In this document: one piece after another, positions 1-64,000 of the stretch | Layout of the letters: each line of letters begins with the position of its first letter | How positions within the stretch are numbered: the stretch's first letter is position 1 | Virus record (IMG/VR): IMGVR_UViG_3300030376_006980 | Location: 22,980 to 86,979 of that record | Source of the DNA: a virus | Lineage: Duplodnaviria > Caudoviricetes | Strand: one strand, 5' to 3' | Length of the DNA: 64,000 bases | Position numbers and translations under genes: made by a program | Notes under the pieces: model-generated | The model's input: the letters and a program-made list of their open reading frames with translations, nothing else | What the model was told of the DNA's origin: nothing | Databases searched by the model: none

Positions 1-30
1 ACGTGGGTTCGATTCCCACCACCTCCACCA
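1..30 (+). ncRNA. ssrA: 3' end of tmRNA (or of a second Ala-type tRNA), truncated by the window start
   Basis: T-arm GTGGG-TTCGATT-CCCAC followed by CACCTCC-A-CCA. U70 implies a G3.U70 Ala determinant and CCA is encoded. The AC before the T-stem matches the tmRNA GAC, and a separate tRNA-Ala follows immediately. Confidence 0.7.
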
Positions 31-33
31 CAT

Positions 34-107
34 GGGGAATTAGCTCAGCTGGCTAGAGCGCCTGCCTTGCACGCAGGAGGTCATCGGTTCGACTCCGATA
101 TTCTCCA
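34..107 (+). tRNA. tRNA-Ala(UGC), CCA not encoded
   Basis: Full cloverleaf: acceptor GGGGAAT/ATTCTCC with G3.U70, D-stem GCTC/GAGC, anticodon stem CCTGC/GCAGG with loop CT-TGC-AC, T-arm ATCGG-TTCGACT-CCGAT. Confidence 0.95.
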
Positions 108-119
108 CAAAAAATAAAC

Positions 120-308
120 ATGATGAAAGAAGATTTTGAATTTGCGATTAGGGTTATTAGAAATAAGAAGAATAAATTCATACATTACCCAGCTATTAAA
201 CAATTAATTAAAAACTGGGCATTTAAATGGAAAGAATATGATCACACTCCTCTTTATGCTGTTTATTTAAATTCTTTAAATATGAATCTTAAAAAATCTT
301 TTAAATGA
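120..308 (+). CDS. hypothetical protein
   Basis: 62 aa ORF whose stop overlaps the next ATG (ATGA). Confidence 0.6.
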   Translation: MMKEDFEFAIRVIRNKKNKFIHYPAIKQLIKNWAFKWKEYDHTPLYAVYLNSLNMNLKKSFK

Positions 309-730
309 AAGACATTAAATTTAGGCCAGTAGAACAAAAAGACTTTGCTGAAATATGTATACTTCTTAATCAACTAAAAGAACAAGAAATTAATCCATTT
401 GAATCAGAAAGAATTTGGAAAGATTTTCTAGAAAATACAAGTAATAACTCTATTGTTGGTGTAGATGAAAATGATTTTGTAGTTGCTTATGGTAGCTGTG
501 TAATTGAAAATAAAATCAGAGGAGAAGTTGCAGGACATATTGAAGATATTGTTGTAGATAAGAAAATGAGAGGAAAGAATGTAGGTGTAGATCTGATTAA
601 CGAATTAGTTAATTCTGCAAAGAAAAGAGGATGTTATAGGATAACACTGTTTTGTAAAGAAGAGCTTATAAATTTTTATTCTAAGAACGGTTTTAAGGTT
701 AATAATGTTGTAATGAAAAAATACTTATAA
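305..730 (+). CDS. GNAT acetyltransferase, glucosamine-6-phosphate N-acetyltransferase (GNA1)-like
   Basis: GHIEDIVVDKKMRGKNVG acetyl-CoA motif A; CYRITLFC...FYSKNGF is the GNA1-type C-terminus. Confidence 0.8.
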   Translation: MKDIKFRPVEQKDFAEICILLNQLKEQEINPFESERIWKDFLENTSNNSIVGVDENDFVVAYGSCVIENKIRGEVAGHIEDIVVDKKMRGKNVGVDLINELVNSAKKRGCYRITLFCKEELINFYSKNGFKVNNVVMKKYL

Positions 731-731
731 T

Positions 732-765
732 AAACAAACTTAAGATATTACCATATAAAAATAAA
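732..765 (+). promoter_or_regulatory. class II bipartite promoter-like motif AAACW-N(14-15)-CATATAAWAATAAA
   Basis: AAAC at 732-735 and CATATAAAAATAAA at 752-765. The same spacing recurs at 3984/4003, 5081/5101, 11409/11428, 24198/24217, 27697/27716 and 56604/56623. Confidence 0.6.
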
Positions 766-770
766 CATAC

Positions 771-2645
771 ATGGCAGTAAGCATTGAAAAGAAGTACCAG
801 AAATTAACCGATACAGAACATGTATTATTAAGACCAGGTATGTATGTAGGATCAATTAAGCCACATACTGAAGAAGTATTTTTACCTATTAAAGGAAAAG
901 ATCAATTTCAATTAACTGAAGTAACATATAATCCAGGTTTCTTAAAACTCTTTGATGAAATTATTTCTAACTCTGTTGATGAGCATAAAAGAAATCCTAA
1001 ACTTAATCGAATTAAAATAGAATTAAATCAAGAAAGTGGTTTAATTTCTGTTTGGGATAATGGAGGTATACCTGTAGAGATTCATAAAGAGTATGATGAG
1101 TGGGTTCCTGAAATGATATTTTCAAATTTAAAGACAGGAAGTAATTTTGATGATAGTGAAGATAGAATTGTTGTAGGAACAAATGGTGTAGGTAGTACAT
1201 TAACAAATATATTTAGTAAAGAATTTAAAATTCAAACTTGTGATGGTAAAAAACAATTCAACCAAACCTTTACCAATAATATGGCTGAAAGAACAAAGCC
1301 AAAGATAACTAAAAAGAAAACAAAACATACTGAAATAACTTATCTTACTGATTTTGAAAGATTTGGTTTAAAAGGTATTGATAGGCATCATTACTTAATG
1401 ATAACAAAAAGGCTTATTGATATTGCTGCATGTAATCCTTCCTTAAAAATATTCTTAAATGGTAATCCTATTTCTTTTAGAACATTTAAAGATTATGCAA
1501 GCAGATATGTTACTCCAATATTTTATGAACAATCAGAACATTGGAAAATAGGTATAGGTCATTCAACAACTGGCTTTAAAGCTATATCATTTGTTAACTC
1601 TGTTGAAACTAAAGATGGAGGAACCCATGTGAATGATATTGATTGGCAGATAACTTCATTCCTTAGAGAAAAGATAAAAAGAAAATATAGGGTTGATGTA
1701 AAACCTTCTGAATTAAGGCAACATTTATATTTGTTTATAAATTGTACAATTATTAATCCAGCATTTTCATCTCAAACAAAAGAAAAGTTAATTACATCAC
1801 CTAAAGATTTTGGTACTAAACATATTTTAAGTGATAAAGTTTTAAGGCAAGTTTTAAATTCTGAAATCATACAATCTGTATTAGATTGGGTACAGAGAAA
1901 AAAGGATGCTGATGAAAGAAAAAAGTTAAGAAGACTTAATAAAGGTTTAGATAAAACAAAAGTACTTAAACTTATTGATGCAAAGAAAAGAGGTATCAGA
2001 GATAAATGTACACTTGCAATTTTTGAAGGTGATTCTGCATCATCTGCATTTAGAAGATATAGAGAACCACAATACCAAGGAGCCTTTCCATTAAGAGGTA
2101 AATTTATTAATGTAAGAGAATTACCACCATCTAAAGTTGTACAGAATAAAGAGGTACAATCCCTGATGGCTGCTATAGGATTAAAGATTGGTCATGAACC
2201 TAAGGATTTAAGATATGGTAAAATTTTATTGTACACTGATGCTGATGTTGATGGTAATTCAATTTCTGCTTTATTAATTAATTTCTTAGGTAAGTATTGG
2301 CCAGAACTATTTAGTGAAGGAAAGATACTCAAAGTAGAAACTCCTTTAATGGTTGCAAAGAAAGGTAATGAATCTTTAAATTTTTATACAGAAGAAGATT
2401 ATAAAGAATGGGAATCTAAACAGAGAAGTTTAAGTAAATGGTCTATTGAATACAAAAAAGGTTTAGCTGCATTAGAGGATGCAGAATACAAGGAGATCAT
2501 TAGAAGCCCGAAAACATTCACCTTAACTAAAGATAAAGAATTTAACAGTACATTAGATATATGGTTTTCTAAGAACTCTGAACCTCGTAAAAGAAAGATA
2601 TTAGGTCAAGCCGTAGAAATTAAAAACAAAAAATCATTATTTTAA
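771..2645 (+). CDS. DNA topoisomerase II large subunit (GHKL ATPase + TOPRIM; T4 gp39+gp60 fused type)
   Basis: EHVLLRPGMYVGS, EIISNSVDE, DNGGIP, GTNGVGS, EGDSA, PLRGKFINV and YTDADVDG motifs. Confidence 0.95.
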   Translation: MAVSIEKKYQKLTDTEHVLLRPGMYVGSIKPHTEEVFLPIKGKDQFQLTEVTYNPGFLKLFDEIISNSVDEHKRNPKLNRIKIELNQESGLISVWDNGGIPVEIHKEYDEWVPEMIFSNLKTGSNFDDSEDRIVVGTNGVGSTLTNIFSKEFKIQTCDGKKQFNQTFTNNMAERTKPKITKKKTKHTEITYLTDFERFGLKGIDRHHYLMITKRLIDIAACNPSLKIFLNGNPISFRTFKDYASRYVTPIFYEQSEHWKIGIGHSTTGFKAISFVNSVETKDGGTHVNDIDWQITSFLREKIKRKYRVDVKPSELRQHLYLFINCTIINPAFSSQTKEKLITSPKDFGTKHILSDKVLRQVLNSEIIQSVLDWVQRKKDADERKKLRRLNKGLDKTKVLKLIDAKKRGIRDKCTLAIFEGDSASSAFRRYREPQYQGAFPLRGKFINVRELPPSKVVQNKEVQSLMAAIGLKIGHEPKDLRYGKILLYTDADVDGNSISALLINFLGKYWPELFSEGKILKVETPLMVAKKGNESLNFYTEEDYKEWESKQRSLSKWSIEYKKGLAALEDAEYKEIIRSPKTFTLTKDKEFNSTLDIWFSKNSEPRKRKILGQAVEIKNKKSLF

Positions 2646-3985
2646 TGAATAGAACAGTAACTTCATTTTTTGATAAAGAATATTTAGAATATGCTAAATA
2701 TGTTGTAGAGAACAGAGCAATACCAAGTTGTATTGATGGTCTTAAACCTACACAAAGAAAAGTTGTTTATATCGCAAATAAGATATGGAAAACCGGTAAT
2801 GAAAAGCCAATGAAATTATTTCAGCTTGCAGGTAGAGTAGCAGCTGAGGCATTTTATCATCATGGTAATACTTCATTAGAATCTTCAATGGTTGGTATGG
2901 CTCAAAAGTTTAAAAATTCATTACCATTATTAGAAGGTATAGGTCAGTTTGGATCTTTAAGATCTCCTGCTGCTGGTGCACCTCGTTACATAAGTGCTAA
3001 ACTACATCCTAACTTTAGACTGCTTTACCAAGATTTTGAATTACTTGGTAATAAAATAGAAGAAGGTGAAAAAATTGAACCAGAGTATTTCTTACCTATT
3101 GTTCCTACTGTTATTTTAAATGGTACATCAGGTATTGCTGTAGGTTTTGCTACAAATATTTTAAATAGAAATCCTATAGATGTTGTTAATGCATGTATTT
3201 CCGAAGTTAACGGAAAGAGAATGAAAACATTAACTCCTTGGGTTAAAGAATTCAGAGGAACATTTACTAGAGATACTGAAAATCCTAAAACATGGAAAAT
3301 AAGTGGCTCATATGAAATTGTAAATTCAAATACAATAAAAATAACTTCTATTCCTCCAAATTATACATATGAAAGATATGAAGAAATTTTAAATCTTTTA
3401 ATGGAGAAAGGAATTATTATTGCTTATGATGATAACTCCTCAGAAACTATTGAATATGTTTTAAAATTTAAAAGAGCTGTCTTAAAAGATTTACTTTCAA
3501 AAAATAGATTAGAAAGAGTATTAAGATTGAATACTCAAGAAACTGAAAACTTAACAACGATTGATGAGAACGGTGAATTAAAGATTTTTAATAAAGCTGA
3601 GGAAATTGTAAAACATTTTGTACAAGTTAGGTTAGGTTGGTATCAAACAAGAAAAGATTATTTAATTGATAAAACAGAAAAACAATTAGCATTAGTTACA
3701 AATAAAGCTAGATTTATTAAAGATATTATTGAAGGTAAATTAAAAGTTAATAATATACCTAAAGAAAAGATTGTTAATTACTTAAAAACAAATGATTATG
3801 ATACAGTACATGGATCATATGATTATCTTTTATCAATGGCTATTCATTCTTTAACAAAAGAAAGATATGAAAAATTATTACAGGAGAAAGAAGGTTGTAT
3901 TATTGCTCTTAAAACATTAAAAGCAACAGATCCTAAAGAAATGTATTTGACAGATTTAAAAAAATTAAAGGCAGCAATTAAGTAA
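2645..3985 (+). CDS. DNA topoisomerase II medium subunit (T4 gp52 / GyrA-like)
   Basis: RAIPSCIDGLKPTQRK, YHHGNTS, and GAPRY with the catalytic Tyr. Confidence 0.95.
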   Translation: MNRTVTSFFDKEYLEYAKYVVENRAIPSCIDGLKPTQRKVVYIANKIWKTGNEKPMKLFQLAGRVAAEAFYHHGNTSLESSMVGMAQKFKNSLPLLEGIGQFGSLRSPAAGAPRYISAKLHPNFRLLYQDFELLGNKIEEGEKIEPEYFLPIVPTVILNGTSGIAVGFATNILNRNPIDVVNACISEVNGKRMKTLTPWVKEFRGTFTRDTENPKTWKISGSYEIVNSNTIKITSIPPNYTYERYEEILNLLMEKGIIIAYDDNSSETIEYVLKFKRAVLKDLLSKNRLERVLRLNTQETENLTTIDENGELKIFNKAEEIVKHFVQVRLGWYQTRKDYLIDKTEKQLALVTNKARFIKDIIEGKLKVNNIPKEKIVNYLKTNDYDTVHGSYDYLLSMAIHSLTKERYEKLLQEKEGCIIALKTLKATDPKEMYLTDLKKLKAAIK

Positions 3986-4016
3986 ACTTTTTTTAAAAAA
4001 AGCATATAAAAATAAA
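3984..4016 (+). promoter_or_regulatory. class II promoter-like motif
   Basis: AAACTT-N13-CATATAAAAATAAA directly before ATG 4017. Confidence 0.6.
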
Positions 4017-4172
4017 ATGGTAAAATATAGGTTTTGTATTAAAGATGATTGTAGATTGGCCTGTAAAGCAGAGACAGAAAAAAAGGCATGGGAATGGTTA
4101 GCTGCCACTAAACATTTATCTGTAACGGAAGTTAAAAAACTATACTATATAAAAATAGAAGAAAATGATTAA
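4017..4172 (+). CDS. small hypothetical protein (51 aa, not in ORF track)
   Basis: MVKYRFCIKDDCRLACKAETEKKAWEWL...; follows a class II motif and overlaps the KTSC start. Confidence 0.5.
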   Translation: MVKYRFCIKDDCRLACKAETEKKAWEWLAATKHLSVTEVKKLYYIKIEEND

Positions 4173-4392
4173 AGAACAAACAACAACTGTTGATTCATCA
4201 ATGATCAACAAATATATTTACAATTTTGCAAGTAAAACATTAAAGGTAGAATTTAATGGTGGTGCATTATATGAATATAAAAATGTTGAATCAGATTTAT
4301 ATGATGAACTATGTAAATCAGAATCAACAGGTAAATTCTTCAACGAGAAGATTAAAAATAATTATGAACATACTCAACTTTTAATAGATTAA
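4165..4392 (+). CDS. KTSC domain protein
   Basis: VDSSMI...Y.......LKVEFNGGALYEYKNV...LCKSESTGKFFN pattern. Confidence 0.85.
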   Translation: MIKEQTTTVDSSMINKYIYNFASKTLKVEFNGGALYEYKNVESDLYDELCKSESTGKFFNEKIKNNYEHTQLLID

Positions 4393-4393
4393 T

Positions 4394-4627
4394 ATGACAA
4401 CAAATAAAAATGTACTTTATGATGCTCTTAAAGCTCAATTTGAAGCAAAGAAGCAAAAGGCGTTAGCAACACTAACAATTTATTTAACTAATCCTGTAGG
4501 AATTGGTGAACACCCTCAACATATAGAGGAAATGGTAAAGTTAGCTGAAGAATTGGCTGAAGCCGATGATGTGGTTAAAACTTTAGAAAAAACATTTGAA
4601 ACACCACAACCTACTGCTGATGAATAA
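4394..4627 (+). CDS. conserved phage hypothetical protein
   Basis: YLTNPVGIGEHPQHIEEM helical hairpin, a type seen in T4-like aquatic phages. Confidence 0.7.
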   Translation: MTTNKNVLYDALKAQFEAKKQKALATLTIYLTNPVGIGEHPQHIEEMVKLAEELAEADDVVKTLEKTFETPQPTADE

Positions 4628-5099
4628 AGTTATACTTATAGGAAAGGCCGCTGCCGGAAAAGATCATATGAGAAAGGTCTTAGAAGGTAGAGGCTTTAAA
4701 TATGGTACTTCTTATACTACTCGGCCTCCTAGAAAAGGTGAAATTGATGGTAGAGATTACTACTTTATATCAGAAGAAGATTTTAAACATTATGCTGAAA
4801 ATAATTTTTGGTATGAATATGTTCAATTTAATGGTTGGTATTACGGATCTAGTATAGAACAATTTAAAGAGACTTGTAATTTATTTGTTATGACACCAAA
4901 AGGTGTAAGTGCAATCAATCCAATTGAAAGAAAAAAATGTACTATCATTTATTTAGATATACCTTTAGAAATCAGAAGAAAGAGATTAGAAGAAAGAGGT
5001 GATGTAAATGATAAAATTGAAAGAAGGTTAGCCGCTGATGAAAAAGATTTTGAAGGCTTTACTGATTTTGATATTGTAGTAAACAATCCTAACTTTTAA
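4620..5099 (+). CDS. gmk: guanylate kinase (start corrected to ATG 4620)
   Basis: P-loop GKAAAGKD, SYTTRPPRKGEIDGRDYYF, NGWYYG. Confidence 0.9.
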   Translation: MNKVILIGKAAAGKDHMRKVLEGRGFKYGTSYTTRPPRKGEIDGRDYYFISEEDFKHYAENNFWYEYVQFNGWYYGSSIEQFKETCNLFVMTPKGVSAINPIERKKCTIIYLDIPLEIRRKRLEERGDVNDKIERRLAADEKDFEGFTDFDIVVNNPNF

Positions 5100-5117
5100 A
5101 CATATAAAAATAAACCG

Positions 5118-5729
5118 ATGCAAAAATTCATTATTATAGAAGGTACCGATAATGTAGGTAAAGATACTCAACAAAATTTAATAATTGAAAGAATGTCTAA
5201 TCACGTCTTTCATAAATTACATTATTCCTCTTTACCGTTTAGAAATGATAAGGATCTACATGCAACTTATTCTAAAAAGATGTATGATGGAATGTTTAAA
5301 TTAATGATGAAATCTAAAATTGCAGAGCAACCTGGTGATGAACCTATTAACCTTATATTTAATAGATCTCATTTAGGTGAAACTGTTTATTCTCCTCTTT
5401 ATAGAGGTTACTCTGGTGATTATGTTTTTGATATTGAAAAGAAATATACAAAAGCATTAAGAGAGAATTTATATTTAATTACATTAACAAATAGTCCTCA
5501 TAACATTCTAAAAAGAGATGATGGAAAATCATTCTATGGTAATGAAGAAGAAGTTAAAGCTGAGATTGATGGTTTTAATAGGGCTCATAAATTAAGTACA
5601 ATTAAAAATAAGCTACATATTGATGTAGGTAATATGAGTGCATTAGAGGTATCACATCTTATTTTAAGTTTCCTAAAACATGAAAATGCTGTTACTGGAG
5701 AACAAGAACAATTAAAACTTTTTTCATAA
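5118..5729 (+). CDS. thymidylate-kinase-family dNMP kinase
   Basis: IIIEGTDNVGKDT P-loop; FNRSHLGETVYSPLYRG corresponds to the DR motif. Confidence 0.75.
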   Translation: MQKFIIIEGTDNVGKDTQQNLIIERMSNHVFHKLHYSSLPFRNDKDLHATYSKKMYDGMFKLMMKSKIAEQPGDEPINLIFNRSHLGETVYSPLYRGYSGDYVFDIEKKYTKALRENLYLITLTNSPHNILKRDDGKSFYGNEEEVKAEIDGFNRAHKLSTIKNKLHIDVGNMSALEVSHLILSFLKHENAVTGEQEQLKLFS

Positions 5730-5908
5730 TGGGAACCTGGGAAGATCTGTTTTATGAAATCACTACTGAAGTAGAAGAATTAGGTTTAAGAAAAGAATTT
5801 GATGAAAAATTAAAAGAGCTACGTAATGATGATAAGTACAAATACCACGAGGTAAGAGATAGATGGCAAGTAGCATTAAAAGAAATAAAAGAAGAAAATA
5901 AAAAATGA
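5729..5908 (+). CDS. small hypothetical protein (59 aa, not in ORF track)
   Basis: MGTWEDLFYEITTEVEELGLRKEF...; TAATG overlap upstream and ATGA overlap downstream. Confidence 0.65.
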   Translation: MGTWEDLFYEITTEVEELGLRKEFDEKLKELRNDDKYKYHEVRDRWQVALKEIKEENKK

Positions 5909-6789
5909 GAACATACAGAGGAGATACATTTGCGGATGTTTATGAATTAGCATTAAGAGATACATTAGAAAGTCCTGAATATACTTCTTCACCAAGAGGT
6001 ATGGAGATTAAGGAAATATGTAATGCAGCTTTAATAATAGATGATCCTTATTTTCCACTTTATGAAAATGAAGTAAGGAGTAGTCAATTTAAATATATTG
6101 CAGGTGAAACTGTTTGGTATTTTACAGGCAGGAAGGATATTGAATTTATTGATAAGTTTTCAAAGTTTTGGAAACAATTAGATAACGGTGATGGTACTGT
6201 AAATTCTGCTTATGGTAATCTTATATTTAAAGAACCTCTTTCTGATGGTAGAAATCAATGGCAATGGGCATTAGATTCTTTAATAGAAGATAGAGATTCA
6301 AGACAAGCAATTTTACATTTTAATAAACCATCTCATCAATGGCAAGGTAATAAAGATTTTGTATGTACTCTTAATGGTGTATTTCAAATCAGAGATAACA
6401 GATTAAACTTTACAGTTGATATGAGATCAAATGATCTTATCTTAGGTACAGCAACTGACATTGCATTTTTCTGTTTATTACAACAACAAATGTTAAAGCA
6501 TTTACAAGTGTGGTATCCTAATCTTAAAATGGGTAACTATACTCATATTGTACATTCACTTCATATTTATGAAAGGCATTTTGATTTAGTTAAAAGAATG
6601 TTAGATAAACCTTTTATGCAAATGTCTTATCCACCTTTAAAAGAAAATCTTATTACAACTAAAGGTCATCCTACTGATAATATGAATCTTTTAGAAGATA
6701 ACATATTAGATGATACTCCAATTGTAGAAATTTTCAATGATCCACTATTCCGATGGTTATCATCTTATAGTAAGGACTCTGATATATAA
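5905..6789 (+). CDS. thymidylate-synthase-fold dCMP-modifying enzyme (T4 gp42 dCMP hydroxymethylase-like)
   Basis: VNSAYG, DSRQA, DFVCT (catalytic Cys), MRSNDLILGTATD (Asp at the TS Asn177 position) and SLHIYERHFDLV parallel gp42 INSNYG, DFMCT, MRSNDVVFGFRND and SLHVYSRHF. Confidence 0.8.
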   Translation: MRTYRGDTFADVYELALRDTLESPEYTSSPRGMEIKEICNAALIIDDPYFPLYENEVRSSQFKYIAGETVWYFTGRKDIEFIDKFSKFWKQLDNGDGTVNSAYGNLIFKEPLSDGRNQWQWALDSLIEDRDSRQAILHFNKPSHQWQGNKDFVCTLNGVFQIRDNRLNFTVDMRSNDLILGTATDIAFFCLLQQQMLKHLQVWYPNLKMGNYTHIVHSLHIYERHFDLVKRMLDKPFMQMSYPPLKENLITTKGHPTDNMNLLEDNILDDTPIVEIFNDPLFRWLSSYSKDSDI

Positions 6790-6803
6790 TAAAATAAATC
6801 AAA

Positions 6804-8615
6804 GTGTTGAAATATCTAAAACTTTTTGAAGAATTCATAACAGAGAAGAAACCTAAGGGAGCTCCTGACTTCCACCATTCTGATGCACCTGATGCTGAAG
6901 GTCGCTTTAGAGATTTAAGTCCTAAGAAATTAGCCGCATGGTTAATTAAAACCAGAAAGAAAGACTTAAAAAGAATTAGCGGTTCTTTAACTCAACAAGT
7001 AGTATTTAATAGAAAGAGTGATCCTAAATATGCTGATAAGATGGAAAAGACCAGAATTGAAGTATATAAGCAATTAGGTAGAGATGATTTATTAAATAAA
7101 GATGAATCAGTACAATTTGTAAATGAAGGAATTGACTTCCAGGCTATTTTACTAAAAGATGCAATGTTAAAGTATAACATTCAACCAACTGGTGGAATTC
7201 CACGTACATTACAGTTTGCTGGTAAAGGTTATATGAAAGCTCCTAAAGGTACATTCTTAATTGGTTTACCTGGTGGTCTATTTGCCGTTAATCTGAAAAA
7301 GAAATTTGCTGTTCAACTCACAAGCGGAAGTAGAGCTTACTTAGATGCTCAAGATAAGTTAAAAGATAATGAGGTTGGAGGAACTAATATGGCTCCTGAA
7401 TATAGAGAATGGAAAAAGTACCTAAATGAATCAGTAGTTACTGAAGGTAAACTAAAAATATCTGGACCTGCTTACGATCTTTGGGATGAGAAAGAAGTCC
7501 AAAGAAAATTAAGAGGCGTTAAGATAAAGATAGTTGGAGATATTGGAGGTGTTGCAACAATTAAAGGTGACGATAAAGAACTACAAAAAGTTAAAGACAT
7601 ATTAGGTTTAAATGAAGCAGCTGAACATGAAGATTATTTAAACAAAGTTAATTTTTTACTAGCAGGAGAAAAATTAGAAGGTCTTACTGGAAAAAATAAT
7701 AAAAGAATTTATGGTGAAATAAACGATGTTTGTTTAGAAAAGCTATATAATTCATTTTATGCAAAAGGTGATTATGGAAAAGTATTAGAAGTTAATTCTG
7801 ATTTACCTCTTATTTATTATGGTGGAAATTCTAAAGAAGGATTAGATTTTATAAAGAGATATAACATATCTGAAAATGTTATGTATAATTCACCAAAGGC
7901 AATGAAGGTGAGCGGTAATAAAAGTAAGTTTTATAAAATGTTTGAGGATACTGATTTTATTCCAAAGGCTGTTTATAAAAAAGAAGATGCAAAAGATTTA
8001 CAATTTCCTGTAATTGCAAAACCTGATGATGGTCATTCAGGTTTAGGTATTGAGATATTTGATACTTATGAAGACTTAGAAAAAAGTAAAGGTAAATTTG
8101 AAAATTATTCAGAGGCAAAGGATTTAGATAAAGAATTCAGAGTTTTGTTAATGAATGAAGAACCTGTGTTAGTTCATGAAAGAGTTTCTTTAAATGAAAA
8201 TGAAATTAAAGATAAAGATGCAGATGAGCAAACTGAATTTACCTATGTAGATCAAGATATGAATAAATTAGATTTTATGAATGAAGTAAATAACATTTGT
8301 AAAACTATTAGAGAAAAATTAAAACTTGGTCTTTGGTCAATCGACTTAATGATTGATAAGAGTGGTAATTGTTGGGTTGCAGAAATTAACTCAGCATCAG
8401 GAATGGCCGCTGATAAGATGGCAAGAGTTTATGTCAAAGTATATGAAGATTTTTATGGTAAGGAATTACCACAAGAATTTAAAACCTATTTAAATGAAGA
8501 ATACATACAACCTATTTACAAAATTAATTTGAAGGAAAATGCAGCTCAAATTAAAAAATCTAAATGCTGCGTTAACTATCAAAATATCATTGATGGTAAA
8601 GAATTTATTCTCTAA
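6804..8615 (+). CDS. putative head-packaged polyprotein with C-terminal RimK-like ATP-grasp ligase
   Basis: N-terminus KYLKLFEEFITE (capsid-targeting-like); internal VNE, LNE and VTE sites; C-terminal NKSKFY, FPVIAKPDDGHSGLGI, EFRV, IDLMID, WVAEINSASG. Confidence 0.75.
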   Translation: MLKYLKLFEEFITEKKPKGAPDFHHSDAPDAEGRFRDLSPKKLAAWLIKTRKKDLKRISGSLTQQVVFNRKSDPKYADKMEKTRIEVYKQLGRDDLLNKDESVQFVNEGIDFQAILLKDAMLKYNIQPTGGIPRTLQFAGKGYMKAPKGTFLIGLPGGLFAVNLKKKFAVQLTSGSRAYLDAQDKLKDNEVGGTNMAPEYREWKKYLNESVVTEGKLKISGPAYDLWDEKEVQRKLRGVKIKIVGDIGGVATIKGDDKELQKVKDILGLNEAAEHEDYLNKVNFLLAGEKLEGLTGKNNKRIYGEINDVCLEKLYNSFYAKGDYGKVLEVNSDLPLIYYGGNSKEGLDFIKRYNISENVMYNSPKAMKVSGNKSKFYKMFEDTDFIPKAVYKKEDAKDLQFPVIAKPDDGHSGLGIEIFDTYEDLEKSKGKFENYSEAKDLDKEFRVLLMNEEPVLVHERVSLNENEIKDKDADEQTEFTYVDQDMNKLDFMNEVNNICKTIREKLKLGLWSIDLMIDKSGNCWVAEINSASGMAADKMARVYVKVYEDFYGKELPQEFKTYLNEEYIQPIYKINLKENAAQIKKSKCCVNYQNIIDGKEFIL

Positions 8616-8640
8616 GAGAAAAAAGTTCTTAAAACCTTTT

Positions 8641-8668
8641 CAGTTCCCAACAAAATTGTTTATATTTA
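8641..8668 (+). promoter_or_regulatory. class I (early) promoter-like element, partial copy
   Basis: CAGTTCCCAACAAAATTGTTTATATTTA resembles the 40-nt core found at 42101, 43601, 60392, 60800 and 61774. Confidence 0.5.
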
Positions 8669-8707
8669 ATCTGTATATTATGAAACAATATACTGTAAAT
8701 CAATTAT

Positions 8708-9235
8708 ATGAATAAAGAAATACCTAAAGATTTTTATATTACTTCTGATACATGGTTCGGTAGACCACAAATACTTCAGATAGCCAACAGAAAATTTCAA
8801 AATGTAGAAGAGATGAATTCTACTTTAATTAAGAATTGGAATAAAAAGGTAAAAAAGAATGATGTAGTATTTCATTTAGGAAATTTTGCATGGGATCCTA
8901 CTACTGCTCGTAAAGTATTGAAAAAACTTAATGGAAGAATTTATTTTTTAGAAGGTAATTCGGATAAAGCATTAAAGGAAGTAATTCATGAATTTCCTAA
9001 AGCTGAGTTTTTAAAAGATGCAATAATGGATCTTATAGATTTTGATACTGTTATTTGTCATTATCCTTTATCCGTTTGGAATGGTAAAGATTCAGGCACT
9101 CTTCATATGCATGGCCATACAGTATTCTCTCATAAAACAGATCTCAGTACTGAAAATAGATTTAATGTTTGTACTGATTTTTGGGGATATGCACCTATAA
9201 ATTATTTAACTTTAAAAGACTTCATAAATGGCTAA
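8708..9235 (+). CDS. calcineurin-like metallophosphoesterase with degenerate active site
   Basis: TSDTWFG, HLGNF, EGNSD, CHYP and HGH; canonical motifs are DTHFG, GDF and GNHD. Confidence 0.8.
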   Translation: MNKEIPKDFYITSDTWFGRPQILQIANRKFQNVEEMNSTLIKNWNKKVKKNDVVFHLGNFAWDPTTARKVLKKLNGRIYFLEGNSDKALKEVIHEFPKAEFLKDAIMDLIDFDTVICHYPLSVWNGKDSGTLHMHGHTVFSHKTDLSTENRFNVCTDFWGYAPINYLTLKDFING

Positions 9236-9866
9236 AAGAACAAAGAAAACGTATAAAGAACTTGCATTAGAATTTAAAAAGACAAGGAGTGAAAAAGTAT
9301 ACAATGAACTGTATGCAAAAATGAGACCAGGATTATGGTCATATGTAAATAATATTGTAAAAGATCCACATGTTGCTGATGATATAGTTTCAACAACTTT
9401 AACAACTGTGTATTTAAAAATTGATCAATACAACGAAGATTATCAAATTACCACATGGGCATATCGTATCGCTTATAATGAATGCATAGGTTGGATAAGA
9501 TATAGAAATAGAAAGGTAAGTATGAATGCATTTACTGATAAAGGAATAGATCCTCCAACATTTATGTTACCTAATATTGAGGTTGATAATTCAATGCCAC
9601 CAACTGAAGCAGATCACTGGGAAGCAGAGCATCTTTTAACTGAAAAAGTAAGATTAACTACTGAAGCAATTAAAGCATTGCCTCCAATGTATAAGAGATT
9701 TATGGAAGAAAGGTTTCTAAATAAAAAGTCATATAATGAAATTTTAGACCTAATGAAAAGTCACGAAAAAGGCATTAACTTGCAAACTGTGAAAAACCGC
9801 ATATTTCGTGGAAGAAAAATAGTCAGAAAACAACTAGAAAGTATGAAAGTCTTTTCGGAGGCATAG
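9228..9866 (+). CDS. ECF-type RNA polymerase sigma factor
   Basis: Region 2 (ADDIVSTTLTTVYLKIDQY...ITTWAYRIAYN) and region 4 (IKALPPMYKRFM...SYNEI...TVKNRIFRGRK). Confidence 0.9.
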   Translation: MAKRTKKTYKELALEFKKTRSEKVYNELYAKMRPGLWSYVNNIVKDPHVADDIVSTTLTTVYLKIDQYNEDYQITTWAYRIAYNECIGWIRYRNRKVSMNAFTDKGIDPPTFMLPNIEVDNSMPPTEADHWEAEHLLTEKVRLTTEAIKALPPMYKRFMEERFLNKKSYNEILDLMKSHEKGINLQTVKNRIFRGRKIVRKQLESMKVFSEA

Positions 9867-9889
9867 ATACATAAAAAACAGATAATACT

Positions 9890-10342
9890 ATGTACATCTT
9901 TGATTTATATAATGAAATAAAAATTTGGCTTAAGATTAGATCTATCGCCAAAAAAGCAGAAAAGCAATTAATCGAAAAAGGGTTTAGGGTTGACTGGGTA
10001 GGAAGAATCTATACAGTTATCAATTTACCAGAAGAAGTTGTATCAGCTCCGATATCCCAAGAAGGTTATGTGTTAATGCAATTAAGGAAACATGATAAAT
10101 TTTTACTAGAGTTAGGAATTGCAGATTATGTTTCACCAGAATTTAATCCTATTCCTGATACGGATTCATTTCTTTTAGTGTTATCTCCTGATAGAGAATT
10201 TCTAAAACTATGGCCATTCGCAAAATCAGCTATTAAGACTTTAGGACTAATCCTTATATTAAGATTAGCTTATGTAGCTTTTGAATTTCATGGTGGAAAA
10301 ATATCTGAGTTATGGAACAAGATAATCAACATAATATTTTAA
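9890..10342 (+). CDS. hypothetical protein with C-terminal TM helix
   Basis: 150 aa ORF; GFRVDWVGRIYTVINLPEE; hydrophobic C-terminus. Confidence 0.7.
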   Translation: MYIFDLYNEIKIWLKIRSIAKKAEKQLIEKGFRVDWVGRIYTVINLPEEVVSAPISQEGYVLMQLRKHDKFLLELGIADYVSPEFNPIPDTDSFLLVLSPDREFLKLWPFAKSAIKTLGLILILRLAYVAFEFHGGKISELWNKIINIIF

Positions 10343-10542
10343 ATAACATAAATCACATTGAAAATAAATTAAAAGAATTAGAAAAAGAAAAACAAATCAT
10401 TCAAGATAATTGTAAACATAAAGAGTGGACAATTAATTTTGATGAACAAAGATCAATTAAAAGGTATTGCTCAGAATGCAAGAGGGAGTTAGGTTATGCG
10501 ACAAAAGAAGAAGAGCAAAACTTTTTAAAGCCGAAAGGCTAA
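10312..10542 (+). CDS. hypothetical Zn-binding protein
   Basis: CKH...CSEC motif. Confidence 0.6.
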   Translation: MEQDNQHNILNNINHIENKLKELEKEKQIIQDNCKHKEWTINFDEQRSIKRYCSECKRELGYATKEEEQNFLKPKG

Positions 10543-10625
10543 CAAAATACATAGGAAAAGGTTTTCTATGTTAGGGGAAATAGTTCCCCGCTTAATTAAA
10601 TTAATAACAAAAAAAAATTTTAAAA

Positions 10626-11051
10626 ATGAAAAAATTAATTTTAAGTTTGATGTTAGTAGTTGGAATTACACTTTCAACTTCTGCGCAAAATGCAAAAGGA
10701 GATTGGTACGTAGGTACAGGTGACATCGCTGATGTTGCATGGACTGAGTGGTCAGTTTCGCCAACTTTAGGTTACGGAGTTTCCGATAAGTTTATGGTTG
10801 GTTTATCTTTGGCACAAGCTGATTCGTCTGAGGACTTATCAATGGATTTACATGCTAGATACTTTGTAAATGCAGGTGGACAAGACTTTTTCTTGTATGC
10901 TGCAATGGGCGACATGGAAACTGATAACCTTTCATTAGGTTTAGGTAAAATGTTTACTATACACAAAAGTGTTTTTGTAGAGCCAAAGGTTGTTTATCAC
11001 ACGGGTGAAAAAACAACAAACATGATGTTAGGTTTCGGATTGAAATTTTAA
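10626..11051 (+). CDS. secreted outer-membrane beta-barrel protein
   Basis: Signal peptide ending TSAQ, alternating hydrophobic strands, C-terminal GFGLKF (BAM signal Phe). Confidence 0.8.
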   Translation: MKKLILSLMLVVGITLSTSAQNAKGDWYVGTGDIADVAWTEWSVSPTLGYGVSDKFMVGLSLAQADSSEDLSMDLHARYFVNAGGQDFFLYAAMGDMETDNLSLGLGKMFTIHKSVFVEPKVVYHTGEKTTNMMLGFGLKF

Positions 11052-11126
11052 TAACATAAAAACCAAAAGTATAAGGAGACCAGGTCATTAGATCTGGTTT
11101 CCTTTAATTTAAAAAAAATCAAAATT

Positions 11127-11351
11127 ATGAAAGATATATTTTCAAAAATAGGTGACTTCTTAGGAGGTCTTACAACAATTTTGTTATCATTCGTTTCTTT
11201 AAGTATCTTAGCTGAAGTTATTTTCGGTTTAGGTATCTTCGGAACTTCTGTAGTAACAAATGTTATGGAGATTGTTAAAGTATTAGGTGACGGTGGTTTC
11301 ATCGGCTTAGTTGCTTTATTAATCCTTTGGTCAGTATTTGATAAAAAATAA
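11127..11351 (+). CDS. small multi-TM membrane protein
   Basis: 74 aa, largely hydrophobic. Confidence 0.75.
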   Translation: MKDIFSKIGDFLGGLTTILLSFVSLSILAEVIFGLGIFGTSVVTNVMEIVKVLGDGGFIGLVALLILWSVFDKK

Positions 11352-11371
11352 TACTTAAACTAATTCATATT

Positions 11372-11403
11372 AAACCAGTAGCAGAAATGTTACTGGTTTT
11401 TTT
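11372..11403 (+). terminator. rho-independent terminator
   Basis: AAACCAGTAGCA-GAAA-TGTTACTGGTTT followed by a T-run. Confidence 0.9.
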
Positions 11404-11450
11404 GTCTTAAACTTTCTTAATTATTTCCATATAAAAATAAACAATCTTTA

Positions 11451-11594
11451 ATGAGTAATTTAGAACAACAAAACGGTAATCCTCATACCAATGAAACTAG
11501 GAATCAATTTAATAGAAAAGTTGATAGATTAGAATATATGGGTAAAACTAAAAAGAATCAGTGGGATGGGAAAAGAAGAAACAGGTCAATATAA
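11451..11594 (+). CDS. small basic hypothetical protein (47 aa, not in ORF track)
   Basis: MSNLEQQNGNPHTNETRNQFNRKV...; follows the class II motif at 11409-11441. Confidence 0.55.
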   Translation: MSNLEQQNGNPHTNETRNQFNRKVDRLEYMGKTKKNQWDGKRRNRSI

Positions 11595-11604
11595 AATAAA
11601 CACA

Positions 11605-11832
11605 ATGAAAAGAATAGAAAAAGTAATGAATTTTTGGGGTATCTATTATCCTATCATTTTAGCATTTATATCTTTCTTATTTTCAGTATCCCTCTGGTTT
11701 ACAGGAAATCAGTTAGAAGGAATCTTTGTAGGTATTTGGGTACCTTCAATATTATCTGCATCTGTAGCAATCAGACAGAGAAGAAGTATAGTATTTAAAC
11801 CAACCACTAAAAAGAAGAAACGTGCAAAGTAG
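11605..11832 (+). CDS. small membrane protein (start corrected)
   Basis: Two TM segments; LWFTGNQLEGIFVGIWVPSIL. Confidence 0.65.
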   Translation: MKRIEKVMNFWGIYYPIILAFISFLFSVSLWFTGNQLEGIFVGIWVPSILSASVAIRQRRSIVFKPTTKKKKRAK

Positions 11833-12064
11833 TATATTCCTCGCAGCAAAACCTTTGACAGTCGGTATGTTTGTCGTAGGTTTGATTATCTTTATACTTT
11901 ACATGGTAGGTTACTTATACATGGTAACAACTGCTCATAAACAACAAAGGAGAGAATTAGAAGGCGATCCTGAATATAGAAAATACCAAGATCGTCTTAA
12001 AGAAAACTCTGATAGCGTTGATTATGATGGTGGAGGTAATTGGGGTAGATTTGATAATAAGTAA
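11822..12064 (+). CDS. small membrane protein
   Basis: One TM helix; C-terminal DYDGGGNWGRF. Confidence 0.65.
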   Translation: MQSSIFLAAKPLTVGMFVVGLIIFILYMVGYLYMVTTAHKQQRRELEGDPEYRKYQDRLKENSDSVDYDGGGNWGRFDNK

Positions 12065-12067
12065 TAA

Positions 12068-12805
12068 ATGGCTACAAAAGAATCATTAGCAACAACCGAA
12101 ACAATAAACGGAAAGAGGTACTATAATATTGGAGAAGGTATAAAGTATCCATCAGTTACAACTATCTTAGGAGCAATGACTGATAAATCAGGAATTGATA
12201 AATGGAGAAAAAGAGTAGGTGAAGAAAAGGCAGATGCTATATCAAAGTTTTCAGCTAATAGAGGAACTGTTATGCATCAGCTTTGTGAATACTTTTTAGG
12301 TTCTGATAAAGAAACTCAAAGAGATAGATTAATGGATGCTCAAATAAAGATAGGTCCTTTTGTAGAAGAAAATGGTTTTACAGAAGAAGAAACTACTGTA
12401 GGTAGAAAACTTTTCTTTAATTTTTACAATTCTAAATGTTTTGATCGTATTAACAATGTAGTGTCCATAGAAGATACCCTTTTCTCACCTCTAATGGGAG
12501 GGTATGCTGGTAGGGTAGATATTATATATGAAAATGAAAAAGGGCATCTAGTGATCTTAGATTTTAAATCATCTAAAAAACCTAAAAAGGAAGATTGGAT
12601 AGAAAATTATAAAATGCAAATTGCTGCATATTCATTAGCTTATTGGGAAATGAATAAAAGAAAACCTAAAGGTGGTGAAATATGGATAAGTAATGAAGCT
12701 GATGGTTTTCCACAAGTATTTGAAATGACCTTTGATGATATTACTAAATATGGAAAAATGTTTTTAAACCTAGTAAAGGAATTTCATAATAAGTATCCTC
12801 TTTGA
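12068..12805 (+). CDS. Cas4-like PD-(D/E)XK exonuclease
   Basis: YPSVTTIL, RGTVMH, YAGRVD, ILDFKSS and QIAAY motifs; no Fe-S cysteines. Confidence 0.85.
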   Translation: MATKESLATTETINGKRYYNIGEGIKYPSVTTILGAMTDKSGIDKWRKRVGEEKADAISKFSANRGTVMHQLCEYFLGSDKETQRDRLMDAQIKIGPFVEENGFTEEETTVGRKLFFNFYNSKCFDRINNVVSIEDTLFSPLMGGYAGRVDIIYENEKGHLVILDFKSSKKPKKEDWIENYKMQIAAYSLAYWEMNKRKPKGGEIWISNEADGFPQVFEMTFDDITKYGKMFLNLVKEFHNKYPL

Positions 12806-12832
12806 TTGAATATATAAAAAAAATCAAATTCA

Positions 12833-13129
12833 ATGTTTATTAAAAACTACAGTGAATTCCTTTTAGAAGTTAGAGATAAAAAACCTAAAGTAGCAGGAGA
12901 AAAGACTGAAAAAGATCATAAGGATGGAAATCACAAAGGAGTTGACAAAGAATTAGAGAAAAAAGTAAACGATGAACTGGAAGCCGTTGAAGAAGAATGT
13001 GTCCGATGCGGAGAGCATATCGAGTCTTGTAAATGTGAGGAGGAGGACCCATGGTCAACTCAAAATTATCACAGAGTTCCAAAAGGAAAAGAACAGACAG
13101 CAAAACCAAAACAAGAATTTAAAAAGTAA
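12833..13129 (+). CDS. small protein with capsid-targeting-like N-terminus and Cys cluster
   Basis: MFIKNYSEFLLE; CVRC...CKC. Confidence 0.7.
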   Translation: MFIKNYSEFLLEVRDKKPKVAGEKTEKDHKDGNHKGVDKELEKKVNDELEAVEEECVRCGEHIESCKCEEEDPWSTQNYHRVPKGKEQTAKPKQEFKK

Positions 13130-13133
13130 TAAA

Positions 13134-13421
13134 ATGAATAAATTTGACCAATTTTTTGCAAAACATGGAATTAAAATAATAATAGTATTATTGTTATTAA
13201 CTTATTTTAAATCATGTAGTGTTGATTCTGAAGTAGAAAGAATCAAAAAAGAACAAAGAACATTAACTAATGAGATTGATACATTATCTTCTCAAATAGT
13301 AAATGAGGAGGAAATGATTTTCTTAATTAAAACAGTTCCTGCTTGGAAAACTCTAAGAATTGAAGAAATTTCTGATAAAGAAAGAATTTCTATTAATGCC
13401 TTAGAAGAAAAAGAAGATTAA
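13134..13421 (+). CDS. membrane-anchored coiled-coil protein (start corrected to 13134)
   Basis: MNKFDQFFAKHG, a TM segment ending in Cys, then a coiled coil. Confidence 0.65.
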   Translation: MNKFDQFFAKHGIKIIIVLLLLTYFKSCSVDSEVERIKKEQRTLTNEIDTLSSQIVNEEEMIFLIKTVPAWKTLRIEEISDKERISINALEEKED

Positions 13422-13423
13422 AT

Positions 13424-13942
13424 GTGGCTAATACACCAATAATACCTGGAGTACCTACACCTATTAGTGGAGATCCTAAATGTGCATTAACTTTATGTGG
13501 TAAAATTATTGCACAAGTTGATTGTATTATTGTAATTATGCAAGGTACAAATGGCTGTATTGATTTACAGTTTTTTGGTAAAGATGGAAAACCTTTAGAT
13601 TTAACAAGATTTACATCTATTCAAATAATGTTGTATAATGAATTTGATTGTACCATTGCTAATTTTTGGTGGCCTGATATTCCTACGGGATGTAAAGGTT
13701 TACTAATGACTATTTTACAATATACAGATGCAAAAGGTATAATTCATAACAAAGGTAAAGTTAGAATATGTTTAGACCCAGCTTGTACAAAAACTAGTCC
13801 AAGTGCAATCTTTGCAGAAATCTTATTAACTGAACTAACAACCGCAGGTACTGCTGAAACTTCAGGAATACCATGTTTGCAAGTAGCAAAAATAATTCCA
13901 TCTAGAATTTATGAAAATGGATGTGATGACGGTTGTAGTTAA
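13424..13942 (+). CDS. hypothetical Cys-rich beta protein, possibly structural
   Basis: 172 aa, GTG start; IMQGT...DGKPLDLT resembles baseplate upper-protein N-termini. Confidence 0.6.
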   Translation: MANTPIIPGVPTPISGDPKCALTLCGKIIAQVDCIIVIMQGTNGCIDLQFFGKDGKPLDLTRFTSIQIMLYNEFDCTIANFWWPDIPTGCKGLLMTILQYTDAKGIIHNKGKVRICLDPACTKTSPSAIFAEILLTELTTAGTAETSGIPCLQVAKIIPSRIYENGCDDGCS

Positions 13943-13954
13943 AAAATATTAAAT

Positions 13955-14794
13955 ATGGAAAAGAATAAAATAGTACATTTAGGTATCATTGGAATATTTT
14001 TAAGTTTATACTTTTTAGTAGCAACAATTTCAATGATTAATTCTGTAGCATTTTTTGATTTAGCCCACGACGGTTTAATGAACTGGGCATTGGCTATAGG
14101 ATTTGAATTAGGTGCAGCTGCTTCTTTAGCTGCTATCATTATTTTAGATAAAACTAATAGAACAATGGTTTGGGGTTTGTTTATCCTCTTAACATGTTTT
14201 CAAATGATGGCTAATTCATTTCATGCTTTTATAAATTTAGAAGATTATATGGGATGGATTGAATTATTTGGTTTAGAGGAAGAAGAACCTATATTCCAAA
14301 AAAGAGTTTTATCAATTGTAAGTGGTGCTATACTTCCTATTGTTGCATTAGGTTTTATTAAATCTTTAGTTGATTATATTAGACCAGAACAACCAGAAGA
14401 TCCTAATCCTAAATATAGCCCACAACCTATAATGCCTCAACCTATAGTAGAGAAAACTGTAGAAGTTGAAACACCTGTAGCTGGATCGGCAGAACCAGTT
14501 ATAGAAGAAGAAATAATCCCTGAGACTAGCGAGAAAGTACAGGAAGAAGATTTATATTCTCGTGATGCCGAAAAGGCAAAACCCCCTGTTGAAATTGGAG
14601 AAGTACACATAGCACCTGAGACGGTGAAGACCGAGAATGCGGTTGCTGATGTTGTAGAAAAGCCAGTTCCTACGGAGCATATTACACCAGTTGGAGATCC
14701 TATAGTAATTCCAACGCCGAAAACTCAATCAGATAAACCTAAGAAGGCACCATTGACTACTAGACCGTTTATCAGAGGTGAGTCAAAACCATAA
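13955..14794 (+). CDS. multi-TM membrane protein with Pro/Glu-rich tail
   Basis: Four hydrophobic segments followed by an acidic, proline-rich C-terminus. Confidence 0.75.
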   Translation: MEKNKIVHLGIIGIFLSLYFLVATISMINSVAFFDLAHDGLMNWALAIGFELGAAASLAAIIILDKTNRTMVWGLFILLTCFQMMANSFHAFINLEDYMGWIELFGLEEEEPIFQKRVLSIVSGAILPIVALGFIKSLVDYIRPEQPEDPNPKYSPQPIMPQPIVEKTVEVETPVAGSAEPVIEEEIIPETSEKVQEEDLYSRDAEKAKPPVEIGEVHIAPETVKTENAVADVVEKPVPTEHITPVGDPIVIPTPKTQSDKPKKAPLTTRPFIRGESKP

Positions 14795-14848
14795 TCCTTT
14801 GAGATTAGATTTTATTATTTCGGAGGATTTTAAAAATAAAACTTTAAT

Positions 14849-15550
14849 ATGCCCGCACGTACATACGATGACGAAGTCTTTCGCGAAAAGAGAAAAGTCA
14901 AAAATCCGATAACATTTAAATTAAAACTTAATGAAGAGCAAAAGCTTGCTAAAGATGTTATTTTATCAAATACAATAACCTTATTAGCAGGTAAAGCCGG
15001 TTCTGGAAAAACCTTATTAGCATGCCAAGTTGCATTAGATGGTTTATTTAGAAGGCATTATGAAAAGATCATAATTACAAGACCTACTGTATCTAAAGAA
15101 GATATTGGTTTCTTGCCAGGTGATCTTCATCAAAAAATGGATCCATGGGTCCAGCCAATTTATCAAAATATGTACAGCTTATACGGAAAAGATAGGGTTC
15201 AACCTTATATTGAAAGTGGACAAATAGAAATTGTACCTGTTTCATTTATGAGAGGTAGAACATTTGTAGATAGCTGTGTAATAGTAGATGAAGCACAGAA
15301 TGTAACAAATGAACAAATGGAAATGATTGTTACTCGTATCGGTTTAAGATCTAAGATGATCATATGCGGAGACGACGGGCAAGTAGATTTAAAAGGAAGA
15401 TCTCATTCAGGTTTTAGATTTTTATATAATCAATCTTCTAAAATAAAAAAGCTAGCTTCAATTACATTATGGGAAAATCATAGAGACCCTATTGTAGATG
15501 ATTTGTTAGAAATTTATGAAAATGAGAAATACAAAAGATCTGCAAAATAA
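14849..15550 (+). CDS. phoH: PhoH-family ATPase
   Basis: GKAGSGKT, IGFLPGDL, FMRGRTF, DEAQN, GDDGQVDL. Confidence 0.95.
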   Translation: MPARTYDDEVFREKRKVKNPITFKLKLNEEQKLAKDVILSNTITLLAGKAGSGKTLLACQVALDGLFRRHYEKIIITRPTVSKEDIGFLPGDLHQKMDPWVQPIYQNMYSLYGKDRVQPYIESGQIEIVPVSFMRGRTFVDSCVIVDEAQNVTNEQMEMIVTRIGLRSKMIICGDDGQVDLKGRSHSGFRFLYNQSSKIKKLASITLWENHRDPIVDDLLEIYENEKYKRSAK

Positions 15551-15570
15551 ATATAGAAAACGATAACATT

Positions 15571-15834
15571 ATGATACCAGCAAAAGGAAAAGTATTAGTA
15601 GATTTTTGGGCACAATGGTGTGGACCATGTAAAGCAATGAAGCCTACATTAAATAAGTATAAAGAATCATCTAAAGTTCCTTTAGTGGAAATTAATGTTG
15701 ATGAAGAAAATGAAATAGCACAAAAGTATGGGGTACGAAGTATCCCGTGCTTTATTGTTATAGAAGATGGAAAAGAAATAGCCAGAAAAATAGGCATGCA
15801 AAGCGTGGATCAATTAACTGAGCTTGTAAAATAA
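15571..15834 (+). CDS. trxA: thioredoxin
   Basis: DFWAQWCGPCK, YGVRSIP. Confidence 0.95.
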   Translation: MIPAKGKVLVDFWAQWCGPCKAMKPTLNKYKESSKVPLVEINVDEENEIAQKYGVRSIPCFIVIEDGKEIARKIGMQSVDQLTELVK

Positions 15835-15843
15835 AGTATAAAA

Positions 15844-16740
15844 ATGATATTAAAGAAAGGATCATACGGAAAATTAGTTAAAATATTACAAGAATATCTT
15901 GGAATAGAAGCTGATGGGCATTTTGGTCCAGCTACTAAAGATGAAGTAATGTTATGGCAAGAAAAACATAATCTAAAACCTGATGGTATAGTTGGTCCTA
16001 TGACATGGGATAAAATGGGTTTATGCACAACTGATATTGAGGAAGCTTCTAATTCATTCGATAAAAAAACATATGAAACATTAAATGGATTACATGTACA
16101 TGTACATATGTTACCTAAAGATGAATATATGAAATATAGTAAACCTGAATGGGTTTTTTTACACCATACAGCTGGTTGGCATAATCCTTTTAGAACCGTG
16201 GATCATTGGGCTAATGATGACAGAGGAAAGGTTGCAACTGAATTTGTATTAGGTGGACCATCTATAAAAGGTAATGATGATAAATATGATGGTGTTTTAG
16301 TTCAATGTACACCGCAAGGTGGTTGGGGTTGGCACTTAGGAACAGGAAGAAGCAATATGCACCAACACTCTGTAGGAATTGAAGTAAATAATTTTGGGTG
16401 GATTAAAAATGGTAGAACCTATGCAGGTACCATTGCAGCTGAATCTCAAATTGTTACATTGGATAAACCTTTTAGAGGGCATACGACATGGCATAGATAT
16501 TCTAATAGGCAAATAGAAGTATTAAAGGATTGGCTTTACTTTATAGGTGAAAGAGATAGTATTGATATTAGAGAAGGTTTACCAAAATTAGTAAAATCAA
16601 TTGGAGCTGATGCTTTTGAATATATTCCAGATGTTAGGGCTGGTAAATTAAAAGGTGTATGGACACATACTAATGTTCGTCAAGATAAAGTAGATATGTT
16701 TCCTCAGCAAGAATTAATGGATATGTTAGTATCTTTATAA
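15844..16740 (+). CDS. endolysin: peptidoglycan-binding domain + N-acetylmuramoyl-L-alanine amidase
   Basis: DGHFGPAT and DGIVGPMTW (PG_binding_1); LHHTAG, SVGIEV and HTNVRQDKVD (Amidase_2). Confidence 0.9.
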   Translation: MILKKGSYGKLVKILQEYLGIEADGHFGPATKDEVMLWQEKHNLKPDGIVGPMTWDKMGLCTTDIEEASNSFDKKTYETLNGLHVHVHMLPKDEYMKYSKPEWVFLHHTAGWHNPFRTVDHWANDDRGKVATEFVLGGPSIKGNDDKYDGVLVQCTPQGGWGWHLGTGRSNMHQHSVGIEVNNFGWIKNGRTYAGTIAAESQIVTLDKPFRGHTTWHRYSNRQIEVLKDWLYFIGERDSIDIREGLPKLVKSIGADAFEYIPDVRAGKLKGVWTHTNVRQDKVDMFPQQELMDMLVSL

Positions 16741-16760
16741 AAATAAAAAAGACGGAAATT

Positions 16761-16952
16761 ATGAAAAAGAAAATTACAGCTTTATTGTTTTCCGCATTAC
16801 TTTTAACAAGTAGTTGTGGATCGACAAAACCAGCTGCTGATGAATGTTGCAAACAAAAAACAGAAGTTAGAAGTAATGATAAAGATCCTGTAATGAATTT
16901 ATTGGCATCGGCATTAATAATATTTGCAATTCAGATACTTGTGACTAAATAA
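16761..16952 (+). CDS. small lipoprotein with C-terminal TM helix (spanin-like candidate)
   Basis: Lipobox LTSSC and C-terminal LLASALIIFAIQILV. Confidence 0.6.
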   Translation: MKKKITALLFSALLLTSSCGSTKPAADECCKQKTEVRSNDKDPVMNLLASALIIFAIQILVTK

Positions 16953-16966
16953 AATAAACGGAAATT

Positions 16967-17191
16967 ATGTGGAACATTTTTAAAGATGATAACAACTGGA
17001 ATGAAAAGGCGATAGTTGGTTTTATTGCCTTTTTAGTAATGTGTCTTATTATGATAGCTGACTTGGTAACAGGTTGGTTTGGAAAGGACTTAGTGATTAA
17101 TGAGTTTGTTTATGATTCATTTACATTAGTAGTTCTTGGCTGCTTTGGTATAGCAGGATTAGAAAAATTTGCAGGAAAGAAAAAAGAATGA
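16967..17191 (+). CDS. two-TM membrane protein, holin candidate
   Basis: Two TM helices and a basic C-terminus; adjacent to the endolysin. Confidence 0.6.
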   Translation: MWNIFKDDNNWNEKAIVGFIAFLVMCLIMIADLVTGWFGKDLVINEFVYDSFTLVVLGCFGIAGLEKFAGKKKE

Positions 17192-17556
17192 TACATTTTC
17201 TAACTTACAAAGATTTTTTAGTTGAAGCTGATAAAAGAATAGCTCGTAAAGAAGGACAGCCAGCAGGATCTGATAAACATTCTGATTTATATACAGATGA
17301 AGATCCTAAAGGCACAATTCATGGTTTAGGTTTTAAAGATGCTGAAACGGCAAATAAAAGTATTGATATAATTAAAAAGGCAAAAAGAACTCATGCTCAT
17401 AAAGTACAAGCAACACTTGTAATGCAGCAAAGAGGAAAGGTTGCTATTGAAAGGACTAAAGATCCTGAAAAGAAAAAGAATCTCAAAGCTGCTAATAAAA
17501 TATGGACTGCATTTTTAGAAGAAATGAAAAAGAAAACAAAAGAAAGAAATGGATAA
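17188..17556 (+). CDS. conserved viral hypothetical protein with capsid-targeting-like N-terminus
   Basis: MIHFLTYKDFLVE; HSDLYTDEDPKGTIHGLGFKD. Confidence 0.7.
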   Translation: MIHFLTYKDFLVEADKRIARKEGQPAGSDKHSDLYTDEDPKGTIHGLGFKDAETANKSIDIIKKAKRTHAHKVQATLVMQQRGKVAIERTKDPEKKKNLKAANKIWTAFLEEMKKKTKERNG

Positions 17557-17932
17557 GTATATTTATAGAGGCAAATTAGAAAGGGTTGTAGATGGAGATA
17601 CTATTGATGCTCTTATTGATGTAGGTTTTGATATTTGGGTAAAAAAGAGAATCAGGTTTGTTGGAATGGATGCGTGGGAAAGTAGAACCAGAAACTTAGA
17701 AGTAAAGAAAAAAGGATTAGCAGCTAAGGAGAGATTAAAGGTCTTATTAAATGAAGTCAGTAGTAAACCAGGATTCTTTAGGATCAAGTCTGAGGGTGTA
17801 GGTAAATATGGTAGAGTATTAGGTCAGATTTATATAATGGATGTAGAAGGAAAGCAATGGGATATAAACCAAACACTAATTACAGAAGGTCATGGATATG
17901 AATATCATGGAGGTAAAAAACGGACATCCTGA
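17549..17932 (+). CDS. thermonuclease (SNase-like)
   Basis: RVVDGDTID, RIRFVGMDAWE, GKYGRVLG. Confidence 0.9.
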   Translation: MDKYIYRGKLERVVDGDTIDALIDVGFDIWVKKRIRFVGMDAWESRTRNLEVKKKGLAAKERLKVLLNEVSSKPGFFRIKSEGVGKYGRVLGQIYIMDVEGKQWDINQTLITEGHGYEYHGGKKRTS

Positions 17933-17952
17933 CATAGAGAATAGGAAAAAGT

Positions 17953-17993
17953 GGACATTGTGTCAGAAATATCACTCTGGCACGGTTTTTTCA
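17953..17993 (+). promoter_or_regulatory. sigma54-like promoter with upstream inverted repeat before hsp20
   Basis: GGACA-TTG-TGTCAG at 17953-17966, then TGGCAC-N5-TTTCA at 17978-17993 (the -12 box is imperfect). Confidence 0.4.
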
Positions 17994-18049
17994 GTATATT
18001 AATTAAAATAAGGAACTAATCCTTGTTTAAAACTAAAAAAAGAAAAACA

Positions 18050-18448
18050 ATGTACACATTTATTAACGGCTTTAAGCCAGTAACACAAGCAAGAAAAATC
18101 AATGAAAATATTGATACTTTATTAAAAGATCCTTTCTGGGATGAATTTGAAAACTTTTTTACAAAACCATCAAAAGGTTGGCATTGTATTAAAGAAGATA
18201 AAAATTGGATATTGGAAATCGCAATACCAGGATTAACTAAAGAAGATTTAAAAGTAAAAATGATTAAAGGTGAATTAAGTATTGTCTCCACTAATGAAGA
18301 TAACATTTGGTTAGGATCCTTTGATAAACGCTTTACTTTACCTGAAGAAATTAATACTAAAAAGATTAAGGCAAAGGTAGAGAATGGAGTTCTAACTTTA
18401 ACATTACCAATAAAAGAAGAAACTGAAAATTTTATTGATGTAAAGTAA
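18050..18448 (+). CDS. small heat-shock protein Hsp20 (start corrected to ATG 18050)
   Basis: IPGLTKEDLKV, FDKRFTLPEEI, IKAKVENGVLTLTLP. Confidence 0.9.
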   Translation: MYTFINGFKPVTQARKINENIDTLLKDPFWDEFENFFTKPSKGWHCIKEDKNWILEIAIPGLTKEDLKVKMIKGELSIVSTNEDNIWLGSFDKRFTLPEEINTKKIKAKVENGVLTLTLPIKEETENFIDVK

Positions 18449-18505
18449 AACAATCTGTTTAGTTATGTATATAAATATTAAATATATTTAAAAATTAACG
18501 TTAAC

Positions 18506-18781
18506 ATGAACAAAGAAGAAAATACTCAAGAAAATCCAGAACAAGTAAACCCAACCGGTGAACTTAATGGTCAGCAGGCATTAAATGTTTTAATCCAAGC
18601 TGTTAGAATTGCACAAGGTAAAGGCGCATATACTTTGGAGGATGCAGAATTAATTGCGAGAGCTATTAAAGTATTCGTTCCACCAACTCCTGCTGGAGAA
18701 GAAGGGACAGAAAATGATCCAGTAGTAAACACAGAAGAAGAAGCTCCGGCTGAACCTGTAATGACTAAAGTTGAGAATTAA
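18506..18781 (+). CDS. hypothetical protein
   Basis: ALNVLIQAVRIAQGKGAYTLEDA core with acidic tails. Confidence 0.7.
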   Translation: MNKEENTQENPEQVNPTGELNGQQALNVLIQAVRIAQGKGAYTLEDAELIARAIKVFVPPTPAGEEGTENDPVVNTEEEAPAEPVMTKVEN

Positions 18782-18802
18782 ACTTACTTGTAATTCTGAA
18801 AG

Positions 18803-18828
18803 AGGGATCCAGAAATGGGTCCCTTTTT
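18803..18828 (+). terminator. rho-independent terminator
   Basis: AGGGATCCA-GAAA-TGGGTCCCT followed by TTTT. Confidence 0.9.
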
Positions 18829-18850
18829 AGTTAATATATAATACAAATAT

Positions 18851-19510
18851 ATGGCAATGGTTGAGTTAGAAGAATTAAAGAAATATTGTGAAGGTAAAAA
18901 AATTATTATTGTAGGTAATTCTTCAAAAATACTTAACGGTACACATGGTCGTTTAATTGATAGTTATGATATTGTAGTTAGAATTAATAAAGGATATTTC
19001 CAGAGACAAGGCCTTTATTCTAGACAAATTGGTATAAAGACAAATATTTTATCATTAGGTATGAAATCGGCTTCTTTTGCTGCTAATGTTATTCGAGGAA
19101 ATCTTATTAAGTACATTTTAAGCCCTATCATATATAGTGAAAGATTGGAATATTCTAATGTATATGATGTACAAGCAGATGTTTATAATCAATTAAAAAA
19201 TGAATTAGGAGGATTTAAACCTTCTACTGGAATAAGTACTTATAATTTTTTAAATAGAAATATGAATTTTGAGAGATTAGATTTAATAGGATTTGATTTT
19301 TTTGAAAGTTCAGTTAGGCAGAGAAATCAATTAGGACATTGCTATGTTCCAGATCATCATGGTATTAAAGAATCTAAATTTTTTGAAAACTCAAAGGATC
19401 CTAATAAAACTTTACTTCATCCAATTCATGGCCCTAATAATGCCGTGATAAATAATCTACCAGTATATCATAAATCAAATTTTATAATTAAAAACAATCG
19501 AAAGAGATGA
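18851..19510 (+). CDS. GT29 (sialyltransferase)-like glycosyltransferase
   Basis: IIIVGNSS...GRLIDSYDIVVRIN resembles sialylmotif L; PSTG...LDLIGFDFF resembles sialylmotif S. Confidence 0.7.
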   Translation: MAMVELEELKKYCEGKKIIIVGNSSKILNGTHGRLIDSYDIVVRINKGYFQRQGLYSRQIGIKTNILSLGMKSASFAANVIRGNLIKYILSPIIYSERLEYSNVYDVQADVYNQLKNELGGFKPSTGISTYNFLNRNMNFERLDLIGFDFFESSVRQRNQLGHCYVPDHHGIKESKFFENSKDPNKTLLHPIHGPNNAVINNLPVYHKSNFIIKNNRKR

Positions 19511-21036
19511 GTCGTCGAAGAATAAAGAAAATAACACAAGATCCTCATTCTTATGGTAATGAACCAAAGCAGTTTCCACGAGTGTCTGTTAGACCTAATA
19601 GCGTTAATCATATCCATAATGTTAAACAAAATATACAGAAAAGAAGTTTTAATAGAACTCCTAGAACTCCTTTAACACAACCTATTAAAAAACCTATTAA
19701 TTTTATAACCAATGAATTTAAAAATGTAAAAAAAGATATATGTTTTGTTATTGGAGGCGGACCTTCATTAAATGGGTTTGACTTTACACAGCTTAACGGT
19801 TTTGATACTATAGCGGTAAATAAAGCAGTAGAGTATGTTCCTAATCCTACATACTTTATCACTACAGATTATTCTTATTTTATTAAAGCTTCATTACCAA
19901 TAGATCAAATTAAACTAAAAACTCATAAGTGTTATTTTGTAGCTAATATGTCTCATCATTATATGAAATTAAAAGGAGGGCAAATTATTGATACACGTAG
20001 AAATTTTGCTTATGAAGATCTTTGGCAGTATGACGGTGTAATTCAATCTTATAATAAAGAAGGGTTTTCATCTAGCATAAATGAATTTTCAAATGGAGAA
20101 AACAGTGGACACTGTGGTATTCAGCTTGCATTATTATTAGGATATAAAAAGATTTATTTGTTAGGTTTTGATTTAAATGATACTGGCCAAACTCATTTCC
20201 ATCAATCATATAGAGAACATGATCAAAGGTCTTTTAAAAAGAGAGTAGGTAGTTATGCGCAAACTTTACTAGGATCTTTAGCTAATTACAAAGGATCACA
20301 GAAAATTATTAACTTATCTCAACAAAGTATATTAAATAATTCACCACATATTAAAACAGAATCTTTTAGAGATGTTTTAGAAAAACATAATGGAACATCA
20401 CAACAAAATATAGATCCTAATGATAATTCTACTTTAGATAATTTGATGATAGTTGGTTACTATACTGTAAACACACCATACGAGGAAGAGGCTCAAAATT
20501 TATTAGAATCTTTAAATAGGTTAGGTTTAAATCATGATATTAGTGGAGTAAAAACTTTAGGTAATTGGCAAGCTAATACCAGATTTAAGGCTGGGTTTAT
20601 GTTAGATATGTTAATTAAGTGGCCTAATCATCGACTACTTTATGTTGACTGTGATGCTGTAATTCATAAGTCTCCTGATCTATTTAAAAATTATAAATGT
20701 GATATTGCTGTAAGGTGGCAAGACTTTAGATGGAGAAAGAATGAATGTTTAAGTGGAACTATTTATATGGAAAACAACGAAAGAACAAAACAGATATGTG
20801 AAATGTGGAGAGACATTAATATTGAGGAAGGTAATAAGACTAAACGTATGGAACAGTGGAATCTTGATACAGTTATTAATAAAATGAAAAAGAATTCTAA
20901 TTTTACTTACAAAAATTTACCACCAGAGTATACTATGATATTTGATAGTATGAGAGGTATGTATCCTAACATAGTACCTGTCATTGAACACTTCCAGGCA
21001 AGTAGGAGATTTAGAAATGATGTAAATAAGAAATAA
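19507..21036 (+). CDS. Maf/MptE-like (DUF115-type) domain fused to a GT-A glycosyltransferase
   Basis: CFVIGGGPSL...TIAVN and NSGHCGIQLALLLGYKKIYLLGFD; C-terminal domain with LLYVDCDA (DxD). Confidence 0.7.
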   Translation: MSRRRIKKITQDPHSYGNEPKQFPRVSVRPNSVNHIHNVKQNIQKRSFNRTPRTPLTQPIKKPINFITNEFKNVKKDICFVIGGGPSLNGFDFTQLNGFDTIAVNKAVEYVPNPTYFITTDYSYFIKASLPIDQIKLKTHKCYFVANMSHHYMKLKGGQIIDTRRNFAYEDLWQYDGVIQSYNKEGFSSSINEFSNGENSGHCGIQLALLLGYKKIYLLGFDLNDTGQTHFHQSYREHDQRSFKKRVGSYAQTLLGSLANYKGSQKIINLSQQSILNNSPHIKTESFRDVLEKHNGTSQQNIDPNDNSTLDNLMIVGYYTVNTPYEEEAQNLLESLNRLGLNHDISGVKTLGNWQANTRFKAGFMLDMLIKWPNHRLLYVDCDAVIHKSPDLFKNYKCDIAVRWQDFRWRKNECLSGTIYMENNERTKQICEMWRDINIEEGNKTKRMEQWNLDTVINKMKKNSNFTYKNLPPEYTMIFDSMRGMYPNIVPVIEHFQASRRFRNDVNKK

Positions 21037-21037
21037 A

Positions 21038-21769
21038 ATGAAAAGAGTAACTATACTTATACCTACACATAATAGAGGAGATTTATTAGGAAAAACAATT
21101 AGTAATTGTTTTAAACAAACCTATAAAGATTTTAATATTTTAATTTATGATGATGGAAGTACTGATAATACTTCTACTATTATTAAGAATTTGCAACTTA
21201 GTTTTCCTAATAGAATTCAATATCTTAAAGGTAAGAGTAACCACGGAATAGGTTATTCCAGGCATAAATTATTAAAGAATCTTTCTACTGAATTTGGTGT
21301 TTGGTTAGATAGTGATGATTATATGAAAGGTGATAGGCTAGCCAAATGCGTTAATTACTTAGATTCTAATCCTAGTGTTGATATTGTTTTTTCTTATCTT
21401 AAAAGATTCCATGAAGAAAATAAAGGAGCATTTACTCCAATGGGTGATGAGATTAAAATTGATGTTTCTACTTATGATAAAACTAATTATAGAAGCTTAC
21501 ATTCTAATACTGCTTGCGCTACTGCATTCTTTAGAAAAAGTTTACAAAAGCATGAAGTTGTTCCATTAAGATATGGTAGTGAAGATGTTTTATGGTTATG
21601 GAAATTATTAAATGCTGATATTAAAGTTGGACAAATAAATGAAGCTTTATATTTTTATCGTTCACATAATCAAAGATTAGGTATACAGAAAAAGAAATTA
21701 AATAAAGAAGATAAAATACCTGAAGAAATTATAATTCATCAAAAAATAGAAGAATATAGAAATGGATAA
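21038..21769 (+). CDS. GT2 glycosyltransferase
   Basis: ILIPTHNR, IYDDGSTDNT, WLDSDD, GSED. Confidence 0.9.
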   Translation: MKRVTILIPTHNRGDLLGKTISNCFKQTYKDFNILIYDDGSTDNTSTIIKNLQLSFPNRIQYLKGKSNHGIGYSRHKLLKNLSTEFGVWLDSDDYMKGDRLAKCVNYLDSNPSVDIVFSYLKRFHEENKGAFTPMGDEIKIDVSTYDKTNYRSLHSNTACATAFFRKSLQKHEVVPLRYGSEDVLWLWKLLNADIKVGQINEALYFYRSHNQRLGIQKKKLNKEDKIPEEIIIHQKIEEYRNG

Positions 21770-22529
21770 TACAATATATGCAAGATGGTATAAACATACA
21801 CCTAACTGGGGAGATGCGTTAAATAAAGTAATGATTGAAAGAATATCAGGTAAAAAACTTAAATGGGTTAATACTAATGATGGTAATACAAAGCAAAAAT
21901 ATATTGTATTAGGAAGTATTTTACAGTGGGCAGATGAACATACTATTTTATGGGGTCCAGGTTTTATAGGGGATGATCGTAGATTATCTAAAAAACCAAA
22001 AAAGATTTGTGCTGTAAGAGGTCCTCTTACTAGAGAAATAATTATAAATCAAGGATTTGATTGTCCTGAAGTTTATGGAGACCCTGCTTTACTTTATCCA
22101 AGATTATATAATCCTATGCATATTAAAAAGAAACATAAGATAGGAATTATTCCTCATTACATTGATGCAAAGAATCCTTGGATCCAAAGATGTAAAAGAT
22201 ACGGAGTTAAAATAATTAACATATTAGATCCTGTTAACAAAGTAGTTGATGAAATATTAGAATGTGAAAAAATAGCTGCAAGTTCTTTGCATGGTATTAT
22301 TGCAGCTGATGCTTATGGTGTACCTTCTACTTGGATAGAACTTTCGGATAAAGTTCTTGGTAAAGGATTTAAATTCAGAGATTACTTTATGTCTGTAGGA
22401 AGAAAAGATAGAGAACCCTTAAGAATAACTGAAACCACTAGATTGAAAGAAGTTTATAATCAATTTTATGACTATAAGATTAATATAGATTTAGATAAAT
22501 TATGGGCAGCTTGTCCATTTAAAAAATAA
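21762..22529 (+). CDS. polysaccharide pyruvyltransferase-family protein
   Basis: NWGDALN, AVRGPLT, YGDPALL, IIPHY, SSLHGII, FKFRDY. Confidence 0.85.
   Translation: MDNTIYARWYKHTPNWGDALNKVMIERISGKKLKWVNTNDGNTKQKYIVLGSILQWADEHTILWGPGFIGDDRRLSKKPKKICAVRGPLTREIIINQGFDCPEVYGDPALLYPRLYNPMHIKKKHKIGIIPHYIDAKNPWIQRCKRYGVKIINILDPVNKVVDEILECEKIAASSLHGIIAADAYGVPSTWIELSDKVLGKGFKFRDYFMSVGRKDREPLRITETTRLKEVYNQFYDYKINIDLDKLWAACPFKK
22050..22105 (+). repeat. 56-nt exact repeat, copy 1 (copy 2 at 23703-23758)
   Basis: CAAGGATTTGATTGTCCTGAAGTTTATGGAGACCCTGCTTTACTTTATCCAAGATT is identical in both pyruvyltransferase paralogs. Confidence 0.9.
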
Positions 22530-22538
22530 ATTCATATA

Positions 22539-24209
22539 ATGAATAATCATAAAATAAGAATAAACTTTTCTCATCATTATACGAGGCATATCTTAGCAGC
22601 ATTAAAAACTACTGGTGCTGATATAGAGCACGATCCTAACATTAAACCAGAATTTATTTATGTTAATGATGAATTGGTTGGTTACATTGCATGGTGGGAC
22701 TCTCTTAAATTTACTCCAGCTAATCTTAAAGATATGGCAGATCATGATTTTAAAATTATTTTTAAGTTTCATTACAGTCCTAATGTTATAGATTATTCAA
22801 TATATGGTAAATATGAAAATAGAATAGTACCTTGTGGATTATGGAGAACCTGGGAGACTGAAGATTCTAATTATAAATGGGATAAGAATAATATACTTAA
22901 TAGACCAAGACCTATTGATCTTACTGCTCAAATGAGACATATTAATACAAGCAAACAATGGTACCCATGGTCTCATGCAAGATTTAAACTTAAAAAGATT
23001 GCAGAGGATATGAATAAGAGAGGATTTAATACTTCTTTTAAAATGATAGGTAGAAAAAATTATGAGAAAAGATTATTAGATACTAATGCAGCTTTTATTT
23101 GGAGTGCTACATCATACTTAGGTTGGAAAGTATGTGAATTTTTAGAACAAGGTGTTATAATGATAACAGAGCCATTAGGTAAGGATTATCCATTATGTAA
23201 TGATGTTGTATTAGAAGATAATGTTCATTGTGTATTTTGTGATGATCCTAATAAATTTGAAGACACTGTTAAAAAACTATTAGCAGATCCTCAGAGAATT
23301 AGAAGAATAAGAAAAAATATTTTGCATCTGTGGGAAACTAAATTAACACAAAAGCACGTAGGAAAATGGTATTTAGAAAAAATAATAAAAACTTACGAAG
23401 AAATGAAACCAAAAGAAAGCATAAATGTTTCTTGGTGGAATAAAGATGGAAAAAACTGGGGTGATGCTCTTAATCCTGTTTTAGCAAAACATATTTCAGG
23501 TAAAAATATTAATTGGATAAAAACCGGTGAAAAGAGTAATGAACAAAGATATTATTGTATAGGAAGTATATTACAATCATCTATGTCTGAAGGGAGTGAA
23601 ATATGGGGTACAGGTTTAATGAGATATGAACATAAATTAAAAGTTAAACCTAAAAAAATTCATGCAGTAAGAGGACCTTTAACTAGAGATAGTTTAATTA
23701 AACAAGGATTTGATTGTCCTGAAGTTTATGGAGACCCTGCTTTACTTTATCCAAGATTTTACAATCCTAATATTGATAAGAAATATGAATGGGGTATTAT
23801 TCCTCATTACGTAGATAAAAACCATCCTTGGTTAGACAGGTTTAGAAAAATGAAACATGTAAAAATCATTGATATTTTCGATCCTATTAATAAAGTGGTA
23901 GATGAAATAAAAAGTTGTAATAGAATATTGTCCAGTTCTCTACATGGTGTTATTGCTGGAGATGCTTATGGTGTACCTTCTAAGTGGATAGTTCTTGGTG
24001 GAACAATTGGTGGTATGGAAAGATATGAAGGAAAGGTTTCGTGTTTTAAGTTTAGAGATTATTATGCATCAGTTAAAAGGACTGACATTGAACCTATTTT
24101 ATGTACTCCTAACATAAGATTATTAGATATTAAAAAACAATTTGTAGATTATAAAATTGATATTGATTTAGATCTTCTTTATGAATCTTGCCCTTTTAAA
24201 CAATCTTAA
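22539..24209 (+). CDS. GT-B-like domain fused to a second polysaccharide pyruvyltransferase domain
   Basis: N-terminal half resembles glycosyltransferase C-domains (WKVCEFLEQG, VHCVFCD); C-terminal NWGDALN...SSLHG...FKFRDY. Confidence 0.75.
   Translation: MNNHKIRINFSHHYTRHILAALKTTGADIEHDPNIKPEFIYVNDELVGYIAWWDSLKFTPANLKDMADHDFKIIFKFHYSPNVIDYSIYGKYENRIVPCGLWRTWETEDSNYKWDKNNILNRPRPIDLTAQMRHINTSKQWYPWSHARFKLKKIAEDMNKRGFNTSFKMIGRKNYEKRLLDTNAAFIWSATSYLGWKVCEFLEQGVIMITEPLGKDYPLCNDVVLEDNVHCVFCDDPNKFEDTVKKLLADPQRIRRIRKNILHLWETKLTQKHVGKWYLEKIIKTYEEMKPKESINVSWWNKDGKNWGDALNPVLAKHISGKNINWIKTGEKSNEQRYYCIGSILQSSMSEGSEIWGTGLMRYEHKLKVKPKKIHAVRGPLTRDSLIKQGFDCPEVYGDPALLYPRFYNPNIDKKYEWGIIPHYVDKNHPWLDRFRKMKHVKIIDIFDPINKVVDEIKSCNRILSSSLHGVIAGDAYGVPSKWIVLGGTIGGMERYEGKVSCFKFRDYYASVKRTDIEPILCTPNIRLLDIKKQFVDYKIDIDLDLLYESCPFKQS
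23703..23758 (+). repeat. 56-nt exact repeat, copy 2
   Basis: Identical to 22050-22105. Confidence 0.9.
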
Positions 24210-24240
24210 TTTTAAACATATAAAAATAAATACTCTTATT

Positions 24241-24882
24241 ATGAAAAACATATATGATGTAACTGAAACATTTGAAAATCAATTAGCAAATTACACTGGT
24301 GCTAAATATGTTGTGACTGTAGATAATGCAAGTAATGGGCTCTTTTTAGCTTTATACTATGAAAATCATGTAAAGAAGAGTATTAAGAACAATACAATAA
24401 CTATTCCTAATCGTACTTACCCATCAGTACCTTGTGAGATTATTCATGCAGGTTTAAAAGTAGGTTGGGAAAAGGTAAAAGGAAAAACAATTAAAGGTGC
24501 GTATCCACTTAAAGGATCTAATGTATGGGATGCTGCATTATCTTTTACTCATAATATGTATAAACCTAATACTCATATGTGTTGTTCCTTTACAGGACCT
24601 TATAAACATTTTAAATTATCTAAAGGTGGTGCCATCTTAACTGATGATTATGATGCCTATCTTTGGTTTAGGAGAGCAAGATATAGCGGGAGAAGACCAG
24701 TTTCATATCATGATGATAATTTTGATATGTTAGGTTGGAATTTTTATATGATGCCAGAATTAGCAGCAAGAGGAATATTATTGATGGGCCAGTTTTATGA
24801 TTTAAATGGAATGCCTATTTATAATGAAGATAAAGAAATGCCATATCCAGATTTAAGTAAGTTTAAAATTTACAATCAATAA
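24241..24882 (+). CDS. compact DegT/DnrJ/EryC1/StrS sugar aminotransferase (start corrected)
   Basis: FENQLANYTGAKYVVTVDNASNGL, WDAA, SFTGPYKH (PLP Lys), GGAILTDD, GWNFYM. Confidence 0.8.
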   Translation: MKNIYDVTETFENQLANYTGAKYVVTVDNASNGLFLALYYENHVKKSIKNNTITIPNRTYPSVPCEIIHAGLKVGWEKVKGKTIKGAYPLKGSNVWDAALSFTHNMYKPNTHMCCSFTGPYKHFKLSKGGAILTDDYDAYLWFRRARYSGRRPVSYHDDNFDMLGWNFYMMPELAARGILLMGQFYDLNGMPIYNEDKEMPYPDLSKFKIYNQ

Positions 24883-24890
24883 ATTATAAG

Positions 24891-25676
24891 ATGAGCGAAT
24901 ATTTACACCCATCAATAAATGATAATACATTAGTTGAAATTTTAAAAGAAAAAGTTAGAACTAATACACCATTTGCTTTAACTAGATTTGGAGATGGCGA
25001 AATTTTTATTATCAATAAAAATGCTCGTGAAAAATTCTTAATTAAAAATTTAAACCTTTGGGGTTATAAGTATCCTAGTGAAATTAATTCTTTTTATAAT
25101 GATTGCAATAGAGTATTAAAAAATGCTTTTATCAAATCAGATATAATAGGATTAATGAATAAAGATTGGGCTTTTGGAAATTTATCACATTCAGCAAGTC
25201 AATTAAGATCTTTTTATAGGGCATGGTCTATTAACACTGATATTGTAAAAGGTATGGGTTTAAATCCAGAAAAATTGAAAATATGTAATCACATGGTAAG
25301 TAGGTCACGTGAACTAGGTTCTATTCAAGGTTTTAAAGATATTATCCAAGGTAAAGATTTTCATATAATTTCACCTAATGTAGAATTACATAAAAGTAAA
25401 AATTTAGAAAAGTTTTTTGATGTTAATATAGGTTACACTCATCATCCACATTCTCTTAATTTTAATAACAGAAAGGAATTTATAAGTAACTTTAAAAACA
25501 TAAAAGAAGATATTGTAATTATGGGAATAGGTTTACAAAAAGATTATGGTGTTATTCTTAGAGATGAATGTGGAAAGATTGCTATAGACATGGGTGCAAC
25601 GATGGATGCATGGGCAGGGATTAAAAGTAGAGCATGGTTTAAAGAAGGAGGAAAACAAGACTATTTATTATTATGA
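24891..25676 (+). CDS. GT-D-fold (DUF1792-like) putative glycosyltransferase
   Basis: FALTRFGDGE; IAIDMGATMD. Confidence 0.6.
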   Translation: MSEYLHPSINDNTLVEILKEKVRTNTPFALTRFGDGEIFIINKNAREKFLIKNLNLWGYKYPSEINSFYNDCNRVLKNAFIKSDIIGLMNKDWAFGNLSHSASQLRSFYRAWSINTDIVKGMGLNPEKLKICNHMVSRSRELGSIQGFKDIIQGKDFHIISPNVELHKSKNLEKFFDVNIGYTHHPHSLNFNNRKEFISNFKNIKEDIVIMGIGLQKDYGVILRDECGKIAIDMGATMDAWAGIKSRAWFKEGGKQDYLLL

Positions 25677-26332
25677 AAATATTTTGTATAGGATATAATA
25701 AGACCGGTACAACTTCTCTTTATCAATCTATTAAAGAATTAGGTAAATACAATCGTAATGCAAAAAGAGTGTTTATGCCTGAAGGAGAATTACTAATGCA
25801 TAGTGTAGCAAAAGGTAATTTAAAAGCTGTTACTGATTGGGTTGAGAAAAGAAATGATATAGAATTATTTAAGGATGTTCCGTTTAGTATACCCGGTGTG
25901 TGGAAAGCTATTTATAAAAAATATCCAGATGCTATTTATATTTTAAGTGAAAGAGATTCAAGTGAACAGTGGTATAATTCTATTGTTAATTTTCACCGAG
26001 GTTTTTATTCCTCTGATAATCCTTCATGGGACGATGTTTCTGAAGTTTCATACGGATATAAGAAAACTGAAAACTATAATAGTTTTATGTATGATTACTT
26101 ATCTTATACATTTGGTAAAGAATTACAACCTTATGATAAAGATAATTTTATAGCTTCATATGAATCATATAATAACGAAATCAAAGAATTTTTTAAAGAT
26201 AAGGATAACTTTATTTCTATCAATGTTTCTAATGATAATGATTATTTAAAAGTATGTTCACTTCTAGGAAAGAATCCTATAAGTAATAAATTCTTAAAGC
26301 TTAAGGTAACTGGATTACCAGAAACTTGGTAA
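25673..26332 (+). CDS. sulfotransferase-family protein
   Basis: IFCIGYNKTGTTSL (5'-PSB loop); YILSERDSSEQWYNS (3'-PB). Confidence 0.75.
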   Translation: MKIFCIGYNKTGTTSLYQSIKELGKYNRNAKRVFMPEGELLMHSVAKGNLKAVTDWVEKRNDIELFKDVPFSIPGVWKAIYKKYPDAIYILSERDSSEQWYNSIVNFHRGFYSSDNPSWDDVSEVSYGYKKTENYNSFMYDYLSYTFGKELQPYDKDNFIASYESYNNEIKEFFKDKDNFISINVSNDNDYLKVCSLLGKNPISNKFLKLKVTGLPETW

Positions 26333-26348
26333 ATAAAAATACAATATA

Positions 26349-26993
26349 ATGATAGAAAATATTAAAAAGATTTTACAAAAAGAAATTGATGCTATTGGAA
26401 ATATTCCTTTAGATAATAATTATAAAGGTGCAGTTAATTTAATTATAGGTTGTAATAAATTAGTAACTTCAGGAATGGGTAAAGCTGGGCAAATTGCTTT
26501 AAACATTTCAACCACATTTAGTTCAACTGGAACACCATCTGTTTACTTACATCCTAGTGAAGCACAACATGGAGATTTAGGAATTTTACAAGAAGGTGAT
26601 GTTTTACTTTTACTTTCCAATTCAGGAAAGACTAGAGAAATTTTAGAATTAATACAATTAGCAAAAAACATATATCCTAATATTCATATAATCAGCATAA
26701 CAGGCAAAAAAGAAAGTGAACTATGTAAACAATCAGATATATGTTTACACATTGGTGATGCTGAAGAAATTTGCCCTTTAGGATTAACACCTACAATTTC
26801 AACAACTCTTATGACTGTTATGGGTGATCTGCTTGTAGTTGAAACAATGAAAGCAATAGGCTTTACTAAAAAGGAATATTCAAAAAGACATCACAGTGGT
26901 TATTTAGGACAAAAAAGTAAAGAAGAATCAAAATATCCACCTGGTAGTTTATTAAATGAATTACCTCCTAGTGATTATCAATTAGATAACTAA
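26349..26993 (+). CDS. kdsD: D-arabinose-5-phosphate isomerase (SIS domain only, no CBS)
   Basis: SGMGKAGQIA, STGTPSVYLHPSEAQHGDLG, SNSGKTRE, LTPTIST, HHSGYLG. Confidence 0.9.
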   Translation: MIENIKKILQKEIDAIGNIPLDNNYKGAVNLIIGCNKLVTSGMGKAGQIALNISTTFSSTGTPSVYLHPSEAQHGDLGILQEGDVLLLLSNSGKTREILELIQLAKNIYPNIHIISITGKKESELCKQSDICLHIGDAEEICPLGLTPTISTTLMTVMGDLLVVETMKAIGFTKKEYSKRHHSGYLGQKSKEESKYPPGSLLNELPPSDYQLDN

Positions 26994-27703
26994 TGAAAAA
27001 AGTAATTGCAATTATACCTGCAAGGTGGGGATCCACTAGGTTACCAGGAAAACCTTTAGCTGACATTAATGGCAAGCCTATGATACAGTGGGTATATGAA
27101 GCCGTACAAAAATCTAAAGCAGATAAAGTTGTAGTGGCTACCGATCATAATCTTATCTTTGAAGCAGTAAATAATTTTGGTGGAGAAGCAGTCATGACTA
27201 ATCCTAAACATTTAACAGGAACTGATAGAATTTTAGAAGCTTATCAATCCTACAAGGATGATTATAATTTTGTAATAAATGTACAAGGTGATGAACCTAT
27301 AATTAATGAACAGGATATTAATAATCTGATTGCTACATTATATAGAGATCCTTATTGTATAGCAACTTTAATAGGTTCAATTACCCCGAAGCAAAAACTT
27401 GATAGAAATACTGTTAAAGCTATTTATGATCAAGAAAGAATAATAATGTTTACTAGGAGCCCATTATTCGGATCTCCTTTATTTGTTAAAAGACATATTG
27501 GAATTTATGGGTTTAATAAAGCAATGGCAGAACGTATTGATAATAACATAATGATTGAAACTTCAAATGAAATTGTAGAAAACCTTGAGCAACTAAGATG
27601 GGGTGAGAATGGAATTGAATTTACATATGCTTTTGCGGATGGTTTATATAAAGGAATAGATACACAAGAAGATTTAGATTATGTAAGAACTTACTTAAAC
27701 TAA
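26993..27703 (+). CDS. kdsB: CMP-Kdo synthetase (3-deoxy-manno-octulosonate cytidylyltransferase)
   Basis: IIPARWGSTRLPGKPL, TGTDR, INVQGDEP, HIGIYG, ENLEQLR, GIDT. Confidence 0.9.
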   Translation: MKKVIAIIPARWGSTRLPGKPLADINGKPMIQWVYEAVQKSKADKVVVATDHNLIFEAVNNFGGEAVMTNPKHLTGTDRILEAYQSYKDDYNFVINVQGDEPIINEQDINNLIATLYRDPYCIATLIGSITPKQKLDRNTVKAIYDQERIIMFTRSPLFGSPLFVKRHIGIYGFNKAMAERIDNNIMIETSNEIVENLEQLRWGENGIEFTYAFADGLYKGIDTQEDLDYVRTYLN

Positions 27704-27735
27704 ATTTAAAAATTACATATAATAATAAATGGATT

Positions 27736-27966
27736 ATGTTTAAATTATATCAGAAAATTAGAAGTTGGTTTTTACCAAAACACGAAGGATCATTTGGATG
27801 GTCACCAGAAGAATTTGTAAAGGCTAGGAGATGGGCTAAAACACAACCTCATCCTTCAGTTCCACAATTAAGCTTATGGGACTTTGTGAATTCTAATCAT
27901 ATTGATTCTGAATATAAATTAAATGCAATTAATAAAGTTAAAACAAATAATAAGTCCACCATATAA
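27736..27966 (+). CDS. hypothetical protein
   Basis: 76 aa ORF after the class II motif at 27697-27729. Confidence 0.6.
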   Translation: MFKLYQKIRSWFLPKHEGSFGWSPEEFVKARRWAKTQPHPSVPQLSLWDFVNSNHIDSEYKLNAINKVKTNNKSTI

Positions 27967-27973
27967 TTAAATA

Positions 27974-28231
27974 ATGGCAATGGAAGGAAAACAAATGAAC
28001 ATTGATTTAGATTCAACATTAGAAATAGTGTGTGATGAATGTGGTCATAATGTATTCAGACCGGCTTTCTTTTTAAGAAAGGTAAGTAGGTTTATTTCAC
28101 CAGACGGCCAAGATAGATTATTACCATTAGATACGATGGAATGTAGTAAATGTGGAAACATTAATAAAGAATTTCAGGCAGCAACGCCGAAACCTAAAAC
28201 AAAAACAAATAAAGATGGCAAAAGAAATTAA
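27974..28231 (+). CDS. Zn-ribbon hypothetical protein
   Basis: CDECG...CSKCG. Confidence 0.75.
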   Translation: MAMEGKQMNIDLDSTLEIVCDECGHNVFRPAFFLRKVSRFISPDGQDRLLPLDTMECSKCGNINKEFQAATPKPKTKTNKDGKRN

Positions 28232-28823
28232 ATTAAACACAGAAGAAAAATCTGAATACACTCCAAGAAAAATGAGTGAAATTATTGCAGATAAAAGAGC
28301 TGCATTAAAAAAGAATGAAGAATTGCTTAGAAGTCTTCAAACTAATCAGTATGATATTCCAGTAGGTTCTGTAAAACTTTATAAACAAATAATGAAGTTT
28401 TTAGAAAAAGAAGCTGATTGGGGTCATACTACTGCAACAGGTTTGATTATGTTATACTCTAATATGAAAGAACAACAACCAGTAACTAGAGAAAAGGACT
28501 GGGATGGAATTATTAAATTAAGAGGTACAAGTATTACTATCTTTTGGACAATGATTACTTCAATGAAAGGTAAAGGATTTTATGCTGCTCGTGATTTTGT
28601 AGAATTGATGGCTGCATTTGGTTCAGATCTTTCTAGTGTAGTTGGAAAGGTTCATGAAGATAACCAAGCTCTTAGAGAAAATCATGCTCGTATGTCTGAA
28701 TTGGATCAAGAAGTAAATCACCCAGAGGTTATTCTTGATGTTGCAATTGATAAATACAATGCAGTTGAAGAGGAGTTAAACCAATTAATGGATGAAGTTG
28801 ATCCAGTTGTAGAAACAGTGTAA
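28215..28823 (+). CDS. hypothetical protein (start corrected to ATG 28215)
   Basis: MAKEIKLNTEE...; helical, phage-type codon usage. Confidence 0.7.
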   Translation: MAKEIKLNTEEKSEYTPRKMSEIIADKRAALKKNEELLRSLQTNQYDIPVGSVKLYKQIMKFLEKEADWGHTTATGLIMLYSNMKEQQPVTREKDWDGIIKLRGTSITIFWTMITSMKGKGFYAARDFVELMAAFGSDLSSVVGKVHEDNQALRENHARMSELDQEVNHPEVILDVAIDKYNAVEEELNQLMDEVDPVVETV

Positions 28824-28825
28824 GT

Positions 28826-29074
28826 ATGGGATTCCACAAAAGACATATTGATAACGAACAAGTTTTAAGGCTTTATGAAGATGGTGGAATTAATAGAATA
28901 CGTGATTGGTACACAAAAGGTGTAGATGCATTAATAACAGAAACCGGCCTGGCTTCACGGGTCGGTCATGTTATTTCAGACGATGAATGGACTCAAATGG
29001 GCACAGTTCGACAAGACGAGGAAATATTCAAATTAATTAGAGAAGAATACGGAACTCCTGTAGTTAAAAAATAA
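28826..29074 (+). CDS. hypothetical protein
   Basis: MGFHKRHI...; 82 aa. Confidence 0.65.
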   Translation: MGFHKRHIDNEQVLRLYEDGGINRIRDWYTKGVDALITETGLASRVGHVISDDEWTQMGTVRQDEEIFKLIREEYGTPVVKK

Positions 29075-29116
29075 CTTCTTCCTTGTTGAATAAATAAAGA
29101 AAACAAACTATTTAAC

Positions 29117-30178
29117 ATGGAACATATTAAAGACTATAAATTATTTAAAGAGTCTCTACAAACCGATTTAATTACTGAAAGATTTAGTTCATCTATTCTT
29201 AGAGATTTTGCTTCTCAAGATGGATTAAAATCAAGATGGAGAGGTAACTTAGCAAAGGATATGCAAAAATTTGCTAACCTTGCTATTGATAAAATTTCAG
29301 ATGCAGATTTTACTACAACCACACCAGCAGCTTATTGGAAAGGCCCTGATGCTAAAGATCCTAACAAAGTAGGATTCTTTGTTGATGATGACAAAAATTT
29401 CATTAAGTGGGCAAAGGCAAACAAAAAATATTTACCAGGTTCATTAGATTTAAATAACATTTCTAAATATGGAGTGGTACTTTCTGTTGTTAGAGGTGGT
29501 GTTGGTATGTGGTCTGGTTTCCAAATGGATAGAGGATCAACTTACAGCAGACATAGAAAAGGTGCAGATGATAGATATGGAGTTCTTGCAAAAGATTATG
29601 AAACCAGTTCTTTATATAAGGGATGGGACGGTGCTCCTGCTGCTAAAGTAACAAGAAAGAATCTTATTGATGCCGCAACTCGTGTATATGTTTTAGATTT
29701 AAATAGTTTAAGAGACAAATACGATGTAAGTGGATTAAAATCAGATCGTGCAAATTCTAAAGCTGGTGCAACTGCCTTAAAAACTGCTAAAGAGATTAAA
29801 GATGAAAACCGTAAAAGGTATACTGCTATCTTACAAGATAAAGCAGCAATGACTGATATTGATAAAGCCGTTAGAGATTCAATTGAATTATTAAACACTC
29901 ATATCTCTGATGCTTTAGATAAAGGTGAAATGGATCAATTTGGAAACTTTGTTATTGGCAAAAGTCCTAGAGGTAGATCTGTATCAATTAAAGACGGTGC
30001 AGGTGCTATCAGAAATATGTTAGATGACTACCAAAGATATAAGGATTATGAAAGGCAAGATAAAGAAGCAAAGGCTGAAGGTAGAGAAGATAACTATTAT
30101 GCAAGAGAAGTAAAGGCTTATGCTAAAAGACTTACTGATTATGCTAAGAAAGTAAAGGATAAAAATTACGGCTGGTAA
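29117..30178 (+). CDS. putative head internal protein
   Basis: MEHIKDYKLFKES...LITE propeptide-like N-terminus; preceded by GAATAAATAA. Confidence 0.7.
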   Translation: MEHIKDYKLFKESLQTDLITERFSSSILRDFASQDGLKSRWRGNLAKDMQKFANLAIDKISDADFTTTTPAAYWKGPDAKDPNKVGFFVDDDKNFIKWAKANKKYLPGSLDLNNISKYGVVLSVVRGGVGMWSGFQMDRGSTYSRHRKGADDRYGVLAKDYETSSLYKGWDGAPAAKVTRKNLIDAATRVYVLDLNSLRDKYDVSGLKSDRANSKAGATALKTAKEIKDENRKRYTAILQDKAAMTDIDKAVRDSIELLNTHISDALDKGEMDQFGNFVIGKSPRGRSVSIKDGAGAIRNMLDDYQRYKDYERQDKEAKAEGREDNYYAREVKAYAKRLTDYAKKVKDKNYGW

Positions 30179-30180
30179 TT

Positions 30181-31683
30181 ATGAAATATATTAGAGGAAT
30201 AAATGAAGCTTTCATTGGCCCTTTTGTTTTTAGTGAAAGAATGTCCGATGATGAATTAAAAGGAATGTATAATGCAGCTATTGATGGTTACTCTTATCAT
30301 CAAAAAGGTATGCAATATTCTAAGTCAGATTACAAGAAAGCATATATGGCTATTGAAAAGATCTTAAAGAAAAGGGGAATTAAGGTAGATGAAGGCAGGA
30401 GAATTGATGAAGCTTTGCTTGAAAATGCAGTTAGAGATCTACATTTTGAAACAGATCCTAAAAAAGCAGAAGAAATGAAAATAGCTATCGGTGCATCTCA
30501 AGGAGAAGTTATAAGGCGTAAACAAATTGAAGGCGGTAATTATTCATTAAGAAGATTTAGAAAAGAGATTAAATATGATAAGACTGGTAAAGATCTTGGT
30601 GTATTTAAACCTGGCAGTTATATGGCTGCTACTTCTAAATTAGGTGATGGCCCTCACAAGAAAGCTGTTGCTAAAGTAAAATGGAATAGAAAGAAATATG
30701 ACCAATGGTTAAAAGATGTCGCGTCAAACGATGGTTGGAGAAATGCTTATGACATGGCGCAAAATGCTAAACACGAACCAGGTCTATTACAATGGGCTAA
30801 AAAAGAATTTAGAGGTGAAGATGTAATGCAAAGAATTCAATGGGATATTGAAGCATTTGCAGAATCTGTAGTTAACGAAAAGAACTTTATTAAAAAATAT
30901 ACAGAATTTTTATTAGAAAAGAAAAAGGAAAAAGAATCCTTTGAAGATAAAATTGAAGGTGATGGATACTATAAAGGTATATCTACATCAACCGCTCGCC
31001 AAAAGGTGGATCAAATGAAAAAGCAATCTCAGATGTCTGATGATGATCCAGATGCTTATAAAGAAATGCCAGGTGATACTAAAGGTAAAAAACTTTTAAA
31101 GAAATCTAAACACACTAAAGCATTTGATGATTTATATGCTGATGAAGCCTTAGAAGAAATGGTTACTAATGAAAGTGTAATGAGTGAATTACATGTAATG
31201 ATGGAGGAGGCTAAAAACTTTAATCAGTTTAGAAAAATGTTTTATGAAGAGTTTAGTGATAAAGTTAAACCTAATAAAGATATGGATTCTTGGTTAAAAT
31301 CATTATATGAAGAAGGTTTAGGTGAAAGTCTTGAAGAAAAGGCAGGTGGAGATAGAAGTCCTATTAAAGGAAAAGGAATAGAGACAGGCCTTAAAAAGAA
31401 ATCAGAACAAACAGGTGTATCATTACCATTATTAAGATTAGTAATGAGGAGAGGTATGGCTGCATGGAAAAGTGGACATAGACCTGGTGCTGGGCAAGAA
31501 CAATGGGGTTATGCTAGAGTTAATTCATTTTTAACTAAAGCTCCTGGTACTTGGGGAAGACCATTAGATAATCCTAAAAAGAATGGACCTAAAGGAAAAT
31601 TTGGAGCTGATGCTGATATTGCTAAAGAAGTAATTAAAAAAGGCGAGGATAAGAAATTAAAAACAACAGGCTTACCTAAGTAA
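30181..31683 (+). CDS. putative head internal polyprotein
   Basis: MKYIRGINE; internal second leader VVNEKNFIKKYTEFLLE; C-terminal RRGMAAWKSGHRPG...WGYARVNSFL viral domain. Confidence 0.7.
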   Translation: MKYIRGINEAFIGPFVFSERMSDDELKGMYNAAIDGYSYHQKGMQYSKSDYKKAYMAIEKILKKRGIKVDEGRRIDEALLENAVRDLHFETDPKKAEEMKIAIGASQGEVIRRKQIEGGNYSLRRFRKEIKYDKTGKDLGVFKPGSYMAATSKLGDGPHKKAVAKVKWNRKKYDQWLKDVASNDGWRNAYDMAQNAKHEPGLLQWAKKEFRGEDVMQRIQWDIEAFAESVVNEKNFIKKYTEFLLEKKKEKESFEDKIEGDGYYKGISTSTARQKVDQMKKQSQMSDDDPDAYKEMPGDTKGKKLLKKSKHTKAFDDLYADEALEEMVTNESVMSELHVMMEEAKNFNQFRKMFYEEFSDKVKPNKDMDSWLKSLYEEGLGESLEEKAGGDRSPIKGKGIETGLKKKSEQTGVSLPLLRLVMRRGMAAWKSGHRPGAGQEQWGYARVNSFLTKAPGTWGRPLDNPKKNGPKGKFGADADIAKEVIKKGEDKKLKTTGLPK

Positions 31684-32228
31684 TGAAATTTATAAAAGGC
31701 TTTAAGGATTTTAAAAATGTATCTGAAGAATTAAAATATCATGTGGATAATGGTATAGGTTTAGATGATACTGTTTTTCGTTTAGGATCTGATGCTCATA
31801 GTAAACTTTTTGAAGAAGCTAAACAATATTGGGATGAAGGAAATCTAATATTAAAAGGTAAAAGTGGGTGGATGGCTAAGAACCTTGAAGTAGGTAAGAA
31901 AGCAATTTATAAAGATCGTAAATCAGGTAGAACAAAAGATGTTAAACTTGATTCACCAGAAAGAGGAGGCAACAGAAAGTTTATTGTTTATCGTAATAGT
32001 GGAAGAACTGATAAAGAAACAGGAAAGATAGTTGCTAAGAAAATAGAATGGGGCGATCCTAAATTAGCTGTTAAGAATGATGATCCAGGAAGAGCTGCTA
32101 GTTTTTGGGCAAGACACCAATGTGATCAAAAGAAAAAGATGGATCCTAATAAAGCTGGTTTTTGGGCATGTTATGGGCCAAGTCTATTTGGAAAGCAGTT
32201 AGGATTAAAAAGTACTAATCCTTGGTAA
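31683..32228 (+). CDS. putative head internal protein with conserved basic C-terminal domain
   Basis: MKFIKGFKDFKNVSE; KKIEWGDP...ASFWARHQC...AGFWAC. Confidence 0.7.
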   Translation: MKFIKGFKDFKNVSEELKYHVDNGIGLDDTVFRLGSDAHSKLFEEAKQYWDEGNLILKGKSGWMAKNLEVGKKAIYKDRKSGRTKDVKLDSPERGGNRKFIVYRNSGRTDKETGKIVAKKIEWGDPKLAVKNDDPGRAASFWARHQCDQKKKMDPNKAGFWACYGPSLFGKQLGLKSTNPW

Positions 32229-32256
32229 ATAAATAATAAAATAAAAATAATAAACA

Positions 32257-33285
32257 ATGGCATACGGAGAAGATTATTCTAGGAGCGCATCTGAGCCTAC
32301 TTCTGAACAAAGTACTAGGAGTTTTAGAAAAATGTTCAATAAACAAGGTGATACTCTAGGTTGGGTAGCTGGAAAGGATGTACCTATATATTATACATCA
32401 GACCTACCGAATGGTCAACAAAATGGTTATTCTGTAGATAGTGGTTATTGTGAGTGGAGTAACGGAAATAGGATTTATATAGGTGATACTTATAGTAGCG
32501 GTACTCAACCAGCTGGGCTTAATGATGGAGCATCTTCAAGATATTGTTATCAATGGACAAGAATAGGTGGTGTAGTAACTGGTTCAGGAAGGGTACAGTT
32601 AGGTGTTAACGGTGGAACAACCGGTACTTCCGCAACATGGTTAAAATTTGGAGGGAATACCACTTCTTCATTAGCTAATGAAGCTTTAATAACAAGTTAT
32701 GATATAGGTGAAGGTGATAAAAACTCCAATGCTTATTGTGTAGCAACTATTCCATTACCTGTTTATTATCAAACAAATGAAAATATACAATCCGGTATTG
32801 CTCTAAACCCACCAATGGCTAGTAGAGCCGATACTACAGCTGGAATCCAAAACTCTCTTCAAGCAAACGCCCTCCAGGGAGTAAAAAAGGATTTTAATGA
32901 TGATTATATAGGTGGGTCAGGTACTGTGGTCGGTTTATGGTATAATACAATTGGAGATGAAGGGTTTGACTTTAGGCCAATATTTCCGGATGGAACTGTT
33001 ACTAGTGCTATAGATCCTCCAATAGCAAATGTTACTGGTATGGTACATTTTGGCTATAATACTTTTTGGTATGAACACAGTTTGAATAACAACTATCCTG
33101 CAAGATATATGAATATAATAGTTAAAGCTGTACAAACGCCAAATGGAAGTGATGGTGGCCTAAGAAATTATGTCCCAAGTAGTTCATATACGGGGAATCA
33201 ATATAGAAATATATTGCCGCCAATGTATCATTTTACATTTAGTTATGTATTAGGTGGGTATGAAGCAACTGAGACTCTCGGTTAA
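32257..33285 (+). CDS. Gly/Thr/Asn-rich protein, probably virion structural
   Basis: Composition differs from neighbours (low Lys, beta-rich); preceded by TAAATAAATAA. Confidence 0.6.
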   Translation: MAYGEDYSRSASEPTSEQSTRSFRKMFNKQGDTLGWVAGKDVPIYYTSDLPNGQQNGYSVDSGYCEWSNGNRIYIGDTYSSGTQPAGLNDGASSRYCYQWTRIGGVVTGSGRVQLGVNGGTTGTSATWLKFGGNTTSSLANEALITSYDIGEGDKNSNAYCVATIPLPVYYQTNENIQSGIALNPPMASRADTTAGIQNSLQANALQGVKKDFNDDYIGGSGTVVGLWYNTIGDEGFDFRPIFPDGTVTSAIDPPIANVTGMVHFGYNTFWYEHSLNNNYPARYMNIIVKAVQTPNGSDGGLRNYVPSSSYTGNQYRNILPPMYHFTFSYVLGGYEATETLG

Positions 33286-33299
33286 AAATAAAAGAAGTA

Positions 33300-34994
33300 A
33301 TGAAAAATTTAAAAAGAATAGATGAAGCAGTAGGTTCTATCGAAGAAAGAAGAGTTGCTGCTGATAGATTACTTAAAGATGTTGTAAAAGGATCTACCTC
33401 ATCAGTAGAGGGTATTAAATTATCTAAAGAAATGGCTCAAGCATTTTTAGATTGGCAAAGAATGTCTACTTATGGAAAGAAATTCGGTAAGTTACCTTTT
33501 TACATGTTATTCACTGCTGCTTTTAATTGGGGATTGGACAGATACATTGGTAAAGATAAAAAGATTAAAGACGAGTATAAAGAACTTAAGGCTAAGGCTA
33601 AAGAAATGAGTAAGCAGCAAAAAATGAAAGGGGAATCAGTAAACGAAATGTCATTAGGGCATGCAGAGGTAAAAAAAGTAGTAAAAGATTTATCTCGAAA
33701 TCAAAAAATAGCACTTGAAAGAGCTATTAAAGACGGAACAATAAAAACATCTGAAGATTTAAGTAATTGGGCAAAATCTATTCATGAATCACTTAATGAA
33801 GAGGAAACTCTTATATACGATGAATTAGGTACTGAATTACAAAGCATAGAGGATAAGATTAATGATTTAGCTGCTTCTGCTGCCGATCCTAAATGGGCAC
33901 GTGCATTAGATAGTATAGGAAGTCAGTTAGATAAATTAATGATGACAATCAATAAGCATGACAGAAAACTTGGTGCTATTGAGTTAAATGAATCTGATGA
34001 AATAAATGAAGCATCTGCTAAAAATGTTTTAAAAGATGCTGTAAATGCATTAACCAAAACATTTGCTGGAAAGAAATTAGATAAATCTTATGTTAAAGAT
34101 TATTTAGCATCAATGGAGAGAATGGCTAAAAAGAAGCCTATGGACTTTGTAAAAGATTATATGAACTTTTCAAATGATGATTGGATAGAAGATGTAGAAT
34201 ATAACATGGCTAATGAAAAAGTCAATGAAGCTAGATTTGTTAAGTCATATGATACTAAAGTAAATGATGCTGAAACAGAAAAAGAAGTTTTAAAAATATA
34301 TCCAAAGGCTAAATTCTTTGTTGGTAAAATGAGTCATTTCTTTGGAGAACTTGAACCTAATCTTTTCTTTAAAGCTTATTATCCTAAATACTATAAACAA
34401 GATACAGGTAAATCTATTAAAGGTGATTTTAAAATTACTTCAGTATATTCTCAAAAAGGAAGTAAGTATGTAGAATTAATGAAAGAATCTATTAATGAAG
34501 CTAAATTTAGTTTTTCTGAAGATGAAGTAAAGGATGTTGCTGAATTGATAGCAAAAGCAATTGCAAAATTAGATAAAACTAAAACAGCAGTACATGATAT
34601 GGATTATGTTGCAGGCCGTGGTGCTGGATTTGAAGTATCAATGGACGGTGAGAAATATGAAGGTGGAAGTTATGTTGTAAGACCTAACGGTGATGTTGTT
34701 AATGCTGCTATCGGTAATTCATTTCCTAATGCTATATATGCAAAGATAGGAGATAAGGATATTAAAAAAGTTATGAAGAACATTAAAAAGTTTGAATCTG
34801 TTGAAATAAATGAAGCTGCACCTAAAATGAAAAAGAGTAAAGAAGTAGGAGAATTAGAAAAGCTAAGAATGTTAGTAATTAATTCTAAGAAAGGTGGAGC
34901 TGGTAATAGATACGGTAAAGAATTTGATAAAGAAAAAAATAAAGCTGTCGTTGCTTTGGATAATATGATAAGCTACGCAAAAATAGGAATATAA
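33300..34994 (+). CDS. putative head internal polyprotein of about seven modules
   Basis: MKNLKRIDE; repeated SVNE, SLNE, LNE, INE, VNE, INE and INE junctions. Confidence 0.7.
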   Translation: MKNLKRIDEAVGSIEERRVAADRLLKDVVKGSTSSVEGIKLSKEMAQAFLDWQRMSTYGKKFGKLPFYMLFTAAFNWGLDRYIGKDKKIKDEYKELKAKAKEMSKQQKMKGESVNEMSLGHAEVKKVVKDLSRNQKIALERAIKDGTIKTSEDLSNWAKSIHESLNEEETLIYDELGTELQSIEDKINDLAASAADPKWARALDSIGSQLDKLMMTINKHDRKLGAIELNESDEINEASAKNVLKDAVNALTKTFAGKKLDKSYVKDYLASMERMAKKKPMDFVKDYMNFSNDDWIEDVEYNMANEKVNEARFVKSYDTKVNDAETEKEVLKIYPKAKFFVGKMSHFFGELEPNLFFKAYYPKYYKQDTGKSIKGDFKITSVYSQKGSKYVELMKESINEAKFSFSEDEVKDVAELIAKAIAKLDKTKTAVHDMDYVAGRGAGFEVSMDGEKYEGGSYVVRPNGDVVNAAIGNSFPNAIYAKIGDKDIKKVMKNIKKFESVEINEAAPKMKKSKEVGELEKLRMLVINSKKGGAGNRYGKEFDKEKNKAVVALDNMISYAKIGI

Positions 34995-34996
34995 AA

Positions 34997-35338
34997 ATGG
35001 AACATTTTAAAACATACGGTGAATTTATAACTGAAGGCCAATTAAACGAAAAAGATTATTCTACTGAGCAAAGAAAAGAAATGGCAGAAAAAGGATTAGC
35101 TTTACCTGATGGTAGTTTTCCTATTGCTAATGTTCAGGATTTAAAAAATGCTATTTTATCTTATGGCAGATCAAAAGATCATTCAAAAGTTGCTAAGTTT
35201 ATAGCAAAAAGAGCAAAGGCATTAGGTGCTGAAGATCTTATTCCAGATACAGAAGATTTTCAAAAGGCACTTAAAGAAGTTGCTATGAGAGTTCCTGCAA
35301 AAACAATTGCAATTGATTCAGAAGAAGACGAGGACTAA
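34997..35338 (+). CDS. putative head internal protein
   Basis: MEHFKTYGEFITE closely matches the T4 IP leader MKTYQEFIAE; ALPDGSFPI...DLKNAI domain. Confidence 0.75.
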   Translation: MEHFKTYGEFITEGQLNEKDYSTEQRKEMAEKGLALPDGSFPIANVQDLKNAILSYGRSKDHSKVAKFIAKRAKALGAEDLIPDTEDFQKALKEVAMRVPAKTIAIDSEEDED

Positions 35339-35667
35339 TGGCATGTAAATCTTGTAAATGTGGTAAACATGCTCATGATAAGGTTATAGAGCAAATGGAT
35401 GATTTGACTAAACCTTTTACGCAAATTCATACAACAGAAGCAGTCGTAAGACATTTTGATAAATCAGCACCTGATCATTTATATAAATGGCATGCCGATG
35501 ATGAAGATCGTTATGTACAATCTTTAAATGAAAATGATTGGAGCTTTCAATTTGATAATGAATTACCTCAATCAATGGAACCTGACAAAATTATTTATAT
35601 TCCTAAAGGTTTAATACACCGCTTAATTAAAGGTACTTCTGAATTAAGTATTTCTATAAAGTTTTAA
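35338..35667 (+). CDS. cupin-fold protein
   Basis: WHADDEDR...QFDNELP...IYIPKGLIHRLIKG. Confidence 0.65.
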   Translation: MACKSCKCGKHAHDKVIEQMDDLTKPFTQIHTTEAVVRHFDKSAPDHLYKWHADDEDRYVQSLNENDWSFQFDNELPQSMEPDKIIYIPKGLIHRLIKGTSELSISIKF

Positions 35668-35710
35668 CTTAAAACAATCTCTCAACTTCATAGTATAATT
35701 AATATAGATT

Positions 35711-35740
35711 AATAACCACTTTCAGAAATGGTTATTTTTT
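35711..35740 (+). terminator. rho-independent terminator-like hairpin
   Basis: AATAACCA(C)TTT-CAG-AAATGGTTATT followed by TTTT. Confidence 0.65.
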
Positions 35741-35777
35741 GTTATTATTACAATATAATTATACTACAAATAAAACT

Positions 35778-37805
35778 ATGGGAGAAATTTATCCAGAAGA
35801 AGAACAAGAAAAACAAAGAAAACCTAGATTTAAAAAGCAAACTTTAGTTTTAGATACTTATGGTACTAATTTAAGTAAAAGAGCAATTGAAGGTAAGCTT
35901 GATCCTGTCATCGGTAGAACGGATGAAATTCTTAGGACTATACAAATTTTAGGAAGACGTAGAAAAAACAATCCAGTATTAGTTGGAGAACCTGGTGTTG
36001 GTAAAACTGCTATCGTTGAAGGTTTAGCTTTAAAAATGGTAGAAGGGAATGTTCCTGTATCATTACAAGGTAAAATCATTTATACATTAGAATTATCCAC
36101 AATTGTTGCTGGGACAAAATATCGTGGCCAATTTGAAGAAAGAATGAAATCTATCGTAGATGAATTAATTCTTAATCCACACATCATTGTTTTTATTGAT
36201 GAATTACATACTTTGGTTGGAGCCGGTGGTTCTACGGGATCTTTAGATGCGTCCAATATTATTAAGCCAGCTTTGGCGAGAGGTGAAATCAGATGTATAG
36301 GTGCAACAACATTTGATGAGTTTAGAGAAAACATTGAAGGTGATGGGGCATTGGATAGAAGGTTTCAAAAAGTAACAGTTGAGCCTCCAACATTAGAACA
36401 AACAATTGAAATACTTTCTAATATCAGACATAAGTATGAAGAACACCATAGTGTTTCATATGATGATAATATAATTGATCTTATTGTTAAGTTAGCAGAT
36501 CGCTATGTTATGGATAGATACTTTCCTGATAAAGCTGTTGATATTTTAGATGAAGTAGGATCTTATAAGCATTTAACAAATATGAAAGTTCCTCAAAAGA
36601 TTAAATCTTTAGAAGAAAAATTAGTAGAAAAAGAAAATGCTAAAAGAAAAGCCGTATCACGACAACTTTATGAAGTAGCAGCTAAAGAAAGAGATGCATG
36701 TTTAACACTAAAAGAAAGAATTAAACAAGATCTTGCAATATGGAAAGAACAGATGGCTGTTAATCAATTAGAAATAACTGAAGATGATGTTTTAAAAGTT
36801 GTATCAAAATCAACAGGAGTTCCTATAGAAAAGATATCGGATAAAGAAAACAAAAATCTTTTAGGAATTAATAAGCACTTATCTTCAAGAGTAATAGGCC
36901 AAGATGAAGCAATTGATAAAATTTCTGTAACTGTACAAAGAAACCGAGTAGGAATTAGAAAAAGAAACCGAACAATGGGTAATTTTATTTTCTTAGGTCC
37001 TACTGGTGTTGGTAAAACTCAATTAGCAAAAGAATTAACAGAATATCTTTTTAATAGTGAAGATTCATTAATTAGAGTTGATATGTCTGAATACATGGAA
37101 CCTCATTCTATTTCTAAATTAATCGGAGCTCCTCCGGGATATGTAGGATTTGAAGGTGGTGGGTTTTTAACAGAGCAGGTAAAGAGAAAGCCACACTCAG
37201 TTATATTATTTGACGAGATAGAAAAAGCTCATCCAGAGGTCTTTAATGTATTACTACAAATGTTAGATGATGGACAGTTAACTGATTCATTAGGCAGAAC
37301 TGTTGATTTTAGAAATTGTTTAGTAATACTTACTTCAAATACAGGATCTAGAAAATTACAAGATTTTGGTTCTGGTATAGGATTTGAAAGTTCTTCTAAA
37401 ATGGTTAATCAAGCCGAAGAGGAAAAATCTATTTTAAGAAAGGCTTTAAAGAATAAATTTTCACCAGAATTTTTAAATAGAATTGATGAAATTGTAGTAT
37501 TCAACAGATTAACCGAAGATAATGTAATGGATATTTTAACTAAAGAGTGTAAAGAACTTGCAACTAATTTAGAAGAAGTAGGAGGTTATAATTTTAAAAT
37601 AACTAAAGGAGCTAAAACCTTAATCTTAAATCAGGGATATGATCCTAAGTTTGGAGCAAGGCCATTAAGAAGAACAATTGAAAGAATGATTGAAAATAAA
37701 ATATCTGAGTACATTCTTAAAGGCGAATTAAAAGAAGGTGGTACAATTAATGTAAAAGGTATTAAAGGTGAATTAATAATTGACATAACTAATATAAAAG
37801 AATAA
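35778..37805 (+). CDS. clpC: ClpC-type AAA+ unfoldase lacking the N-terminal domain (start corrected to ATG 35778)
   Basis: [24 protein letters not shown]-like middle domain, [11 protein letters not shown] ClpP-docking loop, GARPLRR. The ORF begins about 25 aa before NBD1. Confidence 0.9.
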
Positions 37806-38473
37806 TGAATTACGGAAAAGAATTTCAAAAATATGCAATGAGTGATCATAATGTAAGTTCATCAACATTGGACTATTATGAAAAACATATTGAGAACTCA
37901 ATGACTCCTTATATTTTAGAGGAGAGGGAAATGAGAGCCACTCAAATTGATATATTTTCAAGATTAATGATGGATAGGTTACTGTGGGTGGCTGGACCAG
38001 TCAATGATAACATGTCTACAATTGTGCAAGCTCAATTAATGTTTTTGGATAGTGTAGAGAAAAAGGATATTACAATGCATATTGATTCTCCAGGAGGTTC
38101 AGTTAAATCAGGACTTTCAATGGTGGATGTTATGGATTATATTAAATCAGATATTAGAACGGTTAATACTGGAATGGCTGCATCTATGGGTTCAGTTCTA
38201 TTAGGAGCAGGGACAAAAGGTAAAAGAAGTTCTTTAAAACATTCTAAAACAATGCTGCATCAATCAAGCGGTGGTTTTAGAGGAAATATACAAGATGCTG
38301 AAATTGATTGGAAAGAATGGCAAAAAGTAAACAAAGAATTGTTTATTCTTTTAGGTAAGTATTGTGGAAAGAAAGCAGATAAAGTAGCAAAAGATGCAAC
38401 AAGAGATTTTTGGATGAATGCTGAAGAAGCTGTTAAGTATGGAATAATCGACGAGGTAATCGGAGCTAAATAA
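37805..38473 (+). CDS. clpP: ATP-dependent Clp protease proteolytic subunit
   Basis: IDSPGGSV, AASMG (Ser), MLHQ (His), RDFW (Asp), YGIIDEV. Confidence 0.95.
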   Translation: MNYGKEFQKYAMSDHNVSSSTLDYYEKHIENSMTPYILEEREMRATQIDIFSRLMMDRLLWVAGPVNDNMSTIVQAQLMFLDSVEKKDITMHIDSPGGSVKSGLSMVDVMDYIKSDIRTVNTGMAASMGSVLLGAGTKGKRSSLKHSKTMLHQSSGGFRGNIQDAEIDWKEWQKVNKELFILLGKYCGKKADKVAKDATRDFWMNAEEAVKYGIIDEVIGAK

Positions 38474-38480
38474 ATATAAT

Positions 38481-38639
38481 ATGAAAATACTAATTTGGAT
38501 TAAAAGAGAGGACGCCGTAAGCGGAATCATTACCAAATACTATACTTATTTACCTATCAGTGAAAAATTTCATGAATGGGTACAAGTAGAAATAACACAA
38601 GATGAATTTACAAAATTAGAAGATGATCAAATTTATTAA
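38481..38639 (+). CDS. small hypothetical protein (52 aa, not in ORF track)
   Basis: MKILIWIKREDAVSG...; fills the gap and overlaps the next gene. Confidence 0.55.
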   Translation: MKILIWIKREDAVSGIITKYYTYLPISEKFHEWVQVEITQDEFTKLEDDQIY

Positions 38640-38814
38640 AAAAATATTTAAAGGAAAAACAGAATTAGAAAAATTAGAAGCTCAGCATAAAGATCTTTTA
38701 GGACAAGCATTCATTGCATCTAAATCAAATCGAACTTTAAGTGACACTTTAACATTTGAGGCAAGTAAGATAGAAGAAAAAATAATTGAACTAAGAAAGA
38801 ATGAAACTAATTAA
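38623..38814 (+). CDS. Lacal_2735-like small helical protein (flavobacterial)
   Basis: KTELEKLEAQHKDLLGQAFIASKSNRTLSD...EA pattern. Confidence 0.6.
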   Translation: MIKFIKKIFKGKTELEKLEAQHKDLLGQAFIASKSNRTLSDTLTFEASKIEEKIIELRKNETN

Positions 38815-38868
38815 AAAATTAATATTCTTAATTAGATTAAAGTTCGCAAAAAGAAAAAGAAAATCAGT

Positions 38869-39174
38869 ATGGGATCTATAAAAGAACTAACCGATAAAAT
38901 ATCATTTAGATTATTAGCCACTCGTAAGCACGAAGATTATGATTGGTTAGAAGATCAAATGAAACAAGTTGTAAAACCAAAATCATTTTTAGATAATAAG
39001 TGGGTAAAGATAATTTTTAGTCTTGCTATAATGGGATCTGCTATACCTTCAATCTATCAAGATTTTACTTATGGACATCAAGGAACTTGGACACATTATG
39101 GAATGGCCTTAGTTGGAGTTTTATATTTTATTGAATCTTTACTGTGGACACTAGATTTATGGAAAAAGAATTAA
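38869..39174 (+). CDS. membrane protein
   Basis: Two TM segments. Confidence 0.65.
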   Translation: MGSIKELTDKISFRLLATRKHEDYDWLEDQMKQVVKPKSFLDNKWVKIIFSLAIMGSAIPSIYQDFTYGHQGTWTHYGMALVGVLYFIESLLWTLDLWKKN

Positions 39175-39536
39175 AGAAAAAGTTAGAAAAATACGAAGAT
39201 CTTATTTTTGAAGGTCATTCAATAAACAATAAAGATTTTTATAATTTAAAAAGGCAACTTTTAAAAGGTGAACATTTAGATCTTATTCAAATCTTTGAGG
39301 TTTTAGAATCTATGATTGAAAAAAGAAATAATGATTTAATGAATAGAAGATTAAACCTTCTTACCATTTGGTCAACTATATTTTTACCTCTCTCATTTTA
39401 TACTGGGCTTTGGGGAATGAATTTTGATGATGTACCTTTAATTTCAGATGATAACGGTTTTTGGATATTTACTGTACTTTCTTTATTAACTATAGGAGGT
39501 ATGTGGTGGTATTTTAAAAAGCATAAATGGATATAG
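39159..39536 (+). CDS. corA: mini-CorA (membrane pore domain only)
   Basis: LTIWSTIFLPLSFYTGLWGMNF (GMN signature), TM2 and YFKKHKWI; only about 65 aa precede TM1. Confidence 0.8.
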   Translation: MEKELKKKLEKYEDLIFEGHSINNKDFYNLKRQLLKGEHLDLIQIFEVLESMIEKRNNDLMNRRLNLLTIWSTIFLPLSFYTGLWGMNFDDVPLISDDNGFWIFTVLSLLTIGGMWWYFKKHKWI

Positions 39537-39537
39537 A

Positions 39538-40614
39538 ATGAGATTACATATACTAGGTATACCGAGAAATGCATCAACATCTAAACTTACGATGGATCCT
39601 TATGCAATGATTAGTTATTATACTACAACATATTTGCATAGAGCTGGTCATGAAGTACATTATTATGGATATAAAGAATCAACTGTAGAGTGTACACAGA
39701 AATGGGAATGTGGAGATAGAGATTTTTTAGAAAAATATTATATCACTAAAGGGTTTGAAAAAACTCACTGGAAAAATTCAGAAGAAGCTTGTGAAATATT
39801 TTCTAATAAAGCAAAAGATCATTTACTAAATAATTATAAAGAAGGAGATATTATTATATGTAATTGGAGTCCTTCTGTTGATATTTTAAGAAGATCATTT
39901 AAATATGCTAAAATAGTAGATGGTAATATTAATCATCGTTCACCTTCATCAGCAACTAATTACCATGTACATTCTTCTATAGCTAATCAACATTTTTTGT
40001 ATGGTGCAGCTGCTGAAAGAAAGGGTGATTATGATACTGAAGATCATTGGCAAGATACTGTAATATATCCTATGGCTAATGAATTAGATAATTTTGTTTA
40101 CAAAAAAGATAAAGAAGATTATTTTTTCTTTATGGGTAGGTTAGGTTTAAATAAAGGTATTCATATTCTGAGAGATCTTGCTGCTCATTTCCCAGATAAA
40201 AAATTTATTATTGCTGGTCAAGGAACAATGATTATAGATCTTTTACCTAATATGGAATTTGTAGGATGTTTAGACGGAGAAGAGAAAAAAGAATATCTTT
40301 CAAATGCTAAAGCAATGATATCTCCATCAACATATTCTGAACCGTTTGGCTTAACACCCGTAGAAGCAGGTTTATCAGGTACTCCTACTATTTGTACTGA
40401 TTGGGGTGGATATACCGAAAATGTCTTAGATGGTATTACTGGTTTTAGGTGTACATATTTTAATGATTTTGTAAATGCTATTAATAATATTGAAACACTT
40501 AAACCTGAAGACTGTAGAAAATTCAGTGAACGATTTGCTGCTGAAACTTTGGTAAAAGATTGGGAAAAATACTTACATAAAATAGATCGTGACAGTTGGT
40601 ATGATTTGGATTAA
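39538..40614 (+). CDS. GT4 glycosyltransferase
   Basis: FMGRLGLNKG; YSEPFGLTPVEAGLSGTP (EX7E). Confidence 0.9.
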   Translation: MRLHILGIPRNASTSKLTMDPYAMISYYTTTYLHRAGHEVHYYGYKESTVECTQKWECGDRDFLEKYYITKGFEKTHWKNSEEACEIFSNKAKDHLLNNYKEGDIIICNWSPSVDILRRSFKYAKIVDGNINHRSPSSATNYHVHSSIANQHFLYGAAAERKGDYDTEDHWQDTVIYPMANELDNFVYKKDKEDYFFFMGRLGLNKGIHILRDLAAHFPDKKFIIAGQGTMIIDLLPNMEFVGCLDGEEKKEYLSNAKAMISPSTYSEPFGLTPVEAGLSGTPTICTDWGGYTENVLDGITGFRCTYFNDFVNAINNIETLKPEDCRKFSERFAAETLVKDWEKYLHKIDRDSWYDLD

Positions 40615-40620
40615 AATCTT

Positions 40621-40649
40621 TCAGATATGAATTTAATTTGTTATATTTA
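40621..40649 (+). promoter_or_regulatory. class I promoter-like element, degenerate copy
   Basis: AAAATCTTTCAG...TTTGTTATATTTA parallels the 8631-8668 copy. Confidence 0.4.
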
Positions 40650-40664
40650 ATTTAAATACATAAT

Positions 40665-41627
40665 ATGAAAACAAGACTAGGTTACTGTTGTATCAATCTG
40701 AATTTAAGAAAAAACTTAATGGTAAACAGAACATGTAGAAAAGCTACATTTGAACAAAAAGGTTTATCATATGTAAGCAGTCTTGCTTTACAGAATATCC
40801 GAGATCTTATTGAAATAATTAAATGGAATGAAAAGAACGGTTTTAAAGTATACCGTATGTCATCTAATATGTTTCCTTGGATGTCTGAATATGAATTTAC
40901 AGATTTACCAGATTATAAAAAGATATGTACTCTCTTAAGAGGTATAGGTAATCTTTCTTCAAAATATGGTCAAAGATTATCATTTCACCCAGGGCCATTC
41001 AATGTTCTAGGTTCTCCTAATTCAACACTCATTGATAAAACTATCAAAGAACTTAATCAGCATGCTGAAATTATGGATCTGATGGGATTACCTCAATCTT
41101 ATATGTATCCTATTAATATACATTGCAACGGTACTTATGGTGATAAGGAAGCAACAATGAAGAGATGGTGTGATAATTGGTCTAGGTTATCCGAATCTGC
41201 AAAAAAGAGATTGGTTGTAGAGAATGATGATAAAGCAAGTATGTATTCCGTACAAGATCTTTTTGTAGGAATCTTTTCAGAAATTAAAGTTCCTATTACT
41301 TTTGATTTTCATCACCACCGATTTAATGACAGTGGCTTATCTGAAGAGGAAGCATTTATTCTTGCTAAACATACGTGGGATGTTCATGATGTAAGACCCT
41401 TATTTCATTATTCTTCATGCCGTAGAACATTCGAGGATCCTAAATGCAAAGTACAAGCTCATGCTGATTTTATCTATGAAAAGATTAATGATTATGGATG
41501 GAGTGTAGATATTGAAGTAGAGGCAAAGGCTAAAGAAGTTGCCGTCCTAAAATACAAAGATGAAACTGATTCTTTATTAGAATCATACCAACCATTTGAC
41601 AACCAAATGGCAATGGACCTAACTTAA
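40665..41627 (+). CDS. uvsE: UV-damage endonuclease
   Basis: RLGYCCIN, YRMSSNMFP, LSFHPGPF, VVENDD, FDFHHH, HYS, HADF, EAKAKE. Confidence 0.92.
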   Translation: MKTRLGYCCINLNLRKNLMVNRTCRKATFEQKGLSYVSSLALQNIRDLIEIIKWNEKNGFKVYRMSSNMFPWMSEYEFTDLPDYKKICTLLRGIGNLSSKYGQRLSFHPGPFNVLGSPNSTLIDKTIKELNQHAEIMDLMGLPQSYMYPINIHCNGTYGDKEATMKRWCDNWSRLSESAKKRLVVENDDKASMYSVQDLFVGIFSEIKVPITFDFHHHRFNDSGLSEEEAFILAKHTWDVHDVRPLFHYSSCRRTFEDPKCKVQAHADFIYEKINDYGWSVDIEVEAKAKEVAVLKYKDETDSLLESYQPFDNQMAMDLT

Positions 41628-41636
41628 TACATTAAT

Positions 41637-41924
41637 ATGATAGAAATCATAAAACAAAAACCGTTAAAAAGTACAACATCTGTAGAAGGAATATTAGTAC
41701 AAGTAACTGGTGGACAATGGTATGGGATTACAAGATTCCAACCAGCAAGAAATCCTTGGTTTGGAAGAGCATCAAAAGCAAAAGGAACAAGAATAGAAAT
41801 TGGTGCTGGAACTGAACTTTTTCAAAAACATTATAAAACCGCACCTGACTGGGAAGAATTAAAAACAATGTTAGTTGATGTTTTAAATGGAGCCGAACCT
41901 ACGATAGATAAAATGATATACTAA
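41637..41924 (+). CDS. hypothetical protein
   Basis: 95 aa ORF. Confidence 0.6.
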   Translation: MIEIIKQKPLKSTTSVEGILVQVTGGQWYGITRFQPARNPWFGRASKAKGTRIEIGAGTELFQKHYKTAPDWEELKTMLVDVLNGAEPTIDKMIY

Positions 41925-42088
41925 TGGGACCGATAATGGAAATGTTTGCATGCCTATTTATGATAGGATTAAGTTTTCTATTTCATCTTATTGTTTTTGA
42001 AGATGATTATGTAGAAAAATGGTATTGGAAAGTTTTAGGTGGTGGAGGTATTCTTCTTTTATGCTTTGCCGCTATAATGGGTTATTAA
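41924..42088 (+). CDS. small two-TM protein (54 aa, not in ORF track)
   Basis: MGPIMEMFACLFMIGLSFLF...; TAATG coupling to the upstream gene. Confidence 0.55.
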   Translation: MGPIMEMFACLFMIGLSFLFHLIVFEDDYVEKWYWKVLGGGGILLLCFAAIMGY

Positions 42089-42100
42089 AAAACAAGATTT

Positions 42101-42140
42101 TATAGTTCAATTCCCAAGTAAATAGATTATATTTATACTA
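42101..42140 (+). promoter_or_regulatory. class I (early) promoter core
   Basis: TATAGTTCAATTCCCAAGTAAATAGATTATATTTATACTA. Confidence 0.75.
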
Positions 42141-42141
42141 T

Positions 42142-42306
42142 ATGAATAACAAAATAGAAAAATATTACCAACAATACCTTAAAAATCATAGGACTCTTAA
42201 TATGGACTTTTATGAATTTTTAAGTGATAAATTAAATTGTTCAGAGAGAACGGCTCTAAGGACAATTAAAAAGTGGAAAGAACAAAAACTAATAAACATT
42301 ATATGA
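42142..42306 (+). CDS. small helix-turn-helix protein (54 aa, not in ORF track)
   Basis: LSDKLNCSERTALRTIKKWKEQKLI is HTH-like; ATGA overlap with the next gene. Confidence 0.65.
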   Translation: MNNKIEKYYQQYLKNHRTLNMDFYEFLSDKLNCSERTALRTIKKWKEQKLINII

Positions 42307-42491
42307 AAAAGAAAATCGGAAACTTTATTGTAGAACTGTATGGAGAAAGCCTAATGATTAAAAATCTAAAAGGTGATCTTTTAAAAGCAGAAATGGTTAA
42401 ACCATTTGAATCAGAAGATAAATTTAAAGAAAAGTGTATAGCTCTACAAGCTAAGATTGATGAAAGAATCAAATTAGGTTTAGCAGTATAA
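42303..42491 (+). CDS. hypothetical protein (start corrected to 42303)
   Basis: MKKKIGNFIVELYG... Confidence 0.6.
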   Translation: MKKKIGNFIVELYGESLMIKNLKGDLLKAEMVKPFESEDKFKEKCIALQAKIDERIKLGLAV

Positions 42492-42499
42492 TTAAATAG

Positions 42500-42612
42500 G
42501 GGGAGTTAGCCAAGTGGTACGGCTGCATATTTCTTAACGGTTGGAAGTTAATGCTAGCAACGATGAGTAAATCGGAGATATGTGATCGGGAGTTCGATTC
42601 TCCCACTCCTCA
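42500..42612 (+). tRNA. tRNA-like RNA with 42-nt insertion in the anticodon loop; identity unresolved
   Basis: Acceptor GGGGAGT/ACTCCTC+A, D-arm GCC-AAGTGGTAC-GGC, anticodon stem GCATA/TATGT, variable loop GATC, T-arm GGGAG-TTCGATT-CTCCC. The loop is 49 nt instead of 7. Confidence 0.75.
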
Positions 42613-42689
42613 GCTCTTAGATAGGTTAAAACCGAACAACGAGGCGTCAAATCTCACGCCTACAACCGAAAGGAGAGTCTAAGTGGAGT
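42613..42689 (+). ncRNA. multibranch structured element immediately 3' of the tRNA-like RNA
   Basis: Closing stem CTTAGAT/GTCTAAG encloses GGT-TAAA-ACC, AGGCGT/ACGCCT and CC-GAAA-GG hairpins. Confidence 0.4.
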
Positions 42690-42708
42690 ATTTTAAAAAT
42701 AAAATGTA

Positions 42709-43575
42709 ATGGATAAGATAGCCTTATTTACAACTGTTAATAAAAACTATGTTTCATATGCTGAAAGATGCTTTCAGTTATTTGAAGATTCTAATCCTGG
42801 TGTTTTTGATTTTTATCTTATCACATCTGATAAAGAAGTTAATTCTACAAGAAATGTAATTATTCTTAATCCTAAAGATTATATAAATGGATCACCTGAA
42901 TGGGGGTGGCCACCAGAATGCTTTCTTTATTTTACTGTACCTAATTTACTTCATAAAAAAGGATACAAATATTCCATGTACATTGATGCAGATTGTGTAT
43001 CATTAAAAAAATTAGATTTTGATTGGCTTAATGATAATTTTATTTTAGCAGGATCTCCTAGAATGAGAAATGATTTAAGTGAACAAATTGATGCATGGTA
43101 TTTTTTAAATCAAATAGGCAAGTCATCCGAAAATATTAATTTTTTAGAATCTTCTTTTGAATTACAAAATAAAGATAACATTATTGATATTAATTCAGGT
43201 GTTATTGTATTTAATAATGAAAGGTGGGTAGATGAAAAATTATATGATAAAGCATATTCACTTTTTAATACATGTAAAGAAAATGATTATCCTATGACCG
43301 ATGATGATTCTCTTTTAACACTATTATTGTTGGATACACCTAAAGAATTTTATAAACACTTAAGTTTAGATTGGAATTGGTATTATGAAAGACCTGAGGT
43401 TGAATCAATGGGAGGTGAAAATATTAATATACTCCACATGGCCTGGTTAAAACCTTGGGCTGATGATTCAAAGAATAAAAATCGCAATTTAGCTAAAGGT
43501 AAGGAAATCTGGGATGGTTATTCTAAAAGTGATTGGAGATATTCCGTAAAAGATTGGGGTTTTATAAATTGTTAA
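42709..43575 (+). CDS. GT8 glycosyltransferase
   Basis: YIDADCV (DxD), INSGVIVFN, DDDSLL, LHMAWLKPW. Confidence 0.85.
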   Translation: MDKIALFTTVNKNYVSYAERCFQLFEDSNPGVFDFYLITSDKEVNSTRNVIILNPKDYINGSPEWGWPPECFLYFTVPNLLHKKGYKYSMYIDADCVSLKKLDFDWLNDNFILAGSPRMRNDLSEQIDAWYFLNQIGKSSENINFLESSFELQNKDNIIDINSGVIVFNNERWVDEKLYDKAYSLFNTCKENDYPMTDDDSLLTLLLLDTPKEFYKHLSLDWNWYYERPEVESMGGENINILHMAWLKPWADDSKNKNRNLAKGKEIWDGYSKSDWRYSVKDWGFINC

Positions 43576-43658
43576 TAACTTTCTAAAAATAACGTGAAAC
43601 TATAGTTCAAATCCCAATTAAATTGATTATATTTATATTATAATTAAAAAACGGAAAA
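43570..43658 (+). promoter_or_regulatory. class I early promoter element, full copy
   Basis: TGTTAATAACTTT at 43570, 40-nt core at 43601, ACGGAA at 43651 before the ATG. Confidence 0.8.
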
Positions 43659-44384
43659 ATGGAACATAAAATATTTGAAGTCGGTGGTTGTGTAAGGGAC
43701 GAAATCTTAGGAGTCCACACTAAAGACATCGACTTTACTTTTGTATTAGAAAATACTGATATGTCAGTAGAAGAAGGTTGGAACTCAATGTTATCTATCC
43801 TTGAATCTGAAGGATTTAAAATATTCTTAAAGACTAAAGATTGTTTTACTGTAAGAGCTATGTTTCCTAAAGGACATAAACATGAAGGTTTAGTTGCTGA
43901 TTTTGTTATGTCTAGGAAAGAAGTAGGAGTTATACCTGGAACCAGAAAACCTATATTAGAATTAGGTACTTTGGAGGATGACTTAATCAGAAGGGACTTT
44001 ACTGTAAACTCTTTATGTAAAGATGAAAATGGAAAAATCATAGATATGTTTGGTGGAGTAGAAGATTTGAAAAAAGGTGTTCTTAAAACTCCTTTACCTC
44101 CAATGAAAACTTTAATGGATGATCCATTAAGAATGATAAGAGGTTTAAGATTTTGTATAACTAAAGGTTTTACTATTGATGATGAATTATGGAACTGTAT
44201 GTTAGAACCTGGTTTGTTAATGAAATTACAAGATGTAGTTTCTCAAGAAAGAATCAGAGAAGAAGTTACTAAAATGTTCAAACATGATACTCTTAAGAGT
44301 TTAAACCTTTTAAGATTGGTACCAGGATTAATGGAAGTTATATTAAAAGATGGAATGTGGTTAATGCCAACAACTAAAAAGTAA
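43659..44384 (+). CDS. cca: class II tRNA nucleotidyltransferase (CCA-adding / poly(A) polymerase family), no HD domain
   Basis: VGGCVRDEILG...KDIDF, DDLIRRDFTVN, DDPLRMIRGLRF, SQERIREE. Confidence 0.85.
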   Translation: MEHKIFEVGGCVRDEILGVHTKDIDFTFVLENTDMSVEEGWNSMLSILESEGFKIFLKTKDCFTVRAMFPKGHKHEGLVADFVMSRKEVGVIPGTRKPILELGTLEDDLIRRDFTVNSLCKDENGKIIDMFGGVEDLKKGVLKTPLPPMKTLMDDPLRMIRGLRFCITKGFTIDDELWNCMLEPGLLMKLQDVVSQERIREEVTKMFKHDTLKSLNLLRLVPGLMEVILKDGMWLMPTTKK

Positions 44385-44388
44385 TAAG

Positions 44389-44592
44389 ATGAGATATACT
44401 GTAACATACACAATGTACATTGAGGCTGAAAATGATAAGCATGCAGTTTCAAAAGGTGAGATGATTGCCAAAAGAGAACAGGCAAAATATCCTGCACAAA
44501 GATGTGAAATGGAGAAACTTCATTGTACTCCATTTGCATCTTTGCAAACAAGAGAAGTAGATATTAATAAAATTAAATATGAAAAAGTATAA
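44389..44592 (+). CDS. hypothetical protein
   Basis: 67 aa ORF. Confidence 0.6.
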   Translation: MRYTVTYTMYIEAENDKHAVSKGEMIAKREQAKYPAQRCEMEKLHCTPFASLQTREVDINKIKYEKV

Positions 44593-44878
44593 AATAGAAT
44601 CACATATGGGTATTGCCTTTTCAACCTTTAATGGTCAAAAATATTTATTTCCAGGGTGGATCCCAGTTGAAGATCATATATCATTTGATGATGTTGAGGT
44701 AATTAATCCTTATGCAAATATTAAAGTTAATGAATATCAAATAACTGGTTCAAGAGGGGATAAATATACTGTAACTAATAGAAACGGACAATTTTCATGT
44801 AACTGTCCTGCTGGTAAATTTAGAGGAACTTGTAAACATGCCACACAAGTTAAAAAAGAACTAAGTTTAGTTGAATAA
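44579..44878 (+). CDS. SWIM zinc-finger protein
   Basis: FSCNCPAGKFRGTCKH (CxC...CxH). Confidence 0.8.
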   Translation: MKKYKIESHMGIAFSTFNGQKYLFPGWIPVEDHISFDDVEVINPYANIKVNEYQITGSRGDKYTVTNRNGQFSCNCPAGKFRGTCKHATQVKKELSLVE

Positions 44879-44901
44879 ATAAAGTAAAATAATATAAAAA
44901 C

Positions 44902-45246
44902 ATGGTAGGAACATACGGAATAGCAAAAATTGATGTTGCAACAGTAACTGATGCAAATGTTCAATTTGAAAGAGATACTGATCTAGGTATCAATCTGACT
45001 CAACAAAAGGCTCAAATAATTGTAGGAGCTACCCCTCCAGTTCTAACACAAGGTCCTATTAAAAAATATCCTACAGGAATCATAAATACTGGATCATCAG
45101 CTGGAGATATAGAAGTTAAAGATACTGTTGGAAATACTGTGGTGCTAGGAGCAATGCAACCTGGTGTTGTAAGAAAGTTTGCATTTAGCCAAGTACTAGG
45201 TGCAGGAACTACCCCAGCGGTGGGAGAAGTAACTATACTTTATTAA
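44902..45246 (+). CDS. small beta-rich protein, probably structural
   Basis: Preceded by GAATAAATAA; Gly/Thr/Val-rich. Confidence 0.6.
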   Translation: MVGTYGIAKIDVATVTDANVQFERDTDLGINLTQQKAQIIVGATPPVLTQGPIKKYPTGIINTGSSAGDIEVKDTVGNTVVLGAMQPGVVRKFAFSQVLGAGTTPAVGEVTILY

Positions 45247-45282
45247 AAATTTAAATAGTAAAAATAAAATAAATTTTAAGTA

Positions 45283-45471
45283 ATGGAAAAAGTAAAAGAA
45301 ATTTTTGGAAAAATAGTAAGTTGGGTTGACTCAAAAGGTTTCTCTGCATTACTATCATTAGGTCTAGGATTAGGTCTTTGGGCATTTGGTTATAAGATAT
45401 ATGCTGGAATTGCATTCGGTGTATTCTTAACTAGAAACTGGGATCTCTTCAGAGGATGGATGAAGAAGTAA
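45283..45471 (+). CDS. small membrane protein
   Basis: Gly/Leu-rich hydrophobic core. Confidence 0.65.
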   Translation: MEKVKEIFGKIVSWVDSKGFSALLSLGLGLGLWAFGYKIYAGIAFGVFLTRNWDLFRGWMKK

Positions 45472-45544
45472 CACAAAACACAATTTCATCTCAGTACATT
45501 TTTTGCTACTGGGATGATTATTGTATAATCAACAATAAGAAATT

Positions 45545-46219
45545 ATGAAATACATTAAAAGTTTAAACTTAGAAGAAAAGTTAAAATTAAAAAATCCTAA
45601 TAAGGATGGAGAAGCTGATATAGATTTTGTTGAAGTAAAGCCAGGTGATTTAAAAAAGATGGCTAAGAAATATAAATTAGATGCTGATGAGTATGAGCCA
45701 GGAATGGTAATGCTTAAAGGAAAGAAAAAAGATATTGTAAGTTTCTTAAAAGATCGTGACTATGATATGGCTGATCAAGATATTGAAGACATCTTTCCTG
45801 AATTATTAGAAAACAAAGAAGATTTTGAACCTCATATGATGTATGATCCTAAAACAGGAAAAGGTTATAAAGCTGATACATACGAAGATCATTTAAGAAT
45901 GGACAAAATGGGGTATGTTCATGAAAAACCAGAAAACATCGATGAAGCAAAGAAATTTAAGCCTGGTGATATGTGGTCAGATGATTTTGATTATGAAGGT
46001 ATGTTAAGGTATGGATTAAAGGTAAATGAAAAAACACCTATTAAGATGTTAAACAAATTATTTGATTCTGCAACAGATGTAAATTATCATACACCTTTTA
46101 GAAACTTAGGTATTGCAATTGATTGGATTGAAGATGGTGATAAGAAAGGAGCTAAAGATTACATAAAGAATTTTCATAATGACATCAAAGCTGAAATGAA
46201 AAGTCAAGGACTAAAGTAA
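45545..46219 (+). CDS. putative head internal polyprotein
   Basis: MKYIKSLNLEE; internal LLE and IDE junctions. Confidence 0.65.
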   Translation: MKYIKSLNLEEKLKLKNPNKDGEADIDFVEVKPGDLKKMAKKYKLDADEYEPGMVMLKGKKKDIVSFLKDRDYDMADQDIEDIFPELLENKEDFEPHMMYDPKTGKGYKADTYEDHLRMDKMGYVHEKPENIDEAKKFKPGDMWSDDFDYEGMLRYGLKVNEKTPIKMLNKLFDSATDVNYHTPFRNLGIAIDWIEDGDKKGAKDYIKNFHNDIKAEMKSQGLK

Positions 46220-46222
46220 AAT

Positions 46223-46654
46223 ATGAAGTTTATAAAAACATATAAAGGGTATCATATTAAAGAGGCTGCTATGGCCTGCCCTGCTGCAACACAAGATTTG
46301 AAACTGAATACTAAAAACAGAGACAAATCTATAAAAGCAGATTATATTCAATATGGTCCTCTTAATGTTCAAGAACCTGGTGATTATTGGAAAGATATTG
46401 CAAAATATTGGAATACTTCCGAAGCAGCTGCAAAGAAATCAAATTGTAGTAATTGTGTAGCATTTGATATCTCACCAAGAATGGATGAATGTATGCCTGG
46501 TGTAACTTCCGATGAGGATGGAAGATTAGGTTACTGTTGGATGCATCATTTTAAATGCCATTCAGCAAGAAGCTGTAGAACATGGGCAAAAGGTGGACCA
46601 ATAACAGAAGATAAAGTATCTTATGAGTGGCAAGAAAGAAACTCTAAAAAATAA
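46223..46654 (+). CDS. Cys/His-rich conserved phage protein with capsid-targeting-like leader
   Basis: MKFIKTYKGYHIKE; CPAATQDL, CSNCVAF, GYCWMHHFKCHSARSC. Confidence 0.75.
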   Translation: MKFIKTYKGYHIKEAAMACPAATQDLKLNTKNRDKSIKADYIQYGPLNVQEPGDYWKDIAKYWNTSEAAAKKSNCSNCVAFDISPRMDECMPGVTSDEDGRLGYCWMHHFKCHSARSCRTWAKGGPITEDKVSYEWQERNSKK

Positions 46655-46658
46655 AAAT

Positions 46659-47618
46659 ATGAAACACTTACTTACATTAGAAAAATTCTCTAAACAGTAT
46701 CAACAAAAGATTGATGTTAAAGATTTTAAGAAAATTAAAAAAGGTTCAAAGATCTTATATATGGGTGGCCAAGTTGAGGTAATGGATAATAATGGATATG
46801 TTCTTAAACTCAAAGGAGAAAACGGTAAAACCTTTACAGTAAATAAAAATCAATTTGATCATGGAGGAATGATTAAAGAAGGAGTATTAGATAACATTAC
46901 TTTAATGGCTGATGCATCAAAAAATTATGAAGACTTTAAGAAAAAGTTTAAGAAAGGTTTTCCAAAGATATTTAAATCTACTCCTGATTTTATGGATTGG
47001 TTATACGGAATGTATAAAGACATGGCACCAGACAAAGTAGAAGAAGTTAATGATGGAAAGAAAAAGAAAAAGAAAAAAGAATTCCATCCTGATATGATGT
47101 ATGAATCTAAAGGAAAAAAGGTTGTAAGTGATATTTATAAAGACGGCGGTCAGATTGATTATCTTTCTGATGCTGATGATGACACAAAAAAGATATGGAA
47201 AAAGGCAGGAATTAATCCAGAGGATGATGATATGATTATTCTTTATTCATATGTTAATAACTGGATTCCTACTAAAAAGATTTTAAATAAGTCAAGAATA
47301 AAGTATAAAGAATTAGAAGATCCTAATTCAGCAGGAGAATCTTTTATTGTATTTAATGTTAATGAACTATCATCTCAGCAAGACGGAACCAAAGCATCAG
47401 ACGGTAAACATAAACATGAAGATCATTTAGAAGAAGATCTTGAAGCAATGTGGAAAAAGATTTATGGTGAAGATTTTGTAAAACATTATCCAGCTGTTGC
47501 TAAGATTATCAGACAAAGAAAACTTAAAGATAAAAGAGAAATTGCTAGAATTTGGCAAGATACTTATGGTGAAGATTTTGAAAAAGAATATCCAGCATTA
47601 TACCAAAAACTATCATAA
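46659..47618 (+). CDS. putative head internal polyprotein (start corrected to ATG 46659)
   Basis: MKHLLTLEKF; IKE, VEE, MYE, VNE and LEE junctions; C-terminal W...YGEDF...YPA duplication. Confidence 0.65.
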   Translation: MKHLLTLEKFSKQYQQKIDVKDFKKIKKGSKILYMGGQVEVMDNNGYVLKLKGENGKTFTVNKNQFDHGGMIKEGVLDNITLMADASKNYEDFKKKFKKGFPKIFKSTPDFMDWLYGMYKDMAPDKVEEVNDGKKKKKKKEFHPDMMYESKGKKVVSDIYKDGGQIDYLSDADDDTKKIWKKAGINPEDDDMIILYSYVNNWIPTKKILNKSRIKYKELEDPNSAGESFIVFNVNELSSQQDGTKASDGKHKHEDHLEEDLEAMWKKIYGEDFVKHYPAVAKIIRQRKLKDKREIARIWQDTYGEDFEKEYPALYQKLS

Positions 47619-47944
47619 TGAAATATATTAAACCACTTAATGAAGGAAGACCTATGTTTCAGGATACTCCTAATGAATTTGCATATTTAGATTTTAAAAA
47701 ATGGGCATATAAAAATAGAGGCAAAATTAAAAGAGAACTTTCTAAAATTAATGATGGCACTACATTTTTCATAGCACTTAGAAGAATATGGATGGAATGG
47801 GCAAATAAAGAAGCAAAGGAATGGAGCTATTTACATTCTACTGCTGTGGCTAAAAAAGATTTTGGTAGAGCCTTGGCTACCATGCTAAAAAAGGATGACT
47901 TAATCATCAAAAAACAAGGAAATAAATTAACAGAAATCAAATGA
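47618..47944 (+). CDS. putative head internal protein
   Basis: MKYIKPLNE leader. Confidence 0.65.
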   Translation: MKYIKPLNEGRPMFQDTPNEFAYLDFKKWAYKNRGKIKRELSKINDGTTFFIALRRIWMEWANKEAKEWSYLHSTAVAKKDFGRALATMLKKDDLIIKKQGNKLTEIK

Positions 47945-49314
47945 AAAAACTAATTACACTCATATTTGCGGCTGCTCTATTGGTAGGATGCGGTATGAAT
48001 AAGAAAGGAGATGATTCATCTCCAATACTAGGAGATAATCCTAATTACCCAATGGCATGGTATTTAGATGTTAAAGAAGGATCCTTAGGTGGATGGAATA
48101 CTGGACCTAATGGTTCACCTGCTCAAGGCAGTCCTGCATTAGAAGCTGGGAAGGTTTATGGGTATGTTTCTACCGGAGATCAAAATTGGCTATCTATAAA
48201 TGGTTATAGTAAAGCTGGTGGTACAGAAGGTTATCTTTTTAATGAAACGATAGAGATAGATGGTGGTAAACCAGTTCCGCAAGCAAATTCTAAATGTAAA
48301 ACTTGTTTAACTTTTGAATATGTAAAGGATACTACAATAGCTCCAGCTACAACTCCTGTACATTATTATAAAGTATCTTTTATTAATAAAACTGCTCCAT
48401 ACACTGAAGGATTAATTGATTGGACAAGCGGACAAACAGGTAAAGTTCCTGGTTCTGTTTGGACTTCAGATTATAATTTTGAAGATAAAGGAAGATGGAC
48501 CTCAGATGGTACCTCTACTATACAAGGTACTCAAGAAACAGGTGATCCGACGTTTGGATATAATTACGGAAGTAGAGCTTACCCTGTAAATGTAGTAGAC
48601 GCTCAATATACTACTGATGACAATGCTTATGGTGTTGCTATGAATGGTGTGTGGCAAATAGATATTAAGATTGGTTCAAATGGTGGAACTTCATCACCTG
48701 ACAGCTTATTTTGTGAAACATTTTATTTAGCAGAAAGAGTTAATCAATATTGGGATAACCAATTTTATTTGGATGATAGCCCAAAAGGTGGAAACAATGA
48801 GTATGGTCAATATGGTAGAGAAATTGATATAATGGAAACTAAATGGAAACCTACAGGACCACAGGCAAACTTACCTAATGGTAATCCTTCAGACCCTGCA
48901 TCACATATGAGTTGGAACACTGATTTATCAGGAACTGATGGATATAACAAACAAGAATCAACATGGGATAAAGTATACACTGCCGGTTTTCCTAATGCAA
49001 CTACTTATGCAACATTTGGTGTTGCTATTTTAGATGAAGGTTTATATTTTTATGCATATGATGATCAAGGTAATTGGTTATATGCAGATGGACCTCATGC
49101 AGAAAAAAATGATTCTTATAAACAAACAGGACCTTTTGTACCTTATATTGGTACTTGGACTAAACAAGACTTAGGAACAAAAGGAGCATATAAAAAAGGT
49201 TTGCCAGGAGGTTTTAGTACTTCTTATAAAAACTTTGTTTATAAAACAGTAGCAGAAATGAATGGTAAAAATCCATTAGATAATAAAGATGCTTACGGGC
49301 CAGGTTTAAAATAA
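47941..49314 (+). CDS. lipoprotein with GH16-type catalytic motif
   Basis: Lipobox LLVGC; REIDIMET (ExDxxE); Gly/Trp/Tyr-rich beta content. Confidence 0.6.
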   Translation: MKKLITLIFAAALLVGCGMNKKGDDSSPILGDNPNYPMAWYLDVKEGSLGGWNTGPNGSPAQGSPALEAGKVYGYVSTGDQNWLSINGYSKAGGTEGYLFNETIEIDGGKPVPQANSKCKTCLTFEYVKDTTIAPATTPVHYYKVSFINKTAPYTEGLIDWTSGQTGKVPGSVWTSDYNFEDKGRWTSDGTSTIQGTQETGDPTFGYNYGSRAYPVNVVDAQYTTDDNAYGVAMNGVWQIDIKIGSNGGTSSPDSLFCETFYLAERVNQYWDNQFYLDDSPKGGNNEYGQYGREIDIMETKWKPTGPQANLPNGNPSDPASHMSWNTDLSGTDGYNKQESTWDKVYTAGFPNATTYATFGVAILDEGLYFYAYDDQGNWLYADGPHAEKNDSYKQTGPFVPYIGTWTKQDLGTKGAYKKGLPGGFSTSYKNFVYKTVAEMNGKNPLDNKDAYGPGLK

Positions 49315-49323
49315 ATATTAATA

Positions 49324-49893
49324 ATGAGTAAGATACATTCATATAACGAATTTAGTAATCAAGAATTGATCAAAGAAACCTATGACATCTTAGAAGGTGA
49401 CGTAAGTATGATGGATCTTGATGAAATGTTAAATGAAGGTATCTTTTCATTTATTAAAGGAATATTTGTAAACCCAGGAAAGAAAAGAGCATTAAGAAAA
49501 TTAGGTGATGAACTTTTTAAAGTTAAGTTGGCTATTCAGAAAGAAGAAATTGAAGAAAATAATATTGATAGATTAGAGGCAGAATTAAAATCTAAAGATC
49601 CTAATTATAAAGCATCAGATCGTATACAAATGGCTCGTGATGCAGATTCAGCTAAACTAAAAGCATTAAAAGGCAAAGAAGAAATCTTTATTGAAAGAAT
49701 GGATGCTATTGGTCAAGAAAATAGTACTTTACAAAAATATGTAAATAAGATAAAACTAGAAGTTAGGATGAAAGCTAATGATGCAACTATTAAAATAGCT
49801 GATGACGAAACAAAAAGGCTCTTAAGTAAAATTAAAGAGAAAGATGCTAAACAAATTAAAAAATTGGATAAGGAATTGGCTAAAGCAGCCTAA
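49324..49893 (+). CDS. coiled-coil protein with capsid-targeting-like leader
   Basis: MSKIHSYNEF...LIKE...MLNE. Confidence 0.65.
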   Translation: MSKIHSYNEFSNQELIKETYDILEGDVSMMDLDEMLNEGIFSFIKGIFVNPGKKRALRKLGDELFKVKLAIQKEEIEENNIDRLEAELKSKDPNYKASDRIQMARDADSAKLKALKGKEEIFIERMDAIGQENSTLQKYVNKIKLEVRMKANDATIKIADDETKRLLSKIKEKDAKQIKKLDKELAKAA

Positions 49894-49939
49894 AGAATAT
49901 CCTGTTGATGACTGGGATAATTGGTATCCTGATAGATAA
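49844..49939 (+). CDS. 31-aa ORF overlapping the upstream gene in the +1 frame
   Basis: MLNKLKNWIRNWLKQPKEYPVDDWDNWYPDR ends 2 nt before the terminator. Confidence 0.4.
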   Translation: MLNKLKNWIRNWLKQPKEYPVDDWDNWYPDR

Positions 49940-49941
49940 AG

Positions 49942-49967
49942 AAAAGCTGGCTTATGCCGGCTTTTTT
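49942..49967 (+). terminator. rho-independent terminator
   Basis: AAAAGCTGGC-TTAT-GCCGGCTTTT followed by TT. Confidence 0.9.
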
Positions 49968-50049
49968 GTTTACACGAAGTTAACATTAAATTTACAATTA
50001 ATTAATATGTAAAGATGAAACTTTAGGTATTTTTCTCTATAAATAATAT

Positions 50050-50130
50050 ATGGAAACTAAAACTAAACTCGACATTACACCAGCAATTTATATCTTAATT
50101 ATGATTGTAGTTTTTGCACTAGGAATCTAA
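50050..50130 (+). CDS. 26-aa single-TM peptide (not in ORF track)
   Basis: METKTKLDITPAIYILIMIVVFALGI; follows AAAC-N15-CTATAAAT. Confidence 0.5.
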   Translation: METKTKLDITPAIYILIMIVVFALGI

Positions 50131-50195
50131 TATATAATTCACAGTTCTTTCAGCTCATAACGTTGAGCTCAAACTCCAAAATAATTTATTACACA

Positions 50196-50816
50196 ATGAA
50201 GAAATTCTTATCAGCCTTTTATGGCCTTTTTCTAGTTACAGGCATATTTGCACAGCAGTGCGATTTAGAAATGCTTAATATGGATTGGGATGACCAAACT
50301 ATAACATTAACTTTAACTGATAATGTTTGTTCCAATTCATCAACACCTTCGTGGGTACCTTATCCTGATTCCGTATATGCCGTGCAATTAGGATTAAGTT
50401 ATGGTGGTACTACTTGTATCATTCCATCTAATTCTACTAATTTTTATCCTCCTCTAGGATTAAATGATACTATCACATATTCATTCTCTGATTGGACTGA
50501 TCCTTTCAGTTGTTTCGATAATGCATTTACTTATTACCAAGAAACTTGTATGGCTACTGTTTCTGTTGTAGGTCCTAATAATTCTATTAACTTAGATATG
50601 AATAATGGAAACAACTATATAGGATTTAATCCTGTGTGGGATAACTGTTATGATGTAGTTAATGTTACTGAATTAGTAAATGTTAACAATGAAGTGATAG
50701 GTGTATTTGATCTTCTAGGTAGATATATTCAAAAAGATATAATTGGATTAGAACCTGGAGAATTATATTTAATCAAATATAATGATGGCACCATAACAAA
50801 ATTGCTTTTTAACTAA
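50196..50816 (+). CDS. secreted protein with T9SS-like C-terminal domain (start corrected to ATG 50196)
   Basis: Signal peptide ending IFAQQ; C-terminal VFDLLGR...LYLIKYNDGTITK. Confidence 0.7.
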   Translation: MKKFLSAFYGLFLVTGIFAQQCDLEMLNMDWDDQTITLTLTDNVCSNSSTPSWVPYPDSVYAVQLGLSYGGTTCIIPSNSTNFYPPLGLNDTITYSFSDWTDPFSCFDNAFTYYQETCMATVSVVGPNNSINLDMNNGNNYIGFNPVWDNCYDVVNVTELVNVNNEVIGVFDLLGRYIQKDIIGLEPGELYLIKYNDGTITKLLFN

Positions 50817-50864
50817 TCTCCACTATATTATACATCTTGAAGTCCTTTTTAAGATATATAATAC

Positions 50865-51938
50865 ATGAGATACATTAAATTACTTATTCTATTTTTCATA
50901 TTTAGTTTTGATGCAGTAGGACAATCACCACTATGTCCATCAACCTCAACCAATTTTGGTTACGAGCGTGTAAATTCAATAACTATAAATGGACAAAGCT
51001 ATACAGTAAATACTGGTTGGAGTGGTCCTGGTTATGTGGATCATACAAGCACACCGGTACCAACAATAACAGCTAATGATACAATTCAGTTGGATTATCA
51101 GATTCAAACAACTGGAAGTTATAATCAATTCTTTAAGTTATGGATTGATTTTAATGGGAATGGTGATTTAACTGATGCCGGTGAATTAGTACACTCTTCT
51201 TCATCGGTTGTGAATGGTGTACAAAATTTTACGAATACATTTATAGTACCGGACTCTGTTTACAATGGAGAGGTTTACATGAGATTTATTATGGTGTATT
51301 CATCATCTCCTACTTTATGTGGAAATTATTCTTATGGAAATACCGTTGACTTTAAAACTGATATTGTTGGAGCGGCGGATTCTATTTCAGCTGATGGTTA
51401 TGTAAAAGGTGCAGAAGAACAAGGTTTAGCTGGTGTACCTGTCAAATTATTAATACAACCTAAAGGTCAAACTGGATTTAATTACACCGAAGCAGATTCT
51501 ACATTAACCGATTCAATTGGATATTACCAATTTGACACAAACATAAACTATAATGATTATGATTATACAATAAACATTTATCCAGATTTAGATCTTCCAG
51601 AAACCACAGACATTGTTTGGTTTACGGATAGGATTTTAACAGGACCTGTTAGTTCTAAAGATTATTGGAGGATGGATGTTAACAACTCTGGGGAATTCTC
51701 AGTGTCTGATATTTTCTTAATGCATCAGATGAGACAAGGTAACATTACAAATTATCCTGGATCTGGACAGACACTATGGAACACAAACTATTTTCAACAG
51801 CCTTATATTTGGGATGCTGTTAAAATAGATACCGATGATAAAACAATTATCCCAGGATACGGACAATGGTCGCTCTTTGATTTACTCAACGAAAACCAAA
51901 CAACCTTTTATGTCATAGGGGCGGGACATAAAAACTAA
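50865..51938 (+). CDS. secreted GEVED-domain protein with dockerin-like segment
   Basis: Signal peptide; YERVNSITING...WIDFNGNGDLTDAGE...MRF...YGNTVDF (GEVED-type); DVNNSGEFSVSD (dockerin-like EF hand). Confidence 0.75.
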   Translation: MRYIKLLILFFIFSFDAVGQSPLCPSTSTNFGYERVNSITINGQSYTVNTGWSGPGYVDHTSTPVPTITANDTIQLDYQIQTTGSYNQFFKLWIDFNGNGDLTDAGELVHSSSSVVNGVQNFTNTFIVPDSVYNGEVYMRFIMVYSSSPTLCGNYSYGNTVDFKTDIVGAADSISADGYVKGAEEQGLAGVPVKLLIQPKGQTGFNYTEADSTLTDSIGYYQFDTNINYNDYDYTINIYPDLDLPETTDIVWFTDRILTGPVSSKDYWRMDVNNSGEFSVSDIFLMHQMRQGNITNYPGSGQTLWNTNYFQQPYIWDAVKIDTDDKTIIPGYGQWSLFDLLNENQTTFYVIGAGHKN

Positions 51939-51954
51939 AAAAAATTAAAAACAA

Positions 51955-53049
51955 ATGAAAACGAAAAACATTCTTTTAACCTTACTTTTGGTAATGGGCT
52001 CGGTATTTGCTTTTGGGCAAACAACAGCTCCTGATGCTACCAAGCCATGGGTTATTTTAGATTCAACGTATTCTTTAGAAGCTGTAACATCGAGCACTAA
52101 CACTAGTGTAGATGTTTATTACGACAATACCTCAGGTAATGTGGTAAAGGGTATTCAATTCTCATTTAGTTATGATAATACTGTTTTTGATTCTCCAACT
52201 GTTACATATAATTCTACATCAGGACCTGTAGGTTATATGGCTACAGATGTAGATACAACAAACGGAATTGTTAAAGTTTTATGGGTTTATGATGGAGCAT
52301 CAACAACTTTTGATATTATTGCAGGTAATATGTTCTCGGTTGACTTACCTTTTCAATCAGGCTATGCTAATGGTACAGTTGCAGGTTTAGATTTTACAAC
52401 TGACTTAACTGCATATTATGCAAAGTCGGATGGAACCGATGGTACTTTAGGTACACAAGATAATGGAGGTAACTTTGTTGAACCTACATTTGATTATACA
52501 GCTACTATTTTAAACAGTGCTACTAATCCAGCAGAATCTATTCCAGTTATTTTACAAAAATCATCGGATGGTTCAACTTGGAGTGATGTGGCAACAGTAA
52601 CAACTGCTGTTGATGGAACAGCTGTATTCTCAGAATTTATTGATCAAGGTTATTGGCAAATCAGATTAAAGATTGAAAGTGGTTTAGATGCTAGTACAGC
52701 ATTATCCACAGCAGATGCTAATATGATTGCACAAATTGCTGCAGGTGTTCAATCTGCATCAGGTGTTCAGTTCTATTCAGCAAACCCAAATCAAGCTAAC
52801 GGGATAACTGCTTCTGATTCATACTTAGTATTTGCTAGGTTAGCTCAAGGTAATTCAAATTATCCTGCTAACCCAGATGTATTGTTCTTTACTGAAGCAC
52901 AGTACATGACTATTGATGCTGCTAACACAGATCAATCAGGTACAATACCAGGTCAGTCAGAATTTTTATCTCCTCAAATAAATGGTACAACGTCAGGTAA
53001 CTTTTACCTAATTATTTTAGGTGATGCCAACAGTACTGGTTTGAATTAA
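51955..53049 (+). CDS. secreted cohesin-like + dockerin-like protein
   Basis: Signal peptide ending AFGQ; VKGIQFSFSYDNTVF (cohesin-like); LSTADA and NPNQANGITASDSYL (dockerin-like); closing GDANSTG. Confidence 0.7.
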   Translation: MKTKNILLTLLLVMGSVFAFGQTTAPDATKPWVILDSTYSLEAVTSSTNTSVDVYYDNTSGNVVKGIQFSFSYDNTVFDSPTVTYNSTSGPVGYMATDVDTTNGIVKVLWVYDGASTTFDIIAGNMFSVDLPFQSGYANGTVAGLDFTTDLTAYYAKSDGTDGTLGTQDNGGNFVEPTFDYTATILNSATNPAESIPVILQKSSDGSTWSDVATVTTAVDGTAVFSEFIDQGYWQIRLKIESGLDASTALSTADANMIAQIAAGVQSASGVQFYSANPNQANGITASDSYLVFARLAQGNSNYPANPDVLFFTEAQYMTIDAANTDQSGTIPGQSEFLSPQINGTTSGNFYLIILGDANSTGLN

Positions 53050-53050
53050 T

Positions 53051-53788
53051 ATGAGGACTATACTATTAACATTACTGTTATTACTAACAGCAAGCGCTCA
53101 GTCTCAGGTCGTATTTAATGTACCTGAGATTGAAGTGCCCGTTAGTGAATTCATTAACTTACCTGTAGAAATTGAAACAGCAGGTGAGGATGTTGGTAGT
53201 TTAGAGTTTGCTTTAAATTATGATACTAATTTTTTAGAATTTGTATCAATAAGTGTTACAGCTAAAGCACAAGAATGGTTAACCTATACTATGGACTGGG
53301 AAGGTGAAACTGTTAGGTGGGGTGGTTATGATGCATCTTTTGGTACCTATACCATAAGTAATACTACCGAGTTATTCACTTTAAGATTTAGAGTCATTAG
53401 CCAAGATTGGGATACTATACCTATTACGATTGGTAGAAAAACAGCAGGAACAGAATTAGGTTGGGATATTGAAGTTGAAAATACTGATGGGTATGTTAAT
53501 AAAAGAATGGCACCATTTGAAACCAAACCTATGGATGGAATTTATGGATTGGTTTATCCAGTTCCAACACAAGGTTTGTTAACATTTGATTTAACAGTAC
53601 CTGACAACGGTGATTATGAAATTAGAGTAATCAATTATAATGGAGTGATATACAAAAGCTTTAAGAAAAAATTCTTTAGTGGATATGTTTCATTCCAAAC
53701 AGATTTATCTGATTTAGCACAAGGAATTTATTTATTACAAATAACAAATGGTGTGTACGTAAAAACATTCAAAATAATAAAGAAATAA
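53051..53788 (+). CDS. cohesin-like domain protein with T9SS type A sorting domain
   Basis: INLPVEI...VGSLEFALNYDTNFLEF; VYPVPT...DLSDLAQGIYLLQI...KTFKIIK. Confidence 0.8.
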   Translation: MRTILLTLLLLLTASAQSQVVFNVPEIEVPVSEFINLPVEIETAGEDVGSLEFALNYDTNFLEFVSISVTAKAQEWLTYTMDWEGETVRWGGYDASFGTYTISNTTELFTLRFRVISQDWDTIPITIGRKTAGTELGWDIEVENTDGYVNKRMAPFETKPMDGIYGLVYPVPTQGLLTFDLTVPDNGDYEIRVINYNGVIYKSFKKKFFSGYVSFQTDLSDLAQGIYLLQITNGVYVKTFKIIKK

Positions 53789-53789
53789 G

Positions 53790-54050
53790 ATGAAAGATAA
53801 AAAGGGAGGGTTCTTTTCAGAAATTAAGAATCAAATAGTAACTGGGGTAGGTTTAGTTATAACAGCAGCTTTTGGTTTATTGATAGCCAATATGCAATCT
53901 ATATTTAAACCTAAAGAAGAAAAAGTAAATCCACCTGTCATGGAGCAAAGAATCAATACCCCAAATAATGTAAAGGATACTTTGGTAATAACCAAAACAA
54001 TAGTTATACCTCCTAAGGAAGATAAAAAAGAAGAAGAGATATCATGGTAA
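53790..54050 (+). CDS. small membrane-anchored protein
   Basis: Single TM helix followed by a Pro/Thr-rich tail. Confidence 0.65.
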   Translation: MKDKKGGFFSEIKNQIVTGVGLVITAAFGLLIANMQSIFKPKEEKVNPPVMEQRINTPNNVKDTLVITKTIVIPPKEDKKEEEISW

Positions 54051-54748
54051 GAATATTTTTAATTGCATTGCTTTTATTTAATCTTACAGCTAATGCTCAA
54101 ATAGGAAAAACTGAAACTGAAGACTATAAGGCTGGCTTTGAACAAAAATCAGACATAGATGAGGTATCAGATTATATGTTGGATTATCAATTACCTATTC
54201 AAGTTTTAAATATTGGCTTTACTCCAGAATTATATGAGTTCTATCCAGAGTTAAGAGAAAACCGAGTAGGACTTGGTGTAAGTAACATTACTTTATCTTA
54301 TTTGGAATGGACTGATAGATTTTTATTTACTGAAGATAAAGAAGAAATCAAACAAAGGATGGTAAAACAACATAAAGCCGCTGCTAAAGGTATATCTTCA
54401 AATGATATTAAAGTTGTAGGTAATGTTGTATTGGCAGAATATTTTGTTTATGTAGAAATATATGATTATTCTGTATCAGAGGAAGAAGAAGTTACAACTA
54501 ATGGTGTAAAGACAGTTCTTAAAACTATTATTGGTATGCAAGTAAGATTTGTTAATGCTGAAACAGGAACAATCTTTACAGGAAGCGGAAGCGGTGAAGC
54601 AGTTACAATTAAAAGAAGTCAGATTGGTGAAGATAATGAAGTTAAGTTTAATAAATCAACAATCGGTATTGCAACCAAGAAGGCTTTGGAAACTGCATCA
54701 GCTCGTATCATAAAAAGAATGATTAAGCGTGGAATATTTGAAGAATAA
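54044..54748 (+). CDS. CsgG/HfaB-like secreted protein
   Basis: Signal peptide ending ANAQ; RF...E...AEYFVYVEI...VRFVNAETG...GSGEA...STIGIATKKALETA pattern. Confidence 0.7.
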   Translation: MVRIFLIALLLFNLTANAQIGKTETEDYKAGFEQKSDIDEVSDYMLDYQLPIQVLNIGFTPELYEFYPELRENRVGLGVSNITLSYLEWTDRFLFTEDKEEIKQRMVKQHKAAAKGISSNDIKVVGNVVLAEYFVYVEIYDYSVSEEEEVTTNGVKTVLKTIIGMQVRFVNAETGTIFTGSGSGEAVTIKRSQIGEDNEVKFNKSTIGIATKKALETASARIIKRMIKRGIFEE

Positions 54749-56021
54749 AATTTTAATTCTATTATTGTGTTTACCGTTTGCTACTTTTGGCCAATGGTCT
54801 TATACATTTACAGATCCTTGTACTTTAAATCAGCAAACAATCCAAATGGGTTCTAGTAATTCTATTGCTTTAAATTATTTTGGAAATGTTCAAACATTTA
54901 CACAGACCGATTTTACAAACGGTACATTTGATTCATGGATGAATTTAGTTACACAAGCTAATAGTTCCTCACCTTGTGAAAGCGTAACACAAGTGATTAT
55001 GAATACTTCAAATACTATTGCTATTCAGAATACTATCCTAGTTGTTACAAATGTTATGTCAATATTAGGTGGAGAGATGTTACCTAAAGCAATATCAGCA
55101 TCAGCAGTTCCAGTTGCAGAAGCTATAGATAATGCAGCAGGCGAAGAAGAAGAAAAGAAAAAGAAAGGTTCATCTAAAAATCAAAATAGTAATACCAGTT
55201 CTGAAAATCAAAACAGCACATCAAGCAATACAAATGAAAGTAATAGTGGAGAAGGTGGTAGTGGAGAAGGATCTGCTTCTGGTTCTGGTAACGTAGATGG
55301 AACTGAAGAAGAGGAAAATGAAGGTGGTGTAAACTTATCATTAGCTAATTCCATTTCAAATGTATTGGATGGTGGTGATGAAGATAATAAAAATAGAGGA
55401 TCATTAATTGCATCAGGTGATATTATAGTTATTGACAATAGAGATAATTCAAATGGCCAACAGTTAAAGGTAGTAGGTTCTATTACACAAGCAAATGCAG
55501 AACAAAATAGAATTCAAGGTGCTCTTTTTACATACACATCTGTTACTCATGATTTTAGTTTAACATTTTACAAATCTTGGATTAATCCTAACAAAACTTT
55601 TAACTTAGTAGGAGCCAATACAACGATGACTGATTTTGACCAAAATCATTTTAATACTACAACAGCTTTGGAATCATGGAAGTGGGGTAAAGTTACAGGT
55701 ATGGCTGGAGCTAACTTTACATTTGGTAAATTAGGAAAAAGAAATTTGCAAAACTTATCAGCTGTGGCTGGTGCTCATAGAAATTTTAGAATCAGTCCAA
55801 GGGTTACTACCTCAACATTAATACTAGGTGTTTATTCACCGTTCACTCAATTTTATGAAGGTAAGTGGTGGGATCCTGGTGTTTTGATAGTTCCATTTAG
55901 TTCATGGGATATTAAGATAACAAAAACTTTTAAATATAATATCAGTTTTACTGGTGTTTGGCATTCTAACGGTAATGCTTTAAACTATCAAATTTTAACT
56001 GGTGGCAAAATAAGATTTTAA
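54729..56021 (+). CDS. secreted protein with low-complexity linker and C-terminal outer-membrane beta-barrel
   Basis: Signal peptide; Ser/Asn/Gly/Glu linker; amphipathic strands ending ILTGGKIRF. Confidence 0.7.
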   Translation: MEYLKNKILILLLCLPFATFGQWSYTFTDPCTLNQQTIQMGSSNSIALNYFGNVQTFTQTDFTNGTFDSWMNLVTQANSSSPCESVTQVIMNTSNTIAIQNTILVVTNVMSILGGEMLPKAISASAVPVAEAIDNAAGEEEEKKKKGSSKNQNSNTSSENQNSTSSNTNESNSGEGGSGEGSASGSGNVDGTEEEENEGGVNLSLANSISNVLDGGDEDNKNRGSLIASGDIIVIDNRDNSNGQQLKVVGSITQANAEQNRIQGALFTYTSVTHDFSLTFYKSWINPNKTFNLVGANTTMTDFDQNHFNTTTALESWKWGKVTGMAGANFTFGKLGKRNLQNLSAVAGAHRNFRISPRVTTSTLILGVYSPFTQFYEGKWWDPGVLIVPFSSWDIKITKTFKYNISFTGVWHSNGNALNYQILTGGKIRF

Positions 56022-56022
56022 T

Positions 56023-56460
56023 ATGAAGAATTTAATTATAGCATTAATGTTTTTACCTATGCTTTCTTTTTCACAGGAATGTTATACTGTGGCTAGAGTA
56101 GGTACCCAAATAGAGATGGAAGAAATGAGTAAGAACCGTATTGTTTTCGGAATTAAGCAAATGGTTGAAGATATTATTTCAGACAAATATGAATTATGTA
56201 TGGATGGCAAACCTGTAATAATAGTTGTGAAATCAATCGAAGCTCCAACAACTGGAATTGAATTAGGCCCATGGACTAAAGTTAGTAAAAAAACTATCGT
56301 GAAGTTACTAATCTATATGGATGGCAAAGAAATTGCAGTAGAAGGAAAAGCTAAATCAACAGTTGAGGCAACTTTCATAGATCTTAATAATGATAAATTA
56401 GCTTTCAGTAAAACTGCATTTTCATCAGCAGTCAAAAAAGCAATTGAAAAAGCACTTTAA
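56023..56460 (+). CDS. short CsgG-like paralog
   Basis: Signal peptide; C-terminal GKAKST...FSKTAFSSAVKKAIEKAL parallels the C-terminus of 54044. Confidence 0.55.
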   Translation: MKNLIIALMFLPMLSFSQECYTVARVGTQIEMEEMSKNRIVFGIKQMVEDIISDKYELCMDGKPVIIVVKSIEAPTTGIELGPWTKVSKKTIVKLLIYMDGKEIAVEGKAKSTVEATFIDLNNDKLAFSKTAFSSAVKKAIEKAL

Positions 56461-56646
56461 GAGATATCTCACTTCTAGTGGGAGATAATCTAATTACATA
56501 TATACATACATAAGATATAACTAATGATGCTAGCACATCTCTAGTATCCTTGTATGTTGCAAAAATACACATGCTGACCATACACTATACTTATTTTTAG
56601 ATAAAACAAAATACATTTCTTGCATATAATAATAAATTGATTTATT

Positions 56647-57102
56647 ATGGACCAAACAAAAGAAATAGTAGGTTTTACCGCAGGAAATTTTGATTTAATC
56701 CACCCTGGGTATATTTACACATTTGAGACTGCTAAACAGCACTGTGATCGTTTTGTTATATTTTTGCATTCCAACCCAGCAGAAGAAAGAGATCAAAAAT
56801 ATAAACCTGTAGTTCCTTTGTATGAAAGATATAAAACTCTTATGGCATTAGAAGCTGTAGATGAAGTATATACCTATAACACTGAAGAAGACTTACTTAA
56901 GCTTATTGAGTTTGTAAAACCTGATATTAGAATTTTAGGAGATGATTATATAGGAGAAAGATTTACTGGAGATCATTTAGGTATTAAAGTTATATACACC
57001 ACAAGAAGTCACGGTTGGTCTATGACTAGGATTAAGAATATGATAACTAGGCAAACTGTTAAACAAAATCCTGATGTATTAAAAAAAGATAAAGATGATT
57101 AA
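56647..57102 (+). CDS. cytidylyltransferase (TagD / glycerol-3-phosphate CT-like)
   Basis: AGNFDLIHPGY (HxGH-like), RSHGWS. Confidence 0.85.
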   Translation: MDQTKEIVGFTAGNFDLIHPGYIYTFETAKQHCDRFVIFLHSNPAEERDQKYKPVVPLYERYKTLMALEAVDEVYTYNTEEDLLKLIEFVKPDIRILGDDYIGERFTGDHLGIKVIYTTRSHGWSMTRIKNMITRQTVKQNPDVLKKDKDD

Positions 57103-57364
57103 GACACAGTTGAAATTAATTAGTTGCGGAATTTTATTTTTAATTTTTGGAGTTGCATGCTTAAGTGCAGTTGAAGAAAAAGAACCTATACCTATAGAGG
57201 AAAGAGATTCAGATATACCTTGTCAAAATTTAGATGTATTAGATTCTGTTGATTATATTTTACATTGGGAAATTATTAATGATACTTTACATATCTATAC
57301 AAAGGACGATGAGATAAGGGATGAACGTGAAAGATGGGAATACATTAAAAGTTTAGAGGAATGA
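57095..57364 (+). CDS. hypothetical membrane or lipoprotein
   Basis: N-terminal hydrophobic stretch ending in Cys. Confidence 0.55.
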   Translation: MIKTQLKLISCGILFLIFGVACLSAVEEKEPIPIEERDSDIPCQNLDVLDSVDYILHWEIINDTLHIYTKDDEIRDERERWEYIKSLEE

Positions 57365-58275
57365 GAATAGTAGTAACAGGTGGGTTTGGTTTTATAGGAT
57401 CATCATTTGTAAATTATGTAAGATCATTACACCCAGATGAAGATACTGAAATATTGGTTGTTGATAAGTTAACTTATGCAGCAGATGCAAGCAATGTTAA
57501 TGTACCTAATGTAGATTTTCTTCATAGAGATATCTGTGATGTAACTGCTAATGAATTAGGTGATTACGATTATATAGTTCATTTTGCTGCTGAGAGCCAT
57601 GTTGATAATTCTATCAAAGATGGAAAACCTTTTATCCGAACAAATGTAGAAGGTACATTTAATCTTTTAGAATTAGCAAGAAAAAGTAAAACATTAAAGA
57701 AATTTATTCATATTTCTACTGATGAAGTTTATGGAGATAAACTTAAAGGTGAATCAATTGAAACAGATAAACTTTTAGGATCTTCTTATTATTCCGCAAC
57801 CAAGGCTTCATCTGATTTATTGGTCTTGGCTGCCAATAGAACATTTGGATTACCTTTTATAATTACTAGGACTTGTAATAATTATGGATCTCATCAACAT
57901 AAAGAAAAGTTTTTACCTACAATCATAAGATCAATAAAAGAAGGTAAAGAAGTTCCTGTTTACGGTGACGGTGAACAAATGAGAGAATGGATAGATGTAA
58001 ATGATAATGCAGAGCAAATTTATAACTTAATGCTATCAGATAAGATAAATGAAATCTTTAATATTGGTACAGGTGAAAGATATACCAATGTAAAACTGTT
58101 AGAAAAGGTTGCTAATGAATTAGGAACTTCTGTTAAATATAAATTTGTTGAAGATAGATTAGGCCATGATAGAAGGTATGCATTAGATTCTACAAAATTA
58201 AAAGAAAGTGGTTTTGATAAAAAATACAAAACCTTAACCGACTTTTTAAAAGAAGAAGTCAAAAAATTAAAGTAA
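57361..58275 (+). CDS. rfbB: dTDP-glucose 4,6-dehydratase
   Basis: TGGFGFIGS, DKLTYA, HFAAESHVDNS, HISTDEVYG, YSATKAS, DRLGHDRRY. Confidence 0.95.
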   Translation: MRIVVTGGFGFIGSSFVNYVRSLHPDEDTEILVVDKLTYAADASNVNVPNVDFLHRDICDVTANELGDYDYIVHFAAESHVDNSIKDGKPFIRTNVEGTFNLLELARKSKTLKKFIHISTDEVYGDKLKGESIETDKLLGSSYYSATKASSDLLVLAANRTFGLPFIITRTCNNYGSHQHKEKFLPTIIRSIKEGKEVPVYGDGEQMREWIDVNDNAEQIYNLMLSDKINEIFNIGTGERYTNVKLLEKVANELGTSVKYKFVEDRLGHDRRYALDSTKLKESGFDKKYKTLTDFLKEEVKKLK

Positions 58276-58535
58276 TGGATAATTGGATAGACCAAGCAAT
58301 TTATAATTCTTATCAAGTGTTAACAGGTTGGTTCACAATGGAAGAACTAGTTGAATATTTAGAAGCAAGAAGAGAAGAAGCAGATTTACCTTCTGATGAT
58401 CTTTCAACTATGCCAGTGTTTTTTATACCACCTACTGAGGAACCTGATAATGATGACATAGATGCAATGATTGCACATTTTGAGGAACAAGAAGCCTATG
58501 AAGAATGTGCAGAGTTAATGAAACTAAAAAAATAA
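58275..58535 (+). CDS. hypothetical protein with UVR-like C-terminus
   Basis: HFEEQEAYEECAELMKLK. Confidence 0.65.
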   Translation: MDNWIDQAIYNSYQVLTGWFTMEELVEYLEARREEADLPSDDLSTMPVFFIPPTEEPDNDDIDAMIAHFEEQEAYEECAELMKLKK

Positions 58536-58537
58536 AA

Positions 58538-58654
58538 ATGAAAAGAAAAAGAGAAATGAAAAAGTTCTTATTGAACTATAAAGGAAATAAATATAAAGCA
58601 AATACCTTAGTAAGTTTATTGTGGAATTTTGCAACAGGAAAAATAAGTAAGTAA
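58538..58654 (+). CDS. small basic ORF (38 aa, not in track)
   Basis: MKRKREMKKFLLNYKG...; abuts genes on both sides. Confidence 0.45.
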   Translation: MKRKREMKKFLLNYKGNKYKANTLVSLLWNFATGKISK

Positions 58655-58819
58655 ATGAGTACAGGTTGGATTATAGTAATTGTACTTTTTGTATTAGGCT
58701 GGTTATGGTTAGCTTATGAATTATACCATGCACCTTTAATGCCTGACGACTTTGATTTAAAAGAAGAAGATGTTTGGCCAGATATAGAAAAGCCTTGTAA
58801 TGAACCAGATGATGAGTAA
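58655..58819 (+). CDS. small single-TM protein (54 aa, not in track)
   Basis: MSTGWIIVIVLFVLGWLWLAYELYHAPLMP... Confidence 0.55.
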   Translation: MSTGWIIVIVLFVLGWLWLAYELYHAPLMPDDFDLKEEDVWPDIEKPCNEPDDE

Positions 58820-59132
58820 GGAAAGAAAGTCAATACGACAAGAATATAAAGAAGCAGACCCAAAAGAAGTAAGGACTGCAATTATAGAAAATTTCTTTTT
58901 TGGTTTAAGTGGAGCTATTATAGTTCCGTTTATCGCATTAAGAATTGACATAGCGGTGTTATCAGGATATCTAATACATTACTTTTATATTAGTAAAGTT
59001 ATTAACCGACCGAAATATGTAACATCATTAGCAAAGTTTATCTTATTTCCTATTCCTACTGCATTTGGAGGATATGTAGGTTATAAGGTAGCTTACTTTA
59101 TTTCACAATACCTAACAGCATACATACAATGA
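58812..59132 (+). CDS. membrane protein
   Basis: Three hydrophobic segments; start probably ATG 58812. Confidence 0.65.
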   Translation: MSKERKSIRQEYKEADPKEVRTAIIENFFFGLSGAIIVPFIALRIDIAVLSGYLIHYFYISKVINRPKYVTSLAKFILFPIPTAFGGYVGYKVAYFISQYLTAYIQ

Positions 59133-60163
59133 TAGAAAAGGATTATACAATAGATGAACAGTATAAAGATCTTTTACAGACGATCTTAAGTTACGGAAAA
59201 GAAAAGGAAGATAGAACTGGAACTGGTACAAAATCAATATTTGGATATACTTTAAGACATGATATGACTCAAGGCTTTCCTTTATTAACTACAAAGAAGG
59301 TTGCCTATAAGTCAATGATAACTGAGTTGAGATGGATGCTTAAAGGTGATACAAATATCAGATGGCTGTTAGAGAATAATTGCCATATATGGACTGGAGA
59401 TGCTTATAGTGTTTATGAAAGAACTCATCACTGGGAGTTAGATGATGACTATCTTGGTGTTAAAGATTTTGAGAAACAAATATTAGAAGATGATGATTTT
59501 GCACAAGTTTGGGGTAACTTAGGATTTATATACGGAAAGCAGTGGAGAGACTTTGGCGGACTTAAAAGAATGGGAGAAGAAAAACCTGGCGTAGATCAAA
59601 TAGCAGAGCTCATCAGAAATATTAAAGAAAACCCAGATAGTAGAAGGTTAATGGTAAATGCTTGGAATGCTTCTGATTTAATTTATATGAAACTTCCACC
59701 TTGCCATTATGGTTTTCAAATTTATACAACAGAATTAACTTTAGAAGAAAGACAACAAGAATTTTGTGACAGGTTAGGTAAAAGCATACATTATGCAAAA
59801 AACCTAGATCATGACTTTTTAGATAAAGATGATGTACCTAAAAGAAAAATCTCATTAATGTGGAATCAAAGATCTGTTGATGTATTTTTAGGATTACCAT
59901 TCAATATTGCAAGTTATGCTCTTTTACTTAAATTGATTGCAGATGAGGTAAATATGGTACCTGACCAATTAATAGGTAACTTAGGAGATACACATTTATA
60001 CCTTAATCATTTAGATCAGGCAAAAGAACAACTAACAAGAGAACCTTATTGTTTACCAGAATTAGAAGTAAGTAAAGTAGATTTACTAAACGGTGACTTC
60101 AATTATAAATTACATGGTTATGAAAGCCATCCTACAATTAAAGCACCGTTATCTAATGGGTAA
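59129..60163 (+). CDS. thyA: canonical thymidylate synthase
   Basis: DRTGTGT, FPLLTTKK, DSRRLMVNAWN, LPPCH, QRSVDVFLGLPFN (Asn, dUMP-specific), HLYLNH. Confidence 0.97.
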   Translation: MIEKDYTIDEQYKDLLQTILSYGKEKEDRTGTGTKSIFGYTLRHDMTQGFPLLTTKKVAYKSMITELRWMLKGDTNIRWLLENNCHIWTGDAYSVYERTHHWELDDDYLGVKDFEKQILEDDDFAQVWGNLGFIYGKQWRDFGGLKRMGEEKPGVDQIAELIRNIKENPDSRRLMVNAWNASDLIYMKLPPCHYGFQIYTTELTLEERQQEFCDRLGKSIHYAKNLDHDFLDKDDVPKRKISLMWNQRSVDVFLGLPFNIASYALLLKLIADEVNMVPDQLIGNLGDTHLYLNHLDQAKEQLTREPYCLPELEVSKVDLLNGDFNYKLHGYESHPTIKAPLSNG

Positions 60164-60347
60164 GATAAAATTAAAACCTGAGCAATACGAATTCTTTCAA
60201 GATAGATTAGAAGCAGTATCTCTAATCATAGAAGGAATCCTACAACAACACCCGGTTGCTAAAATCAATCCTCAAATCAAAGATCATATCACAACATCTG
60301 TTGATGAATTATATAAGGCAGCACAGTATATTAGAGAGAACTGTTAA
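60156..60347 (+). CDS. hypothetical protein (start corrected to 60156)
   Basis: MGKIKLKPEQ... Confidence 0.6.
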   Translation: MGKIKLKPEQYEFFQDRLEAVSLIIEGILQQHPVAKINPQIKDHITTSVDELYKAAQYIRENC

Positions 60348-60360
60348 AAATTGTTAAAAT

Positions 60361-60450
60361 TGTTAATAACTTTCTAAAATAACTGCCAAAGTATAGTACA
60401 AAACCCAACAAATAGTATTATATTTAAATATAATTTAAAAAACGGAAAAA
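60361..60450 (+). promoter_or_regulatory. class I early promoter element, full copy
   Basis: TGTTAATAACTTT at 60361 (preceded by two TGTTAAAA half-copies), core at 60392, ACGGAA at 60442. Confidence 0.8.
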
Positions 60451-60774
60451 ATGACAAATAACTTTAAACCTCTATCAGAAACTTACTTTGCAAATGAACC
60501 TTTATGTGAAGTTAGAGTTTCTCAACTATTAAATGGAATGAAAACGACAGGTTCAGCTGTAGATGCAGCTAATATGTTTCAAGAATCTTTTTACATCAAT
60601 GAAGCTCCACTCTTATTTGACTTCTGTAAGTGGATAGATAATGAAATAGGAGGATGTGGTCCGATTAACATACAAGATCTTTGGTATGCATTTAATCATC
60701 CACAAGAACAATTTTCTAAAAATGTTGCAAAGTATTGGAAAGAAGAAATGGAAAAAATTAATTCATATTGTTAA
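60451..60774 (+). CDS. hypothetical protein (early)
   Basis: 107 aa ORF directly after a class I element. Confidence 0.7.
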   Translation: MTNNFKPLSETYFANEPLCEVRVSQLLNGMKTTGSAVDAANMFQESFYINEAPLLFDFCKWIDNEIGGCGPINIQDLWYAFNHPQEQFSKNVAKYWKEEMEKINSYC

Positions 60775-60873
60775 TAACTTTTTGAAAAAAACAAGAATTT
60801 ATAGTTCAATTCCCAATAAATTGTGTTATATTTATACTATAATTAATTAATACTAAACCTAAAAACGGAAAAC
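60769..60873 (+). promoter_or_regulatory. class I early promoter element, full copy
   Basis: TGTTAATAACTTT at 60769, core at 60800, ACGGAA at 60865. Confidence 0.8.
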
Positions 60874-61740
60874 ATGGCAAAAGTACAAAAAATCAAATCA
60901 AGGCTTACTCAAATCTCAAATGTAAAATATGAAAAGGGATTGTTTGAAGCTCACAAGACAAATACTCCACTGGACGGATTGTTCAGTATTGATGGAGGTA
61001 TTCCTAAAGCAACTAACTGGATGGTAGTTGGAGATCCTGGTGTTGGTAAATCTACTGTAACACTGGATATTATCGCAAATGCAAAAGCAAGCGGTTCAAA
61101 AGTATTGTTCATTTCAGCTGAGATGAACCAGGTGGATCTTTACCTTTATGTTAAAAGGTATCCTAAGTTCGGAGAATTGGATATTTTCTTTCCACAAGAA
61201 ATTGCCGATGATGAAGATCCAAAAGCAGTACTAGAAGAAATCCTTAATGAAGGATATGATATTGTACTGACTGACTCATTTATTGAGTTGCAAGAAACTA
61301 TTAGAGAAGCTGGGAGAATGACCAGAAACAGTTCTGAAAAGTACCTCCTAGATTTAATGTACAAACATAACCTTGGAGATAACAAAGGAAAACACTTTAC
61401 TGCATTCCTTAATATCCAACAAGTTAACAAAGGTGGTACATTCGTCGGTTCTAACAAACTGAAGCATATGACAACTGGTATGATGGAGATTAGGTTCGTG
61501 GATGAAAGAGACCAAGAGGAAAGGTATGTAACCTTTAGTAAAAACCGTAGAGGTCATGTAGGAAAACAAATGTACTTTGATCTTTCTGCTAGTGGAGATG
61601 TAACATATGATACTGAAAGGTTCAAAAAATCTGAAAGCCTTAAGCAATTAAAGAAAGCTGAAAAAGAAAAGATTAAGAAATCAGGAATGCAATTCGATGC
61701 ACTCTTTGGATTAGAATCTAAAGAAGAATCGGATAAATAA
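60874..61740 (+). CDS. RadA/Sms-like RecA-family ATPase without Lon-like domain
   Basis: LDGLFSIDGGI, GDPGVGKST, LFISAEMN, LTDSF, GSNKLKHM, FSKNRRG. Confidence 0.8.
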   Translation: MAKVQKIKSRLTQISNVKYEKGLFEAHKTNTPLDGLFSIDGGIPKATNWMVVGDPGVGKSTVTLDIIANAKASGSKVLFISAEMNQVDLYLYVKRYPKFGELDIFFPQEIADDEDPKAVLEEILNEGYDIVLTDSFIELQETIREAGRMTRNSSEKYLLDLMYKHNLGDNKGKHFTAFLNIQQVNKGGTFVGSNKLKHMTTGMMEIRFVDERDQEERYVTFSKNRRGHVGKQMYFDLSASGDVTYDTERFKKSESLKQLKKAEKEKIKKSGMQFDALFGLESKEESDK

Positions 61741-61742
61741 AT

Positions 61743-61843
61743 TGTTAATAACTTTAGAAAAAAAACAAGAATTTATAGTTCAAAACTCAATTAAATAGAT
61801 TATATTTATACTATAATAATTAAAACAAACTAAAACGGAATTT
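61743..61843 (+). promoter_or_regulatory. class I early promoter element, full copy
   Basis: TGTTAATAACTTT at 61743, core at 61774, ACGGAA at 61835. Confidence 0.8.
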
Positions 61844-63001
61844 ATGAAAAATTTAACAACATTAGGAACCGCTGCCTTCGAAAGTAAAAAGCAAGAAGCT
61901 ATCTCTAACGAGGTAATGAGAAAAGAAATCAGCCTCTCAGAATTCAATGTAATTGACAATACTCATATTGAGATTGACGGAGTTAAAATTGAACTGAGCC
62001 AACATGCATTTGGTAAATTGCTTGGCCGTCTTCGTATCCCTAAAGCATTTGCTAAAAGGTTTGCTGAAGGTTTCGGAAATGATGGATTGAAACAATTGGT
62101 AACAATGATGAAAACTATGAAATCATCAAAGAATGACCAAACTATTACTCTGTTGGTTGATCCTAGAGCAAAGAAGGTAACAAACATTTTGCCTGGTGGA
62201 TATGCATCGGTATCAAATGAAAACTTTATCAATTTTGCTGAGCGTTATATTGACCAATATGATCTAAGTGTAACCGATATGGGTTCAGATCCTAATGGTG
62301 GAGCTACAATCAACTGTGTATCTCAGAACGGTATCTTTACTGTACCTGGAATGTCCGATGAGGTTTTCTCAACTGGTGTAACATTCAGAAATACACCTAT
62401 CCGAGGATTGGAAGTATCACCTTATCTTAACCGATTGGTTTGTTCAAATGGTATGACTTCAACGGCATTCTCTGAAACTTATGGATTGCACCAATTGAAT
62501 GATAAATCAATCAATGAGTTTAATGAGCATATGATCTCAATGGCAGCTACAGGTTTTCAACCAATAGGATTGGCTGACAAGATTAAATCTGCTAATCAAA
62601 CTGATGCAAGTCTTGCTGAAGTACAAAAGGCAATGTCGGCTATTCTTTCAACAGATAAGAAAGTTGATTTTGATTATGCTCAAAGGTACATTCCAATTAA
62701 CCGAGCAATGAAAGCTTATTCTGACCTTGGAGCTGAGCCATCTACCTTTACTACAAAACAACTACAAAATGCTAAATCAGGAATGTCAGTATGGGAAGTT
62801 GTAAATGGTATGACAAACTTTGCATCTAACGATAACAAATACAATATCGACGATCATAAAACAGGTAATCTAATGGTAACAGCAGGTAACCTTCTAATGA
62901 AAAAGAGTTACGATACTGAAGCATTACTTCAATTCGATCCTTTTGCTAATCGTCAACTACTAACTGAAACTGAATCTGCAAGGATGATGGGTCAGGCATA
63001 A
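61844..63001 (+). CDS. DUF932-like protein
   Basis: HAFGKLLGRLRIP...F, Y.SVSN, RLVCSNGM, SVWEVVNGMT. Confidence 0.6.
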   Translation: MKNLTTLGTAAFESKKQEAISNEVMRKEISLSEFNVIDNTHIEIDGVKIELSQHAFGKLLGRLRIPKAFAKRFAEGFGNDGLKQLVTMMKTMKSSKNDQTITLLVDPRAKKVTNILPGGYASVSNENFINFAERYIDQYDLSVTDMGSDPNGGATINCVSQNGIFTVPGMSDEVFSTGVTFRNTPIRGLEVSPYLNRLVCSNGMTSTAFSETYGLHQLNDKSINEFNEHMISMAATGFQPIGLADKIKSANQTDASLAEVQKAMSAILSTDKKVDFDYAQRYIPINRAMKAYSDLGAEPSTFTTKQLQNAKSGMSVWEVVNGMTNFASNDNKYNIDDHKTGNLMVTAGNLLMKKSYDTEALLQFDPFANRQLLTETESARMMGQA

Positions 63002-63061
63002 TATCCGGGCAAAGGCCTCAAGGTTTATTTCCGTTTACCTTGATTGAATCCAAGCCCCCAC

Positions 63062-63090
63062 GGGACCATCATAGCGGTGGTCCCTTTTTT
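63062..63090 (+). terminator. rho-independent terminator
   Basis: GGGACCATC-ATAGC-GGTGGTCCC followed by TTTTTT. Confidence 0.9.
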
Positions 63091-63127
63091 GTCTTAAATA
63101 TATAATTTAAATCAACCTAAACTTCCT

Positions 63128-64000
63128 ATGAAAAACCTACTTAAACTAATCTGCATAATAGTCTTATTTTTCTCAGTTAATAGCTGTGGTGTCCAATGGC
63201 AATACCAAGCATACAATACAGCAGGCTATGTAGATACTTTAAGATCTGAAAACACGACAATTGAAGAGATAAACACAGTAAGTCAATTGCGATGGAAGTT
63301 AAGAACAGATTTTCAATTTGCTAATGATTATTACTTCTTTCTACAACAACAAAACTACAGCTTCTTCTTTACACAATACCACTATAATAGACTATGGAGA
63401 TGGGGATGGCAAAGTCCACATGATTATTGGTTAAACTGGCAATGGGGATACAACTCCGGTTATAGTTATTGGAATGGCTGGAACCAGTATCCTTGGTATG
63501 GTAATTGGGGCTCAAGTCAATGGTATTGGATGCAGTGGAATAATCCGTGGCAATACTCCTATGTATATGGACCAAGAACTAGTTATCTAGGAAATGTATA
63601 TGGTGGCAGGTACTCAAATAGAAACCGCTTTGTTTATTCTAATTCTAATAGATCTAGATCCCTCTCAGTTTTAGATGGCAGCACATCTGATAGTCGCACA
63701 TATTTACCAAATAACAACGGCAGCGTCATTAGCAACGAAATCAATAGTAGACCCTCAAAGCCACGAGTTGTCAACAACAAACCGGTAATAATCCGATGGA
63801 CCAACAGTAGCAATAATAGTAATAGCAAGCCAAGCAATTCCAGCTCTCGCCCTATTTTAGTTAAGCCAAGCACAAACACAAAACCAAACTACAATTGGAA
63901 CAGCTCTCGCCCATCTAACAATAACTACAGCAGGCCTTCAAATAACTCCAATTATTCTAAGCCATCAAATACCAGAAGTGCTCCAACAAATACCATACGA
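63128..64000 (+). CDS. lipoprotein, Trp/Tyr/Gly-rich then Asn/Ser/Pro-rich; runs off the window end (not in ORF track)
   Basis: Open frame of 291 codons with no stop; MKNLLKLICIIVLFFSVNSC lipobox. Confidence 0.8.
   Translation, partial: MKNLLKLICIIVLFFSVNSCGVQWQYQAYNTAGYVDTLRSENTTIEEINTVSQLRWKLRTDFQFANDYYFFLQQQNYSFFFTQYHYNRLWRWGWQSPHDYWLNWQWGYNSGYSYWNGWNQYPWYGNWGSSQWYWMQWNNPWQYSYVYGPRTSYLGNVYGGRYSNRNRFVYSNSNRSRSLSVLDGSTSDSRTYLPNNNGSVISNEINSRPSKPRVVNNKPVIIRWTNSSNNSNSKPSNSSSRPILVKPSTNTKPNYNWNSSRPSNNNYSRPSNNSNYSKPSNTRSAPTNTIR

Follow-up and report, generated by a model that had tools for sequence, protein, structure and literature searches.

Thirteen proteins with related N-terminal leaders resembling the T4 capsid targeting sequence in a large phage of marine flavobacteria

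Leader genes of the window

The DNA analysed here, a stretch of 64,000 nucleotides (the window), belongs to a large uncultured T4-type phage whose hosts are marine flavobacteria. It encodes 13 proteins with related N-termini, named below by the first position of their genes (Table 1), and all of these N-termini were found where a preliminary description of the DNA had placed them. The same description held the bodies behind the leaders to be otherwise unrelated, and no BLAST pair at E < 0.05 was obtained among the 13 bodies. The leaders are 9 to 21 residues long, carry I, L or V at P3 and have the consensus M-K-[YFH]-[ILF]-K-x-[YF]-x-[ED]-F-[ILV]-x-E. Their genes lie in variable loci with conserved flanking genes; the main cassette (29117-35338), between the 82-aa gene and the Cys-rich gene, is different in every relative compared.

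Table 1. Features of the window. An arrow marks a predicted cut; L001-L007 and G001 are relatives.
Feature	Coordinates	Strand	Details
Leader protein, 603 aa	6804..8615	+	MKYLKLFEEFITE↓, KGAPD module, linker modules, C-terminal ATP-grasp domain
Leader protein, 98 aa	12833..13129	+	MFIKNYSEFLLE↓; 20.6 bits (LR756500 matrix)
Leader protein, 122 aa, basic (pI 9.9)	17188..17556	+	MIHFLTYKDFLVE↓; 13.4 bits
Conserved 82-aa gene, left border of variable cassette	28826..29074	+	Same place in L001-L007 and G001
Promoter-like motif ahead of main cassette	29088..29098	+	GAATAAATAAA; motif position
First cassette gene, 353 aa	29117..30178	+	21-residue propeptide MEHIKDYKLFKESLQTDLITE↓ and conserved body
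Two-part chain, 500 aa	30181..31683	+	Leader MKYIRGINE↓, module, joint ESVVNE↓, buried second leader, DUF5824-containing body
Internal leader copy	30880..30918	+	KNFIKKYTEFLLE↓; residues 234-246 of the 30181 protein, immediately past ESVVNE↓
Leader protein, 181 aa	31683..32228	+	MKFIKGFKDFKNVSE↓; widespread basic body; 11.8 bits
Leaderless cassette gene, 342 aa, Gly/Ser/Thr/Asn-rich	32257..33285	+	ORF
Multi-module chain, 564 aa	33300..34994	+	Leader MKNLKRIDE↓, then about seven modules
Leader protein, 113 aa	34997..35338	+	MEHFKTYGEFITE↓GQLNE↓ and 'H module' GSFPIxxxxDLKNAIxxYGR
Conserved Cys-rich 109-aa gene, right border of cassette	35338..35667	+	Followed by ClpA-like ATPase and ClpP
ClpA-like ATPase, then ClpP	35778-37805, 37805-38473		3' of the Cys-rich gene
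Weak leader protein, 224 aa	45545..46219	+	MKYIKSLNLEE↓
Leader protein, 143 aa, Cys-rich	46223..46654	+	MKFIKTYKGYHIKE↓A
Weak leader protein, 319 aa	46659..47618	+	MKHLLTLEKFSKQ
Short-leader protein, 108 aa, basic (pI 9.9)	47618..47944	+	MKYIKPLNE↓G
Leader protein, 189 aa	49324..49893	+	MSKIHSYNEFSNQELIKE↓; 8.0 bits

The 11-mer that precedes the main cassette recurs in G001, where it lies 26 nt upstream of both the cassette and the tail-tube gene. In the product of the first cassette gene, E21 is the same in all of 21 homologs, the most distant at 32% identity, and Y7 and F10 hardly vary. Its AF2 model has a pLDDT of 68.5 overall and below 50 at residues 1-21; it gave no PDB fold match at E <= 0.001, and the ESM Atlas gave no match. 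Residues 236-500 of the 30181 chain form a separate leader-headed gene in L002, L003, L004 and L007, and the leader buried in this chain is a fourteenth copy and the best internal match of the window (22.9 bits with a matrix trained on genome LR756500, see below). Homologs of 31683 in HTVC008M and phage immuto are without this leader. The leaderless 32257 product is without counterpart in the L001-L004 and L007 cassettes and without a family match. In the 33300 chain, cuts are predicted after residues 116, 167, 231, 237, 310, 400 and 505, at [ILV]NE and mostly at ES[IVL]NE↓A, and L001, L002, L003 and L004 keep, lack or reorder its modules. The 34997 protein stands alone in the window and in L001, is a C-terminal chain module in L002 and L003, and is internal in L004 and L007. 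The leader starts 84 of its 120 stand-alone homologs, F10 and E13 being invariant.

Among the genes outside the main cassette, 6804 probably starts at the TTG at 6807, which gives MKYLKLFEEFITE (12.8 bits with the LR756500 matrix); its G001 ortholog begins MKYVKLFEE. The motif ATATATAAT lies 22 nt upstream of it. Its product is an ATP-grasp protein by both Pfam and phrog_2599 and contains five [ILV]NE sites, and residues 2-99 correspond to a separate 100-aa leader gene in G001. Gene 12833, with an ortholog at 83415 of G001, is preceded at a distance of 23 nt by ATATATAAA (at 12810), a motif found ahead of head and tail genes in G001. The C-terminal part of 45545, from about NIDE↓A, is common to L002_19677, and the fronts of the two differ. 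The ortholog of 46223 (69% identity) sits in the main cassette of G001, so this gene moves between leader loci. Gene 46659 starts at the second ATG of its ORF, immediately past the stop of the preceding gene, and the single VNE↓ joint of its product, at residue 236, is the homology boundary to G001_121835. The G001 ortholog of 49324 begins VKHIKTYEKFQLVEE. For possible cargo functions, Pfam and PHROGs returned ATP-grasp for 6804 and DUF5824 for 30181, and beyond these only weak matches to unknown families.

Conservation of the leader

As the preliminary description correctly stated, the capsid targeting sequence (CTS) of T4 is MKTYQEFIAE (PMC8442874), and the gp21 protease cuts after L/I-x-E (PMC9026906). 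Targeting depends on residues 4 and 7 of this peptide; processing requires residues 8 and 10 and is blocked by Asp at residue 10 (PMC9026906). Five of the 13 leaders (6804, 12833, 17188, 34997, 49324) match aromatic-x-x-F-[IL]-x-E strongly. Four more (29117, 31683, 46223, 46659) match in part, with the aromatic pair present and the cut site later or weaker, and the last four (30181, 33300, 45545, 47618) have only the front half, MK-x-[IL]-K, and an early [IL]-[ND]-E. The residues required in T4 (aromatics at i and i+3, then I/L-x-E with Glu at P1) are kept in 6804, 12833, 17188, 34997 and the internal copy of 30181, and partly in the rest. The earlier proposal of one T4-type addressing signal on about 13 proteins is partly supported: the sequences fit capsid targeting and removal by the protease, but only about five of the 13 match the T4 type well.

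The pattern [YF].[ED]F[ILV].E, built from T4 alone, has four matches in the first 16 residues of the 101 ORFs versus one in 18,688 internal positions. The LR756500 matrix found four N-terminal matches of at least 8 bits, and 49324 at the printed threshold, where 0.08 were expected (P about 2e-6); four of the 13 leaders score negative with it. LR756500 is itself a 462-kb phage in which 21 or more proteins begin MKYIKEYEEF[IL]NE. Nine enzymes with clear Pfam functions are all without the leader.

Across 61 distinct leaders of the 34997 cargo family, F10 and E13 do not vary, the latter never giving way to D; position 7 holds exclusively Y or F, position 11 is restricted to I, L or V, and P2 (position 12) is unconstrained. 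Codons vary among the leaders, which argues for selection on the peptide; for the same reason, we rejected the possibility that leaders and joints are nucleotide-level recombination handles. A basic cargo, as in T4, was considered and not upheld, the trend being weak (median pI 8.8 versus 6.7 in other proteins, P = 0.08).

We found no cultured phage with this leader type. Cultured relatives were considered as proteome support and set aside, as Tenacibaculum phage PTm1 is without the family and Flavobacterium phage vB_FspM_immuto differs in its leader and has a record free of proteome-based annotation. The latter phage, which grows on Flavobacterium sp. LMO8, has a shared leader of its own, MENFDLKKFLVE↓NKLT, in genes at 1803, 103806, 117631 and 118632.

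Cut motif and module exchange

The tripeptide [ILV]NE occurs 19 times in the 13 leader proteins versus 2.4 expected (8-fold, P = 2e-11), 12 of these counts coming from 33300 and 6804. The other 88 proteins contain 18 versus 14.3 expected. This enrichment persists without the first 22 residues; the leader proteins of LR756500 show no internal excess of [ILV]NE. The motif also occurs in the scaffold of relatives, and their capsid protein carries LINE↓A and NLNE↓S in 17 of 17 distinct N-terminal sequences. Between related phages, modules are found fused, split or in another order, with ES[IVL]NE joints as the points of change. Of 16 homology boundaries, 11 are no more than 4 residues away from an [ILV]xE site, a motif of low information. 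The modules comprise 50-100 residues and are rich in Lys and Glu, and module content varies among phages that are 90% identical elsewhere. These comparisons suggest chains of small modules joined at what would be the cutting motif of the head protease. Several family members are such protease-jointed multi-module chains, a large part of the system that was absent from the preliminary description.

Head genes and promoter-like motifs

Two genomes that share cassette synteny, G001 and G002, encode a gp23-like capsid protein and a fusion of an S77 (PF03420) protease with a scaffold, along with head-completion, DNA-end-protector and portal proteins. The same S77 protease is found in the L002/L098 contig, whose cassette proteins are 92-99% identical to those of the window. 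The head genes of the window phage itself lie outside the 64 kb, so its S77 prohead protease is predicted from these relatives; an exact 45-nt search of IMG/VR matched contigs of relatives only. PTm1 has the protease and lacks the leader family; thus, the protease does not imply the leader. A further link to the head is the H module of 34997, a cargo body that recurs in unrelated phages: high-GC phages have it in a protease or scaffold protein encoded between the portal and capsid genes, and cultured actinophages in genes annotated as capsid maturation protease.

The motifs ATATATAA[AT] and GAATAAATAAA stand ahead of portal, protease, sheath and tube genes in G001, and also ahead of leader genes 6804, 12833 and 29117. 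The motif that precedes DNA-metabolism genes is never ahead of a leader gene. From their position alone, the motifs shared with virion genes appear promoter-like. They were read from the head and tail genes of G001 in place of the T4 late promoter TATAAATA, which was discarded, as it has only two copies in the window and none at leader genes.

Interpretation

What the sequences show directly is a family of leaders, an enriched joint motif at which modules are exchanged and, in close relatives, an S77 protease. Taken together, the shared N-terminus is probably a T4-type capsid-targeting propeptide. The short amphipathic leader would bind the scaffolding core as the prohead assembles and carry an otherwise unrelated protein into the head. 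A T4-type S77 prohead protease would then cut after [ILV]-x-Glu, most often [ILV]-Asn-Glu here; this cut would remove the leader and, in multi-module proteins, also free the modules joined by ES[IVL]NE. The pieces kept in the head would probably be delivered with the DNA, and injection and anti-defence roles may follow for the leader proteins.

The leader proteins might instead be targeted to the capsid and cut, but serve as expendable core or scaffold filler that, like T4 gp22, gp67 and gp68, is chopped and expelled rather than acting as effectors. We consider this unlikely. T4 core proteins are cut to multiple fragments that exit the head (PMC9026906), and the small Lys- and Glu-rich modules would suit such a role, as would a Lys/Glu/Ala-rich gene of 385 aa, starting MKELVNFEHFRIIKE↓, at the end of the G001 head module. 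In other phages, moreover, the H module is fused to maturation proteases or scaffolds. However, a module content that differs among otherwise 90% identical phages is unusual for a size-determining scaffold, a long scaffold part is already present in the protease gene, and some members contain enzyme or Cys-rich domains (ATP-grasp, DUF5824).

It is quite improbable that the leader is no sorting signal but a recognition tag for a modifying enzyme, such as the conserved ATP-grasp ligase, in a leader-guided peptide maturation. ATP-grasp is present in the three genomes with the leader family (window, G001, LR756500) and absent in PTm1 and immuto, both without it, but this comparison covers five genomes and is confounded by relatedness. 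The ATP-grasp protein bears the leader itself, which fits cargo better than a maturase, and a modifying enzyme gives no account of the invariant junction E, the ES[IVL]NE joints or the propeptide motif of the capsid protein. Less probable still is an N-terminal degradation tag, read by the phage ClpA-like ATPase and ClpP adjoining the cassette, for the timed removal of a set of proteins. The ClpA-like gene always follows the cassette in L001-L007 and G001, as does ClpP in the window and L002, but this adjacency is plain synteny: in immuto the flanking genes are together without cassette or Clp. LR756500, with the largest leader family seen, has no ClpA homolog, and a degron would need neither the fixed [ILV]-x-E end nor the internal joints. 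Finally, it is scarcely credible that the leaders share no function and reflect AT-rich codon bias and, in a host that lacks Shine-Dalgarno sites, selection for translation start acting on the first codons. The codons of K, I, Y, F and N are indeed AT-rich, and four of the 13 members share little beyond MK-x-I-K. However, one copy is buried 234 residues into a protein, the 61 leaders never differ at the Glu and Phe positions although their codons do, and PTm1 (29.7% GC, flavobacterial host), with the same GC content and host class as the window, has no such family, so base composition does not account for it.

Beyond capsid targeting as such, we tentatively propose a wider reading, which we hold as possible rather than probable. 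A 13-residue loading tag and an ES[IVL]NE cut joint may form a two-part grammar across a widespread clade of marine and giant T4-type phages, by which small genes plug in, fuse, split and reorder, yet are loaded into the head and released as separate proteins. Each genome might thereby encode dozens of interchangeable proteins that the virion delivers, some of them enzymes, for example a RimK-like ATP-grasp. Our literature search found no paper describing this system, and none linking a capsid targeting sequence with marine, flavobacterial, mega- or huge phages. Because head-borne phage proteins act ahead of any phage gene expression, they are promising candidates for counter-defence; only a handful are known from T4. 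If tag and joint act as in T4, dozens of head-borne proteins per genome could be read from sequence in abundant uncultured phages of the ocean and gut, and the joint would be a route of cargo gain by simple gene fusion. If the wider reading holds, candidates for first-minute host takeover or anti-defence could be recognised by tag and joint in metagenomes directly. The T4 tag is already used to load foreign proteins into T4 capsids, and the present tag might do the same for non-coliphage capsids.

Comparison with known systems

In phiKZ, 201phi2-1 and SPN3US, which are of a different lineage from the window phage, many head proteins are cut after Glu, often multiply, by a gp21-related protease, and some are ejected (PMC5694885, PMC9026906). 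Their propeptides are mostly over 100 residues with no one shared short tag, whereas the leaders here are 9-21 residues long. Cleavage follows S/A/G-x-E in phiKZ and A-x-E in SPN3US, compared with [ILV]-N-E and P3 of I, L or V here; neither the long propeptide nor the small-residue-x-Glu motif of that type was found. Polyvalent proteins likewise string unrelated domains together; they are thought to be packaged, to travel with the DNA and to split themselves into units through a zincin-like metallopeptidase domain of their own (Iyer et al. 2017, PMC5512222). The joints here match the motif of the head protease instead, and in the leader proteins Pfam and PHROGs gave no peptidase family, zincin-like or other. 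The T4 prohead core proteins gp22, gp67 and gp68 are core-targeted and cut at several L/I-x-E sites (PMC9026906), but they are conserved assembly proteins, whereas the chains here vary in modules among near-identical phages.

The closest likeness is to T4 IPI, IPII, IPIII and Alt, from which gp21 removes the CTS: a short N-terminal tag stands on otherwise unrelated proteins, the genes cluster in variable loci, and a T4-type S77 protease and head module are present in the lineage, as seen in relatives. Both tags have aromatics three residues apart followed by I/L-x-E, and the strong leaders keep the four key positions of T4 (Y/F, F, I/L, E). The tag here has three extra residues at its front (MK-x-I-K) and favours Asn at P2, and none of the cargo bodies matches families annotated as T4 internal protein. 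The T4 system is experimental, while the present one is known from its sequences. T4 has a handful of members, compared with 13 or more in 64 kb here and 21 or more in the relative LR756500, and, unlike in T4, many members here are chains of several modules, with ES[IVL]NE joints and even further leaders buried inside them.

The leader family in the window and its relatives

The preliminary description had reported 13 related N-termini on otherwise unrelated bodies. All 13 are present in the window (genes are named here by their start coordinates), and no BLAST pair at E < 0.05 was found among the 13 bodies. The leader, a short N-terminal tag resembling the T4 capsid targeting sequence (CTS), was evaluated with a pattern derived solely from the T4 tag, [YF].[ED]F[ILV].E, tested on the first 16 residues versus internal positions. 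This pattern matches the N-terminus of 4 of 101 window ORFs versus 1 of 18,688 internal positions. A scoring matrix trained on 21 leaders of another genome, the 462-kb phage LR756500, gave four N-terminal matches of at least 8 bits (12833, 17188, 6804 and 34997; 0.08 expected, P ~2e-6), beyond which 49324 reaches the printed threshold. Anchoring the register at residue 1 also places 31683, 29117 and 46223 among the top-ranked of all N-termini, and the features common to 30181, 33300, 45545 and 47618 are limited to MK-x-[IL]-K and an early [IL]-[ND]-E. The top internal match of the matrix (22.9 bits) is NFIKKYTEFLLE, located at residue 235 of the 30181 protein directly behind ESVVNE. The start of 6804 is most likely a TTG one codon further in, yielding MKYLKLFEEFITE; its ortholog in the related contig G001 begins MKYVKLFEE. 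Codon usage varies from leader to leader, and the conserved unit is thus the leader peptide. At window 12833-13421, the 98-aa leader gene shares 157 nt with a 149-aa ORF in the +1 frame, which could reflect a frameshift or a later start; an overlap of the same kind is seen in G001 (83415/83599).

The window has 30% GC, with genes almost all on the + strand and a tRNA-Ala (anticodon TGC) at its start (34-108). Among its products are topoisomerase II subunits, thymidylate synthases, sugar enzymes, and a ClpA-like ATPase plus ClpP. Of all database entries, it is most closely related to uncultured phages of 460-640 kb and to IMG/VR contigs. The data agree with a T4-type phage of marine flavobacteria. 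Scanning the window and its relatives with the motif bore out the family, the leader being enriched at window N-termini and recurring in IMG/VR loci, G001 and LR756500. Seven IMG/VR loci share a common synteny (82-aa gene, variable cassette, Cys-rich gene, ClpA-like gene), and nearly all their cassette genes start with MK[YFH][IFV]K.[YF].[EDN]F..E. About 14-17 genes are headed by a leader in G001 (140 kb, estimated 45% complete), and 21 (strict pattern) to 38 (loose pattern) in LR756500, whose leader consensus is MKYIKEYEEF[IL]NE. In the window, the cassette is immediately followed by a ClpA-like double AAA+ ATPase and ClpP (35778-38473); the ATPase, which LR756500 lacks, is conserved among close relatives.

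Nine proteins of the window to which Pfam assigns a clear enzyme function lack a leader start. The control Tenacibaculum phage PTm1 (29.7% GC, flavobacterial host) encodes a prohead protease of the T4 gp21-type S77 family, and its 325 ORFs match the leader family at chance level only.

Residue conservation in leaders

Among stand-alone homologs of 34997, 84 of 120 open with a leader in an identical register, and the remainder includes many fragments or multi-module forms. In 61 distinct leaders, selected with a pattern that permitted wider sets at the scored positions, position 7 is restricted to Y or F and position 11 to I, L or V; F at position 10 and E at position 13 occur without exception, and position 12 is free. 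In the T4 CTS, residues 4 and 7 act in targeting and residues 8 and 10 in processing, and an Asp at position 10 prevents cutting (PMC9026906). The residues needed in T4 genetics match the conserved positions of the 34997-family leaders. In the 29117 family, the propeptide comprises 21 residues, of which E21 is invariant down to 32% identity whereas its neighbors vary; residues 1-21 of 29117 have a pLDDT below 50 (AF2).

Protease and cut motif

The head module and protease were read in relatives, as the 64 kb of the window do not include the phage's own head genes. G001 and a second related contig, G002, harbor a T4-type module with head-completion, DNA-end-protector and portal genes, a 576-aa S77 (PF03420) protease-scaffold fusion and a gp23-like capsid protein. 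The L002 contig, whose cassette proteins are 92-99% identical to those of the window, carries the same protease gene. In T4, gp21 cleaves after L/I-x-E (PMC9026906). The 13 leader proteins contain 19 [ILV]-N-E motifs versus 2.4 expected from composition (P = 2e-11), and 11 versus 0.4 when A, S or G follows, whereas the remaining 88 window proteins contain 18 versus 14.3. The excess persists once the first 22 residues are removed and is seen again in G001 (8 versus 1.9); it does not repeat in the leader proteins of LR756500. With predicted cuts marked by a bar, the capsid protein of the relatives begins MYAN.LINE|AEVQKTW.P.IE|E.TG.[TS]E|...HNLNE|[SG] in 17 of 17 distinct N-terminal sequences, and the scaffold part contains SAINE|S, EQINE|S and PLVNE|S. 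The [ILV]NE sites predicted in leader proteins, capsid protein N-terminus and scaffold are consistent with the gp21 rule.

The body of 34997 (GSFPIxxxxDLKNAIxxYGR) is found in high-GC phages within head proteins beside the capsid gene. It comes after a protease domain in one locus (L010), lies within a protein encoded between portal and capsid gene in another (L008), and in Microbacterium and Gordonia phages it coincides with genes whose annotation is capsid maturation protease.

Exchange of modules

The 33300 protein consists of a leader and about seven modules, each ending in [ILV]NE, mostly ES[IVL]NE|A; in loci L001, L002, L003 and L004 these are present, absent or in another order. In the window and L001, 34997 stands alone behind a leader of its own, and it is a chain module in L002, L003, L004 and L007. 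Its former leader is still recognizable in the L002 chain (KESVLE|NFKTFGEFVSE|KYDTEQRKE). The segment 236-500 of 30181 is encoded on its own, behind a leader, in four relatives. In G001, residues 2-99 of 6804 are encoded by a gene of their own, and the counterpart of 46223 is placed in the main cassette. An [ILV]xE site lies no more than 4 residues away from 11 of 16 homology boundaries (about 17% by our estimate of chance), and codons at the joints between modules are variable.

Several neighboring arrangements were also observed. A 342-aa Gly/Ser/Thr/Asn-rich protein without leader (32257-33285) is inserted in the cassette; it matched no family and nothing in the L001-L004 and L007 cassettes. 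Protein P0193 fuses the N-terminus of the 82-aa flanking gene to a 29117-type body at ..ALITE|. Window 30181-32228 and pelagiphage HTVC008M (L015, 2423-4614) have in common a conserved pair in which an 'RHxCD' protein comes after a DUF5824 protein; in HTVC008M, the DUF5824 protein is fused to a cytidylyltransferase with VNE and INE sites between its parts.

The strongest alternative to delivered cargo is that leader proteins are targeted and cut, but that the chains are expendable core material. Less probably, the leader could be a tag for a conserved ATP-grasp enzyme, which occurs together with the leader family in three genomes while two genomes have neither; however, the enzyme bears the leader itself, and the joints are left unexplained. 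A Clp degron is unlikely because LR756500 carries the family but no ClpA homolog.

Promoter-like motifs

In G001, ATATATAAA is located 23-37 nt upstream of the portal, protease, three head-module and sheath genes, and GAATAAATAAA 26 nt upstream of the tail tube gene. ATATATAA[AT] precedes leader genes 6804, 12833 and G001 82574, and GAATAAATAAA precedes 29117 and the G001 cassette. CATATAAAAATAAA is found ahead of topoisomerase and other DNA-metabolism genes, and ahead of a leader gene in no case. The three classes lie 11-33 nt upstream of window gene starts. As read from these motifs, leader genes would share promoter-like elements with head and tail genes. A long upstream block (..ttcaa..cccaa..gattatatttatactataat..aaaacggaaaa) is repeated before five genes (42142, 43659, 60451, 60874 and 61844) and could represent another class of promoter or a mobile regulatory cassette.

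Positions of promoter-like motifs in the window and of leader-type genes in phage immuto
Feature	Positions	Remark
CATATAAAAATAAA class	window 752, 4003, 5101, 11428	promoter-like, before DNA-metabolism genes
ATATATAA[AT] class	window 6782, 12810, 18834, 50130, 50854	promoter-like, before G001 head/tail genes
GAATAAATAAA class	window 29088, 44873	promoter-like, before G001 head/tail genes
immuto leader-type genes (L061-L068)	1803, 103806, 117631, 118632, 125241	

Comparison with known systems

Our literature search turned up neither large families of CTS type nor chains with protease joints for marine or huge phages. The CTS of T4 is well known, as is its use (PMC9026906, PMC8442874), giant phages have long propeptides (PMC5694885), and self-cleavage by a metallopeptidase of their own has been proposed for polyvalent proteins (PMC5512222). 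In the cultured Flavobacterium phage immuto (NC_055915), at least 4 proteins share a leader of another type, MENFDLKKFLVE|NKLT. One of its leader genes is annotated as a cobalamin adenosyltransferase. Two are directly upstream of the terminase, portal, protease and capsid genes, and a 75-aa gene between protease and scaffold has a similar start. With its own shared leader beside head genes, immuto is a practical test system.

Follow-up and report, generated by a model that had tools for sequence, protein, structure and literature searches.

Does an open reading frame (ORF) punctuated by short, glutamate-ending tripeptides encode one multi-domain protein, or a polyprotein whose parts are separated in the phage head and exchanged between phages? 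The question is raised by the 564-aa ORF at positions 33300-34994 of a 64,000-nucleotide stretch of viral DNA (the window; positions 22,980 to 86,979 of IMG/VR record IMGVR_UViG_3300030376_006980). A sequence-only reading had described this ORF as a string of small domains separated by prohead-protease-like (I/L/V)xE sites, evolving by module swapping and cut into effector mini-proteins inside the head.

The window is phage DNA of about 30% G+C with tightly packed genes, nearly all on the plus strand, among them those of T4-type topoisomerase II subunits and thymidylate synthase. Sequence identical to the roughly 10 kb upstream of it was recovered from other contigs (L009/L010, positions 1-9960) and encodes, in this order, the sheath (1075 aa), the tube, small proteins, a 996-aa product taken to be the tape measure, a PPIase and an RNase T-like exonuclease, followed by the topoisomerase; chaperones are also encoded in this upstream region. 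Neither megablast of positions 30000-37000 nor tblastn of the 564-aa protein (P0001) gave a match in 50,697 phage records, indicating that no cultured phage is close to this one. The topoisomerase had at most 56% identity to uncultured huge phages. The nearest database relatives of the topoisomerase and of the capsid protein of the relatives described below were uncultured huge phages (LR7565xx, 460-640 kb), Lak megaphages of Prevotella and Tenacibaculum jumbo phages, which places the lineage in a Bacteroidota-infecting branch of T4-type phages. Marine contigs, from Tara Oceans and elsewhere, carry exact copies of the P0001 ORF, and the host is probably a marine member of Flavobacteriia, as judged from the style of signal peptides and the MAG label of one homolog. 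A row of genes at 50163-57102 of the window, whose products open with Bacteroidota-style signal peptides, supports a Flavobacteriia-type host. The T4 late-promoter motif TATAAATA was found 13 times in the window against 18 expected, and never upstream of the putative polyprotein genes.

Module architecture of P0001 and its homologs

Division of P0001 at its sites gave the following features (CTS, capsid-targeting sequence; ↓, predicted point of cutting).

33300-34994, plus strand: putative polyprotein ORF P0001, 564 aa, a leader followed by modules A to G
33300-33326, plus strand: N-terminal CTS-like leader, residues 1-9, ending I-D-E↓A; more than 100 homologs have a nine-residue leader of this type ahead of module A
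33327-33647, plus strand: module A, residues 10-116, ending V-N-E; aligned over 1-107/107 in most homologs, pLDDT about 85-90, also found alone behind other leaders
33648-33800, plus strand: module B, residues 117-167, ending L-N-E; in a minority of homologs, shifted to a position after D in ADBFG and ADBFE
33801-33992, plus strand: module C, residues 168-231, ending L-N-E; aligned over 1-64/64, there or missing as one unit
33993-34010, plus strand: six-residue spacer between tandem sites (L-N-E↓...I-N-E↓); its DNA forms a 35-nt, 86% direct repeat of the F-G joint
34011-34229, plus strand: module D, residues 238-310, ending V-N-E; directly behind the leader in P0186
34230-34499, plus strand: module E, residues 311-400, ending I-N-E; before or after F depending on the homolog, and leader plus E make up P0195 and P0212
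34500-34814, plus strand: module F, residues 401-505, ending I-N-E; pLDDT 88 and pTM 0.83 when modelled alone, and leader plus F make up P0154, P0162, P0166 and P0191
34815-34991, plus strand: module G, residues 506-564; C-terminal in every case in homolog alignments

Every site that the sequence-only reading had listed for P0001 was present exactly, namely I-D-E↓A at residue 9 and [ILV]-N-E at residues 116, 167, 231, 237, 310, 400 and 505. The enrichment of such sites held for the narrow motif and failed for the broad one: (I/L/V)xE was at chance level (12 observed against 9.5 ± 2.7 in shuffled sequences, P = 0.23), whereas [ILV]-N-E occurred 7 times against an expected 0.51 ± 0.70, a 14-fold excess reached in none of 5000 shuffles. 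P0001 holds a fifth (7 of 36) of the [ILV]-N-E tripeptides of the window proteome (19,979 aa). In its wider context the joint reads Glu-Ser-[V/L/I]-Asn-Glu, with Ala as the usual next residue. The modules so delimited have 5.7-12.3 kDa and mixed charge, with A (pI 9.7), E (pI 9.3) and G (pI 9.9) being basic.

Each of the pieces A to G was searched against the best 120 of more than 710 metagenomic homologs. Within this set the site-defined modules aligned end to end (for example 1-107/107, 1-90/90 and 1-105/105) and were arranged in about 20 architectures differing in order and subset, of which ADFE was found 39 times, ADFG 15, ACDFG and ADBFG 8 each, ACDFE 7, ADEF 4 and AEG twice, besides others. 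Homologs are therefore not collinear full-length proteins: whole modules, with their ends at the sites, are swapped, also across gene families, and recur alone behind their own leaders. Among homologs, the tripeptide ahead of each module was [ILV]-[N/D/T]-E with nearly no exception, and the leader preceding module A ended in I-D-E in 98 of 111 cases and in I-N-E in 12. Over 71 distinct internal joint contexts, P1 was always Glu and P3 always V, L or I (100% each), with Asn at P2 in 79% and Ala at P1' in 75%. Joints between modules that are not adjacent in P0001 retained [ILV]xE in 27 of 29 distinct cases, indicating that the motif belongs to the joint and not to any one module. A less supervised test, the fraction of ungapped HSP ends within 5 aa of sites, gave a threefold excess (32% against 10%), a noisy measure since indels break HSPs inside modules. 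When all 511 collected proteins were split by the motif alone, no fewer than 56 segment families comprised five or more proteins each, and many of these families varied little in length.

Modules were also found on their own. A search among shorter proteins detected four modules (A, D, E and F) that immediately follow an N-terminal leader ending in the joint tripeptide; P0195, P0212 and P0154 are complete single-module proteins of 102-120 aa, and P0230, a short leader-bearing form, was seen on 108 contigs. In the AlphaFold2 model of the whole of P0001, confidently predicted domains alternate with stretches of pLDDT below 50 (residues 1-12, 109-120, 163-171, 221-233, 308-401 and 501-511) that coincide with the joints, so that the sites lie in low-confidence linkers and not inside folded domains. 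Module E was poorly modelled in the whole chain, which we attribute to its misplacement by the shuffled alignment, and joints 167/168 and 310/311 fell in low-confidence predicted helices rather than coil, an observation that counts against release of the modules as capsid cargo. Modelled alone, module F was predicted as a domain of helix, beta-sheet and helix.

The description of the modules as effectors found no support in any fold or family match. PHROGs and Pfam gave no family for P0001 or P0003 (the product of ORF 46623), and Pfam gave none for four long homologs of the P0001 family and only DUF5824, DUF5661 and UPF0227 for five long P0002-family homologs (P0002 being the product of ORF 30181) and one P0003-family homolog. 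No embedded peptidase (MPTase) and no MuF, ParB-like, ArdC or LPD domain was detected in P0001 or the long homologs searched. Foldseek of the whole P0001 model against the PDB returned nothing at E <= 0.001, VIA-align of module F against 48,161 chains had an uninformative best Z of 4.4, and the ESM Atlas held no usable match for F and, for A, only unnamed viral clusters below 0.8. Homology of P0001 to the T4 internal proteins (IPs) IPI, IPII and IPIII or to Alt was likewise not detected by PHROGs, Pfam or the tblastn search of the 50,697 phage records; T4 IPs are unrelated to one another, which makes such homology a weak feature of membership.

ORF 30181, to which the same site pattern had been ascribed together with a second, internal leader, was built in the same manner and shares a module with ORF 46623.

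30181-31683, plus strand: second mosaic ORF P0002, 500 aa, modules a to e
30208-30393, plus strand: P0002 module a
30412-30879, plus strand: P0002 module b
30880-30918, plus strand: apparent fossil leader of P0002, residues 234-246
30919-31173, plus strand: P0002 module c
31174-31338, plus strand: P0002 module d, residues 332-386
31339-31680, plus strand: P0002 module e, DUF5824
46878-47042, plus strand: d-type module in ORF 46623-47618 (P0003 residues 86-140)

Seven sites were found in P0002 (residues 9, 71, 77, 233, 246, 331 and 386), and its type occurs in the architectures ab, ba, bde, cde, cabe, cdabe, dce and ce. In P0249, P0253, P0257 and P0356, the counterpart of the leader-like stretch at residues 234-246 stands at the N-terminus as the genuine leader of module c; to judge from these sequences, the copy in P0002 is a fossil of the in-frame fusion of two leader-bearing genes. 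The module proposed to be common to ORFs 30181 and 46623 is real at the profile level, although weak in pairwise comparison: BLAST of the P0002 and P0003 copies gave 28% identity at E = 0.06, not significant alone, but a profile of ten homologous d modules found the P0003 copy at E = 3.4e-7, the only other significant match among 96 window proteins. P0003 is modular too. Residue 1 of its homologs aligns to its residue 13, so that the true start is probably Met13, at 46659, opening a leader that ends in L-x-E. P0236 joins the F module of P0001 to the C-terminal module of P0003, indicating that the gene families draw on one module pool.

Many further ORFs in the window (29117-35667, 45545-47944, 6804-8615 and 17188-17556) have unrelated bodies behind T4-CTS-like leaders (Met-Lys..., aromatic-x-x-Phe-[ILV]-x-Glu), including ORFs 29117, 30181, 31683, 34997, 45545, 46223, 47618, 17188 and 6804. 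The 603-aa product of ORF 6804 combines such a leader with a RimK-like domain and five [ILV]-N-E tripeptides; the domain matched the PHROG 'ribosomal protein S6 glutaminyl transferase' and, faintly, D-Ala-D-Ala-ligase C. The leader of P0001 has the hydrophobic-x-Glu ending typical of the T4 CTS, and several other leaders in the window and in the homolog family are closer to the T4 CTS than this nine-residue one.

Protease and head proteins of relatives

The prohead protease of T4, gp21, recognises a short motif, cleaves behind its Glu and strips the 10-residue CTS, whose residues 8 and 10 (P3 and P1) govern processing; the CTS loads foreign proteins into heads, and gp21 also cuts core proteins at many sites (PMC9026906, PMC5694885, PMC3012670). 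Since the sequence analysed does not extend to the head genes of this phage, relatives were reached through the sheath (73-83% identical). A Peptidase_S77 (gp21-type) domain scored above the Pfam cut-off in all four IMG/VR relatives searched, within a protease-scaffold frame of 569-582 aa (568-573 aa as called ORFs) that lies between the genes of the T4-type portal and the capsid protein; G001, a 19%-complete fragment, is without the protease. The sheath gene of the relatives is preceded by a terminase gene and a GroES-like gene, and some 16 kb upstream of these come the genes for portal, protease-scaffold and capsid protein, a layout unlike that of T4. In two contigs (L097, 12183-13904; L108, 2722-4416) the gp21-type protease was seen fused to a long scaffold-like C-terminal half with periodic repeats of about 11 residues, of the Tyr-Ser-Glu-Tyr-Ile-Ala-Glu-Asn type, effectively a gp21-gp22 fusion.

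The joint motif recurs in these head proteins. The protease-scaffold protein of the relatives has 5-6 [ILV]-N-E tripeptides where about one was expected at the rate of the window, with E-S-I-N-E↓S occurring twice in its tail. Their capsid protein has a leader-like I-N-E↓A at residue 9 and L-N-E↓S at residue 46, the latter between an N-terminal block and the first core block aligning with T4 gp23, a region that presumably corresponds to the part removed as propeptide in T4 gp23. With both flanking blocks anchored in a MAFFT alignment with T4 gp23, the capsid motif and the T4 cut fell between the same two blocks, though in different columns. In the cultured Tenacibaculum phage PTm1, I-N-E is likewise found in the N-terminus of the capsid protein, and the 'prohead core scaffolding protein and protease' has 13 [ILV][NDT]E tripeptides. 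The simplest reading of these sequences is that the protease of this clade would prefer [V/L/I]-Asn-Glu and would cut the exposed copies between modules.

One relative, G002, encodes an A-D-E-G homolog of P0001 and, in a separate gene, an F-like module. Its P0001-type gene lies about 55 kb from the head genes, which counts against a cargo function; the IP genes of T4 are also distant from its head genes.

Peptide and DNA at the joints, and the fate of the chain

The codons at the joints vary, with six different P3 codons and both AAT and AAC at P2, indicating that the constraint acts on the peptide. The joints are also the longest direct repeats in the P0001 ORF (35 nt at 86%, 18 nt at 94% and 15 nt at 93% identity). 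Short in-frame microhomologies at the joints could favour exchange there, and selection for a working joint probably does the rest of the clustering of breakpoints. Repeats of this kind might by themselves explain the clustering if P0001 were an uncleaved chain of domains, its joint being a linker tolerant of in-frame recombination and no protease site, and the modelling of two joints as helix would suit such a chain. A passive linker needs neither an invariant Glu nor V, L or I two residues before it with Asn between, over 71 contexts with varying codons, and would not be expected to share its tripeptide with the ends of N-terminal leaders, the N-terminal region of the capsid protein and the tail of the protease-scaffold protein of relatives. 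We consider an uncleaved chain improbable.

From the identity of the joint motif with that closing the N-terminal leaders, and with that in the head proteins of relatives encoding a gp21-type protease, we infer that cutting takes place inside the head. The reading we favour, with moderate confidence, is that ORF 33300-34994 encodes a capsid-cargo polyprotein, loaded under one leader and cut into separate small proteins in the head. The short leader, of the T4 capsid-targeting-sequence type, would carry the whole chain into the prohead scaffolding core, a single leader thereby loading many cargo modules. The phage's gp21-type (Peptidase S77) prohead protease would then cut after Glu at each exposed E-S-[V/L/I]-N-E↓A joint, stripping the leader and freeing seven small folded proteins, A to G (5.7-12.3 kDa). 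These would be retained alongside the packaged DNA and most probably be injected together with it, while the joint peptide and the short DNA repeat encoding it would be the place where modules are gained, lost and reordered between phages.

The chain might also be packaged and cut with its pieces serving head assembly or DNA packing, like T4 gp22, gp67 and gp68, and then being expelled or left inert. Cutting at multiple sites is typical of T4 core proteins (PMC5694885), several modules (A, E and G, see above) are basic, and the searches returned no effector-like domain. Against such a sacrificial role, the modules are predicted to be folded globular units of 6-12 kDa and not coiled coil, their content differs greatly among close relatives, unlike that of an essential assembly part, and the gene lies outside the head cluster of relatives that already have a protease-fused scaffold. 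The features of the T4 scaffold core, a gene in the head cluster and a coiled-coil or acidic, conserved product, are thus absent, the P0001-type gene being distant in G002 and its product predicted to be globular and variable in content. A part in assembly or DNA packing therefore appears unlikely.

A two-ring Clp/Hsp100 ATPase gene (35739-37805; 688 aa, TTG start, with AAA, AAA_lid_9, AAA_2 and ClpB_D2-small domains) and a bona fide ClpP gene (37805-38473; 222 aa, 200 bits), whose start overlaps the stop of the former, lie directly downstream of the leader-bearing gene cluster. To our knowledge, it is unusual for a phage to encode a ClpCP-like machine. P0183, a 290-aa protein on a 1.1-kb Logan contig, has an N-terminus like that of the window's ClpP, a Pfam ClpP annotation and a copy of module E at residues 110-197, and is either a natural chimera or an assembly artefact. 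The position of the Clp pair after the leader-bearing cluster would suit cutting of the chain by another protease, this ClpC/ClpP pair or a host enzyme, before or after injection and independently of the prohead. This is very improbable, since ClpP degrades processively without such site specificity and the motif follows the preference of gp21-type proteases for Glu and is found again in the kinds of protein that they are known to cut. That the pattern arose by chance in a protein rich in Lys, Glu and Asn and encoded by AT-rich DNA, as the chance-level frequency of generic [ILV]xE might suggest, has practically no probability given the 14-fold excess of [ILV]-N-E and the fact that the sites predict module boundaries in independent sequences.

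Within the cargo reading, the joint E-S-[V/L/I]-N-E↓A may serve a dual purpose, as a peptide the cut site of the prohead protease and as DNA an in-frame repeat for module exchange. Together with interchangeable capsid-targeting leaders it would form an integrase-free cassette system inside ORFs, letting marine T4-type phages draw on a common stock of at least 56 module families to build, under one tag, ever new combinations of small proteins for injection, plausibly directed against host defences; we advance this wider proposal tentatively and hold it for possible rather than probable. That the modules are injected anti-defence or takeover proteins like T4 IPI is similarly a guess, and a doubtful one, suggested by their size of 5.7-12.3 kDa, mixed charge, orphan status and rapid reshuffling.

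If cutting does occur in this way, the T4-type phages that infect marine Bacteroidota would send in along with their DNA many more proteins, and far more variable ones, than expected from T4, and a simple rule, the leader together with the joint motif, would allow the injected proteome to be read straight from metagenomic sequence. Small, orphan and rapidly reshuffled, the modules have the profile of anti-defence inhibitors and would offer a large pool of candidates. The joint also suggests a natural design by which several foreign proteins might be brought into a T4-type head from one construct, and is a clear case of a protease site that appears to double as an evolutionary recombination joint.

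Comparison with known systems

Our full-text literature search found no description of protease-jointed module chains, and the arrangement differs in distinct ways from each of the systems that it resembles. The processed head and ejection proteins of phiKZ, 201phi2-1 and SPN3US are one parallel: a relative of gp21 cleaves many head proteins behind Glu there, frequently more than once per protein (PMC5694885, PMC9026906), but these have long propeptides, an S/A/G-x-E motif and a single mature body that is retained, and no strings of swapped modules. Polyvalent proteins (Iyer et al. 2017, PMC5512222), for which co-delivery with DNA and proteolytic release were proposed, share with P0001 the presence of several unrelated domains in one chain and combinatorial architectures. 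They rely on an embedded metallopeptidase and on recognisable enzymatic or LPD domains (PMC5512222), whereas the chains described here have no embedded peptidase and no known domain save DUF5824 in ORF 30181, and their proposed release is by the prohead protease at a fixed linker.

The T4 core proteins gp22, gp67 and gp68 have many protease sites per polypeptide, as predicted here, but are a scaffold degraded to small peptides and cleared, whereas P0001 would yield folded domains of 6-12 kDa with mosaic, non-conserved content. The closest resemblance is to T4 IPI, IPII, IPIII and Alt, with which P0001 and its homologs share a short N-terminal leader ending in hydrophobic-x-Glu, hypervariable bodies behind a conserved leader, genes away from the head cluster (PMC9026906, PMC3012670) and a phage lineage with a gp21-type protease, portal and gp23-type capsid protein, known here from relatives. 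T4 IPs are single bodies behind one leader, with one extra cut in IPIII, whereas here seven or more unrelated modules are chained by a repeated motif; the modules are exchanged at the joints, P2 is strongly Asn, and there is no sequence similarity to any T4 IP. By analogy, the arrangement would work like the CTS-tagged internal proteins of T4, but with many bodies chained behind one tag.

Follow-up and report, generated by a model that had tools for sequence, protein, structure and literature searches.

A block of eight genes in a 64,000-nt stretch of phage DNA (hereafter the window; genes are named by their first position) probably serves to display an exchangeable sugar-binding protein on the envelope of the infected cell. 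Judging from sequence and predicted structure, we give about an even chance to an old phage-borne gene set that remodels the host envelope and displays an exchangeable lectin. This explanation is preferred because it best accounts for the domain matches over curated cut-offs, the Q-rule signal peptides concentrated in the block, the shared C-terminal module with its calcium loop, the ESM Atlas neighbours of 51955, the swapping of slot A heads, a fixed gene order between unrelated flanks, the one-base gaps and overlaps, the absence from cellular genomes, the CsgG and barrel folds, and a copy lying away from the capsid gene in the cultured Flavobacterium phage immuto, which, with its host Flavobacterium sp. 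LMO8, offers a cultured phage-host pair with the same block.

In the proposed mechanism, the host T9SS would export the cohesin-bearing anchor 53051 and fix it to the cell surface, the adaptor 51955 would dock onto the anchor, and the lectin cap 50865 onto the adaptor, an order that would mirror the cellulosome (anchoring scaffoldin, adaptor scaffoldin, dockerin-tagged subunit). The cap and adaptor, in which no T9SS tail is recognisable, might be carried out in folded form, complexed with the anchor, or might leave via the CsgG-like/barrel set, and the products of slots D, E, F and G would form a separate envelope-spanning apparatus holding or serving the assembly, adjacency being the sole link between the A to C and D to G parts. 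The infected cell, and later its debris, would be coated with a lectin chosen by the phage: binding to the host's own surface glycan would mask the receptor, so that neither other phages nor the phage's own progeny adsorb; alternatively, binding to neighbouring cells or particles would keep new hosts close.

Layout of the block and predicted export of its products

As originally predicted, the window is phage DNA, with a split topoisomerase II, a ClpC/Lon-type protease, a thymidylate synthase and single-strand coding throughout. Carriers of the block are large aquatic myoviruses of Flavobacteriia, this one being a marine, T4-type phage of Flavobacteria. The eight tightly packed ORFs (50196 to 56460, + strand; Table 1) lie where the original prediction had placed them, separated in order by 48, 16, 1 and 1 nt, then overlapping by 7 and 20 nt, and finally 1 nt apart; the second overlap (54044/54729) is 11 nt rather than 20 if 54729 begins at its alternative ATG. 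On the upstream side, the block is likely delimited by a terminator, the GC-rich hairpin of Table 1.

Seven of the eight ORFs carry the N-terminal signal peptides expected of them; the eighth, 53790, has a signal-anchor helix. All seven signal peptides end with Gln, following the Q-rule of Bacteroidetes (PMC5837995). With a crude predictor, six of the seven ORFs scored as "signal peptide then Gln" in the 64-kb window fall within the 6.3-kb block, a count that becomes seven of eight with 54044, which matches by eye. A Sec and signal peptidase I route to the host envelope is predicted for all products from their sequences, and the Q-rule signal peptides, the type A T9SS tail and a beta-barrel with terminal Phe support the view that these proteins are designed to be exported by a host from the Bacteroidota.

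Table 1. Features of the block and its edges
Feature	Slot	Coordinates	Strand	Description
Hairpin		49941..49968	+	GC-rich, then T run; 3' of gene 49324-49893; read in the sequence, absent from the consensus-scan list
50196		50196..50816	+	Exported accessory protein, rich in Cys; start ATG 50196, length 206 aa; outside the conserved core
50865	A	50865..51938	+	Cap: signal peptide, GEVED head, prealbumin-like beta-sandwich, C-terminal module common with 51955
51955	B	51955..53049	+	Adaptor: signal peptide, cohesin-like N-domain, Ig/prealbumin-like sandwich, C-terminal module as in 50865
53051	C	53051..53788	+	Anchor: signal peptide, cohesin (residues 22-127), type A T9SS C-terminal sorting domain (168-245)
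53790	D	53790..54050	+	Small single-pass inner-membrane protein, Pro/Lys/Glu-rich tail; stop overlaps 54044 start
54044	E	54044..54748	+	CsgG-superfamily protein with signal peptidase I type signal (ANA-Q); best-conserved gene in the block
54729	F	54729..56021	+	Outer-membrane protein: signal peptide, small disulfide-bonded N-domain, linker, 12-stranded beta-barrel ending GGKIRF; start possibly ATG 54738
56023	G	56023..56460	+	Small exported protein with a pair of invariant Cys, perhaps related to 54044 but shorter
Terminator-like hairpin		56526..56548	+	3' of the last gene; consensus scan

Cap, adaptor and anchor

The anchor 53051 matches the T9SS sorting-domain models Por_Secre_tail (37 bits vs a cut-off of 27 in Pfam, E 4.4e-9) and TIGR04183 (39.2 bits vs 23, E 5.1e-10), in line with the T9SS C-terminal domain first proposed for it, and additionally the Pfam cohesin model (41.1 bits vs 24.1, E 2.6e-10). 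Its family, with 190 relatives (the full-length ones of 243-247 aa), retrieves Clostridium scaffoldin cohesins in a PDB profile search (E 0.0055). A second T9SS cargo had been suggested in 50196, and this is not supported: HMM searches with Pfam and NCBIfam gave neither a domain nor a T9SS tail there, and hhalign to the 53051 family gives a probability of 0.5%. The signal peptide of 50196 ends AQQ, and among the relatives the gene is confined to L001 and L002, the two closest.

The cap 50865 contains the predicted GEVED domain (49 bits vs a cut-off of 24.4, E 1.1e-12), together with below-threshold matches to SdrD_B and CarboxypepD_reg. The head in slot A is exchanged among phages, one sugar-binding fold for another: GEVED, Lectin_C, Lectin_C with Laminin_G_3 (LamG), or PA14. 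Over their C-terminal 100 aa, cap and adaptor are homologs (27% identity, E 5e-5), and this shared module has in the cap one dockerin-type calcium loop, DVNNSGEFSVSD, plus a helix. The canonical loop, DxNxDGxxxxxD, is kept in the cap proteins of relatives; that of 51955, whose C-terminus reads ...LGDANSTGLN, deviates from the consensus. Of the dockerins announced for both proteins, the single calcium-loop motif stands, but the Dockerin HMM finds no match in the block at E up to 1, leaving true dockerins unsupported.

A homolog of the adaptor 51955 is found in 52 of 52 loci (54-90% identity). The cohesin expected in it remains a weak, sub-threshold match (15 bits in the window, with E 3.6e-4 for the best-scoring relative), and hhalign with the 53051 cohesin gives E 0.005 and a probability of 7%. 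Cohesin, Dockerin_1 and CarboxypepD_reg occur in the ESM Atlas clusters closest to the adaptor. In its domain logic, the series anchor, adaptor, cap fits the cohesin-dockerin scaffold originally envisaged.

The envelope proteins of slots D to G

At the position of 53790, every locus extending that far encodes a protein of 83-109 aa that begins with a hydrophobic helix. A C-terminus ...EE(I)SW and a start MV(R/K) of the next gene recur in the divergent relative L025 as in the window, a shared junction that points to translational coupling of D and E. An inner-membrane protein combined with periplasmic proteins and an outer-membrane protein might also constitute a spanin-type lysis device or another envelope disruptor, which we consider very unlikely. 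A small type II membrane protein does overlap an exported one, a lipobox is present in the slot E proteins of some relatives (L032, L035, L046), and the immuto endolysin lies about 6 kb downstream of its block; however, 54044, a folded CsgG-type protein of 215 residues, does not resemble the short spanins of the outer membrane, lysis has no use for lectins, cohesins or a T9SS tail, and the window's block adjoins no recognisable lysis gene.

Fold, and homology through distant relatives, establish 54044 as a CsgG-superfamily protein, as first supposed. AlphaFold2 models are of modest confidence (pLDDT 60 for 54044 and 52 for 54729), and that of 54044 best matches CsgG in Foldseek (4uv2, E 5e-6, TM 0.45), followed by FlgT, PelC (5t0z, E 2e-4; 9h80_A, E 1.3e-3), LptE and GNA1162. 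The best BFVD match is a phage "CsgG", hhalign aligns the protein end-to-end with Escherichia coli CsgG (probability 91%), and PF03783 is detected in 16 of 30 distant relatives, among whose domains LpoB also appears; the Pfam CsgG model has no direct match to 54044 itself.

A true curli-like (type VIII) secretion channel, exporting unfolded 50865 and 51955 or an amyloid-forming subunit, would agree with this end-to-end homology, with the JGI naming of relatives as "curli ... secretion channel CsgG", and with a small partner, 56023, that could act as CsgE or CsgF. Yet the copy in the window has no lipobox Cys, lacks most of the second membrane hairpin of CsgG, with about 11 residues absent from a polar TM2 region, and has EEEE where the first hairpin (TM1) of CsgG aligns; besides the direct Pfam mismatch, the block yielded neither a repeat protein of CsgA/B type nor a match to CsgE or CsgF. 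The missing lipobox and hairpin make a curli-type pore doubtful and count against the outer-membrane CsgG ring of the original prediction; 54044 may never enter the outer membrane, and we hold a curli-like channel to be decidedly improbable.

The barrel with a long flexible linker recognised earlier in 54729 is borne out by fold: AlphaFold2 predicts 12 long strands (residues 224-428), and Foldseek and VIA match this C-terminal half exclusively to outer-membrane barrels, with VIA Z scores of 12-15 (CymA 15.1, OmpG 14.1, NalP 13.9, PgaA 13.4, PelB 13.3 for 9h80_M). The linker (residues 111-223; Ser/Gly/Asn/Glu) is hypervariable and spans 65-210 aa in relatives, whose slot F proteins measure 343-506 aa and whose barrels are 82-100% identical to that of the window. 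For 56023, described at first as a short paralog of 54044, that relationship is weak (hhalign E 0.0016, probability 16%, confined to the final 60 residues). In the ESM Atlas 56023 has viral neighbours, with Lipoprotein_16 in 23% of the members of one cluster.

These folds raise the question of an outer-membrane gate exporting or anchoring polysaccharide, with a CsgG/PelC-like ring of 54044, perhaps with 56023, under the 54729 barrel as in PelC-PelB, and a lectin scaffold holding a phage-specified glycan coat. The PelC matches of 54044, the barrel matches to PelB of the same entry and to PgaA, and the sugar-nucleotide genes immediately 3' of the block (a cytidylyltransferase-like gene and an epimerase) are consistent with such a gate, but the barrel match is not indicative of function, CymA, OmpG and NalP scoring equal or higher, PelB and PgaA are wider than a barrel of 12 strands, the block has no associated polymerase or flippase, and the sugar genes are not conserved beside it in other phages. 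We regard the gate as improbable, and retain the display of an exchangeable lectin as the preferred explanation.

Distribution and relation to known systems

The synteny search called for by the original prediction shows the order B-C-D-E-F-G in all of about 50 related phage contigs, as far as these reach and down to 43-57% identity, among flanks that differ from locus to locus. Block relatives also occur in contigs of a salt-marsh RNA library, which is weak evidence because DNA carry-over is possible. Regarding the possibility raised at the outset that the operon is common in host chromosomes and only recently captured, no cellular copy was found in 300 genomes of the family, and 185,579 species genomes gave only two matches, both in MAGs also holding T4-type capsid genes (in one case on the same contig). 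The block is old in phages rather than a recent capture.

Two unrelated adjoining modules might be involved, with A to C encoding T9SS-linked secreted glycan binders, and D to G a separate periplasmic and outer-membrane apparatus with its own job, for example blocking DNA entry of superinfecting phages or altering envelope permeability. The block tolerates a split after D, where seven loci have two extra genes before E. Pelagimyophages carry a stand-alone CsgG-type operon without cohesins (PMC7029224) that is similar to E, F and G, and slot E (57-98% identity across 46 loci) is far more conserved than A to C. Against this stand the constant gene order, the stop-start junctions that overlap or lie 1 nt apart, and the lack of any locus with half the block (A to C or D to G alone) except at contig ends, and we judge two modules unlikely, if worth keeping in mind.

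In immuto the block (gp013-gp019) lies among replication genes, outside the structural module and 110 kb from the capsid gene, in agreement with the view that its products are secreted and not virion components. Phage particles commonly bear Ig-like and lectin domains, and the variable heads of slot A resemble receptor-binding protein variation; virion or virion-decorating proteins, such as lectin-type adhesins on capsid or tail, are even so barely credible, as cytoplasmic assembly is incompatible with a T9SS tail, a membrane barrel and cleavable signal peptides on seven products, the immuto location speaks against them, and no PHROG structural family is matched.

The statement that no characterised phage system like this one was known has to be tempered by partial precedents, namely the CsgG/CsgF operon found in pelagimyophages (PMC7029224) and, in "Cryophage", phage-encoded T9SS cargo (PMC7468147). 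Compared with cellulosomes and non-cellulosomal cohesin-dockerin systems, the block likewise combines a cell-anchored protein bearing a cohesin, another with a cohesin-like domain and a dockerin-type module, and a third with a functional head and the same module, and the PDB profile matches of the 53051 family are scaffoldin cohesins. It differs in being phage-encoded, in an anchor that is a T9SS sorting tail and not of SLH or sortase type, in a module with one calcium loop instead of two that fails the Dockerin HMM, in a lectin-type cargo rather than an enzyme, and in binding that is predicted from sequence. "Cryophage" encodes separate T9SS cargo enzymes, with a PA14 protein included, from variable genes (PMC7468147); signal peptide and C-terminal Por_Secre_tail over curated cut-offs are common to both, but here the tail occurs in one protein only, with a cohesin passenger, in a fixed multi-gene block with membrane proteins.

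A CsgG/CsgF "curli operon" is carried by pelagimyophages and an OM43 phage, for which a role in aggregation, "sibling capture", has been proposed (PMC7029224, PMC9004378), and csgG is among the most abundant "virulence genes" of marine phage contigs (PMC7003362). The pelagimyophages are also T4-type marine myoviruses, with a CsgG-superfamily gene and uncharacterised partners in a small operon without curlin subunits; in contrast, the hosts of these operons are Alpha- and Gammaproteobacteria without T9SS, cohesin, lectin and barrel-with-tether genes are missing, and the flavobacterial phage 54044, with its shortened TM2 region, is too diverged for the Pfam CsgG model. PelBC and LptDE similarly pair a small lipoprotein of LptE/PelC/CsgG fold with an outer-membrane barrel, and are matched by 54044 (PelC, LptE) and 54729 (PelB), but this likeness is at the fold level only, the 54729 barrel is 12-stranded and the window's 54044 is not lipidated. 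Finally, superinfection exclusion by phage T5 relies on Llp, one small lipoprotein whose target, a protein receptor, is bound from the periplasm (PMC9586334). The block involves seven proteins, lectin-type heads and, by prediction, host secretion systems, unlike Llp; in common with Llp, its products are phage-made and exported and are predicted to act at the surface of the infected cell, with an adsorption block as a plausible common purpose.

Gene layout, export signals and flanking sequence

The window is AT-rich (G + C ~30%), holds nearly all of its genes on the + strand, and encodes, according to PHROGs, split topoisomerase II subunits, a ClpC/Lon-type protease, thymidylate synthase, glycosyltransferases and a DnaB-like ATPase, so that its gene make-up, as read from these identifications, is that of a large T4-type phage. 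For the eight proteins of the block considered here, each named by the start coordinate of its gene, PHROGs gave no useful match. The original prediction had described eight tightly coupled genes, seven of them with Sec signal peptides, and this description holds: the gaps between genes are 48 nt or less, two pairs overlap, and 7/8 products begin with a classical N-terminal signal peptide, the small protein 53790 having an uncleaved membrane helix instead. In all seven predicted signal peptides, the cleavage site is followed by Gln. This so-called Q-rule distinguishes the substrates of signal peptidase I in Bacteroidetes (PMC5837995), and has previously been remarked for Porphyromonas phages (PMC10367356). 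Among the 91 long ORFs of the window, a crude predictor scored seven with a signal peptide followed by Gln, six of which belong to the block; with 54044, which also fits this pattern by eye, the block accounts for seven of eight such ORFs, and its addressing for export is directly supported by these signals. The sole ORF of this kind outside the block (141 aa) has a match to OMP_b-brl below threshold (E 0.0022), and may represent another phage-made outer-membrane protein.

Coordinates of the block and of associated features (window positions, unless a related locus or contig is named)
Feature	Position	Strand	Remark
Block	50196-56460	+	eight ORFs; gaps of 48, 16, 1 and 1 nt, overlaps of 7 and 20 nt, gap of 1 nt
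Hairpin and T run	49941-49968		precedes block
Terminator-like hairpin	56526-56548		after block
TATAAATA, first copy	18470	+	intergenic; upstream of gene cluster starting at 18851
TATAAATA, second copy	50038	+	intergenic; upstream of block
26-codon ORF	50051-50131	+	peptide METKTKLDITPAIYILIMIVVFALGI
88-nt element	43564-43651, 60355-60442, 60763-60850, 61737-61824		intergenic
Lipoprotein-type N-terminus	47941-49314	+	LLVGC
Lipoprotein-type N-terminus	57095-57364	+	GVAC
ORF with signal peptide then Gln, outside block	10626-11051	+	
Match to LR745206.1	36985-37386		inside ClpC-like gene
Interrupted cohesin/T9SS gene	L046:7951-8361		related phage locus
Two extra genes	L044:11051-12274		example from seven related loci
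Gene directly after block	L007:5382-6599		also in L015 and L019
ClpC-like gene directly after block	G002:C1:19965-21917	-	248-kb phage contig, Flavobacteriaceae MAG

The motif TATAAATA (T4-type late promoter) is present in only two copies on the + strand of the window; over both strands, 13 copies were observed (11 on the - strand), compared to ~18 in shuffles. Because the copy upstream of the block is not conserved in relatives, no expression timing was derived from it. Just after this copy, between the upstream hairpin and 50196, lies a 26-codon ORF for a very hydrophobic peptide. A sigma-70 promoter scan remained at chance level. Elsewhere in the window, four intergenic copies of an 88-nt element (75-84% alike) end with TATA-rich sequence immediately ahead of gene starts, and resemble a class of phage promoters; the block itself has no copy directly in front of it. 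Contigs from a salt-marsh metatranscriptome, 85-97% alike, cover most of 51764-55969, one of them spanning 54044 into 54729, and weakly suggest that the block is expressed, DNA carry-over being possible in this RNA library. In RNA runs made on samples that also gave the DNA, the block was matched by next to nothing, namely short or spurious pieces, which are not evidence for silence.

The block is flanked on both sides by genes with lipoprotein-type N-termini, and a GH16 reading of the upstream one has no Pfam support. When positions 29000-49000 were compared with deposited phages, the sole nucleotide match was to a 635-kb uncultured phage (75% over 400 nt).

Candidate anchor, adaptor and cap proteins

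The candidate anchor, 53051, carries a Cohesin domain (PF00963, residues 22-127, 41.1 bits for a curated cut-off of 24.1), and its family profile retrieves the scaffoldin cohesins 2vn5 and 1g1k from the PDB (E 0.0055). Its signal peptide ends in SAQSQ, and its extreme C-terminus (residues 168-245 of 245) is a type A T9SS sorting domain, as had been predicted, recognized above curated cut-offs by both TIGR04183 (39.2 bits, cut-off 23) and PF18962/Por_Secre_tail (37 bits, cut-off 27). A second T9SS-like C-terminal domain had been proposed in 50196 and was not recovered: the protein has no Pfam or NCBIfam match at E up to 1, and comparison of its tail with the 53051 family gave nothing by BLASTP or hhalign. 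As 50196 is restricted to the two closest relatives of the window, it is considered accessory. The 53051 family comprises 190 relatives, whose full-length members measure 243-247 residues. In one related locus (L046), the cohesin/T9SS gene is open for 136 codons only, though tblastn matches residues 6-245, probably as the result of a frameshift, a stop or an assembly error.

The adaptor candidate 51955 had been predicted to be cohesin-like. Its match to Cohesin reaches only 15 bits, below threshold (E 3.6e-4 for the best relative), and it is therefore described as cohesin-like rather than as an established family member; alignment with the 53051 cohesin by hhalign has a probability of 7%. Against PDB sequences, the 51955 family matched only VDAC at E 0.1, which was taken as chance, and its language-model neighbours in the ESM Atlas fall into clusters rich in Cohesin, Dockerin_1 and CarboxypepD_reg, which is a lead only.

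The cap candidate 50865 and the adaptor share a homologous C-terminal region of ~190 residues (27% identity over the last 100, E 5e-5), in which a prealbumin-like sandwich leads into a helix-loop-helix segment. Both proteins had been called dockerin-like. Dockerin membership is judged by a match to the family model and by two tandem calcium-binding loop-helix segments: no match to Dockerin (PF00404)/Dockerin_1 was obtained in 50865 or 51955 at E up to 1, and the six cap proteins examined from relatives likewise gave none (E up to 0.01). Cap proteins keep one canonical loop (DxNxDGxxxxxD) with its helix, the upstream segment being a helix only, and their loops are of the textbook dockerin/EF-hand type (e.g., DVNNSGEFSVSD, DVNNDGKFSVAD and DANGDNRLTVSD); the calcium loop of 51955 is degenerate. 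At the level of sequence, the term is a fair description of the single-loop motif, and not of family membership. A type B T9SS tail, considered as another reading of this C-terminal module, has no HMM support in Pfam or NCBIfam at E up to 1.

The gene preceding 51955 encodes, across loci, a constant order of signal peptide, head, shared sandwich and shared C-terminal module, in which the head alone varies; the domains, the shared module and the swapping of heads are read directly from the sequences. In the window, the head is the GEVED domain foreseen by the original prediction (PF20009, residues 90-164 of 50865, 49 bits for a curated cut-off of 24.4). In the cultured Flavobacterium phage vB_FspM_immuto and in L035, a related locus with two cap genes, its place is taken by a C-type lectin; L045 combines a C-type lectin with a concanavalin-like LamG domain, L043 has PA14, and other loci have a head of no known family. 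Lectin_C, LamG and PA14 are carbohydrate-binding folds.

CsgG-like protein, barrel and possible small partner

The protein 54044 had been described as CsgG/HfaB-like, a proposal that stands for the fold and not for a direct family match. Its AlphaFold2 model is of modest confidence (pLDDT 60, pTM 0.59), and its top 10 Foldseek matches in the PDB are all CsgG chains of 4uv2 (E 5e-6 to 4e-5, TM 0.41-0.46), followed by further proteins with this small lipoprotein fold (FlgT, PelC, LptE, GNA1162 and HpaA); among viral models (BFVD), the top match is a phage 'CsgG'. The Pfam CsgG model (PF03783) does not match 54044, nor any protein of the immuto genome at E up to 10, and the 54044 family has no match among PDB sequences. 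Its profile nevertheless pulls 279 representatives out of 1.84 billion, and distant relatives match PF03783 in 16/30 cases (best E 1.9e-17) and LpoB in 9/30. Once broadened, the profile aligns end to end with E. coli CsgG by hhalign (probability 91%, E 1e-6), compared to a probability of 2% for the narrow profile, and some relatives have been named CsgG by JGI.

The membrane-spanning hairpins TM1 and TM2 of CsgG build a 36-stranded pore. In 54044, the region aligned by hhalign to TM2 is ~11 residues shorter and polar, and the one aligned to TM1 is ~6 residues shorter and contains EEEE, relative to the hairpin positions of E. coli CsgG (structure 4uv3). The lipobox Cys is absent from the protein of the window (LTANAQ-IGK), a lipobox-type Cys being found in 3/15 aligned relatives (VSC, VGC, TAC) and a GC consensus in distant cellular relatives. 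Because of the missing Cys, the short polar TM2 and the four glutamates of TM1, 54044 is not taken as a proven pore, and with these curli-channel features missing or doubtful, such a function appears doubtful. Curlin repeat, CsgE and CsgF families have no match in the eight block proteins at E up to 1. Taken together, model and alignments suggest that 54044 is a CsgG-derived, probably ring-forming protein of the periplasm or of the inner face of the outer membrane.

The prediction of a barrel with a long flexible linker is borne out for 54729: its small N-domain contains two invariant cysteines, and a Ser-, Gly-, Asn-, Thr- and Glu-rich linker (65-210 residues in relatives) leads to 12 long modelled beta strands, the last of which ends in Phe. 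Total protein length varies from 343 to 506 residues among relatives that keep 82-100% barrel identity with the window, so the linker is free to vary. The model matches outer-membrane barrels only (Foldseek, VIA-align), with Z scores of 15.1 for CymA, 14.1 for OmpG, 13.9 for NalP, 13.4 for PgaA and 13.3 for PelB. Besides NalP, it matches the autotransporters EspP, AIDA-I, Hbp, EstA and AaaA, and porins and Omp85 barrels equally well. The autotransporter HMM does not match 54729, and the helix expected directly before the barrel of a type Va autotransporter, between it and the N-terminal passenger, is not clear, a conserved LANSxSNxxDGG segment lying 10-30 residues upstream. A PorP/SprF-type partner barrel was also considered, and has no HMM support (Pfam, NCBIfam, E up to 1).

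Regarding 56023, supposed to be a short paralog of 54044, the likeness exists but is weak, being confined to the last 60 residues (hhalign probability 16%), the rest of the protein showing none. Its family has two invariant cysteines, and its sole match among PDB sequences, to part of ribosomal protein S1, appears fortuitous.

Distribution, proposed mechanism and precedents

Relatives of 53051 were found on 50 viral contigs, some of 150-168 kb. In every locus that reaches far enough, tblastn recovers the order 51955, 53051, small membrane protein, 54044, 54729 and 56023, a directly supported fixed gene order with median identities of 44-61% between the window and related loci, and the genes flanking the block match in the two nearest relatives only. 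In seven loci (L033, L039, L040, L041, L044, L049 and L052), the genes for the small membrane protein and the CsgG-like protein are separated by two extra genes, which encode an 87-89 aa membrane protein and a 309-327 aa protein without Pfam match. In three other loci, an exported protein of ~400 aa directly after the block, ending in GINYTFK, has no Pfam match and resembles, by its sequence, a further barrel of the outer membrane; two short ORFs with signal peptides come next.

The block is not common in host chromosomes: among 185,579 prokaryotic species genomes, it was present on two contigs only, and both MAGs concerned contain a T4 Gp23 capsid gene, which in one of them shares a 248-kb contig with the block. 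Relatives of 54044 were found in 0/300 further genomes of the family of these MAGs. On the G002 contig, the ClpC-like gene directly after the block is 49% identical to that of the window, compared to 64-88% for the block proteins, a difference that could reflect transfer of the block from phage to phage or an unusually tight constraint. Among cultured phages, the block is found only in vB_FspM_immuto (gp013-gp019, annotated as 'lectin C-type', 'cohesin domain-containing' or hypothetical), among ribonucleotide reductase and nuclease genes and far from the capsid gene. Since immuto lacks the topoisomerase II and ClpC of the window, the block is common to rather different phages. The CsgG-like protein forms >5,400 clusters at 90% identity in public metagenomes, and the version of the block found in the window occurs in marine metagenomes of 13 studies from 2014 to 2025. 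The block is thus very common, and conserved across phages that differ in core gene content.

The block could act as a three-tier plug-and-socket device, in which the T9SS-tagged cohesin anchor 53051 would hold the adaptor 51955 (a cohesin-like domain plus docking module), itself receiving the cap 50865 (a lectin-type head plus the same docking module). These modules would bind each other and the assembly would reach the cell surface, the two tail-less proteins 50865 and 51955 either riding out with the anchor or using the CsgG-like set. Alongside, an envelope set would comprise an inner-membrane stalk, the CsgG-derived protein, a small partner and the tethered barrel. We see an even chance that this overall reading holds, with a phage-chosen lectin displayed on the envelope of the infected cell. 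The more specific reading of a phage-built cohesin-dockerin scaffold, in which one T9SS-tagged anchor exports its tail-less partners as a folded complex, the lectin head is exchanged between phages so as to fit the glycan of the host or of its neighbours, and a CsgG-derived ring with the tethered barrel forms the base, is a tentative one that we hold to be rather unlikely.

As for the purpose of a displayed lectin, it might mask the glycan that the host itself offers as a receptor, on cells as well as on debris, or keep nearby hosts or particles within reach, as in the 'sibling capture' hypothesis put forward for the curli operon of pelagimyophages (PMC7029224). If lectins are displayed on infected Flavobacteria, the sticking, aggregation and re-infection of these abundant degraders of algal matter would be changed in blooms; should the scaffold reading be true, the block would be a viral device that masks receptors on cells and debris, or keeps fresh hosts close in dilute water. 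The cultured pair formed by Flavobacterium sp. LMO8 and vB_FspM_immuto makes the block directly testable.

Parts of this arrangement have precedents. Phage-encoded T9SS cargo has been the subject of one report, in a cryoconite phage, where it was called 'unique' (PMC7468147). Pelagimyophages and an OM43 phage possess a CsgG/CsgF operon without assigned function (PMC7029224, PMC9004378), and csgG was listed with the 'virulence genes' that are most abundant in contigs of marine phages (PMC7003362). In our literature search, no publication dealt with the combination of cohesin, lectin, CsgG-like protein and barrel as a system; if the proposed scaffold is real, it would be the first viral cohesin-dockerin assembly, and the first viral case of T9SS anchoring of a scaffold.
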